NCBI RefSeq assembly: GCF_016432865.1
Contig: NC_067400.1
Coordinates: 611,960,269-612,004,000 of the forward strand
Length of the DNA: 43,732 nt
Source: Antechinus flavipes
Lineage: Eukaryota
Direction of reading: 5' to 3'
Within the stretch, counting starts at the first letter, position 1. Every line of letters begins with the position of its first letter. Below are positions 1 to 43,732 of the stretch, piece by piece. The notes beneath the pieces were generated by a model. That model saw nothing but the letters and a program-made list of their open reading frames with translations. It made no database searches and was not told the DNA's origin. The position numbers were made by a program, and so were the translations under genes.

Positions 1-58
1 GCCTTGAGCTCCAGGCGTCACTTGCCTTGCAGTGGGGAAAGGGAAGGAGACCACTGAC

Positions 59-101
59 CTGTGAGCAGGGCCAAGAGCAGGCTGGCTCCGCAGGGATTCA
101 T
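59..101 (-). CDS. HCST: HCST (DAP10) coding exon 1, signal peptide; the rest of the gene lies left of the window
   Basis: Minus strand ATG at 101 reads MNPCGASLLLALLT+G (43 nt), then donor GTCAGT. Length and phase match human/mouse HCST exon 1 as recalled (14 codons +1). Position is head-to-head with NFKBID as in human. Confidence 0.7.
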
Positions 102-914
102 GCTAACGGGCTGAGATCTGAGTCAGGCTCTCCAGGATCCCAGGAAAGGAGGCAGGAGCAAAGGGTGTGGCAGCAAGAAAAGATGGCATAGGCCAGGAGC
201 CCAGCTTCCTGCCCCCAGCAAAGTGAGGGAGGGAAGTCTGAGGGGAGGAAAAGGGCGGGGAAATAAAGGGGGACATAAAGGCCCCCCCCTCCAGGGCCAC
301 AGGAGGGCGCCTGGGAGTCAGCGTGGAGGAAGCCGTGGCTAGCGGAGAGGCAGCAGTCATGGGGGAGAAGGCCCCGGTGTCCCAGAAAGAGAGCAATGGG
401 AGCCTGGGAAATGGGACGGGTGGGTATGTGAAAGGGCGGGGGCCGGACGCAGGACGCCCACTGGGCATCACAGGGAAGGGGCCCAGAGGCAAGATCCCTA
501 GGCCCCCAGAAGGGCCCGGGCGGGGGACAGAAGGCTCGGATTTTCCAGGATGCCCAGAAAGCCTGGAGGAAAGGTGCCGCGGTCTCCCGGGGAGAGGAGG
601 CAGACAGGCGGGACGCTGGTGACCCTGGAAGTGGAACTGGGGATACTTGGGGCCTGAGATATAGATCCCTTGACTTGTAAGTAGTTGTCACCCCCACTGA
701 GTAGGGGGAGAGTGTGGTCAGTGATCCCTCTCCTGGAGACATCAGCTTCTGGAGGAAAACCGAGGTCAGGGACAGCACCGGGAGCACTGAGGGGGGTGGG
801 GGTGGGGGGCCCAGACACAGATATAGAACTATCCAGACTAGACCCAAAGGTGCCTAAAACTGTGCGTGTTGATCAGCACTGTTAGGTCTGTGCCCCAAAG
901 AGATTTTTTTTTTT

Positions 915-1390
915 TAAGGAAAAGGACACATCTGTACAAAACTATTTGCAGCAGCCCTTTTTGTAGGGCGGAGAATTGGAAAGTGAAGGGATGTGCATCA
1001 TTCGGGGAATGGCTGACCAAGCTGGGGCTCTAGGTTATAGAAAAACATGGCAAAACCTATCTGAACTGACACAAAGTGAAGTGAGGAAAACCCGGAGATT
1101 TCGACTGTCACGTCGTAACGGTGATCTACTGTTAAAGAATTGACTACTCTGCTCAATAAAATGATCTAAAACCATTTCAAAGGACTCATGATGAAAAAAA
1201 TGATGAACTCTGAGTGCAACTGAAATATAATTCTCTCACTTCATTTTTCTTGCTTTGGGGGGGGCAATATGGCTGATATGGAAATACAGCTTGCATGATG
1301 TCACATGTGTCATTGATATCATTTGCTTGCTGTCTCCGTGGGTGGGAGAGAGGAAGAAATTTGTAGCTCAAAACTGAAAGAGAAAAGAAC
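915..1390 (+). mobile_element. Old L1 3' fragment (ORF2 end plus 3' UTR)
   Basis: Decayed match to the marsupial L1 3' end (ctgtacaaaactatttgcagcagccc...ggggaatggctgaccaag...gaactgacacaaagtgaagtgagg), ending in a G-rich stretch and A-rich tail. Recognised by eye. Confidence 0.65.
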
Positions 1391-1599
1391 GTTTAAAATA
1401 ATGAAATTGAAAATGTAGTTGGGAAACATTTAAAAAAACATTTTTTTTTCATTAAAGCTTTTTATCTACAAAACATGTGCATGGGTAATTTTCCCCACAA
1501 TGACCCTTGCAGAACAGATTTTTTTTTTTTTTAATCGATAAAAATACGCGAGGTAAGTAGCTAAAAAGGGGCTCGCAGCTTGGTCTCCCAGCCCCCAGC

Positions 1600-1870
1600 C
1601 CACGTGTTCACTGAATTAGGAAGTATCCCGGTGACCTGGAGCTGACAAACTCCCCGGCCCCAGAGGCTTCCCGAAAAGGCCGCCGGTCCCCGGGCTAAAT
1701 GTCAGCCAGCCAGGGGATTCTAGCGAGGGCAGCCACCGGCGGCCGCGCGGCTGCCCCCGAAACCGCTTCGGTCTTTATGGGATTCTGGGACTCGCGGGGC
1801 CGCCCCGAGGGCGGGGCGAGGGCGGGGCCGGGCCGGGATTTAAAGCGCCCGCGCGGGCCAAGTCGAGAAT
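1600..1870 (+). promoter_or_regulatory. NFKBID upstream CpG-island promoter
   Basis: E-box CACGTG 1601-1606, ETS-like AGGAAGT ~1618, GC boxes 1810-1830, TATA-like GATTTAAAG ~1837-1845, followed by an exon ending at donor AAG|gtaacc (1970/1971). Confidence 0.6.
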
Positions 1871-1906
1871 CGGGGGACGGCTCCGGCTCCCCGCTCAGAG
1901 AAGAGG

Positions 1907-1970
1907 CTGGCGCAGCGCCGAGGCCGGGGTGGCCCGGGGGCCCCGCCACCCGCGCCCCGGAATCCGAAAG
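1907..1970 (+). CDS. NFKBID: Putative NFKBID first coding segment, CUG-initiated
   Basis: Donor at 1971 is phase 1 and joins exon 3876 in frame (...PRNPK|VSRGERSHC). In-frame TAA at 1841-1843 and no ATG between it and the donor. CTG at 1907 lies in aggCTGg context. Confidence 0.5.
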
Positions 1971-2296
1971 GTAACCCGGGACTGAACGCTTGGCGCTGAG
2001 AAGGGGCCGGGGAGTGGGGACAGGGACGGGACAGATGCCTGATCCCCAAGGGGAGGGAAGGATGGGGGGGCGGAGACCAGACTGTGCTGCCTGCGGCTCC
2101 GAGGAGTCGGCCGGGGGGGCGCGGAGGAAGATCTGCATGCGGGGGCCTCTGAGCTCTTGTCCCATCAACGAGCATTTTATCCAGAGCCGGACTCCTGGAT
2201 CTAGGACCGCCAGACAGAGCCCAGGGTCAAAGGTTCCCGTGTCCCAGCGGGCAAAGCTGCGGGTGGGGGACACTTGTTTCTGAGGATCAGAGCTGG

Positions 2297-2408
2297 GGAG
2301 AGGGCAGGAGGTCTGGGATCCCCGGAGACAGAGGGCAGGAGGTCTGGGATCCAGAGTGCCCGAGACAGAGGGCAGGAGGTCTGGGATCCCCGGAGACAGA
2401 GGGCAGGG
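2297..2408. repeat. ~30-bp tandem repeat, about 3 copies
   Basis: gagggcaggaggtctgggatcccc(ggagaca) repeated in NFKBID intron 1. Confidence 0.8.
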
Positions 2409-2753
2409 GCGGGGAAGAGAGTGCCTAAATCCCGGAGCGGCGGAGCCGCAGGCTGGGGGACTCCTGGGTCCAGGAAAATAAGAACTGATAAAATAGCCCG
2501 CAGGAAGATTAAAGCGGACAGAAGCCGGTCCCCGAAGCGCCAGCGCGCAGGGGCTGGGGACTCCGGGGTGGGAAGGTCCCGGGGATGGAAGGGATTTCGG
2601 AGCTCGGGGCAGGACTGGGGCATTCCCGGATCGGGGACAGAGGTGACAGAGAGGCCGGAGGGACTCCGAGGTCAGAATGGGGGGGGGGGGGCGAGCAGAC
2701 TTCTGGGTTCTCCCGGTCCTGGGACAGGGCGTGCCAGGGACCCCTCTGGCCCT

Positions 2754-2935
2754 GGGACTTCCCCCGCCCTAGTCGAGGGACTTGGGGCCGAACAGGGATT
2801 CCCCTTCCGCGGGGATTCCGTGGTCACTGCGCTTGGCTGCCCTCCTCCCCCCCTCCCTTTGTGCTGGACACCTGGATCCCCGGGGAGGGCGGGTGGAAGA
2901 TTCCCCTGCGCAGGGGTGACGATGGAGTGACGTCA
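2754..2935. promoter_or_regulatory. NF-kB site cluster plus CRE (NFKBID intronic enhancer or second promoter)
   Basis: GGGACTTCCC 2754-2763 and GGGATTCCCC 2795-2804 both fit GGGRNNYYCC. Near-site GGGGATTCCG 2811-2820. Perfect CRE TGACGTCA 2928-2935. Confidence 0.6.
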
Positions 2936-3875
2936 TCGCGTTCTTTCCGGACTCCTTTCCGAAACCGCCCGCCTCCACTTTAACTCTTCCTCTGCCGGAC
3001 TCCAGGGAATTGGAGGGGAGGGAGGTTCGGGCCGCCTGGGCCGTTTGGTACCGGGGGAAGAGCTGAGTTTCTGGACGCTGAGTCCTCTCGGAGACAGGGA
3101 CTAGAAGCCCGCTTCATAGATTCTCGAACTAAAAGCACGCTTAAGGGGTCATCCAGGCCCGCGCTCTTAATTTGAGAAAGAAACCGAAGCCCGGGTTAGA
3201 AGCGGGGAATCCGGCCTCCGGCCCCAAATTCTTTCCGGGCAATCGCCGAGGGGGCGGAGGCCGTTTCATCTTGGACTCGACATCCTCGGCGCCAAATATT
3301 GTTGTGCCCGACACATTAATGAACTGAGTGGCCGTGTTCCCTGAGAGATAAGGGCGGGGGAGGGGGCTGAGAGCTTCGAAAGCCTCTCGCGTCCCTGAAT
3401 TAGGGATAGGGATGCGGAGGCTGCGGGGAGAGGAAGCTTTAGGTGCGCTGAAGCAAGAGATGCGGGGACTGATGCTCGGATGTCACCGAAATCCAGAGCT
3501 GGGCCATGACGAGCTTGGGTCCCAGAGAAGGAGACCCAGAGAAGGGTCCCAGACGGGGGGGCGGGAGGCGAGCAGAAGCTAGGGTCCCCGGGCCGGGATG
3601 TGGGCGGGGCAGACAGCCGGCTCCGGGGGAGACACGCTCCGGGGCTCTGGATAAGGGTTCGGCCGCCTCCCCGGTTTCCAAGACGTGGGGAGAGGGAGGT
3701 GGGGTCGGGAGGAAACTGCGGCGGAGCGGGTGGGGGGAGAGCCTCCGCGTGGGGACACTGCCCCGGTTTTCCGTGAGAGGCAGGGAAGAAGAGGGGGAGG
3801 GGCCCCTCCTTGATCTTGGACTCCCGATAACCCTCTCCCTTGGGCTCTCCTCCCTCCCTGCTCCCACCCCCACAG

Positions 3876-6800
3876 TGAGCCGGGGCGAGCGCAGCCACTG
3901 CCCGTCTCAGACTGTGAAGAAACTGCTGGAGGCGCAAAGGCGGCGGAGGCAATCTGGCACCAGCTACCAGCCTCAGGTGAGGGCGAGAGGTTCCGACCTA
4001 CACGTCCCAGCAAGCCCAGCGGCCGCCGCCTGGCTTTGGGGCCTGATTCGGCCCCACGGTCTGCCGGGAGTTGTAGTTCTGCATCCCTCTCAGGACTCGG
4101 GGGCGGGGGTGGGGGGAGTGCGGAGGAGGCAGCCTTCTTATTGAAACTGACTTTCACCTCTTCCAACCAGGGGCAAGTCCCTGCGATCTCTGCAAATGAC
4201 GCCGAACCAGGTGAGTCCGAAAACCCGGAATCGATCCCACTTCTAATCCCAGCCCCCCGAGCATCCCCGAGCTTTGCATCTGACCCCTCCTCCTCTGCAG
4301 GTCTGGGCCCCTTCCCAGGGGCTCCGGAAGTTCAGGTGGCGGGCCTTGGGGCCCCGTCGGCTCCCCCGGCGCAGGCCCCGGGCTGGGACCTGGAAGCCAG
4401 TGCCTTGTACCCCGACTGCCCCTACCACTACCCACCCTCGGCCGAAGCCTTCTTCAGCTTCCCCCCCGCGGATCCCGGGGGGCTGGCTTCCTTCCCCGCC
4501 CTCCTGGAGGTGAGTCCCCAGGCCCCTGGGGTGGGGGGTGGGGGATGGAGGGAGAGGGGTGGGGAAAGGCGCTCGCGAGGGTTTCCCAGGCCCGACGTAG
4601 TCACTTTCCTCCCCTCTTTCTCATTCCCCCTCCCCATTTTAACTCCACCCACCAATGACCAAATTAAAATGCTTAGAAAAGAAAGGAGGAAATGGTGATT
4701 CACTTCGTGGAGGCAATGATTCATTTTAAGGAAAGATCAATCTTTTTATAGAAGGGCCGCATCTTCCATCCATGAAATTCCCCCCTCCCCCCCACTTCCT
4801 CTCTGGGTCTGGGTGTCCGGGGCCCTCCCCTTTGGCTCTGATTTTCCAGACGCGGCCCCTTCATCTCGTTCCCTCCCAACTGCAGGGCCCTGTGGATGCC
4901 GCCGGACTGTATGGGGAGCCAAACCCGCCTCCGGCCGGCCCCTGGGGAGTCCCGGGGCCCCCCCAGCTCCTGGCTCCACAAGGAGCTTCCCTGGAGGCCG
5001 CGCGGGCGCAGGTTCATGCCTTAGGGCTGCAGCGGCTGCTGACCCAGGATGAGGAGGGGGACACGTGAGTTTGGGCTGGGGGGCCGGGGGTCTGGGGAAG
5101 GACCAGAACGGGGATCTTCAGCTCATCATCGTCCTCTGCCCTCCTTAGGCTTCTTCACCTGTTTGCGGCCCAAGGTCTCCGCTGGTCAGCCTATGCCGCG
5201 GCTGAGATGCTGCAGGGCTACGGACAGCTGGACATCCGGGAACACCAGGGAAAGGTGAGGGGCCGGAGCCCTGGGACAAAGGTCAGGGGTCCCTCTGCTC
5301 CAGGCTCACGTTCTGACTCCTTTCCCCGCAGACGCCCCTCCTTGTAGCCGCCACAGCCAACCAGCCGCTGATTGTCCAGGACCTGTTAACCCTGGGAGCT
5401 GACCCCAATGCTACTGACCACCGTGGCCGGACCATCCTGCACCTGGCCGCCACTTACGGCCTGCCTGGGGTCCTCACGGTGAGAATGGCTCCTAGATTCT
5501 GGCTCAAGGGGACAGAGGGGGATCCGGACTGGGCCGAGGGACCTAGTACTCGGAGAAAACAGGGGCTGAAGTCCCAGCTTTCAGGGTCCCTGGGGGGGAA
5601 ACACTGACCAAATCTGAGCCCCACGTCTCTCCCCAGGCTGTGTTTAACTCAGGGATTCAGGTAGACATGGAGACCAGGGACTTTGAGGGTGAGTCACATT
5701 TGGCTGGGGCCGAGGGGCAGAATAAAGTGGGCAGGTCTCCCCAGGACAATGGGGACTTACTGGTTCCCATGATTTCCCCAGGTCTCACCCCGCTGCATGC
5801 TGCTGTGCTCTCCCTTAACGAGGTCACCCAGCAGCCAGCCTGCGGCCCCAGGACAATGACCGTCCCAGCACGGGACAGGCTGGCCTGTGTCCAGATGCTG
5901 TTAGAGATGGGGGCCGACCACACCAGCCAGGTGGGCAGGGTCCCCGGGAGATGGCGGGAGGGGCGGCCACATCGGTCCCCGAGAATGGACCAGGCAGACC
6001 AAGAGCCCGAGCCCCAGAGGTTAGAGGTCAGAGGGTGACTCGGTGTCCTCGGCCCTCACTTCCCCCTTTCTCTAGGAATTCAAGAGTAATAAGACAGTGC
6101 TGCATCTGGCCGTCCAGGGAGCCAATCTCGCCCTCGTGCAGATGCTGCTGGACCTGCCCAGTGGGGATCCGAGGGCCTTTGTGAACATGAAGGTGGGTCC
6201 TGGGACCGCGACCTCGGGAGAAGGGACAGATATGAGAGGTGCAGATTGGAGAGGCGAGATGGAGTCTCCCCCCCCAGAGCTCGGGAGGAGTCCGCGCAGT
6301 CACTGGGAGCCCTGTCCCGTTGCCCATCGCACCGGAGTGCTCGGTAGCGGCTGGAGAGACCGAGGCCCCCTGAAAAGCTGGCTTTGAGGGACCCAGCCCT
6401 TCTATTTGTCTCCCCACCAGGCCCACGGGAACACAGCCTTGCACATGGCAGCCGCCCTGCCCCCAGGATTCCCCCAGGAGCCTATCATTCGGGGGCTCCT
6501 GGCGGCTGGGGCAGATCCCGCCCTGCGCAATCTGGAGAATGAGCAGCCGGCGCACCTGCTGAGCCCCGGACCGGCCTCGGAAGCAGTAAGGGCAGCCCCT
6601 TGGACCTGTGCCCCCCCGTTTGCTTTTCCAACCCCTATCTAGACCTCTGACCTATCCTAACCCCCCACTTACCCTGAGCCCTGACCCAGAGCTCTGATCT
6701 CAGATCCCTTATACCTATCATGCTGACCCCCAGACCTCTGATCTCTGACCCCTTATACTTATCATGCTGGCCCCCAGACCTCTGATTCCTTATACCCATC

Positions 6801-7108
6801 ATGCTGACTCCTAGATTTCTGATCTCTGACCCCTTATACCCATCATGCTGACCCCCAGACCTCTGATCTTTGACCCCTTATACCCATCATGTTGACCCCC
6901 AGGCTCCTGATCTCTGACCCCTTATACCCATCATGCTGACCCCCAGACTTCTGATCTCTGACCCCTTATGCCCATCATGTTGACCCCCAGACCTCTGATC
7001 TCTGACCCCTTATACCCATCATGCCGACCCCCGACCTCTGACTTGTTTTCCCAGCTTCGGCAGCTGTTGAAGAGAAGCCGGCCCCCACCTCTGGCCTCCT
7101 CCTCATAG
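3876..7108 (+). CDS. NFKBID: NF-kB inhibitor delta (IkBNS), ankyrin-repeat atypical IkB
   Basis: Exons 3876-3976, 4171-4210, 4301-4509, 4886-5064, 5149-5254, 5332-5478, 5637-5688, 5782-5930, 6076-6192, 6421-6585, 7055-7108 (TAG), all GT-AG and phase-consistent. Peptides QDEEGDTLLHLFAAQGLRW, TPLLVAATANQPLIV, AHGNTALHMAAALPPG and LRQLLKRSR match mammalian IkBNS. Confidence 0.95.
6690..7045. repeat. 44-bp minisatellite (~8 copies) in NFKBID last intron
   Basis: Unit gaccccttatacccatcatgctgacccccagacctctgatctct; the atcatg core recurs mostly 44 nt apart from ~6717 to ~7018. Confidence 0.9.
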
Positions 7109-7326
7109 GACTCACGGCCCATTACTCGGACTGGTTCTTCAGTCCACATCTGTTCAACCTCCCTGTCCCTGAGGGACAACCAAGCGTATGCTCGTGTATG
7201 CAAACCTAGGATAATTTATTGGATCCCTATCCAACGCTGACCTGCCCCCGGCCTGGGGAGTCTTACATTAAAACTCCCGGGGGGAGGCGGCCTGGAAGGG
7301 AAGCTGGGGGAGGGGGAGCCTGTGCT

Positions 7327-7371
7327 GATTTCTGTGAAATCGAAAGCCCCCCGACTTGTTTCTGTGAAACA
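7327..7371 (+). promoter_or_regulatory. Tandem constitutive decay elements (Roquin CDE stem-loops) in NFKBID 3' UTR
   Basis: GATTTC-TGT-GAAATC (7327-7341) and TGTTTC-TGT-GAAACA (7357-7371): 6-bp stems with a UGU tri-loop, matching the UUCYRYGAA CDE consensus known from Nfkbid. Confidence 0.9.
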
Positions 7372-7412
7372 GACTTAGCCCCAGACGTTCCAGCCAACCC
7401 TCCGACCCTCTA

Positions 7413-7418
7413 ATTAAA
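7413..7418 (+). terminator. Probable NFKBID polyadenylation signal (ATTAAA)
   Basis: ATTAAA just downstream of the CDEs, followed about 20 nt later by a U-rich tract (7438-7446). Confidence 0.45.
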
Positions 7419-8186
7419 TTTGATTGGGACCCGAATGGTTTTTTTCCTGTCCTTAAGGTGGGGAATAAGACAGAGGAGTATCACCTGGGCACCTGGGTCT
7501 GAGAGAATGGCCTTCTGGGGCCTCCGGGGCATCCCAGGGGACGCTCTCAGACCCGGCCTTCCCTCGAGGTATGGGTGGGGAAACTGAGGCACAGAGCGGA
7601 TGCAGCAAGGAATGGGGCTGAAGTTCCAGGGGCCCACCCCGCGCTCTGTAACTCGGGTCTGGCTCCTCCTCCAAAGGGGGGCTCATCGGTTCTGGGCAGC
7701 TGCAGCCTCTAGTGTTCTCGGGGCCCAAGCTGTCCCTTCAACAATGGGGGCCCTGGCTTCATGAAGGGCCGTGCCTTGATTTCTCCCCAACACCCTCCTT
7801 GCCCTCCCCACTTTTGGTGGGATACTCCGGGAATACTCCGGGGGCCTTCCAGACCCAACTGGGATCCCTTCTGGGAGGTGGGAGTGGGGGGAGGCAAAGG
7901 CAGAACGGGAGGTGCTCGGGCAAGCCCCCTCCCCAGGCTGCTCTATAAGCCGGCTTGTTCTTGTTTATGGGGGCGCATAGATCTCAGGCTCGCCCCCTAC
8001 CCCATATCCACCTGGCCAGAGGCAGGGGGAGGGAATAAGCATTTACACAGCTCCGACTGTGTGCCTCTGCCGGCCTTACTGGACTTGACATAGATCTTCT
8101 CTTGATAATTCCCATTCCCTGCTGCCCCCCATCCCCCATCCCCCATCTGCTTGGCCAAGAGAGACAAGGCTATTGGATAGGGAAGG

Positions 8187-8192
8187 TTTATT
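8187..8192 (-). terminator. APLP1 polyadenylation signal
   Basis: TTTATT on + is AATAAA on -, about 290 nt past the APLP1 stop. Confidence 0.7.
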
Positions 8193-8481
8193 GAGACATT
8201 AGTTTCACTGGGTCACAAGGTGGGGGGGAGGGCCCTGGGTGGAGGGGGCAGTTTTTCTGCACCCAATTAACTTAGAAAATAAATTAGGGGAGGAGATTGG
8301 GTAGCCATGGGCCTAGGGGCCTCTAAGGTCAGAGAGCAGGAGTTTCAGGGCCCCTGGGGTTGGAAGTTGGGGTATAAGGGTCCCCCAAAGACAGGAATTG
8401 GGGGCTTGGGGATCCTTCAGGGTCAGAAGTTGGGGGCTTGGGATCCCTCAGGGGTAGGGTTTGGAGCTCAGGGGCTGAGGC

Positions 8482-11400
8482 TCAGGGTCGCTCCTCCAGG
8501 AACCGGTAGGTCGGGTTCTCATACCCGTGTCTCTGCAGCTCTCGGAGCTGCTGCTCCTCCAGGCTCAGCATTGGGTCCACCTGGGGCCAGGGAGGGAATC
8601 GGGAGCCTTGAAAGGCCTGAGCCCCGGACCTCCCCAGTGACCTTTGAACCCCAGTGCCCCGTGATCTCCCAGGACCCCTGCACGTCCCCTCCGCGGGCGG
8701 GCTCACCTCCACAACCCCGTGGCTGATGGCCCCGTAAGGCCGCCGCCTCCGGGCCACCAGCAGGGACAGGACCACGACGGCCGCCACGGCCACGGCCACG
8801 ACCAGGAGCCCGGCCACGGCCCCGCGGGCCACCCCTGTCCCTGCACCCATCCCCGGCTCCTGCGGGAGAAAGCAGCGTCACAGCCTGCCCGGCCCGGGGT
8901 CCCGTGCCCATCCCCGCCTCTGCCAGCCCGCCCCCCGCCCCAGCCGCTTACCAGCTCGTCCCTCTGGATCTCCGGGGAGCGGAACGGGAGGCCCCGGGGG
9001 ATGGAGACGTTCACCTGGGGGGAGAAGGCATTCAGGAGCCGCTGAGGGCGCCCTTCCTCCCCCTGCTCCTCCTGGGCACTGGCTCCCGCCCCCGCGTCCC
9101 TCCTCCAGCCCCTCGGAGAACCCGGCCCCGGCCTCTCAGAGACGAGACCCCTGACCAGCCCCCTCACCTTGTGCTCTGGAAGTCGCTCAGCTCCATCCCC
9201 TTCAGTGAAGCCTGCACCCAGGAAACCCCGACTTAGACTCCAACTGGGCCCAGCCCCGCCCCCAGCCCCTCCCCAGAGACCTCCTCAGAACCCTCAACCC
9301 CTCCCCGAGACTCCCTAGGAACTCCCACCCCCCCACGCTCTCCCCGGAGCCCCCCCAGTCCCTCCTGGGGACCTGCTAGGAACCCCCAGCCCCCTAGCCC
9401 CTCCCCAGAACCCCCAGCTCCTCCCCAAAGAGCTCCCCGGAACCCCCACCCCCACCCCAGGGACTCCAGAGCAGATTTCACATCCAGTCACTCACCTTTA
9501 AGAGGCATTGTTGCACCCATGTCTGTCGCGGGGAGTGGGGAGGGGAGGGAGAGAGGCAAGAGATTAGGGAAGGTGGCGGGAAATGTCCCTTTTGCCTGCC
9601 GGCCCCCTCCTGCCCTCCCCCCATCGGTCACCTTCTTCCGTGGCGGGGGGCAGGGGGGCACCCCCATCCTCACTGCTGCCCCCTGGGGCGGGCGCCTCCA
9701 GCTCCCCCGGACCCAGATGCTCAGCCCGGAGCAGCTCCTCTGCAGGGGAGAGTTGGGAAGAGGACCTGAAAGGCCGCCCTGGGAAGGGCCGGGGAGGGGC
9801 GAGGGGCGGGGCGGGGTCAGGGGGTGTGTTGGGGCGGGGGCGGGTACCCACGGATTTGGGGCTGAAGCTCCCGGGCCAGGTGCGGGTTCTGCTCAAGCAG
9901 CCCCAGGCTCTGATTCATGCGTTCCTCGATCACCTGGAGGTGGGTCTGAACCTGGAGTTTGGAAAGGAGGGGCTGTTAGTGCCGAGGGGCCTTGGAGGAA
10001 ATCCCCATGAGCCCCGAGACGGTGGCCAGCTGGGATCCAGAAGCGGAAGGGGGACGGGGGTGCTGGCGGCGCCCCGCAGGGCCTGGGGGCTGGGAACGGG
10101 GGCGGAGCTAAGAAGCTCCCTGCCCTCCCTACCTGGAAGCGCATCTGCTCTGCCTTCTCCGGGTCCACGGCGGCCACATGCTGGTAGTGGCGGATGGTGT
10201 GTCTTTGTTCCTTCTGCTCGGCCCGCAGGTACCGTTTCAGGGCCTGGAGCACTCGCTCTGCCTGCGGGGGAGACCCAGGTGTCCAGCCCCGCGGCCGCAC
10301 CCTCAGGGACACGCCCCCAGTCATCTGGTCCCCCACATAAGGGTCCCTGCTCCCTGCCTCCGCGGTCCCTCCTTCCTCGCGGTCCCCCCCTTCCTCATGG
10401 TCCCCCCTTCCTCGCGGTCCCCCCCTTCCTCATGGTCCCTCCTTCCTCGCGGTCCCCCTCTTCCTCGCGGTCCCCCCCTTCCTCGCGGTCCCCCTCTTCC
10501 TCGCGGTCCCCCCTTTGTTGCGGTCCCCCCTTTGTTGTGGTCCCCCCTTCCTCGCGGTTCCTCCCTCTTCGCGGTCCCCCCCTCTTCGCGGTCCCCCCTT
10601 CCTCGCGGTCCCCCCCTTCCTCATGGTCCCCCCTTCCTCGCGGTCCCCCCTTCCTCGCGGTCCCCCCTTCCTCGCGGTCCCTCCTTCCTCCTGGGCCCCC
10701 CCTTCCTCACGGCCCCAAGTCTGCAGCCTCCAGGTGCAGCCTCAGGAAGCCTGGCGTCGGGTCCCAGCCCCCTCACCTGGGGCTCGTCCCCCTGAAGAGC
10801 TGCCAGGAAGCCTTCTAGGGCCGCTCGGCGCTGGTCGTTGATGAGGGCAATGACTCGGGCAGCGTGGGTCTCCACCAGCCGCTGCCGCTCCCCGGAGACC
10901 TGCTCCTCCAACGTCTGCAGGATGGACTGGAAGTGCTACGGGGGAAGGACGGGACAGGCTATGGGCCGCTGCTGAGGGCTGGACACGGTGGTCACACGGC
11001 CCCTTCGGTCTGGCCAGCGAGGGTCCAAGGGGCGGGCCAGAGGGTGCTCACCTCGTTCAGAGCTTGCCGGTCGGTCTTAGGGAGGTTCCTGGCTTGATTG
11101 TCGGCCTCGGCCCATTCCCGCATGACCTGCCACGGGGGAGTCACATCAGTCCCCCAAGGTTGCCCCCGTCCTCTCCCCAAACCTAGGGGACTCGAGGAGG
11201 ATTCTCTTTGGGCCAGCCCTTCAGGGTGTTGGGGGGAACTCAGGGTTATTTGGAAGTTTGAAGCTGTCTTGGAATGTTCCGGGGGCACCCGGAGGGACTG
11301 AGTGTGGATGACCACATGGGCTTTTCCCTTTTTTGCTGTCGTTTGTTTGCTTTTTGTTTTCTTTCCCGGCTTTTCCCCTTTTGATCTGATTTTTCTTGTG

Positions 11401-14400
11401 CACTATGATCATTATGGAAATATGTATAGAAGAACTGCACGTTTTACATATATTGGATCACTTGCCATCTAGGGGGGAGGGAAGGAGGGAGGGGAAAGGT
11501 GGGAGGAAGGGAGAAAAATTTGGAACACAAGGTTTCGCAAGTGTGAGTGTTGAAAATTCTCTATGGATGTGTTTTGGAAATAAAAGCTTAAAAAACCCCA
11601 AATGTTATTGGGGTGGTCCGTGGGGTAACTGGAAGTTCCTGGACATTACTGGGGCAGGAGCCTCTGGTGTTTGTGGGAATATCTAGGGCATTCAGGTGAT
11701 TTCAGAAGCTCCAGGGACATGGCTCATGCTCCCCATTTTATTAACCTATCATATTATAGGGAATATAGGGAATACTGAGGTTACTGGCATGGCATGGGGT
11801 TCAAAGTATGATGAAAGAGCCACTGATCTGCCCCATCAAGGAAGGCACCCTAGGATTATCGGAGCAAAATTCTGGGTGCCCATTGGCTATTGAGGGGTCC
11901 AGGGATTTTTTTTTTCTTGCTGAGGCAACTGGGGATAAGTGATTTGCCCAGGGTCACAGCCAGGGTGCAGGGATTTTTAAAGAGGTCTGACAGGGAGCGT
12001 TCTTGGGCAAAGGGGTACCGGGGCAGGCTCCAGGGGGGCCCACCTCGTTAATCTGCCGCATCCGCCTTTCCTCCAGATCCATCTTAGCCCTCAGGAAGCC
12101 CGCGTGCTCGCCACCCTCTCCCGGCATCCCAAAGTACACATCCACACCGTCGGTGGGCCGGGCCGTCGGGCTCCCTGTGGGGTCCGAGAACGACTGCGCT
12201 GTAATGGCCTCCCTCAGCACTGCCGAGGCTACTCGGGGCTGCCGAGAATTAGAGCCTCCCTCTGGGAGTCTGGACCCCCGAACATAGGGGCTTTTGTGGG
12301 TGGCCCCTCTCCTTCCTCCCGAGGGCTGTGCCAGCCTCAGTGAAGAGCCAGCCTGACTCAGGCTCCGGGTACCTGGGGGGCCCCGACTCTGGGGGTGAGT
12401 CTCACCTTTGCTGGCCCTGGAAGGGGGTTGGGTGCTGGGGTGCTGGAGCCTCCTGGCTTCTCCCTCCCCGTCTTCTTCATCCTCCCCGGGGGGCTCCACA
12501 AAATAGTCATCCACCGTCTGAGGAAAGGACTCCTCTTCCTCCTCCTCTTCCTCCTCCCCCCCAGGGGACTGTGGCTGGGTGGGAGCGTCACTGGAGAGAC
12601 GGTGAGACCCCAGAACTGGCTGTGGGACCCACAGGCCTCCGGCACCCAGCACCCGCTTCCCAACTTTCGGGGACACAGGCCTGCCAGACTCAACCTCGGG
12701 CTCCCATTCAGCCTCCCCCCTCCCCGGTTCCTACCCATCTGGCAGGCTAGCCTGGCCCTCCTGGAGCCTCAGGGGCTCACCTGTGGGGGGTCCGCGGAGG
12801 CGTGGAGGTGCCTGGAGCCGGGCAGCATACGTACTCCACACCCCGAAATCGATCTGTTCCACATGGGAGGAGCATCCCGGAGCCGTGAAGAACCAGGCCC
12901 TCCGAGTGGCAAGCCTGAGGGAGAAAGCATGGAGGGCTTTGGGGGGTGGGGTACAAGGGAGAGTGTGGGGGAAGGGAGTGAGCCGAGGGGGATGGGAGGC
13001 GGGGCTGGGGCCCAAAGGTTAGGGAGATGGAGCACTAGGATCTGCGGGAGACAGGGCCCGGATGTGGGGCCTCTACCGTGGGGCCAGGGTAGCCGAGATC
13101 CTGCCTCACCTCTTGAGCCTGACGGTGCCTGTAGGCTGAGCCTTCACACTCATCCATCCTCTCCTGGTGCAGGAACTTGCACCCCTCAGGAACCAAGAGG
13201 GCCTCACTCACAAACTCACCGGCTGTAGGGAGACCGGGCGGATAAATGGCCCCCTCCTCTCCGCCGCCCAGACGCCCACCTCAGGGACTGGGGGTGTTTG
13301 CTCCCCAGGTGTCTCGGTCCCGCCCCCACTTTCTCAGTGCCACCTGGGGTCAGGGCTGCTCCCACTCACGCAGGCAGTGATAGGGGATCACCACGTGGTG
13401 GGGGCATCTGGTCCCGCGGGCACCCCCACACCAGCGCTCCATTGGGATGGGTCGTGAGGCTTCCTCCACGCGGCCGATCTGGAGGTCGGGGTACACCTGG
13501 GGTGGGGGAACGGCGTGGGGGTTCCATGGAGAGGGGAGCTCGCAGTTCTCCCCCTCCCAAAGGCTTTTCCCGAATCCGAAGATTTCAGCTTTGCTCCCAC
13601 GTCCACGCACGGCTCCACCCCCGATGGTCGCCACCCACGGCTGCCCTGGCCATCCTAAGCCCCGCCCCTTCAGACCCCCGGCTCGGCCCGGCCCCCTCAG
13701 GCCCCGCCCACCTGTCTGCAATAAGCCAGCACGTGCTGCGGGTCTCGGAGGCAGCGGCGTGAGTGCTGGGGGTCAGGTTCCCAGCGGCCTGTGCGCAGGT
13801 CTCTGTGCAGGGTCAGCCGCCCGCAGAGCCCAGCCACTTGGGGGACCCCCGCGATCTGAAAAGCGCAGGAAGCACGAGAGGGTTGAGAGCGAAGAACCCC
13901 AAGTCCGGGAGGCTGGCCCCGGCCCACGGCCCCGCCCCCTCAGGGACCCAGGAGTCCCGACTCCGACATCAGAGATCTCGGGCATCCGGACCCCCGGACT
14001 CCGCCCCCCTCGAGGACCCAGGCATCCGAGCCCCATCTCTAGTCCCCCCTCAGGGATCCAGGCCCCAGCCCCCGCTGCGGTGCAGATGGCGTTGCCAAGG
14101 CAACTGCTCCGGAGGGGATGGGGGTCGCCATGGAGACTGGGTCCCAGGTGAATCGCCTGGCATCACCGGCTGGTTACCGCGGAGACCGACCCTCCTTCCC
14201 GCTGCCGCACCCCCGTCCTCTCTGGCCCGCGGGGGCGGGGGGCGGCACAGGCTGGGGTCTTTCTCTGGTCTCGTTCACTCCCCCACCCCGTGACCCGGTT
14301 GCTTTGGTCCCCTAAGCCGCGATGCAAGGACCCAGGAGTCTAGGCCTCCAGCCCCTACCCCACTCAAGGGCCTGCAAACGTCCTGATCCTACAACCCTTG

Positions 14401-14806
14401 CCCCCATCAGGCTCTCGTGCGTTTTATGCTCACCGACCCTCTTCCCTCAAAGAGCGGGGTCCGGCTGGTGCAGGGCCGCGGGTGTCCCCTCCCCTCCAGC
14501 CTCAGGCGTCCAGACCCCCAACCCGTTCGGAGCCCCACCCCCCATTTCAACCGCAGGTTCTGGGGACTGCAGAGCGAGAGTCGGGGTGGGGTGGGATGGG
14601 GAGGGCGGGGGGGGGCGGCTTTGGGCGTCTGGATCCCCCACCTCACCCGCAGTCGGGGGCGTGGGTCTCACCTCCCTGGGGCTAGGCGTCCCCCTGGATG
14701 AGCTCCCGGGCGCTGGGAGCAGCAGCAGCAGTAGCAAAAGCGGCAGCAACAGCAGCGAACCGAGGCGGCGTCCGAGCCCACGGGCCGCGGGGTTCGCTGA
14801 CCCCAT
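8482..14806 (-). CDS. APLP1: Amyloid beta precursor-like protein 1, 641 aa
   Basis: 17 exons: 14672-14806, 13712-13855, 13370-13496, 13110-13222, 12781-12914, 12406-12590, 12044-12174, 11052-11126, 10777-10935, 10133-10261, 9852-9951, 9632-9739, 9496-9522, 9168-9211, 8952-9014, 8707-8859, 8482-8580, all GT-AG and in phase. Leu-rich signal peptide, E1 ([11 protein letters not shown]), acidic stretch, E2 (VMREW), no KPI exon, TM helix, GYENPTY, C-terminus FLEERP. Confidence 0.97.
10357..10715. repeat. ~17-bp CpG-containing minisatellite (~21 copies) in APLP1 intron 9
   Basis: Unit ccccccttcctcgcggt with variants (ctcatggt, cttcgcggt, tttgttgcggt). Confidence 0.92.
11400..11600 (+). mobile_element. 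Marsupial L1 3'-UTR tail fragment
   Basis: tgatcattatggaaatatgtatag...cttgccatctagggggagg...tttggaacacaaggt...aaataaaagc. The same family recurs at ~28500-28800, 31810-32085 and 33855-33970. Confidence 0.75.
14091..14186. promoter_or_regulatory. Cluster of three RFX X-box motifs in APLP1 intron 1
   Basis: GTTGCCAAGGCAAC 14091-14104 (near-palindromic, full consensus), GTCGCCATGGAGAC 14124-14137, GTTACCGCGGAGAC 14173-14186. Confidence 0.6.
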
Positions 14807-16333
14807 GTCCGGGCCGGGGCTGGGGCCCGAGCCCCCTTCTCTGTCTCCCCTGCCCGGCCCTGCAGCGAGCCCTGGGCCCGCGATCTCCTTCCTCGGCTGG
14901 GCCGGCCTTCCTTCTGGCTCAGCCGAGCTCGCCCTACCCTTCCCCCAGTCCTTGGTTGGTCGCCCTCCTTTCACTCCTCCGGCCCCCTCCCCCGGGTTTC
15001 CCCGCCCTGGGCCCGCCGGTGACAGGAGCTCCCAGCACCGCCGCCGCCTCCTCCTGCTGCTGCCCCCCCCAGCCCCGGGCTGCGCCGGCGCCGCCAGCCC
15101 CGCCCCGGCCCCGCCTCCCCGGTCGGGACAATAGCGCGGGTGAGAGTGCCTGCCCTGCTGCACGCCCTGGGCCCAGGCCTCCTTCCGGACCTTTCGGGGC
15201 CCCGCCTTGCCTCGGAGATCTCAGCGCGATGCTCCCAGACTCTTGACCTTCAGGGGTCACCCCCCTCCCCAGCCCCAGTCCTCGTCCGCCTCCCGCCCCA
15301 AACGGGAGAGTTACCACCTCACCATTACAGCATCTCCACTCCCCCCGCCCCAGCCTGCGCTGCCTCGGCCGCTGAACGTGGGCAAACCGGGGAAGGGTCC
15401 TGAACTGGGGCTGGGGCGGCGGCCAGCTTCCCCCTGGACCTGCCAGGTTCAGTGTCTCTGGGGCTTTGGGGATTTAACCTTGGAGACAAGTCTGCCTGTG
15501 GAGGTGGGGAACCCCGACCCCTAGAACTCCCCTCCTCATTCACCCCAACTCTCACTCTGAGGTCTCCAGAACCCACAGCTGAATGGGAGTGGGTACCCCG
15601 TGGGTACCCCGGACGCCGGGGTCTGGAAGGGGGGTAGGCTGGGATCCCGACACCTGTACCCCTGAACCTTCAGTGCCCGCCCTCTGGGATGGTTGATGTT
15701 TATAAATTTTTCTCACAGTACATTTTTCCATTTTTTTAATTAAACATAAATATTCAAACCCCAACATTCACTCCTTATTTCCGGATTTGTATTTGCCTCA
15801 GCAATGGGGTCATCGCAAGAAATGTGCCCCCATTCCCTCCTTCCCTGCATCAGGCTGGTGTGGCACCAGAGTCCACCATCTTGCATCCCTGGTGTCAGAA
15901 GCCATCTTGGCACAGTTTCCATGAGACTGCCATCTACCAGGCAATGGAGAAGCATCCGTTCTCGGTCCTTACACCATCACAAATCTGCTTCCTGGGCAGG
16001 GCAGGCCTTTTCTCCCCCACATTGAAAGCAAGTCTCCTTGGTTCCAGACTTGTCGCTTCCCCTTGCCCATCCTAGCCCATCTGCCACTTTTGAGTTCTCT
16101 TGACTCAAGTGAATTGAGAGTCCTGTTTACACTTGGGCCTTTTCCATTTGCTGAGCCAGGTGTCCATCAAAGTCAGGCTCCTCCTCCCCACCCCCATATC
16201 CAGTCTTGGGTTGCTATCTTGAGGGGGAAACCTTCTTGGTTGCCCAATGATTAGACCCAAGAAAGGCCTGGACCCTTTACAGAGGCCTCCCATTGGCTGG
16301 CGTGGGTGACCAGCTATCAGTCTGAGGGGCAGG

Positions 16334-19300
16334 TCACACGTGGGTCTGAAGGCGCTGGTGGCCAGGAACGGGGATGACCGTGTAGGAATAAGGCGAGGGC
16401 CCCGGAGCCGGGTCAGGGGTTCCGTAGGGGGTGGGTTTGACGTAGCTGGTGAAAGCTCGGGTGTAGGGAGTGGTGAGGTAACCCTCCCGAGGCCGGTAGA
16501 GACCACCCAGGTCTGGGGGGAATAAGGCCAGGTGAGGGGTCAGGTCATAGAAGCCAGAAGGACTGCCCGAGAAGACGGGAGATGCTGGAGAGGAGAACAG
16601 GGCGGCTCCAGGGTCCTGGCTCACACTCACACCTCGAACCTTATAGTAGCCATTAGTGGGATCCTGGGGGGAGATTTTTAAAAAAGGGAAAAATAAAAGG
16701 TGAAGGTTGAAGATGAGGAGCCAGAAAACCAACGGAGATCAAGGGGCCAGCGGAGGCTCACGGAGAGAGAGCTCCGATGTAAGGGGGGGCACGCATGGGC
16801 AAGGCCGAAGCCAGCCACCAGAGCCGCCCCCAACACCTTTGAGGGAGACAGGAAAGCTCCCAGAGATAACAGGGAGACTGGGTGGCGGCTGACAGACCAG
16901 GAGGAGAAACCCGGGGTGACCCAGAGACAGGAGCCGCAACCAGGAGGTCCCTGAACTAAGGTGGAGAAGCTTCTGGCTGGGGCTGGAAATTGGGGGGAGG
17001 GGGCAGGACAACCTTGGCACACTGGAAGGGGAAGCCCGGAGTAGGAGGGCACAGTGGCTGTGCCGGGACAAAGGAGACCAGGGACTGAATGACGGGGTGA
17101 GGGGAGCCCAGGGAAGACTGAGATAGACATGGAAAAAGGAAGCCGGGAGGTGACTGAGGGGGCCCAGGGGGAGGAGGAGCCAGAAGTCATAGACAGAGCC
17201 CACGGGTTCCAGGCCCCGCCCCTCACGGCCCCGCCCACCTTGGACTCAGGCCCCGCCTCTTCGTCGCCCGCGAGATCGTTCTGCTTGGGGAGGGACGTGC
17301 CGGCGGACTCGCTGCTGGGGACCTGGGGGAGGGGTCGGAGCTGTCAGCGGGTGTCCAGGGAGAGGCCCCCGCTAGGCCCCGGGAGCCACCGCCCGCGCCG
17401 CCCCTTCCGGCCCCGAGCTCGCGGGGCTCTCTGGCGCGGTGGGGCGCTCCCTACCCGGGCTTCCCGGCCGCTTTCCTCCTCCTCCTCGGGCGCCCGAGGG
17501 CTGGAACCGTCGCTGTCGGTGATTTGCACTAGTATGTCCCGCTTGGAGATCCTGGCTCTGGAGCCTGAGGGGGGGGGGGAGAAGGCGGAGTTCGAGGGCG
17601 GCACCTCAGAAACAATGGGGGCCTGAGGGGCAGGGATGGGCGGGGGGAGGGGGAAGGGGGGCGACTACACTGACCTCGGCCTCGGCGCCAGCAGCAGTGG
17701 GCGCCCCCCGCGATCAGCAGCAGCAGCAAGGCGGCGGCCGCCGCAGCCACTCCGGCCACGATGCGCACCAGGGGCAGTGGGTCTGGGAGGGGACACAGAG
17801 GTCAGAGTTAGGGGACAGTTTGGGACCCGGGGGGACCCAGCTCGGCTTGGAGGAGCAAGAAGCCTGGCCGAGGCTGGGTGCAAGGGAAGGGTCCTGGGGG
17901 TTCTGGGGTTTGGGGTGCGTCCCTGGGGAGCGGTCTCCAGGGCTGTGGGCGGCCCGGGGGACTTGGGGAATCCGGGGCCCTCCGTGCTCACCACTGCGGG
18001 TCAGGCCAGCCCGGGCTCCGGCCTCGCCCAGGCGGTTGCGAGCGCTGCAGTTGAAGTCCCGGATGAAGTCCGGTTCCCGAGTCCCGGAGATGTGCAGCAC
18101 CGAGACCAGCCCCCGGCGGCCCCCGCGCGGGGCCCCTGGGGCGGGGAATGTCTCCACTAGGAAGCGGCCTCGAGCTCCCGAGGCCAGGGCGCCCTCGCCC
18201 CAGGACCAGACCTGGGCGAGAAGACCGAGTGAGGCTAGGCGAGGGGATCGGAGCTGGGGGGTGGGGGGGCCCAAGGTTCTTCGGGGAAGAGGGGAAACCC
18301 TTACCACCGCGTCGGGGGCTGGAGAGCCGAGCACTAAACACTCCAGCCGGGCAGGGGCTCCCAGGGCAGCCGGGGGCGAATGCAGAGCAGTCACTGCGGG
18401 GGGGCCTGGGAGGGAGGATTCGAGAGCCAATCAGAGACGGCCCCGTCCCTCGCCCTGGCCTATCCCCTCCCTTTCGTCCTGCCCCCCAACCTCTGCTCAC
18501 CATGCACAGTCAGTGTTGCCTCCCCCAGGCCGCCCCCCACTCCTGAGGGGCCTGGCTCCGCTCGACACTCATAATTTCCTGCATCCCCCGGCCCCACAGC
18601 CGCTAGGCGCAACGTGGGCCCCGAGCCCAGGACCTGGGGAGGCATGGGGAAGAGCCATTAGGGGACATGGCAAGGAGGGAAAGAGCTCAACGAGCCCCTC
18701 CCCCCAGGCCCGAGTCCATTACCTTCGTCCCCCCATGGCGGGTCCAGGTCACTCTGGGGGGCGGGTTCCCCTTCCAGGTGCAGGTGAAAGAGGCGTCTTC
18801 CCCCACATCCACTGCCACTGGCTCAGGTGGGGAGAGGAGGAGGGGGCCGACTGAAGGTTAAAGAGAGACTATTAGTAGGACTCAGGCACCCAGACCTCCC
18901 AACCTCCTCCTCCCAGGCACTGGGACTATCCTCCTCCTGCAGATGTATCCCAATCCTATCAGCCGGACCGAGGCCCAGAGACTTCCCCGGGCCTGCAGGA
19001 ACCCTGGCCAACTCTGGCCACTGCCGCCATCCCCAGCTTCTTTAGGGATCTCCCCTTCCCCTCCCCCCACTCACACTGCACATCCAGTGCTGTGCTCCGG
19101 TTGGTACTGCCCACGGCGTTGGTCACCTCGCAGGACACAGGTTCAGTCAGGAAGGAAGCATCAGCTTTTGCCTCCAACAGAGGCCCCCGAGCTCCGGGAA
19201 GCACAGATCCCCCTTTCGCCCACCTGGGGGATAGGAAAGGTCAATACTGGAGAGTCTCAAACATGGGGGGAAGGAGGGGCAGGGAGTCCTGGGACAGTCC

Positions 19301-21182
19301 CATCAGTGGGGGCTGGGAGCATCTGCAGGGGCTCACCTGTAGCCAGTGACTGGGGGATGGGCTGTTGCTCTGCACAGAAAGGTGACCTTCCCACCCTCAG
19401 GCACTGTCTGGGGCTCGGCAGACAGAGTCACCACGGGGGGATCTAGGAGATGGGAAGGGATTGAAGTCAGTAAGAAGGCCGTACCCAGCATCCTTTCCCC
19501 CAGTCAGTGTGCAGAACCCACAAGTCCAGCTCTCACTTACACTGCAGGCTGAGGGTGACTTCAGTCTGTTTGCCCCTGGGCAGGGCTGGGCTCCGGGCCT
19601 GGCAGATGAAGGAGGCGCCATCATCCCGGGCAGAGGGGGTGATTGAGAGAGAGCTCTCCGCTGCTCCCAAGTTCCCGCTGGCCAGCAGGGTCTGGAGGGG
19701 ATGTGGAAGAAAGGATTAGGGGTAGTGACCTCGCTGACCCGCGTGGAGGGGATGGCTTAGTTTATTTCTGATTGGTCCCTCTGCTCCCTCCTCTGCTCCC
19801 TCTTCTCACCATGACCTCCAAACTTTTGCAAAAGTCTCTATGGGGAATTATTTTCCATTCTCTGACCTCCCTATGCTGTGAAGTAAGAGACGGCTCCAGA
19901 TTCTAGTCTGACCTGGCTGTAGCTGGCTCCCTCCAGACGAACACCGTCCCGAAACCAGAGCAGCTCAGGGGTGGGGCGAGCGCCACCTCGGGTCCGGCAG
20001 GTCAGGTTCCCAGGAACCCCAGCAACTAGAGCCACAGTTGGAGCCCCTAGCACCTCGGGTGCTTCTGGGGGAACTGAGGACAGAAGAACAGTGAACCTTC
20101 ATCTCATCAGAGACCCCAGCCTCGGCCTAGCAAGATCAGGAATAGTCGGGGAACAGTGCAGGCAGAAACTTCTTGAGTGACATATGGGGTGGGGGACAGT
20201 CCTTGAATCCCTCAGGACAAACACACGAATTGGGGGTGGGGTGGGGCTGGACATTTGAGTGGGGCCAAATGCCAGAGTCCAGCTGGAAAAGGGGTCAGGA
20301 ATTACCAAGAACTTGGAGCCGAGCCGGCCGCGAGCGAAGGGCAGCCTGGGTAGCCTGGCACTCATAGGAGGCTTCATCCCCAAGTTCAACTGGCCCAATG
20401 TGCAGATCATGGTGGCCACTGGCCCTGTCTCCTGCGATCCAGTATCGGGACCACCCTGGGGAAGGCACAGAATAAAAGGGGCAGGGTTCCTATGTGGAAA
20501 TCCCAGCCCAGGCTTCCTTAATCTCCCTAGCAGAGATGTTCAAGCCCCTAAAGTCGCTCCCGAGGTGGTCCTCACCAGGCAGATCCCGTTCACCCCCTAG
20601 GGCTAAGCCATCCTTTGTCCACTGAACCAAGCCGTGGTAGCCGCTGAGCGCGCAGGGGAGGATGGCCTCCTCCCCCAGGACAACCTCTAGGTCCTCTGGT
20701 TGCTGTGTGAAGTGGGGAGCGTGGCCTGGCGGGGGAGGAGAGAGGAGTCAGAGCTCAGAGAAGCTGAGAAACCCAGCGAGGCTTGGGAATGCCCAGAGCG
20801 CCCCCGAAGGTAGGGGTGGGAGCACAGCTGGAGTCCCGGGGTCTGGGATCCTCCCGCCAGCAGCTTCCTTTGTCCCCAGTCTCTCCGACGAGTTTTTCCG
20901 GAAGGTGACAGAATTCCAGCCCACCAGGACTAAAGCGTCCGGACTCGGCGCCTCCCTTTTATCCTGGAATCCTGGCAGCCTGAGGCGACAAGGAAACTCG
21001 TTTCTGTCCTTCCCTCCCCGAGCCTTGCTCTGAGGGTCTCTCCCACCCCACCAGAAGGGAAAGAACATATGGGGAAACTGAGGCACTGGCCCTCCTCCGG
21101 GCTCCTCCTATCCCATTCCGTCCTGTCCCGTACCTGCACTGCAGCCGAGGAGGAAGAAGAGAAGCGCGCCCAGTGGAAGCAT
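16334..21182 (-). CDS. KIRREL2: Kin of IRRE-like 2 (NEPH3/filtrin), five Ig domains, 709 aa
   Basis: 15 exons: 21134-21182, 20576-20725, 20306-20455, 19913-20073, 19541-19691, 19337-19442, 19075-19223, 18723-18850, 18501-18633, 18305-18405, 17992-18211, 17675-17782, 17455-17564, 17239-17322, 16334-16663, all GT-AG and in phase. Peptides [38 protein letters not shown] and the PDZ-binding end LQTHV match KIRREL2. Confidence 0.96.
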
Positions 21183-24100
21183 CTTCGTGTTCTCGAGCCC
21201 CCCTCAAGTCCTCAAACTTTCTGAGCTAATCGCAGCCCCCCCAAAACGCGCGGCCGCCCACGCCTCTGCTCACTCTGGCCCTGCTCTGCCTCCCCCTTAG
21301 CCCCCAAGGCTGACTCCGTGACCCCTCGGGCTCAAGCGCCTGGAAGCTCCGCTCTCCGGCTTCCTCCTGCCGGGCTCTCGGCTCGCCTGCCGCTCGCTAA
21401 GTCCCCGGGGGCTGGGCCTGGCTCCACACTTAGGCAGCCCTGCTCGGCCCCGCCCCCAGCCGGGCACGCCCCCTCCTCATTGAGAAAACGCTCCTCGAGA
21501 CGAAAATTAAAGAGTGGGGGCTGAGGAGGGAGAGCTTGGGGAGGGAGATGGGGAGGGGGGAGGGGGAGCCACCTGTCGGGAGGGAGGGCAAGGGGAGCCG
21601 TGGCCAGGGGACAGAGGGGAGGGTCCCCACGCAGGACTGGGTTTTAGGGCACCGAACGCCGGGCTCTCGGGTTGGCGCGTGGCCGCTCTTCCGGGCCCGG
21701 GGGGAGGAGTTCGTTCAGTTAGTGGAACAAACTCGCTCAGGCAGGGCCCTGGGGCTCGGAAGCCGAGTCTCCAGGGCTCCCCAAGTGGAAAAGGAGATAT
21801 AAATGTTGCGCTCCTCGGGGACCCAGCCGAGCAGGGGACCGCTGGGACGCGGGGCTATTTTTACCTTGAGAGCAAGGTCAGAGCAGGGTCAGCGGTTTGG
21901 GGGGACACTGAGTCTCGGCGATGGGGGGCCTCCCCGGCGCCAGCCTCCCCCGAGCTGCCAGTCTAATCATGGGGACTACAGGACAAGGCTCTCGCTACTA
22001 AATTCTGCCGAACCTTTTTTTTTTTTTTTAATCGGGAGCCAGGAATCCCGTCCCCCAGACCCCTTTGGGGCCCTTTCTCAGTCATCCACAGGACTAAGCC
22101 GCCCGCCGCTTGTCTCTGGCGGCCGCCCCCCAATCCCTCCACCGCGAGATCCCAGACAGTCCGGTCCCCACACTTCCCTCTGCCTCTTCACTGCCTCCCG
22201 GTCACCCGGGAGACACAAGAGAAGTGGGAGGGGCCGGAGACCAGGAGGCTGGGAACCGAGCAGCTTGTCCTGACGCTTCAATGAGGGTCCCAGCCGCGCG
22301 TTCCCACGAGGGCCAAAGAGGTCCAGGGGCAGCTGGGACAAGCAGGTGGGAGGAAGGGCGCACATCCCTGAGAAATGCCCGCTTCCCACAATCTGCGAAC
22401 AGAAGACCAGACACCTGGGTCCCCAGGAAGAGGGAAACGTGGGGTGGGACGGATGCCTCGGACGCTGGGGCAGCGGAGGGGGATGAGGTGGGGGTCTGGA
22501 CACCTGGGGAGGTTCTGAAGGAGGGTGGGGAGGGGACCGAAAGCCTGGGTCTCTGAGGAGAGACCCAGGCACTCACATGGGAGTGGGGAGGGGGCAAGGG
22601 GGCAGATGCCCCAGGCTCGACTCTGAGAGACGCCATGTCCTGCAGGGTCAGAAATCCGGCCTTAAATCACCCGGCTTCATTGGATTTAGCCACCAATCCA
22701 GATGCCTATCTCAGTAGTACCCCCCCCCCAGCACGCTGCCCGAGGATTTGGGGATCAGCAGACACTAGACATCTGGCTGGATGCCTTGGTTCCCGAGCTA
22801 GCAGGGGCTGGGGAAAGGAGGGCGGTGCAGAGGCTGGAGTAAGGAAACTTGTGAACCAATCTCCCCAGATGCTTTCGCTCCCTGCCCCCCACGATGGAGA
22901 TGGAAAGAGGGAGCGTCTGGGATGAGGCCCTAGGGAGCCAAGTCAGGAAATAAGCCGTTGCTGGGCAAAGGGAAGGAAAATAAAAGTGCTGGGGGTGGAG
23001 AAGTGAAGGGCGGTGGTGAGATGTGATGCAAATCAAAGATGATGAGATTCCTGGCTAAAAGCAAGTATCCCAGACCTCTCTGCTTCTAAGACCCCTGTTC
23101 TAGAACCAAACTACCTTAAGATCTATTGATCTGATCCCCTAGTTCCAAATCCTAGTCCTCCAATCAAACTCCCAAGTCCCCAATACCTTTATGCCCCTTC
23201 CTACCACCCAGTGACCCTGGGGGGAGCCTCCATTTTCCACTTTGGGAGCTTGGATTCTTGCCCTTTAACAGCTCACACAACAGCCCCAAGAGCCCCTGGA
23301 TTCTTTAGAGCTGGCTTCCCTGAAGAGCGAGGCTTAGTGTGACTACAAGACATAAGCAAGGGAAAGGGAACGAGGATTCTGGGAGAGATCCAGAGAGAGC
23401 ACATTAAGAGGGCAAAAATTCTAAAAGAATCAAACATTTGAGACGGAAATCTGAAGGAGCAGTTTGACAGAGGGAAAGTGACATGGAAGGTTTAGAGAGC
23501 TGGAAACTGGGGCTCCCTCTAAAAACAATCTTCTCTCAACAGGGGGTGCTAAAAACCTGGGGAGAAAGTGTTCAGGGACGTGGTGGGAGGAAATTGCCAG
23601 AAGGGGGTAATGGGGGTGCCCAGAGTGATGTGATTGTGTGAGTAAATCTCTGGGAGCTAAAATGAGAGCAGAAGAGGCTTATCCCTTACAAGGGACCAGC
23701 ATATGGTCCAGGAATTAGAGGATGTGGGTAAGGGGAGAGACAGAGGGACTGCAAGAAGCAGTAATATTCATTAGTTAATAGTTAACATTTATTAAACTCA
23801 GAGACCTGAAAAAACTCCCCATTGACCAGGAAGGGACCTGTCAATCACCCTTTTACCCCCTAAGCCCACCACAGGCCTAGAGATCCCATAACACTTTGTG
23901 ATGCCAGTTGAGGTCAGGGAACACAAACTAATACATCTATGATCCCTAAGGAAGTTTACCCTAGGTACTGTGAGAACCACAGATCCCTTTCTATAGCCTA
24001 GATGGAACTCAGAAATACAAGATTTCCCGAGTCCCCATTGGGCCCAGGAGACCCCACAAAAAGACAGCTGATGGTCTTACCTATGATACAACAACCATGT

Positions 24101-24504
24101 GAGACCAAAAGGATCTTATAAACACCAAAGTGATAAACATATATAGTAGGGGGTGCAAAATGCCAGCCAAGCAGCCTAGGTGCTCAGTGGGAACTCAGCA
24201 ATTCCACGGTAAGTCATCTGTGAACCCCCCAGAAATCTCACAGGAAACAATGGAGGAAGCCCCATCTTGTCCCAAAGATGTCATCATAATACTGCTGGAA
24301 GTCCAGCAATCACCCAGAAAAGCCACAAAACTGTCAACTGGGGTCAAATCCTCTATAATAATAGCACCCACTGGGGGGACAGCCGAGTCCTAAATCATTC
24401 AGAGTAATACATTTGTAAGCCCACTGGGAAATCGAGAATCCCATAATAATATCCCTGGGAGATACCAACCGGACCCCAGAGGTTCTAGAATAATTCCCAT
24501 GAAT

Positions 24505-25040
24505 CAATGAAAAAAGCATTTATAGAGTGATTACTGTGTGCCAGGACTTGTGCTAAGCATTAGAGGTAATAGATACAAGACAAGATACTTGCCCTTGTCA
24601 AGTGTTTACAACACATAAAGGGGAGGTGTGAGAAAATAAATGCTCAAGTGATAGGATTCCCAGACAAAACTAAAAAGAATTCCTGCTTTCAAAGAGCTTA
24701 CATTCTCCTGGGCAAGAGAACAACTTGTAAACGAAAACTGTTTACAGTGAATAACAATTTGAGAGGAGAAAGAGTACAACTATTAGGAGACTGGAAAAAC
24801 TTTCCAAAGGAGATGGAAAACACTCAGAAGCTGGACCTTGGAGCTCAATATTCTGAAAGACTTGGGGGAGGAGGAAATACATTCTATGTATTGGGGACAA
24901 CCTGGGTAAAAACATGGAGGTGAGGTGAGAGATTAAAATCTGCGTTTTGGAAAACAAGTAAGCCAGCTTGGCTATAACAAAAATCATGTGAAGGGAGTTG
25001 AGGTGCAATGGCTCTGACAAGGACCCTGTAGGGTCAAGCA
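24505..25040 (-). mobile_element. LINE-2 3' fragment
   Basis: aagcatttatagagtgattactgtgtgccaggacttgtgctaagc... is the typical reverse-complemented L2 3' end, followed by purine-rich decayed L2 body. Confidence 0.55.
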
Positions 25041-25300
25041 CCTTTGTGAACCTCCTATATATTAAAGGATCCTATCAGAAATCCCAGAATATTGGACCAA
25101 AGACAACAAAACTAGTTTTTTGTTTTAAGGTTCCTCATCCCTCCCCCTGTTTTTAAATGGGGAAATGGGGGACGAGGATTGGCAATAATGATGGCAAAAA
25201 AGAAAATGCCCCTCAAGTATTTTTAATGCACAAATGAGAGTGGGAGAAAATTCATCAGTAAGTACAGACAAACAGGAAAATTTTGAAAAATAATATGTTG

Positions 25301-25440
25301 GAGGCAGCTAGGTGGCACAGTGGATAGAGCACCAATCTTGAAATCAGGAGGACTTGAGTTCAAATCTGGTCTCAGACATTTAACTCTTCCTCGCTGTGTG
25401 ACCCTGGGCAAGTCACTTGACCCCAATTGCCTCGGCAAAA
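25301..25440 (+). mobile_element. tRNA-derived marsupial SINE (WSINE1-like) with target-site duplication
   Basis: gaggcagctaggtggcacagtggatagagc...gagttcaaatc...aattgcctcggcaaaa with Pol III A/B boxes. Perfect TSD aaaaataatatgttg at 25286-25300 and 25440-25454. Confidence 0.9.
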
Positions 25441-25629
25441 AAAATAATATGTTGGATTTATACTTTTTAAAAAGTGATCATTGGTTAATTACAATTAGCT
25501 AGACTTAGCCTTTTAAAAAAGCCTTTTAATGTAAACTAACGTTTTCAAATACAATTTTTTTGTATTCTGCTTGCATACATGTAAGTGCTCTGTGTTTAAA
25601 TTCTGAAAAAAAAGTCCAAAAAATTGACA

Positions 25630-27590
25630 GCTGTGTGGAGGATTGGAGAAGTGAGAAAGTGATGACCGACTAATTAGAATGCTATTGCTATAGTTCAGGT
25701 GAAAGGTGAAAAGGATCTGAATTACAGTGCTGACTACTGAGTTAAGAAAACTGATGAGAGATATCTCATGTGGAGGTAAAATCCACAGAATTTGGAAACT
25801 GGATATGGGAATAGAGGGAGAGGAAGAGTTGAGGGTTCCAAAGTTCTATGACCTGAAAAATAATGGTTCCCTCAAGAGAGATGGGACATATAGGGAGGGG
25901 AGTAAGTTTAGGGAAAAAAAGATAAAAGAGGCAGGAGGTAGAAGAGTCTGTGGGGATAGCTAGATGGAGATGGCAAGCAGGCAATTGGTTATGGAGGACT
26001 AGCACACAGAGGGAAATTAAGGTCTGAATATTTAGGAATCTTTGGAGAGAGATAACTGACCCTGTGAGTCGATGAGATCTCCAAAGAAGAATGTGTGGAG
26101 AAGGAAAAAGGGGGGGGGCTCAAGAAAGGGCTTTGGAATTTTTGTACAAACAAAACTAATGCAGACAAGATTAAGAAGGGTAGCAATAAACTGGGAAAAC
26201 ATTTTTACAGTCAAAGGTTCTGATAAAGGCCTCATTTCCAAAATATATAAAGAACTGACTAATTTATAAGAAATCAAGCCGTTCTTCAATTGATAAATGG
26301 TCAAAGATATAAACAGACAATTCTCAAGACTAAGAATTTGAAACTATTTCTAGCCATATGAAAATATGCTCCAAGTCATTATTAATCAGGGAAATGCAAA
26401 TTAAGACAACTCTGAGATACCACTACACACCTGTCAAATTGGCTAGAATGACAGGGAAAGATAATGCGGAATGTTGGAGGGGATGTGGGAAAACTGGGAC
26501 ACTGATACATTGTTGGTGGAGTTGTGAACACATCCAGCCATTCTGGAGAGCAATTTGGAACTATGCTCAAAAAGTTATCAAACTGTGCATACCCTTTGAT
26601 CCAGCAGTGTTACTACTGGGCTTATACCCCAAAGAGATACTAAAGAAGGGAAAGGGACCTGTACGTGCCAAAATGTTTGTGGCAGCCCTGTTTGTAGTGG
26701 CTAGGGCTAGAATTTGGAAAATGAATGGATGCCCATCAATTGGAGAATGGTTGGATAAATTGTGGTATATGAACGTTATGGAATATTATTGTTCTGTAAG
26801 AAATGACCAGCAGGATGAGTACAGAGAGGACTGGCGAGAATTACATGAACTGATGCTGAGTGAAATGAGCAGAACCAGGAGATCATTATATACCTCAACA
26901 ACGATACTGTTTGAGTATGTATTCTGATGGAAGTGGATCTCTTCGATAAAGAGCAAATCTAACTCAGTTTCAATGGATAAATGATGGACAGAAGCAGCTA
27001 CACCCAAAGAAAGAACACTGGGAAATGAATATAAACTGCTTACATTTTTGTTTTTCCTCCCGGGTTATTTTTACCTTCTGAATCCAATTCTCCTATGCAA
27101 CAAGAGAACTGTTCGGTTCTGCAAACATATATTGTATCTAGGATACACTGTGACATATTTAACTTGTATAGGACTGCTTGCCATCTAGGGGAAGGGGTGA
27201 AGGGAGGGAGGGGAAGAGTCGGAATAGAAGTGAGTGCAAGGGATTATATTGTTGTAAAAAAAATTACCCAGACATGGGCTCTGTCAATAAAAAGTTATAA
27301 TAACAAAAAAATTAAGGCCTTTAGGTTACATCCATTTATAGGTGATAGGATATGAATGATGATCCAGCAAAGGGGATAAAAAGAAGAGGTCAAATAGGGA
27401 GAACTAAGATCAGTATTAGAAAAATCTTGGGAGTAAATATATCCAAGGAGGTTTGGTCAGCAGTATCACATATCCCCAAATCGATAGGGAATAAGAAAAA
27501 GTCATTGTATTTAACAATTAGGAGATATGGAGGACTAAAACTAGGAGAATATGGAGGGCTAAAAAACTAAGAAGTTTTAGTTTAGTGGTG
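25630..27590 (-). mobile_element. LINE-2 fragment (25630-26110 and 27310-27590) split by an L1 insertion
   Basis: Purine-rich decayed L2 body on both sides of the L1 (gatgagatctccaaag...; gatgatccagcaaagg...gtcagcagtatcaca...). Confidence 0.55.
26139..27310 (+). mobile_element. 5'-truncated L1 (ORF2 C-terminus, 3' UTR, poly-A)
   Basis: ORF 26358-26927 (LIREMQIKTTLRYHYTP...CWRGCGKTGTLIHCWW...FDPAVLLLGLYPKE...WYMNVMEYY) is the L1 ORF2p cysteine-rich C-terminus, followed by 3' UTR and A-rich tail. Confidence 0.95.
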
Positions 27591-27609
27591 GAGAAGGGAG
27601 CCCTTTTTT

Positions 27610-27845
27610 ATTGTTGTTCAATCCTGTCCACTCCATGACCCCATCTGACTTTCGTGGCAAAGATACTGGGGTGGTTTGCCATTTCCTTCTCCAGATCATT
27701 TACAATTGAGGAAACTGAGTCAAACAGGGTTACGGCACTTGCCCAGGATCACATAGCCAGGAGGTGTCTGAGGCCAATTTTGAACTCAGGAAAATCAGTC
27801 TTCCTGATTCTAGGTCTGCCATTCTATCCACTGTGCCAGCCATTT
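27610..27845 (-). mobile_element. MAR1/MIR-type CORE-SINE
   Basis: gcaaagatactggggtggtttgccatttccttctccag...gaggaaactgag...tttgaactcagg...attctatccactgtgcc. A similar fragment lies at ~35770-35890. Confidence 0.75.
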
Positions 27846-28009
27846 CTGCCAAAGCCATTTATTGAATGCTGGGTACTGCTAAGTGCTTTACAAATATTGC
27901 CTAATTTGATCTTCACAACAATCTTGCAAAGTAAATGCTATTCTGATCCTCGTTTAACAATCAACTAAGGTAGAGGTTAAACAACTAGGCTGTTGCCTAG
28001 GATCACACA

Positions 28010-28375
28010 GATAACAATTAGTGTTATGGAAATTATGAAGGATAAGAAGTAAGATTTAAGAAGCCCCTTCTGGGTAGAAGTAGTGGTCGATGACATGGAA
28101 CTATGAAACTTGGCTTGACCTTTGGGTCCTGTTTTTTCGTATCAGCTTAGATCAATGAGTATGGTAGCAACGTGTTGACCTATTTGTAGATTTGCTAGTG
28201 GGTTTAGTCTATGGAAGATATGTGTAAAATATCCTAGTATGTTTGAGAAGTTATGTGTATGGATTAAGGATTTGATTGGTATTTTGTTTGTTATTATATC
28301 AAGTTCTGTGGCGATTACAATTCCTAGTATGGTTACGATTAGGGCTGAGTTTTGTTAAGGTGGGCATGGTTATTT
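28010..28375 (-). pseudogene. MT-ND5 (NUMT): NUMT: nuclear copy of the mitochondrial ND5 3' end
   Basis: In vertebrate mitochondrial code the minus strand reads MTMPTLTK(frameshift)ALIVTMLGIVIATELDMMTNKMPIKSLIHTHNFSNMLGYFTHIFH*LNPLANLQMGQHVATMLIDLSWYEKTGPKGQAKFHSSMSSTTTSTQKGLLKSYFLSFMISMTLIVI, the ND5 C-terminus. TGA sits at the conserved Trp (28142-28144). Confidence 0.92.
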
Positions 28376-31339
28376 TAGTTTGCAAAGGGTCAAGAAGTGA
28401 GTAGGATATGAAGAAGGAATATAAGCTATTTTTCCTAAGACTGGCATTGAAAAAAGAAGTATGGAAGCCGATAATTTGAGGGGATTGCAGGACTAAGTGA
28501 AAAACCATTGGTGTCGTGACAAATATAGAAATATGTTTAAACGAACTGCACAGATTTAACATATCAGATTGCTTGCTGTCTTGGGGAGGAGGAAGATGAG
28601 GGAGAAAAATTTGGAACACAAAGTCTTTTAAAAAATGAAATGTTGATATTTAACATGTATTGGACTACCTGTCAAGATGATTGGGGGGGGGGGGAGAAGG
28701 GGAAAATTTGCAATAAAAGGTTACATAAGGGTCAATGTCAGGAAAATTACTCATGCATATGTTTTGTAAATAAAAAGCTTTAATAAAAAAGGAATGTTGA
28801 AAATTACCTTTACATATATTTGCGAAAATCAAAAAAGTATTGAAAATTTTAAAAAAGAGAAAAAAATTGAACACTGTTGGCATCTTCTCATTGCCTCTGG
28901 GATAAGATGCAAAATTTAAGGCTCTTGATAGTTTGTCTTCAGGGAAGGTAATGTAGTGAGATGGAAAGAATATTGTATTTGGAGTCAGGAGAGTTAGGTT
29001 CAAGTTCTAGATCAACTATTACTGTGATGTTGAATTTGTCAATTAAAATGAATTTTTAAAAGCATTTATTAAACAGTTATGATGTGCAGTGCTCTGAGGA
29101 TACAAATAGAAAAAAAGACAAGAGCTTCTATTCTAATGGTATCACAACATATATATAAGGTTTCCATTTTGAATCAAATGGAAAGGTCCCATAATCCTTA
29201 GGGTGCAGCAGCAAATTGGAAATTTAAATAAAGGTGGCATTTCATACCATTTCTGATAAAAACCAAGTTTCGATTTGGCAGTGTCTGGGACTTGGGTAGC
29301 AAGCATTTCCTTTGCAGTCTTCACTTGCGGGGGGAGCAGCTGCTAGACTTCAGCTCCGAGGGATAGCCAGCTAGAACGATGGCTGAGAGCACTGTGCTAG
29401 AAGCGATACTATTGCCAATAGTCCCAGGTCAGGGTCCTGGGGTTTGAGGGGACATGGCAGTCAAGGTTTGACTTGGCACAAGCTATCATCTGTCTCTCCC
29501 TTGGGGCAAGTAACAATCTTTTTACAAAATCACTAAATCTGAAAGTTGGAAAGAAATTCAGGGGTCATCTAGGCTATCAAGAAAATAATAGCTGTTATAA
29601 TAGCTGACAAGTGGTTGTCTGAGGCCTGTTTGAAGGCCTCGAAAGCAGAGGAACCTATCACTTCTTCAGGGAGGTCATTCTACTTTTGAACATCTTCACT
29701 CATTAGGCATTTTTTTTTTATGATTATAAAGAGGACTGGGCCTGTTTTTTCCTGATGTATCAGGAGACTCTCCCCTGAACCAGTATGTAATTCAAAGTGA
29801 ATGGGGATGTAATGGGCAAGTGGCGTAAGGACCCAGTCTTTACAAGCATGTGCAGAATGCTCAGGTGATGCAATTCCCACATGGACTTTGGAGCATGTAC
29901 AGACATTCTATAACTAGTTCTGGTCTGCTGACCTCATGGTGAAAAAGAGCCTCTTCAATTGGCCACAGCTTCCTAGCCAGAAACGGGGATGTATTTAAAA
30001 TAGATTAGTTCAACTCATTTCTTTTTTCAACATCTCCCTGTTGGAATTTCCAGCCTGCTGGTTCCAAGGAGAAAAAAGAAACAGTGCTAATGTAAGGGGA
30101 TGTGCCAAGGGCTCTACCCAGCTAATGTTGACCTATGGTCAGTAAATACACGTTCTGAGTTCTGTGGAAGAATATTAAAAACCTTTTCCATTCAAATGAA
30201 AATATTCATAATGTTTTTTCCAAGCTAAAAACTCGTTTCTCTTTTAAGATCCCATTAAAAGGACCCTAAGGTAACAGACCAAAGTCTAGGAAATAGATAA
30301 AAAGCTTTAATCAAGCCTCTCATCTTGCCTACCCATCCCCTGAAATGATTGATATCACCATCCCCTTAAGGGCAGTGTCTTCTTTTTCATTCAGTAATTG
30401 AGTTATTGGATCAAAGGAAGCTCTCTTAGTCCTCAGGGAGTGATCAAGGAAAGAAATGGAGAAAATGACTGTTTTGGGAGTGTTAACCTAAAACTGTATC
30501 TAACATATGATCTTTTCCTTGTTCAAGAATCCTACAAATATTATTTTTAAACCATCTCAGAAGGCACAGGGGGAACTATGCCAGTTAGGATCTTTCTATT
30601 ATCTAGGTATGATTTGAATATAGAATAATGTGAAAGTTTGTTCTTCAGACTTGTGCCTAAAGTTCACAATAGTAATTTCTTTTTATCTGTGACAATTCTT
30701 TGTTTCTATCTTTTTTTTTTTAATTTTAAGTAAAGGATATTGGAGGATACGGTTCTGTGAATCTCAAAACATTAAGAGATCCAGTTGCCAGTAGGTTCAG
30801 GAGTGATGCTCATGCTGGAATTTACAATTAGCTTTGAGGTCTAAGGAAGCAATCTTTCAGGACCCGGGACAGCAATATTTGAGAGAAGAGATTGGCCAAT
30901 CCACTATTAGAGTAGCAATGCTACTACTCTAGGCCTGAACTTGGTGGAATTAATGTTATGTAGAAACTGCATTAAGATTGAGCCCACTCACCCCAGAGAC
31001 TAAGATGGTAGAGGTGCCAGTTTGCCCCTGAAATATTGAGAAGAAAATTTTGTATTTCTGTTCTTGGTAATGATTAAATGGAAGTACGGTACCAGTATCT
31101 GATGGCTAACAGGAGGGAACCACATCAGGCTTTGAGCTCCAGTCCATAGGACTAGAGAAGAGACATCCCAACCTCTCCAGGAAACCCCTAGAAATTGGAA
31201 AAGATGTACCCAGCTATCTCTGGTTGGGCAAAGGAAGCTCTCTCAATCTTTAAGGAGTGGTCAAGGAAGGAATTTAAACGACTGTTTTTGGAGAATTAAC
31301 CCCAAACTGCACCAGAAATCTCAACATTTGCATCAAGTC

Positions 31340-33400
31340 TAAATTTGGTACTTTGTAGTTCCCATCCACTGTTCCTTGTTTTCCTTTCTATGGCAAAACA
31401 GAATAAATTTCCTCCTTTCACAAAATACTTTCAAATACCTGAAGGCAACTCCTCTCATGTTTTCCTGTGTAAATCAAGCCCAGTTCCTTCAGTCACAGAG
31501 TCATGATGACCCTTTTGCCACAACACTCCAGGATTAGAACTGACAAAAGCAGGGAACAATTTTCTATAGTTTCCCTATTCCTAGAAGCTATGTCTCCCCT
31601 TAAAGCGCACCAATACTGCCTTTGCTTTTGTGGCTACCACAGCACTTATACTGGCTTTAAAGTCCACTAAAACCTTCAGATCTTTTTCTGAACAACTGCT
31701 ATCTTTCTGTGCTTATCCATCATCTACTTGTGAAATAGATATCTAAGTGCAAGGCTTTTAATTATATCTCTATTTTCAACATCTTCAATTTGGACCAATG
31801 CTTATCAAGATTCTTTTGGAACGTTTTTCTTCCCGGGTTATTTTTACCTTCTGAATCCAATTCTCCCTGTGCAACAAGAAAACTGCATCTGCAAACATAT
31901 ATTGTATCTAGGATATACTGCAACATATCTAACATATATAGGACTGCTTGCCATCTAGGGGAGGAGGTGGAGGGAGGGAGGGGAAAAATCAGAACAGAAG
32001 CGAGTGCAAGGGATAATGTTGTAAAAAAAATTACCCTGGCATGGATTCTGTCAATATAAAGTTATTATTAAATAAAAGAAAAAAAAGATTCTTTTGGAAC
32101 TTGATTTTGTCTTCCTCTCCAGCTATCCCTCCCAGCTTTACATTATCTGTGAATTTGGCAAACTTATCATATGTAGCTTTGTCAAGTTATTGATCAAGAT
32201 GCTAAAATAGCACAGACCTCTCATCTATTTATATTCATTAAATTCTATTTCCTAATTTTAATGATTTTTAAAAACTTCTATAGAAGTCATCTGAACTCTG
32301 ATCCTTAAGAGTAACTTGACTTGTTCAAGTGGTTACATTTCTCTGATCTTGATGTTCACTTTTTCCATTTCAGATTCACTTGGGAAAGTACCATGAGACA
32401 TTTTAATTTGGGCTATAAGTGATTTCATTCTGCCACACCATCCAACATATGGTAGATGGGCTGGTGGATGACCTAGCCTTGAGTTCAATCTTGAATTTGA
32501 AGTTTTTCTGTCAATAAAAAAGCAAAATTACACTTAGAAATAAATAGGCTTTTGAAATTAGGAAAAAAACCAAAATAGCATGGAACCAAGCAGAGGTTCC
32601 TATGGTTCCCTACTGGAAACCTCTCGCCACGCTGGTGCTAAACAATACTTGGAAGCCTGCTATCCAAACAACTCTATCGGGATGTCTTATTATCGAATCC
32701 ATAGTCCTCCATCTTTTCAAGAAAAGTTAAATGATTGCTCCAGCATCCTTCTCATCCATTATTTTCATCCCAACCCTTTCCAAAAAGGAAATGCGGCTGT
32801 CTGAGTGGGATTTGAACTCAGGTCCTCCTGACTCTATCGCTGAAGCACTGTCTAGCTGTCCCAATGTGAAATGTTTTTGATGAAACGAAGCTGATTCTTT
32901 GCAAGGTTGTTTCTGTTTTTGACGCTTGCCATTCACATCTTCAGTGGAGAATTTTCCCAGGAATCTAAGTGAAGTTGACTGGCCTCCAGGCTGTAGATTG
33001 TTTTCTTCCCTTTTGTATTTGTTGGGACATTTTTCCTCCCCCAGTTTGGGGGTCTCTCATTTTCTGTGATCTTTCTGCTATCGCTGTGGCCAGGTCTTTC
33101 ACAATCCAGGGATTTATGTCATTCATCAGTGCCAGGAGACTTGAATTCACGGAGAACAGTGAGGTGCTATCTTTCACTGTCTCCTTATCTTGGGTATCGA
33201 TTCCTTATCCCTTTTTGTTGTGTCATTTCCAGTATAAAAGTCATTTTCCTTTGCAGAGAAAACAAAGAACTGAGCAGCTCTATTTTCTCTTTGTCATCAG
33301 TTATCATCACCCGTTCCGCCCGAAGCAAAGGTCCTGTCCTTTTTGATTCTCCTCACCCACCCCGACATAATGGGACTCAGTTGAAAGAGATGGACTAAGC
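31340..33400 (-). mobile_element. Fragmented CR1/L3 LINE, interrupted by younger inserts
   Basis: Decayed RT-region motifs on the minus strand: VMITDDKEKIELLS (~33260-33310), INPWIVKDLATAIAE...KGRKQSTAWRPVNFT (32965-33177), GVPQGSVLGP-like (~32580-32615), FINDL/FADDTKLGG-like (~32130-32220), and L3 3' sequence 31340-31760. Further pieces at ~33570-33740 (+) and 34150-34310 (-). Confidence 0.75.
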
Positions 33401-34530
33401 AGACTTAGGTGGCAGGGCCTGTCCGGGCACTTGGCAGGTGTCCCCCGTGACGACAATTGAGGTGCTGCCCTACAATGAGAACTGTCCATACTTGGCTCCC
33501 TTTCTCCTTTCTGCACTCCGAGAAGCAGGTTCTCACTTCATTAACTAAAGTAACCAGATGGCAAAATGCTCAATCCCACAGCTAAGTGTTTTCATCAGCA
33601 CATTATCTAGTGCGCACGTACGGGCTTTGCCAAGGCTAGTGTAGTTTCATGACTTATCACAGGACACCATCTCACAAGCTCTTAAGACTACTCCGGATAG
33701 ACGTGTGCTTTGGAACATACAAAACTGGCTGTGATTCAGTTTTTATTTAGGGATAAGTGAAGAGAAAAATGGGACACTGTTCTGAAATATCAAATATCAA
33801 GGGAGTCCTTGATTAGTTGAGTTCCCTAGTTCACTTGTTGAAGTTATAGTTTTTCATGTATTGCTTGCCATCTAGGGGAGGGGGTGGGGAGGAAAAGAGA
33901 AAATCTGCAACACAAGGGCCAATGTTATCAAATTATCCATCATATTTTGAAAATAAAAAGCTTTATAAAAAAGAAATTATAGTTTTTGAGTGTACCCATT
34001 TGCAAAACGCTTATATGGTAGATGGGCTGGTGAATGACCTACCATGTGCGCTGAGTTTAATCTTTGTGTAAATTTTCAAATTCGAGATTTTTCTGTCTGC
34101 CAATAAAAATGTAAAATCACACTTTAGAAAGACTTTTAAAGTTAGAAAAAAAATAAAGCACAGGACCCAGCACAGATGCCTACGGTTCCCCATTAGAAAC
34201 CTCTGGCCACGCTGGCGCCAAACAATACTTGGAACCTAACAATCCAGACAACACTGATTCTATCTGAATGTCTCATTATTGAATCCATAGTCCTCCATCT
34301 TCTTCTCAAGGATGAGATACTAACAATTAATTGCTCCTTCCTCCTCTTTCTCCCTCTCTCCATCTCGCCTCCAACATAAAACTAGATTATTTTGATTTGA
34401 CTTTTGTACCTGCCCATCTCCATTCTGACCACCATTTCCCAACACATAGGCAATCCACAACATGACGACACACCCTTTTTCATACAAGGAAACAAAATTC
34501 TGGTTTGCTGGTTAAATGTTATTTGGTTGT

Positions 34531-34690
34531 GGGCAACTGGGTGGCGCAGTGGGTAGGGCACCAGCCCTAAAGTCAGGAGGACCCGAGTTCAAATCTGACC
34601 TCAGACACAATACTTCCTAAGCTGTGGAAGCAAGTCACTTAACCCCAGTTGCCTTAGCAAAAAAAATAAAAAATAAGTAAAATAAAATAA
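34531..34690 (+). mobile_element. WSINE1-like SINE
   Basis: gggcaactgggtggcgcagtggg...gagttcaaatctgacctcagacac...gccttagcaaaaa. Degenerate TSD aaatgttatttggttg / aagagttacttggttg. Confidence 0.85.
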
Positions 34691-36316
34691 GAGTTACTTG
34701 GTTGACAAAGTCAATAGGCTACTCTGCTTACAATTTAGCTTTCCTCATCCTTGTAGATTTTACTCAAACTGGTATCTAAAAGTGGATTATTTTCATTTAC
34801 AACTCGTTTTGCCAAATGCTTTTCCCTCCATCCAAAGAAAGTAAAATTACATTTTCAATGGCCTTCATCTTGAGAACATCCCAGTAAAATATCATAGGGG
34901 AGGATAGGAGAGGAGAGACATGGTACTCTAGAGTTACACATTTTAGATTGCTGAAGGTTATTATAGGATTTTGAAGATAAAAAATCCTTTTTGCTCAAAT
35001 TTAATTACATGAGTTAGTATTTACATTCTACCATTAAAAAACACAATGTATATTTTTAAAAAGTTATTTGAGTAGAGTTTTTTTTTCCTTCTGTTTTCTA
35101 AATCTGGTGGTAGAAAGATTCTTCAAGGGCAAAGGAAGACAAAACTTAAGGATCTGGGAAATGTACATGTCGCCAAGCATTTTTCTACCTTCCAATGGCT
35201 TCCCGGTGCAAACTTCTGGGAGAAGGCAGATGCTGTCACGAGCAGGTTTTACGTTCTGCCTCTCTACTATTTTCCCCCTTCACAAATTCCCCGTTTAAGT
35301 CACCTCTCCAAACTTGGCATTCTATCTCCAGAAATACTTCTCACCAAGGTGTGATGGGTAAGGTGTCCTAGGTGAAGACTTCTCTGATCTCCTTCCTCCC
35401 GTTGTCAGTTTTCTTCCATTTCCCCAAATGACCTTGCAGTACATTTGGCACACAGTTTGTATTTGCCTCTTCCCCTGCCCCTGATAGAGTGTGAGCTTTT
35501 GCAGGACAGGGGACGTCCTCCTTCCTGGAATAATCCAGGAATATAAAGTGATTTTCACCGAAGAAGTTCTTGATCAGTGTTGAATTCAACTGAGCTTATC
35601 TGGATCTCGAGATTCTACGATAGAACATAGGGTCTCGCAATCATATAATGACAGTTAGGAGCTTGAGGGCTTCGTATAATAGTTCTCTAAAGTCCCACCC
35701 CGTTCTACACAATCATAGTCTTATGAACCCACTATCAACCTTTGTTTTCAGTCATGTGTTCAATTGCATCTTAACTGTTTTTTTGGCAGAGTGTGATTTG
35801 CCATTTCATCTTCCCATTCATTTTACAAATGAGGAAACTGAGGCAGGAAGGGTGACGTGACTTGTCCAGGGTCACACAGTTAGTGACTAAACTCATGCTG
35901 TTATGGGTCCCCCCTGACTCTTACCTTGGTCCTGAGATTGAAACAGCCTTTCTCCAATGAACCCAGCCAGAGGACCATAGGGTCTGTCTTTGGCTCTGCT
36001 CCTCCCCCTCCTTTGACCGTAGTATTTGAGGTCCAGGATTCTCATTCCTCCACCATTCTTACTGATCTTTAACAAGGCAACTAAAGCTGGGAATAGACTG
36101 TCATAATGATGCCCGAATCAAGGGTTGTTCTTCCAAGTTCAGGCTACTTTCCTAAAGAGTTATATAGATATGGGAAGAGAAAGGGCTCATGGGTAGCTTC
36201 AGGACTGCTGTCCGGTCCTACCAGCATGTAATAAATAGTTCAATCCAGCATAGAAATCTGGGAACGTATTGCCCCTAAGAATTCTAGGTCTCCTCCCCTG
36301 CCCCCCATCCCAAACT

Positions 36317-36350
36317 TGAACTCTGCCCCAAGTCTGGTTAATGAGTTACC
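36317..36350. promoter_or_regulatory. HNF4-like DR1 and HNF1-like site in PRODH2 proximal promoter
   Basis: TGAACTCTGCCCC 36317-36329 (reverse GGGGCAGAGTTCA) and GGTTAATGAGTTACC 36336-36350, 140-175 nt upstream of the ATG. Confidence 0.5.
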
Positions 36351-36492
36351 CATCCCCTATCCGCCCACCAAGGAGCCACTGACCCCAACTGTGCTCCCCT
36401 CAGTTAATTGGTCATATGCCATCTGAGAGGTGGTTCCATTGATTGCCCTAAGGCTCCCTTCTGTTGAGGCTCGAGTCTGGGATTCAGGCCGA

Positions 36493-39400
36493 ATGCTTCG
36501 AAGGGGCCGACTGCTACTGTCCCGGGGGGTTTCCCAGCTGCAGGGTTCAGGAGCCCAGAGGCCCGTTTTGCGGTTTGATGGAGAAGCTTTCCGTCTCAAA
36601 AGGACGGGGGAACTAGTCCGGGCTTTGCTGGTGCTTCGGCTCTGCGCGTGGCCCCCGTTGGTCACTCATGGTCTGACGGTGAGTGTCCTTTGCTCCGGCC
36701 TTGGGGTCGGCCCAATTCCGATTCTAAAATGGTTCTGCAGTTCTTTTCTGCTTGTAATTCTCTCTTTCCTCCTTCCTGTCGCCTAGCTTCTCTCTTGGTC
36801 TCGGAGGCTCCTGGGTTCCCGGCTCTCTGGGGCTCTACTCCGGGCTTCGGTGTATGGGCAGTTTGTGGCCGGGGAGACCACGGCCGAGGTGCAGGACTCT
36901 GTGCAGAGGCTCCAGGGACTGGGGCTGCGGCCCCTGCTGGCTGTGCCCATTGAGGAGGAGCCGGGGACGGATCGGGGAGGGTGAGAACGTGGATCCGGGG
37001 AGGGGGAAACGGAGGGTGGGGCTGGACAGTAAAAGCTGCAGGGGGGGGGGGGCAGCAGGATCCTGACAACTCAGCGTCTCTTTCTGGTCTGCAGAGAAGC
37101 CTGGTACGAGGGCAACCTCCACGCCATGCTGCACTGTGTGGACCTGTCCTGCGGGCCCCCGGACTCCCCGCAATCCCAGCCAGTGCTCATGCAGCTCAAA
37201 GTGACCGCCCTGACCAGTGCCCTCCTCTGTGTAAGAGAGCTGAGATGGGGAGGGGGTCCTGGGCCTAAAGCCGACTCCCTGAACCATGTGCCCCCTTGCT
37301 CATTTCAGAAGGAACTGACGCTCAGGCTCGGGGAGCCCCACACCGCCAAGGAGCTGAGTCCCGAAAGGCTAGCTGCCGCCATGGAGAGCGGTGAGGTGAG
37401 CGTCTCCAAGCACCCGTTGGCCCCCAGCGCTTGGGGACATCTCCCTGAAGCCCCCGAACCTGAGCTCTGCTCTCCCTCAGGACCTCGGGATTTCCAGTCT
37501 CAGTTCTGAGCAGAACCAGCATCTCGGAGCCTCCCTGAACCGCTTCCACCGCATCGCTCAGGTAGCCTCGAGCCTCAGTCCCAAGATCCGAGCTCGGGCC
37601 CAGTCCTCCTCCCACCCGTGGCCTCCTCCCGGCCCGGCCCCTCCTGACCGCCCCGCACTCTCCCCCTCCACAGTACGCCCGGAGCCGGGGGGTGCGGCTG
37701 CTGGTGGACGCCGAGTACACGTCTCTGAACCCGGCCCTGTCCCTGTTCGTCTCCTCCCTGGCCCAGCGCTGGAACTGCCCGGAGGCGGCGGGCGGGGATG
37801 GGACCCCCTGGGTGTGGAACACCTACCAGGCCTATCTGCAGGTAGTTCCGGGAGCCACGGAGGAGCGGGGGTGGTGGGAGCCGGCGGGGGTCCGGTGGGA
37901 GCGGGCGGGGACCTCACGCCTTCTCCGCCCCCCAGGACACGCACGAGCGGCTGACCCAGGCAGCGGAGGAGGCAGCGCGCAAAGGCCTGGGCTTTGGGGT
38001 GAAGTTGGTCCGCGGCGCCTACCTGGAGAGCGAGCGGGCGCTGGCCCGGCAGAGGGGGGCGGCGGACCCCACCCAGCCCGACTACGAGGCCACCAGCCGA
38101 AGGTAGGGGGGACGGAAGGGGGGGGATTTGGGAGGGCGGCGCCCCCGGGGAAGGGCCCGGCTCTGCCGGCGGCTCCCGTGTCTCCCTCTCCCTCTTCCCC
38201 TTCTCCCAGTTACAGCCGCTGCCTGGAGCTGATGCTGGGACACGTTGGCCGCCGGGGCTCACGGTGTCAGCTCATGGTCGCTTCCCACAATGAAGAGTCT
38301 GTGCATCAGGCGGTCAAAAGGTAAAGTGGGGGGTGGGGGGGGCCGGGAGTGTCCCCACGGAGGGGACAAGAGCAAAGACGAGGGGCTTGGAGACTCCGAC
38401 ACTGGGGGGGGGGGGAGGCTGCAGAGGTGACCATTTCAATCCCCTTATTTCAAGGGGGAGAGAACTGGTCCAAGATGCTTCAAGGATCCCCAAGCTTTCT
38501 GGGAGGAAGTGGCAGATCTAAAGATTAGGCTGATCTCTCCATCACATCAAGAGAGAGATCTAGGATTCAGGGAAAATGGGTGCAGCTCTTCTGGCCCGTG
38601 GGCGCCTTCCTCACCCGACTGCATCGGGATATTCGGTGTAAGGGAAGGAAGCTGGACTGACCTGGCTCAGGGGCCACAGACATTCCTAGAGCTGGCAAGC
38701 CACAATTACGTCATTGAACCTCCCCAGTCTCAGTTTGCTCATCTGTAAAACGGGTACAATCTGTTGTCCTTACCCCAAAAGGTTGTTGTAAGGCTCAAAT
38801 GAGATCCTGTGGCTCTTTTGTTAATATTTTTGGGACTTGACTTTTCTGTAACTGAGTCTCAGTCGGCCCAGCCAATGTGATTGGTACCTGTCAGTGCATG
38901 GCTCCGTACTGGGCGCTGGAGAGTCAAAGACAACAATGAACTAGTCTCTGCCAGCGAGGGGCGCGTGTTCTTGGGGGGCATAAAACACGTTCACAGATGG
39001 AACACAAAAGCCAGAGGGGGAAGAGAGAATGGGGAAGTGAGGGCAGCGAGAAAAGCTCGTACAGACTAGGGAGGCGAGGCAGGCCTTGGGGACCGGCCCG
39101 GGTGGGCGAGTCGAGCTGGAGAGGCGCGGTAAGAGAGAAAGCTCGGTGACGTCCGGGGCTGGATGGTGGGAGGGACAACCCCCCCACCTTGCCCGCAGGA
39201 GTGCTCTCCCTCTCCCAGAGCGTGTGCCCAGGGGAACGAGGCAGGCCCACGCTAAGCCGTGTCCCCGGTGCCCAGCAGAGCCCCCACAGTGTTTATTGGA
39301 GGATATTAACCTTGCTCTCCAATGCCACAGGATGTCTGACCTGGGCATTCCCCCGGACGGGCCCGTGTGCTTCGGACAGTTGCTGGGCATGTGCGACCAC

Positions 39401-39763
39401 GTCTCCCTTGCCCTGGGTATGTGTTCCTGGCACCCACCAGCCTGTTCTCCACCCCCGAGATAGGCAAGATTCCCAAGGGGGGAGCGGCTTTTTCCCTGAA
39501 CCGCTCGTGGTGGGTGGGAGAGTGAGGGCCAGGGCAGAGGGGAGGCCAGGGAAGGAAGCAGTCCTGCCCCAACCCTATGTCTCCTCTCCCCAGGGCAGGC
39601 CGGCTACGCCATCTACAAGTCCATCCCCTACGGCTCTCTGGACGAGGTGATTCCCTACCTGTTGCGCAGGGCCCAGGAGAACCGGAGTGTGCTTCAGGGG
39701 GCCAGGAGAGAGCAGGGTCTGCTGAGCCAGGAACTCCTCCGACGGCTGTCTCGCAGCCCTTAG
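36493..39763 (+). CDS. PRODH2: Hydroxyproline dehydrogenase (proline dehydrogenase 2), 461 aa
   Basis: Exons 36493-36678, 36787-36980, 37095-37230, 37309-37395, 37481-37561, 37674-37841, 37936-38102, 38210-38320, 39331-39416, 39594-39763 (TAG), all GT-AG and in phase. Motifs LVLRLCAWPPLVTHGL, LLVDAEYTSLNPALSL, GVKLVRGAYL, MVASHNEES, FGQLLGMCDHVSLALG, YKSIPYG. ATTAAA at 39825-39830. Confidence 0.97.
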
Positions 39764-40449
39764 GGCGTCGCCCCGCGTTTCCACCTCATCTCTGGCCTCT
39801 CCTCTCCTCACCCCAACATCTGACATTAAAGATCCCTAAGAAAACCCTCAGCCTCCGTCTACAGCTGGGGCCAGGAAATGCCCTTCACTCGCTGCTGCCT
39901 CTGGACCTCGGTCCCTTCCTCTACAACATGGGGGGCTGGGCAAGACCCTGAGGGGGGTCTGCCCCCCCTTTGTGGGAGTAGACGCTGGGAAGCTACCTTG
40001 GTTTCTGAGACCTGTGAGGTGTCCCAGGGCAGGGTTTCAAGGCCAGGGTCTTTGCGCCTTCATCGGCAGAACGGGCAGAGGTCTGAGGGGTGTCTGGGGT
40101 TCGTGGCTCTAGGCAGCTCCCAGCGGCCCACTCTGGGGTCTCTGGCTGAGGAAAGCCTGGAGGGGTCTGGAGAACGCTAAGGGGACAGCGGCTTCTCAGA
40201 ACTGAGTGTCGAGAATGCGGGGTACAGCTCCATCTCCGAGACCCTTTCTCAGGGGTTTCTCTCTAGAGGAGGGAGCTGGAAGGTCTCCTGTTCTGTGCCA
40301 TCCTTGAGGGCTAGCTGATGGAGGCTGAGGGGGGGGGTCCTCCAGGGAGTCAACCAGGGAAAGGATCACTCCATGGAGTCTCCATAAGGAGACCCCCAAT
40401 GGGATCCCTCTCTCTAGTCTTTGGGAAGAAGCTTACAGGGCAGAAGTTG

Positions 40450-43160
40450 AGGAATGGATCCCTCTACTGAAGTCCTGAATGAGGGAGCAGCTCAGGTGGT
40501 CTATCTGGATCTGTGGGTTCTCTCACTGGAGGGGAGGCACGTTCTCTGGGGGAGATTTAGGGGACCCTGGGAGAACTGAAGAGGCTCAGGGGGAAGCAAA
40601 GAGAACTCCCTATGGAGTGTTTGGGGAGGATGTCCCAGGGGATAGAATCCCTTGGGGTCTTTGAAGAAGCTAAGGGGAGAATTGCTCAAGAGAGGGGAGT
40701 GCCAGTCTGTGGAGTTTTGGAGGGGATGTCTTTTGGTTTACAAGCTGAGGGGAATCCCTCAGTTTGTGGGGTCTCTGGGAGGGTAGAAAGGGTCTCGATC
40801 TATGGAATCTGTGTGGGGTGAGAGGAATCCCTGTTTGTACTCTCCAGAGGATTGGGTATCCACAATCTAGATCTGGGAGGATCCTTTTTAGAGATTTATT
40901 CCACAGGGGGATGGGGAGGTGGGGAGTGTGTATGGGGTGGGGGGCTGGGGAGCCTGAAATAAAGTCCTTAAGTTTGGGAGATCTCTGGGAAGGGACTCTT
41001 GGTCTGTAAGATCTGAGGAGAATAGGTTTCTGTATGAGGTCTGGAAAGTTACCCTTGGTTTCTAGGGTGGGTAAGGGGGGGACTTCCTGTCTGTTAAGGG
41101 GGTCCTTTGGTCTCTGGAGTGGGATAGGAGTGACCCTTGGCTTATGGGATCTGAGGATCTATGGGGTTTGAGGAAGGAATCAATCTATGGCACATGAGGA
41201 AATCTCTGACTCAGAGCTGAGTGGGAGGTGGTCCCTCCATCAATGAGTCCCTTTCTGAGGTCCTAGCATGGGAAGAAGGAGGGTTCCCAAGTTTAAAGGT
41301 CCCTGGAGGTCCGAAGTTTAGAGAGTTGGGGGAGTTCAGGCTGTGAGATGTGAGGGTACCTGCCTCAGGGATGAAGTGAGTAGGTCCTACAGTATGTAAA
41401 GTGAGGTTAAGGGGGGTGTCTCAGTCTGTAGGGGGCCCCTGGTCTCCAGGGTGTGCATGATCTGTGAGGAGGGTCCTGAGCCTATGGGTTGGGGTGAAGG
41501 TAAATCCCTTAGTCTGTGGGGTAAGGTGAGGGGGGTCTCTAGCATCTAGGAAGGAGTAATTTCTAGCATAGAGGGGGGTCCTTTGGTCTGTGGGATGAGG
41601 AGGATCCCTCAGTCTGTGAGAAAGGATACTGCGGGTCTCCAAGTTAAGGTGTATGGGACCTTCATTCTGTGGAAGCCCGGAGGAAGGTAACCTTTTTTAG
41701 GTGGGATAAGAGATCTTTCCAATCTATAGGGTCTGTGGAAGGCTCCCTCAACCTGGGTGGGTGGAGGAAAGCATGGGGAACGTCCCTGAAGTCTGTGGGG
41801 TGAGGGGACTTCCTCAGTCTGTGGTTTGGGGGAGGGAGTTCTGGGTCTCTACGTTAGGGTGAGAGGAGTACCCCTTACTTATAAGGTCAAATGAAAGTGT
41901 CAGTTTTTGAGGTCTGTGGGGGAGGTGTTCCTCAGTCCGAGATGGGAGTCCCTTAGTCTGGGGAATTAATCAAGTCCCTGACTATGGAGCAAGGTGGAAG
42001 GGACCCTCAGTCTCTAGGAGAATGAGAGCCCTTAAGTCTCTAGGAACGATCCTTCAGTCTCTAGAGAGGGAAAATGAGGTGGATATCTCAGTCTATAAAG
42101 AAGGTGAAGGGGATCCCTTAGCATCTAGGGAAAAGAAAGAGGGGTCCCTCAGTATCATGGGGTGAGGGGAATCCTTATGTCTCTGGTGGGGTGAGAAGGG
42201 GTACCTCCGTCTTTAGGAGGACGAGAACAGTCCCTTATTTGGGAGGGATCTCTCAGGTGCTGGGAGTTGAGGGGGACCTTCAGTCTTTACAAGGGAGAGG
42301 GGGGATCCCAGTCTCCAAGAAACAAAAGAAGCCTCTCAAGTCTCTACGGGGATGAGGGGACTCAGTCTCTGAGAGATAAGGGAAATTCCCCAGTCTCTAA
42401 GGGGGAAGAGGGAGGGTTCTTTCAGTCTTTGGGCAACAGAGGGGGTATCTCCAGTTTCTGAGGAAGGTCTTTTGAGAGGGTGAAGGGCGTCTTCCAGTCT
42501 CTACACAATGGGAGGTCTCATTGCTAAGGAGGGTGAGGGGATCTCGCCAGGCTCTAAGGAGGTGAAGGGGGTTTCTCAGTCTCCAGGAGGATGAGGGCGG
42601 CCCTCCAGTGTCTGAGGGGGTGAGGAAGGTCCATCCGTCTCTGAAGGTCTGAGGGAGACCCACTTTCTCAGCTGGGTGAAGGCGTCTCTCAGTCTCTATG
42701 GGGCGGGTGAGGGGGAATCCCTCCAGTCTCTGAGGGAGTGTGTGTGAAGGGGCCCTTCCAGTCTCTAAGGGGGTGAGGGAGCGCTCTCAGTCTCTAATGG
42801 GTGTGAGGGGGAATCCTCCAGTCTCAAGGGGTCCCTTCAGTTTCTACAACAGAGGTGAGGGGGGCCTCTCAGTCTCTAAAAAGGGTAGAGGGGATCCCTT
42901 TAATCTCCCCGGAGGAGGGATGTTCATCTAAATCTCTAACGGACATGGGAGGGGTCTTTTCAGTCTCTGGGGGTGAAGGAAATCTCCAAGGGGGGTGAGA
43001 GAGGTCTCAGTCTTTAAGGTGGGGTGAGGTATGGGGGTGAGGGAGACCTCAGACTTTAAGGGGGTGTGGGGATCTCTAAGGGGAAGATGAAAGGTTTCCA
43101 AGGGGAATTTAGGGGGGTCCTCAGATCTTTAAGGAGGGGATGAGGGGGTCCTCTCAGGTC
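40450..43160. repeat. Degenerate G-rich tandem array (~28-35-nt unit with core cagtctct)
   Basis: Recurring cagtctct(a/g)...gggtgagggg...ccct units, strongly G-skewed on +, CpG-poor, no long ORF. Confidence 0.65.
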
Positions 43161-43189
43161 TCTAGGAAGCTATAGGCCGAGGAGGAGGT

Positions 43190-43500
43190 TCTGTCTCTGT
43201 CCACCGCGGCTCCGGCGCGTCTGACGTCACTAACGGTCCTCAACGACCCCGGGTCCCCTCGACAGCCCCACCACGTTTCCCCGGCTTCTAGGCTCACAAG
43301 CCGCTCCCACTGGGCAGGCGCAGTGCGCGTGTGGGGGAGGGGAGGGCGAGGCGAGCCACGGCGACATCGTGCGCATGCGCCCCCTCTTCTCCCGCCCGCC
43401 GCCCTTGACAACGAGCCCAGTCCCCAAACCCAGGTCGGGGCGGTGCCCAAACGGCCGCCCTTCGAGGCTGCTTCCCCCCACATCTCCCCCTACGTCTGTC
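43190..43500. promoter_or_regulatory. CpG-island promoter-like element of an unidentified transcript
   Basis: Abrupt CpG enrichment, CRE TGACGTCA 43222-43229, NRF1 motif TGCGCATGCGC 43370-43380, possible donor CAG|gtcggg at 43434. Confidence 0.55.
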
Positions 43501-43732
43501 CCTCTTCCTCGATCCTCCCCCCACTGCCCTCCCCCCAGTTTTTGTGATCCCTCTACTTGAGTGTCCCTCCCCACACCCCGTCCCCTCCTCTCCTTCCCAG
43601 AGCCCCTCTTGGGAAACCCCCAGACCCCTCCCCTCTGACCCGCCGCTCCCGGATCCCCTCAGACCCCTCCCCCTTCCAAATCTCCCCTAGGACCTCCACC
43701 CTGTCCCTGCTCCTCCTCCGTCCCGCCCGCCC

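What the first reader, a model, noticed from the sequence alone, without database searches (positions are those of the whole stretch)
1907..5209. NFKBID appears to need a non-AUG (CUG) start: no in-frame AUG until inside ankyrin repeat 1
Seen: in the spliced frame the first ATG is at 5207 (AAAEMLQ), inside the ankyrin domain. The Met that begins the short human/mouse IkBNS (recalled as ...GME... / MEDSL) is CTG here (ALLE, 4504-4506), and the human ARAHML Met is Val. Exon 1 joins exon 3876 in phase, has an in-frame stop at 1841 and no ATG, but has CTG at 1907 with A at -3, G at +4 and a very GC-rich stretch downstream. This predicts a 460-aa protein. I recall human NFKBID being proposed as a non-AUG N-terminal-extension candidate but cannot verify that here. 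Inference: this species may make only the long, non-AUG isoform, a natural test that the N-terminal extension is the ancestral functional form.
Basis: partly seen in the sequence, partly recalled or inferred. Interest (0 to 1): 0.7.

Follow-up and report, generated by a model that had tools for sequence, protein, structure and literature searches.

The report
Marsupial NFKBID starts at conserved CUG
This marsupial's NFKBID gene (a nuclear brake on NF-kB signalling) has no usable AUG and almost certainly starts translation at the CUG codon already annotated as the human long-isoform start, so the mechanism is known, but all marsupials depend on it and their database gene models are wrong at the front end.

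Summary
With GT-AG exons 1907-1970, 3876-3976, 4171-4210, 4301-4509, 4886-5064 and 5149-5254, the frame is open from CTG 1907. The first in-frame ATG is at 5207, inside ankyrin repeat 1. The model is 460 aa.

CTG 1907 is the ortholog of the curated human and macaque non-AUG start. Those proteins begin MAQRRGRG; the window reads LAQRRGRG. The codon, A at -3, G at +4 and the phase-1 donor are identical in all 11 mammals checked at DNA level: 8 marsupials, platypus, sheep and deer mouse. The AUG-less extension is under purifying selection in marsupials (dN/dS 0.15-0.27).

The window encodes exactly the Antechinus flavipes RefSeq model XP_051844894.1, which starts at ATG 3506 inside intron 1. That ATG is absent from the other five marsupials aligned there, and its frame is broken by indels, so it is probably a prediction artefact.

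The missing short-isoform Met is not special to this species. It is Leu in all marsupials and monotremes examined and Met only in eutherians. Reptiles carry the extension with an AUG start, so the long form is ancestral.

Human NFKBID non-AUG initiation is already annotated, so this is a new member of a known kind. The scan had not noted NFKBID before.

The parts
1800..1845 (+). Core promoter: GC boxes (1800-1806 reverse, 1809-1817, 1820-1828) and a TATA-like TTTAAAG (1839-1845) that contains the in-frame TAA at 1841-1843
   Evidence: Read. Conserved in all marsupials aligned, with TTAAAA at the same distance in sheep and deer mouse. The function is inferred from the motifs.
1870..1970 (+). 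Exon 1. The 5' end (~1870) is inferred from the TATA-like box. There is no ATG. The donor is AAAG|gt at 1970/1971, phase 1.
   Evidence: The same exon 1/exon 2 join appears in curated primate proteins (PRNPR|VSRGERSHC) and in the dunnart, koala and Dromiciops RefSeq models.
1907..1909 (+). Proposed CUG start codon (context aagaggCTGg: A at -3, G at +4)
   Evidence: Orthologous to the first residue of human NP_001352635.2 and macaque NP_001422753.1 (MAQRRGRG) and of the blue whale Ensembl protein (LAQRRGRG). CTG and its context are identical in 11 mammals at DNA level.
2455..2935 (+). Intron 1 regulatory module: NF-kB consensus sites at 2455, 2617, 2754 and 2795, and a perfect CRE (TGACGTCA) at 2928-2935
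   Evidence: Motif scan. Window 2760-2960 is 83-96% identical across marsupials, about as conserved as the exons, and is still detectable in platypus and deer mouse. Its role as enhancer or alternative promoter is inferred.
3506..3875 (+). ATG 3506 and the intron 1 read-through frame used by RefSeq XP_051844894.1 (562 aa); probably not a real coding start
   Evidence: The window translation equals P0102 residue for residue. The ATG is absent from dunnart, bilby, wombat, koala and glider. The frame is broken by indels that are not multiples of three, with only 10-34 open codons before exon 2 in three species. Five other ATGs lie within the 190 nt upstream.
3876..3976 (+). Exon 2 (VSRGERSHCPSQTVKKLLEAQRRRRQ...), the most conserved part of the extension
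   Evidence: The TVKKLLE motif is conserved from reptiles to mammals.
4171..4210 (+). Exon 3; holds the first ATG of the mRNA (4196), which is out of frame (+1) and in weak context
4301..4509 (+). Exon 4; ends ...CTG GAG|gt. CTG 4504-4506 sits where eutherians have the short-isoform Met.
4886..5064 (+). Exon 5 (ends in QDEEGDT, the entry to ankyrin repeat 1)
5149..5254 (+). Exon 6, with the first in-frame ATG at 5207-5209 (AAAEMLQ) inside ankyrin repeat 1
   Evidence: Among marsupials, Met here occurs only in the window and in Sminthopsis.
5332..7108 (+). Exons 7-12 (5332-5478, 5637-5688, 5782-5930, 6076-6192, 6421-6585, 7055-7108), the ankyrin repeat domain and C-terminus, ending at stop TAG 7106-7108
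   Evidence: Pfam Ank families match the identical RefSeq protein.

Best explanation
The locus is the NFKBID (IkBNS, IkB-delta) gene of Antechinus flavipes or a near-identical dasyurid. I propose the following mechanism.

- Transcripts start about 30 nt after a TATA-like box and have a short leader of roughly 35 nt without any AUG.
- The scanning ribosome initiates at CUG 1907, which sits in strong Kozak context (A at -3, G at +4).
- It then reads exon 1 spliced to exon 2 and onward, making a 460-aa protein: a roughly 190-residue N-terminal extension followed by the ankyrin domain.

This is the same start codon that is curated for the long human isoform. In marsupials it is the only conserved way to translate the constrained N-terminal region, because no in-frame AUG exists upstream of the ankyrin repeats.

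Shown: the sequence anatomy, orthology of the CUG, conservation of the codon and its context, and codon-level constraint downstream of it.

Inferred: the transcription start, use of the 1970-3876 junction in this animal, and actual initiation at the CUG.
For: 1. Anatomy. The open GT-AG model gives 460 aa with no in-frame ATG before 5207.

2. Orthology to a known non-AUG start. NFKBID is among the 24 GENCODE v35 genes annotated with a non-AUG extension and is described as clearly supported by Ribo-seq. The supplement lists ENST00000641389 with a 142-codon extension. Human NP_001352635.2, macaque NP_001422753.1, cat, marmoset and Prolemur proteins start MAQRRGRG. Blue whale starts LAQRRGRG. Read-through models of sheep, guinea pig, platypus, echidna, dunnart, koala and Dromiciops all show Leu at that residue.

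3. DNA conservation. CTG GCG CAG CGC is identical in 8 marsupials from all five orders sampled, and in platypus, sheep and deer mouse. A at -3, G at +4 and the phase-1 donor are conserved throughout. The only length change is 3 nt.

4. Coding signature that begins at the CUG.
- In marsupial exon 1, 8 of 64 coding sites vary, at codon positions 3/0/5, and 6 are synonymous. In the 36-nt leader 10 of 36 sites vary (Fisher p = 0.06).
- Codons 2-8 are identical in 10 mammals apart from one Gly-to-Ser change in opossum, despite at least 5 synonymous changes.
- A 1-nt indel between sheep and deer mouse about 14 nt upstream of the CTG breaks any common frame further upstream.

5. Constraint on the extension. 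dN/dS for exons 1-5 against seven marsupials is 0.15-0.27, versus 0.04-0.08 for the ankyrin exons.

6. No conserved alternative.
- ATG 3506 is private to this species.
- Marsupial database models have eleven different N-termini, 245 to 594 aa long, the pattern expected when predictors hunt for a missing ATG.
- Ribosomes that skip the CUG meet six out-of-frame AUGs before 5207.
Against: - There are no transcript, CAGE, ribosome-footprint or peptide data for this species or any marsupial.
- RefSeq annotates a different, AUG-initiated model here.
- A conserved NF-kB/CRE module in intron 1 could be an alternative promoter whose transcripts lack CUG 1907.
- The predicted hairpin downstream of the CUG is no more stable than shuffled sequence (z from -0.9 to +0.7), so that supposed enhancer of near-cognate initiation is not supported.
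- The human extension has a negative PhyloCSF score in the cited study (-398), so constraint is weak by that measure.
Confidence: 0.78

Rival explanations
1. Translation starts at ATG 3506, as in RefSeq XP_051844894.1. This would need transcripts that begin inside intron 1 and run unspliced into exon 2, giving a 562-aa protein with 124 extra N-terminal residues.
For: The frame from 3506 to 3976 is open, and the context gccATGa has G at -3. The RefSeq model is identical to this translation. Wombat, bilby, wallaby and an older koala model are also intron 1 read-throughs. An NF-kB/CRE module upstream could drive intronic starts.
Against: The ATG is absent from the dunnart (same family), bilby, wombat, koala and glider. 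The homologous stretch carries many indels that are not multiples of three. In-frame stops lie 12, 34 and 10 codons upstream of exon 2 in dunnart, wombat and glider. Each species' model picks a different ATG. Five other ATGs lie in the 190 nt before 3506, so it would be the first AUG only if transcription started within 3481-3505.
Confidence: 0.08
2. CUG 1907 is used, but it is not the only source of protein. Transcripts from an intron 1 promoter (the NF-kB/CRE module, possibly with an alternative first exon near 2950-3030) lack exon 1. They would be translated from another near-cognate codon in exons 2-5, giving shorter proteoforms that play the part of the eutherian short isoform.
For: The module is conserved from marsupials to platypus and deer mouse. 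A gibbon database model places an extra exon between exon 1 and exon 3, and stoat and ferret models begin upstream of exon 2 with related sequence. In-frame CTGs in good context exist at 4303, 4390 and 4483. Didelphid opossums have their own in-frame Met 10 residues past the eutherian site, and RefSeq uses it for 313-aa models.
Against: No transcript evidence is available. The downstream CTGs were not tested for conservation as start codons. The out-of-frame AUG at 4196 precedes them on any transcript that contains exon 3.
Confidence: 0.12
3. The protein starts at AUG 5207, or the 5' exons are untranslated leader. This would give a 243-aa protein that lacks the extension and the first half of ankyrin repeat 1.
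For: It is the first in-frame AUG. The Ensembl Tasmanian devil entry (245 aa) begins only two residues before it.
Against: - The 216 upstream codons are open and indel-clean and evolve at dN/dS 0.15-0.27.
- Six out-of-frame AUGs precede 5207.
- The Met is Val in the non-dasyurid marsupials.
- The product would truncate the first ankyrin repeat.
Confidence: 0.02

Closest known systems
Human NFKBID long isoform with an annotated non-AUG (CUG) start (GENCODE ENST00000641389; RefSeq NP_001352635.2; macaque NP_001422753.1)
   Same: It is the same gene in the same synteny (HCST-NFKBID-APLP1), with the same exon 1/exon 2 join. The same codon opens the frame: LAQRRGRG in the window, written MAQRRGRG in the curated records. 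Kozak context is the same where DNA was examined (sheep, deer mouse, marsupials, platypus). The extension carries the same TVKKLLE and PDC.Y.C-type motifs.
   Different: Eutherians also have an in-frame AUG (GME) 142-146 codons downstream, which starts the well-studied 313/327-aa IkBNS. Marsupials and monotremes have Leu there. In marsupials the CUG is therefore the only conserved entry into the frame, not an alternative.
Other genes annotated with non-AUG N-terminal extensions in GENCODE (e.g. EIF4G2, TEAD4, MYC, VEGFA, BAG1, WT1, as listed in PMC9789052)
   Same: A near-cognate codon in good context sits upstream of, and in frame with, the conserved coding sequence. The extension is conserved across species.
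   Different: Most of these genes (MYC, VEGFA, BAG1, WT1) also use a downstream AUG. From general knowledge, not tested here, marsupial NFKBID would resemble the few genes such as EIF4G2 whose main product depends entirely on a non-AUG codon.
Reptile NFKBID (turtle Carettochelys XP model P0054; snakes P0080 and P0086; Rhineura P0097)
   Same: The architecture is the same: N-terminal extension plus ankyrin domain. Exon 1 is short and ends in phase 1 (AAA G|gt).
   Different: The reptile extension begins with an AUG (turtle MRSQKG, squamates MGMR.QKG). Whether that AUG corresponds to the mammalian CUG or to a codon 16 positions downstream cannot be settled from so short an alignment.

Membership tests
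NFKBID (IkBNS / IkB-delta) ortholog | Ankyrin-repeat domain of the IkB type | tested here: met
   Pfam Ank, Ank_2, Ank_3, Ank_4 and Ank_5 match P0102, which is identical to the window translation.
NFKBID (IkBNS / IkB-delta) ortholog | Best matches are proteins named NF-kappa-B inhibitor delta across mammals and reptiles | tested here: met
   The model is 95% identical to dunnart, 62% to platypus, and 100% to the Antechinus flavipes RefSeq model over exons 2-12.
NFKBID (IkBNS / IkB-delta) ortholog | Conserved synteny (HCST/DAP10 upstream, APLP1 downstream) | tested here: met
   The window is colinear with the dunnart locus L001, where DAP10 and APP-family genes flank NFKBID. The same neighbours appear in koala, wombat, bilby, glider, opossum and platypus.
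Non-AUG (CUG) initiated N-terminally extended proteoform | In-frame near-cognate codon in strong Kozak context, with no AUG between it and the conserved coding sequence | tested here: met
   Context aagaggCTGg at 1907; no in-frame ATG until 5207.
Non-AUG (CUG) initiated N-terminally extended proteoform | Conservation of the near-cognate codon itself | tested here: met
   CTG is identical in 11 mammals at DNA level. Leu, or the conventional Met, stands at that residue in many more proteins.
Non-AUG (CUG) initiated N-terminally extended proteoform | Codon-level constraint downstream of the codon but not upstream | tested here: met
   Variable sites fall at codon positions 3/0/5, and 6 of 8 are synonymous. 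dN/dS is 0.15-0.27. A frame-breaking 1-nt indel lies upstream in eutherians. The numbers for exon 1 alone are small (p = 0.06).
Non-AUG (CUG) initiated N-terminally extended proteoform | Initiating ribosomes or an N-terminal peptide at the codon | not testable with these tools
For human, the cited paper reports Ribo-seq support.
Non-AUG (CUG) initiated N-terminally extended proteoform | mRNA that contains the codon and the exon 1/exon 2 junction in this species | not testable with these tools
   Support is indirect only: the same junction appears in curated primate records and in the dunnart, koala and Dromiciops RefSeq models.
Non-AUG (CUG) initiated N-terminally extended proteoform | Stable RNA structure about 15 nt downstream that could enhance near-cognate initiation (an accessory feature, not a defining one) | tested here: inconclusive
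   Predicted hairpins of -25 to -35 kcal/mol occur in all species, but z-scores against shuffles run from -0.9 to +0.7.

The most novel reading that the evidence does not exclude
In marsupials NFKBID would be an obligate CUG-initiated gene, with no AUG-initiated proteoform at all. The AUG-initiated short IkBNS studied in mouse and human would be a eutherian invention. The mammalian stem lineage would have replaced a reptile-type AUG in exon 1 by a CUG that has been kept for more than 160 million years. If so, marsupials are a natural knock-out of the short isoform, and the long form is the ancestral working protein.
Probability: 0.45. Interest if true: 0.55.

Novelty: new member of a known kind. 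Interest (0 to 1): 0.38.

Why it matters
Almost all functional work on IkBNS (regulatory T cell development, B-1 cells, control of TLR-induced cytokines) has used the short AUG-initiated protein of mouse and human. The comparison here shows that the long form is the ancestral one, shared by reptiles, monotremes, marsupials and eutherians, and that in mammals it hangs on a conserved CUG. Marsupials lack the eutherian short-isoform AUG, so they show what the long form does on its own.

There is also a practical result. The N-termini of the NFKBID models for about a dozen marsupials and monotremes in RefSeq and Ensembl disagree with one another and are probably wrong. This includes the first 124 residues of the Antechinus flavipes model. 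A rule that transfers curated non-AUG starts to orthologs would fix them.

Tried and rejected
No transcript or junction evidence was obtained.
- A word search with the dunnart N-terminal part (P0026:41-190), meant to find transcript-derived protein fragments from public RNA assemblies, found nothing.
- The bacterial-type promoter and terminator scan is irrelevant to a mammalian gene and was ignored.
- Literature searches for experimental work on a CUG-initiated or long IkBNS isoform found only the GENCODE and Ribo-seq survey. The preprint has no held supplements; the published version gave one table line.
- The Tasmanian devil locus could not be used for exons 1-4.
- ACG 1877 was considered as an upstream in-frame near-cognate start. 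It was rejected because it reads ACA in the other marsupials except the dunnart.
- The joined 460-aa spliced model was never sent to a search tool. Searches used an exon ORF by reference (window:5547-6035) and database proteins by id. Splicing, translation and alignment of the model were done only in local scripts.
- No human contig was fetched or compared. For human, only the protein records returned by the searches were read.


Full report
**What is in the sequence.** The + strand of window 1800-7108 carries a 12-exon gene. The exons, all with GT-AG borders, are:
- 1: ~1870-1970
- 2: 3876-3976
- 3: 4171-4210
- 4: 4301-4509
- 5: 4886-5064
- 6: 5149-5254
- 7: 5332-5478
- 8: 5637-5688
- 9: 5782-5930
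- 10: 6076-6192
- 11: 6421-6585
- 12: 7055-7108

The CTG has A at -3 and G at +4. An in-frame TAA lies at 1841-1843, and exon 1 has no ATG. The first in-frame ATG is 5207-5209 (AAAEMLQ), inside the first ankyrin repeat. Before it the mRNA holds six ATGs, all in the +1 frame, the first at 4196 in exon 3. ATG 3506 in intron 1 is in frame with exon 2 and open to it.

**Identity of the gene and the animal.** An exon ORF searched by reference (window:5547-6035) found NFKBID proteins. A word search with the platypus protein then returned 78 NFKBID orthologs from mammals and reptiles. The translation that starts at ATG 3506 and runs through the exons above is identical, 562 of 562 residues, to RefSeq XP_051844894.1 of Antechinus flavipes. 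The window is therefore that species or something nearly identical. This agrees with an earlier scan note that the genome is marsupial. The window is colinear with the dunnart locus, where HCST/DAP10 lies upstream and APLP1 downstream.

**The CUG is the known human start codon.**
- A published survey lists NFKBID among the 24 GENCODE v35 genes annotated with a non-AUG N-terminal extension and calls the extension clearly supported by Ribo-seq (bioRxiv 10.1101/2022.05.02.490320, published as PMC9789052).
- Its supplement lists transcript ENST00000641389 with a 142-codon extension and a PhyloCSF score of -398.
- Human RefSeq isoform 5 (NP_001352635.2), the curated macaque protein (NP_001422753.1) and the cat, marmoset and Prolemur proteins begin MAQRRGRG...PRNPR|VSRGERSHC...TVKKLLEEQRRRQQ.
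- The blue whale Ensembl protein begins LAQRRGRG.
- Predicted models that read through from further upstream (sheep, guinea pig, gundi, mole rat, tarsier, golden mole, platypus, echidna, dunnart, koala, Dromiciops) all show Leu at that residue.

The window reads LAQRRGRGGPGAPPPAPRNPK|VSRGERSHCPSQTVKKLLEAQRRRRQ from CTG 1907, which is the same codon.

**DNA-level conservation.** I fetched the orthologous loci of seven marsupials (dunnart, bilby, wombat, koala, sugar glider, Dromiciops, opossum), and of platypus, sheep, deer mouse and a turtle.
- CTG GCG CAG CGC is invariant in all 11 mammals, with A at -3 and G at +4.
- The exon always ends in phase 1.
- The only length difference, 64 versus 61 nt, is a multiple of three.
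- A TATA-like box (TTTAAA in marsupials, TTAAAA in sheep and deer mouse) sits 62-68 nt before the CTG. That implies a leader of about 35 nt.
- It also means the TAA at 1841, which is part of that box, is probably not transcribed.

**The coding signature starts at the CUG.**
- Among the eight marsupials, 8 of 64 exon 1 coding sites vary. They fall at codon positions 3/0/5, and six are synonymous.
- In the 36-nt leader, 10 of 36 sites vary (Fisher p = 0.06).
- Residues 2-8 (AQRRGRG) are identical in 10 mammals apart from one Gly-to-Ser change in opossum, despite at least five synonymous changes (CGA/AGA, GGC/GGT, CGG/AGG/CGC, GGT/GGG).
- Between sheep and deer mouse, a 1-nt indel about 14 nt upstream of the CTG shifts the frame, so nothing further upstream is read in a shared frame.
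- An in-frame ACG at 1877 is ACA in the other marsupials except the dunnart.
- Over exons 1-5 as a whole, dN/dS between the window and seven marsupials is 0.15-0.27. For the ankyrin exons it is 0.04-0.08.

The AUG-less region is therefore translated and constrained, which requires a start at or just before 1907.

**The RefSeq alternative, ATG 3506.**
- The ATG is private to this genome. Dunnart, wombat, koala, glider and bilby have other bases there.
- The homologous stretch is full of indels that are not multiples of three.
- The frame upstream of exon 2 stays open for only 12 codons in dunnart, 34 in wombat and 10 in glider.
- In the window, five other ATGs lie in the 190 nt before 3506. It would be the first AUG only for a transcript that starts within 3481-3505.
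- Database models for marsupials and monotremes have eleven or more different N-termini: 245, 294, 313, 407, 439, 515, 535, 555, 562, 569, 575, 586 and 594 aa. Several skip the stop in the TATA-like box with implausibly small gaps or add unrelated upstream exons.

This is what gene predictors produce when the true start is not an ATG. I rate ATG 3506 as a probable annotation artefact, although only transcript data can exclude it.

**What is and is not special to this species.** The alignment of 24 orthologs shows otherwise.
- All eutherians sampled, from four superorders, have (G/A)ME at the end of exon 4.
- All eight marsupials have LLE, and both monotremes have LE.
- Reptiles have other residues at that position.

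On that distribution the most economical reading is that the short-isoform AUG arose on the eutherian stem, not that it was lost in this animal. The Met at 5207 occurs only in the two dasyurids. The five non-dasyurid Australasian and microbiothere marsupials have Val there, and no in-frame Met from the CUG to at least 60 residues past the QDEEGDT motif. Didelphid opossums have their own Met 10 residues beyond the eutherian site, and RefSeq uses it for 313-aa models. Dependence on the CUG is therefore a feature of marsupials as a group.

**Ancestry of the extension.** Turtle, snake, amphisbaenian and gecko orthologs carry the extension, with the TVKKLLE, W.P/D and PDCHYHC motifs. Where the models reach the N-terminus, they begin with an AUG in a short exon 1 that ends in phase 1. 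In the turtle this reads ATG CGC TCG CAG AAA G|gt. Two alignments are equally defensible on so few residues. One pairs MRSQKGGRG with LAQRRGRG, which would put the reptile AUG at the mammalian CUG. The other pairs MRSQK with PRNSK at the donor, which would put it 16 codons downstream. I leave this open.

**Mechanism and its weak points.** The proposed mechanism is ordinary scanning initiation at a near-cognate codon in optimal context on a short AUG-free leader. The GC-rich stretch after the CUG folds into hairpins of -25 to -35 kcal/mol in every species, but these are no more stable than shuffled sequence. I do not claim a structural enhancer.

Intron 1 holds four NF-kB consensus sites (2455, 2617, 2754, 2795) and a perfect CRE (2928-2935). 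The block is 83-96% identical among marsupials and is still recognisable in platypus and deer mouse. It may be an inducible enhancer or a second promoter. If it is a promoter, some transcripts would lack CUG 1907, and their translation in marsupials is unexplained.

**Limits.**
No RNA, CAGE or ribosome evidence was obtained for any marsupial.
- A search for transcript-derived protein fragments found nothing.
- The joined spliced model was handled only in local scripts and never sent to a search tool.
- No human DNA was fetched or compared. Only the human protein records returned by the searches were read.

**Verdict.** It is corrected in scope, because the feature is clade-wide and the eutherian AUG looks derived. 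Non-AUG initiation of human NFKBID is already annotated, so this is a new member of a known kind. The added value is the evidence that marsupials have no AUG alternative and that their current gene models are wrong at the N-terminus.

Noticed in passing
window 2455-2935 (intron 1 of NFKBID): A cluster of four NF-kB consensus sites (2455, 2617, 2754, 2795) plus a perfect CRE (TGACGTCA, 2928-2935). The block around 2760-2960 is 83-96% identical among marsupials, as conserved as the exons, and is still detectable in platypus and deer mouse intron 1. It is probably the inducible enhancer or an alternative promoter.
   Followed up: partly
L002:1-12520 (Sarcophilus harrisii, GCA_902635505.1): In the Tasmanian devil reference, homology to the window begins abruptly in the middle of exon 5 (window 4976 = L002 12520). 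The 12.5 kb upstream has no N run and no similarity to window 1-4975, and no DAP10 gene is called there. The RefSeq model (294 aa) uses an unrelated first exon. This is either a misassembly of the GC-rich 5' part or a real rearrangement that removes exons 1-4.
   Followed up: partly
window 4211-4300 (intron 3): Intron 3 is 90 nt long, a multiple of three, and stop-free in the reading frame, so retaining it would insert 30 residues. The koala and wombat RefSeq models keep the homologous intron as coding sequence.
   Followed up: no
window 4196-5195: All six ATGs that precede the first in-frame ATG in the spliced mRNA are in the same +1 frame. The first (4196, from the Asn-Asp codons AAT GAC) opens a 120-codon overlapping frame. 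An ATG at this spot follows from the conserved Asn-Asp/Glu codons in other mammals.
   Followed up: no
Proteins P0033, P0052, P0059, P0068, P0070, P0061 (eutherian RefSeq models); L007 upstream of 9564: Many eutherian predicted isoforms start with a short peptide (MTSF.PP.P, MTAVPPPPT, MSALPPAPT, MPSPT) read from the last roughly 10 codons of intron 1 straight into exon 2. The sugar glider has MST at the same place. A recurrent ATG just upstream of the exon 2 acceptor may mark a real alternative transcript start in eutherians. The window has none.
   Followed up: no
L008:6001-6018 (Carettochelys insculpta): The reptile NFKBID extension starts with an AUG in a five-codon exon 1 coding part (ATG CGC TCG CAG AAA G|gt), preceded by 57 open codons with no other ATG. 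Mammals have a CUG and 20-21 codons in the homologous exon.
   Followed up: partly
window 8500-17700: Downstream of NFKBID the window is colinear with the dunnart locus, which carries APLP1 on the minus strand and then an Ig-domain gene (KIRREL2-like). This is the usual mammalian gene order.
   Followed up: no

What the first reader, a model, noticed from the sequence alone, without database searches (positions are those of the whole stretch)
21183..36492. Nephrin (NPHS1) is absent from its usual slot between KIRREL2 and PRODH2
Established: in human and mouse the order is PRODH2-NPHS1-KIRREL2-APLP1-NFKBID-HCST, with the 29-exon NPHS1 head-to-head with KIRREL2 on a shared bidirectional promoter. 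Nephrin is essential for the podocyte slit diaphragm. Seen: every other gene of the block is intact and in the same relative orientation, but the 15.3-kb gap has no Ns and is largely filled by L1, L2, CR1, SINEs and a NUMT. I found no Ig or FN3 exon and no nephrin-like peptide in it by eye or in the ORF track. Inference: NPHS1 was relocated (more likely, given its essentiality) or lost in this marsupial lineage, uncoupling the NEPH3/nephrin gene pair.
Basis: partly seen in the sequence, partly recalled or inferred. Interest (0 to 1): 0.75.

Follow-up and report, generated by a model that had tools for sequence, protein, structure and literature searches.

The report
Nephrin missing from its usual slot
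In the yellow-footed antechinus genome assembly, the kidney-filter gene nephrin (NPHS1) is absent from its ancestral place between KIRREL2 and PRODH2, but I could not establish whether it moved, was lost, or was dropped by the assembler.

Summary
The window is Antechinus flavipes chromosome 3 (GCA_016432865.2). KIRREL2 (16337-21183, minus strand) and PRODH2 (36493-39760, plus strand) are intact. The 15.3 kb between them has no N.

No nephrin exon was found:
- None of 298 six-frame pieces hits an Ig or FN3 Pfam model. The same scan detects the KIRREL2 exons and the exons of a real dog nephrin gene.
- Dog and bat nephrin 5' exons score no better on the interval than on its reversed sequence.

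Similarity to the eutherian KIRREL2 promoter runs to about 22.7 kb. Beyond that, 13 kb of AT-rich sequence carries marsupial SINEs, L1 tails, MIR fragments and an ND5 NUMT.

Dog, horseshoe bat, human and lizard all place NPHS1 next to KIRREL2, so the antechinus state is derived. It looks like one block was removed, not a gene that decayed in place.

- I could not obtain a full nephrin protein, a marsupial KIRREL2 locus or sequencing reads.
- Relocation, true loss and assembly dropout therefore all remain open.
- Whether other marsupials share this state is also unknown.

The scan has no other note on nephrin in this genome.

The parts
16337..21183 (-). KIRREL2 (NEPH3) gene, intact, five Ig domains, C-terminal ...THV
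   Evidence: tblastn of pangolin KIRREL2 P0003 shows collinear matches at 50-78% identity. Ig_3, I-set and C2-set_2 Pfam hits. Tail exon translated.
21135..21183 (-). KIRREL2 exon 1: ATG at 21183, signal peptide, then a GT donor
   Evidence: Read directly from the sequence.
21184..23000 (.). CpG-rich KIRREL2 upstream zone, the retained half of the former shared intergenic region
   Evidence: GC is 0.61-0.69 and CpG observed/expected is 0.62 at 21184-22200. It falls to 0.30 at 22.7-23.1 kb and 0.08 at 23.1-24 kb.
21446..21487 (.). Conserved non-coding block 1, matching dog L001 9708-9745
   Evidence: blastn, 81% over 42 nt, collinear with the other two blocks.
22244..22308 (.). Conserved non-coding block 2, about 1.1 kb upstream of the KIRREL2 ATG
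   Evidence: blastn, 80% to dog (E 3e-9) and 79% to horseshoe bat (E 2e-8), about 0.9 kb upstream of KIRREL2 in both.
22645..22699 (.). Conserved non-coding block 3, the last detectable similarity to the eutherian KIRREL2 upstream region
   Evidence: blastn, 77% over 56 nt to dog L001 8681-8733. Nothing nearer to dog nephrin (L001 below 8681) matches.
23000..36400 (.). AT-rich, repeat-laden spacer occupying the place where NPHS1 would be
   Evidence: GC 0.35-0.47. No Ig or fn3 hit. No match to dog, bat or echidna flanks except MIR-like repeats. NCBI calls no gene in its last 10 kb.
25297..25447 (+). Marsupial tRNA-derived SINE copy. Related copies at 34526-34669 (+), 27797-27838 (-) and 32809-32849 (-).
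   Evidence: the repeat finder families D4 and D9 and inverted pairs I1 and I3.
27050..27310 (+). L1-like 3' end with an A-rich tail. A second copy lies at 31823-32077.
   Evidence: the repeat finder families D1, D2 and D6, 85-98% identity. 86.7% by megablast.
27980..28354 (-). NUMT: C-terminal part of mitochondrial ND5
   Evidence: Pfam NADH5_C, E 1.2e-13 and 7.2e-10, profile positions 67-180 of 181. GC skew +0.43 at 28-29 kb.
35819..35879 (.). MIR-like core fragment. Another lies at 27699-27757.
   Evidence: Matches many copies in the echidna locus at about 80%. Family D5.
36493..39760 (+). PRODH2 (hydroxyproline dehydrogenase) gene, intact, 461 aa
   Evidence: tblastn of A. flavipes XP_051844924.1 (P0280) is 100% in exon matches. 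Gene call at L006 10001-13271, which equals window 36493-39763.

Best explanation
In Antechinus flavipes, NPHS1 was removed from between KIRREL2 and PRODH2 as a single block. One break lies in the old KIRREL2-NPHS1 intergenic region, just beyond 22.7 kb. The other lies near the old 3' end of NPHS1. KIRREL2 keeps its own promoter. The repeat-rich spacer that normally separates NPHS1 from PRODH2 now joins the two neighbours.

Shown: there is no nephrin exon here, the flanking genes are intact, and the ancestral state had NPHS1 in this slot.

Inferred: because nephrin is needed for the podocyte slit diaphragm in every mammal tested, a working copy most likely lies elsewhere in the genome. That would make this a relocation, by excision and reinsertion or by duplication followed by loss of the original copy.
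For: No Ig or fn3 hit in 298 six-frame pieces, with working controls on KIRREL2 and on dog nephrin. Nephrin 5' exons from dog and bat score at the level of the reversed-sequence null.

Three collinear conserved blocks tie 21.4-22.7 kb to the KIRREL2-proximal part of the dog and bat intergenic region. Nothing matches the nephrin-proximal part. GC and CpG content decline gradually across 22.2-24 kb, as at a natural CpG-island edge, not as a sharp step.

The 13 kb spacer is similar in size and make-up to the AT-rich, L1-filled 10 kb upstream of vampire-bat PRODH2. The ancestral order is seen in dog, horseshoe bat, and lizard and human.

The assembly is long-read based (100x PacBio, contig N50 51.8 Mb; PMC9290055), and the GC-rich neighbouring genes are complete.
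Against: No copy elsewhere was seen. Relocation rests only on nephrin being essential in other mammals, and birds show that a vertebrate kidney can work without it (PMC3278613, PMC4290089). The 3' nephrin exons (transmembrane and cytoplasmic) were never tested against the spacer.
Confidence: 0.45

Rival explanations
1. True loss. NPHS1 was deleted in the antechinus lineage, or deeper in dasyurids or marsupials, and no functional copy exists. The slit diaphragm is then built without nephrin, as in birds.
For: The absence is clean, with no relics. Birds set a precedent by lacking nephrin (PMC3278613; PMC4290089). No held paper mentions nephrin in any marsupial. Another conserved gene about 32 kb away, U2AF1L4, is reported dead in this genome (note s1-192113).
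Against: Nephrin loss is lethal in humans and mice (established knowledge). In birds the partner KIRREL2 and neighbouring genes are missing too, whereas here KIRREL2 is intact and conserved. Absence elsewhere in the genome was not tested.
Confidence: 0.2
2. Assembly artefact. NPHS1 really lies in this slot, but the wtdbg2 long-read assembly skipped it, joining repeat-rich sequence on either side.
For: The assembly was built with wtdbg2 from noisy PacBio reads (PMC9290055). The spacer holds repeat pairs, such as the L1 tails at 27050 and 31823 and several SINE copies, that could seed a false join. No independent reads could be laid on the region.
Against: The window has no N and shows no abrupt change in composition. 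The neighbouring genes, at 60-70% GC, are complete, so there is no GC-driven dropout here. Coverage was 100x with contig N50 of 51.8 Mb. The repeat pairs are only 85-87% alike over about 260 nt.
Confidence: 0.2
3. Old pseudogene in place. NPHS1 decayed where it stood, and its exons are now too eroded and too broken up by repeat insertions to recognise.
For: Repeats fill the interval. The 3' exons were not tested.
Against: The interval is 15.3 kb, and after subtracting the KIRREL2 promoter zone it is only about the size of the normal NPHS1-PRODH2 spacer, leaving little room for the full NPHS1 gene (the first 6.3-6.7 kb alone in dog and horseshoe bat hold only its 5' Ig exons). Not one of the many Ig exons scores above the null on either strand.
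Confidence: 0.05

Closest known systems
Absence of nephrin (NPHS1) and NEPH3 (KIRREL2) from bird genomes (Volker et al. 2012, PMC3278613; Lovell et al. 2014, PMC4290089)
   Same: An amniote lineage in which NPHS1 is not found at the conserved NPHS1-KIRREL2-APLP1 block.
   Different: In birds KIRREL2 and APLP1 are listed as missing together with NPHS1, as a syntenic block. Here only NPHS1 is absent, while KIRREL2, APLP1 and PRODH2 are intact and adjacent. In birds absence was claimed genome-wide. Here only the slot was examined.
Head-to-head NPHS1-KIRREL2 gene pair of eutherians (dog L001, horseshoe bat L005)
   Same: KIRREL2, its upstream conserved blocks and APLP1 downstream are arranged as in dog and bat.
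   Different: The partner gene and the nephrin-proximal 2 kb of the 3.3-3.7 kb intergenic region have no counterpart in antechinus.
U2AF1L4 unitary pseudogene in the same antechinus region
   Same: A lineage-specific change to a conserved gene of the same chromosome 19q13.12-like block.
   Different: That gene is reported as still in place, broken and transcribed. NPHS1 has left no trace in place.

Membership tests
Lineage-specific gene loss | Gene absent from its ancestral syntenic position while the flanking genes are retained | tested here: met
   no exon; flanks intact; ancestral order.
Lineage-specific gene loss | No intact copy anywhere else in the genome, reads or transcriptome | not testable with these tools
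   Only this window and L006 of the genome are readable.
Lineage-specific gene loss | Same absence in related species, showing a real and datable event | tested here: inconclusive
   Wombat and opossum show no gene call within 10 kb upstream of PRODH2. The vampire-bat locus also lists nothing there, and its listing may be incomplete.
Gene relocation (positional change of an intact gene) | Gene absent from the ancestral slot | tested here: met
   Same evidence as for the first row.
Gene relocation (positional change of an intact gene) | Intact orthologue at a new locus | not testable with these tools
   There was no access to the rest of the assembly and no nephrin protein id.
Assembly gap or misjoin | Run of N, or an abrupt junction, at the suspect place | tested here: not met
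   No N. GC and CpG decline gradually over 22.2-24 kb.
Assembly gap or misjoin | Long reads or independent assemblies disagree with the reference | not testable with these tools
Unitary pseudogene in place | Recognisable exon relics, collinear, on the expected strand | tested here: not met
   Pfam scan of both strands. Dog and bat nephrin 5' exons score at the null level. The 3' exons were not tested.

The most novel reading that the evidence does not exclude
Antechinus, and perhaps all dasyurids or all marsupials, has no nephrin gene at all. That would make it the first mammal known to build a glomerular filter without nephrin, an independent parallel to birds, but with KIRREL2 retained.
Probability: 0.15. 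Interest if true: 0.9.

Novelty: new member of a known kind. Interest (0 to 1): 0.45.

Why it matters
Nephrin is the core protein of the podocyte slit diaphragm, and its loss causes lethal congenital nephrosis in humans and mice. NPHS1 and KIRREL2 are thought to share a bidirectional promoter.

If nephrin merely moved, antechinus is a natural experiment. It would show that each gene can be regulated without the other, and it narrows the KIRREL2 promoter to the retained 1.5 kb with its three conserved blocks.

If nephrin is really gone, a mammal joins birds in filtering blood without it. That would reopen the question of what nephrin is indispensable for.

If it is an assembly dropout, that is a caution for gene-loss claims drawn from this reference genome.

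Tried and rejected
1. Getting a full-length nephrin. The one search of protein representatives went on the KIRREL2 tail exon and returned only 5 hits, all KIRREL2. The pangolin KIRREL2 query returned 120 eutherian KIRREL2 proteins, with no nephrin and no marsupial. The length window of the search for homologous proteins cannot reach 1,240 aa from single exons. The protein-atlas search gave cluster names only, with no ids.

2. Getting a marsupial KIRREL2. An alignment of pangolin KIRREL2 with the antechinus exons (A4) was mis-stacked by MAFFT, so I did not use it as a query.

3. Marsupial synteny through PRODH2. Marsupial PRODH2 ids were obtained.

4. The 10 kb flank upstream of PRODH2 proved uninformative. 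The vampire-bat locus also lists no gene call there, and its listing may be incomplete.

5. Echidna. The 1,300-aa gene next to PRODH2 looked like a possible nephrin by size, but it is ARHGAP33 (RhoGAP).

Only scripts on the closed machine used them.

I replaced it with coordinates taken from tblastn matches.

8. Literature. No held paper links nephrin or NPHS1 to any marsupial. The antechinus genome paper has no supplement held. Miner 2012 is not held.

9. Other scans. Rfam, tRNA and tandem-repeat scans of the interval found nothing relevant. Earlier findings of this scan hold no other nephrin note.

KIRREL2, PRODH2 and nephrin exons were searched one at a time by reference.
Full report
**What the window is.** The 43,732-base window has no N. 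A locus fetched with the Antechinus flavipes PRODH2 protein (P0280, XP_051844924.1) is 100% identical to window 26493-43732 over 17,240 bases. This places the window on CM028219.1 (chromosome 3) of GCA_016432865.2, at about 611.96-612.00 Mb.

**The flanking genes.**
- KIRREL2 is on the minus strand. Its ATG is at 21183, followed by a signal peptide and a GT donor.
- Its exons follow down to 16337, in order, at 50-78% identity to pangolin KIRREL2. The last exon ends in ...THV.
- APLP1 (APP_N, APP_Cu_bd, APP_E2, APP_amyloid) and an ankyrin-repeat gene (NFKBID) lie beyond KIRREL2. HCST was not verified.
- PRODH2 runs from 36493 to 39760 on the plus strand. A TEX14-like gene follows it.

**Is any nephrin exon in 21.2-36.5 kb?**
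- I cut both strands into stop-to-stop pieces, 148 on the plus strand and 150 on the minus strand, and scanned each against Pfam.
- No Ig, I-set, C2-set or fn3 model matched at E<=1. The only real hit was NADH5_C.
- The same procedure on the KIRREL2/APLP1 region found Ig_3 in six pieces, down to 2.7e-9.
- On the first 6.7 kb of a real dog nephrin gene it found C2-set_2 in seven pieces and Ig_3 in six. Intact nephrin Ig exons would therefore have been seen.
- I then used nephrin's own 5' exons, taken by reference from dog (L001) and horseshoe bat (L005).
- Their best tblastn scores on the interval (24.6 and 23.1 bits) equal those on the reversed interval (24.3 and 21.6 bits). The merely paralogous KIRREL2 exons reach 37-39 bits.
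- Nephrin's transmembrane and cytoplasmic exons could not be tested.

**What the interval holds.**
- 21.2-23.0 kb is the CpG-rich upstream zone of KIRREL2. CpG observed/expected is 0.62, fading to 0.08 by 23.1-24 kb.
- Three short blocks (21446-21487, 22244-22308, 22645-22699) match the dog KIRREL2 upstream region in collinear order. The middle block also matches the bat.
- In dog these blocks lie 0.3-1.3 kb from KIRREL2. The remaining 2 kb towards nephrin has no counterpart in antechinus.
- From about 23.0 to 36.4 kb the GC content drops to 35-47%. The sequence there holds marsupial SINE copies, two L1-like tails, MIR-like cores and a 375-base ND5 NUMT.
- Nothing upstream of PRODH2 exon 1 aligns to vampire bat or echidna except MIR.
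- NCBI calls no gene in the last 10 kb of the interval.

**Polarity.**
- Dog and horseshoe bat have nephrin (1,295 and 1,242 aa, Ig plus fn3) head-to-head with KIRREL2, 3.3 and 3.7 kb apart, with APLP1 downstream.
- The supplement of Lovell et al. 2014 lists NPHS1, KIRREL2 and APLP1 as consecutive genes on one lizard scaffold and on human chromosome 19 (PMC4290089).
- The antechinus arrangement is therefore derived.
- In vampire bat the 10 kb upstream of PRODH2 is AT-rich and full of L1. The antechinus spacer resembles the normal NPHS1-PRODH2 spacer.
- This suggests that one block, the NPHS1 gene plus about 2 kb of its promoter side, was removed.

**What I could not settle.**
- Whether nephrin lies elsewhere, is lost, or was skipped by the assembler needs the rest of the genome or the reads.
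- I never obtained a full nephrin or a marsupial KIRREL2 protein.
- Gene calls in wombat and opossum show nothing within 10 kb upstream of PRODH2. The vampire-bat locus shows the same, and its listing may be incomplete.
I did no reads work and sent no letters from those two stretches to any search tool afterwards.
- The assembly is 100x PacBio built with wtdbg2, with contig N50 of 51.8 Mb (PMC9290055). That makes a dropout unlikely but not impossible.
- No held paper mentions nephrin in a marsupial.
All exons were searched singly by reference.

**Verdict.** My estimates are:

| Explanation | Probability |
|---|---|
| Relocation | 0.45 |
| True loss | 0.20 |
| Assembly dropout | 0.20 |
| Decay in place | 0.05 |

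The closest known case is birds, which lack nephrin together with KIRREL2 (PMC3278613; PMC4290089). Here KIRREL2 is kept. A single whole-genome tblastn would decide the matter.

Noticed in passing
window 40700-42900: Between PRODH2 and the TEX14-like gene lies a G-rich stretch (GC skew +0.27 to +0.39) of degenerate repeats of roughly 29-30 nt, at 60-80% identity. Tandem Repeats Finder missed it. It looks like an old, decayed minisatellite.
   Followed up: partly
window 27980-28354 (-): A small NUMT carries the C-terminal third of mitochondrial ND5 (Pfam NADH5_C, E 1e-13). It is embedded among SINE and L1 fragments.
   Followed up: yes
L004 1206-3508 and 17147-24874 (echidna): In echidna a COX6B gene sits 6.5 kb upstream of PRODH2, and ARHGAP33 lies tail-to-tail downstream. 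Synteny is therefore also broken at the PRODH2 5' boundary in a monotreme. That boundary may be a reused breakpoint.
   Followed up: partly
window 22244-22308: A 65-nt non-coding element about 1.1 kb upstream of the KIRREL2 ATG is about 80% identical in dog and horseshoe bat at a similar distance. It is a candidate KIRREL2 regulatory element that has outlived the loss of the neighbouring nephrin gene.
   Followed up: partly
window 17996-18430 (-): The two exons of the fifth KIRREL2 Ig domain are joined by an in-frame, stop-free intron, giving one 145-aa open piece. A gene caller could read straight through it.
   Followed up: no
L003 1-10000 (vampire bat): The 10 kb upstream of bat PRODH2 is 35-43% GC with long L1-type open frames. 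A repeat-rich spacer on this side of PRODH2 is therefore not peculiar to the marsupial.
   Followed up: partly
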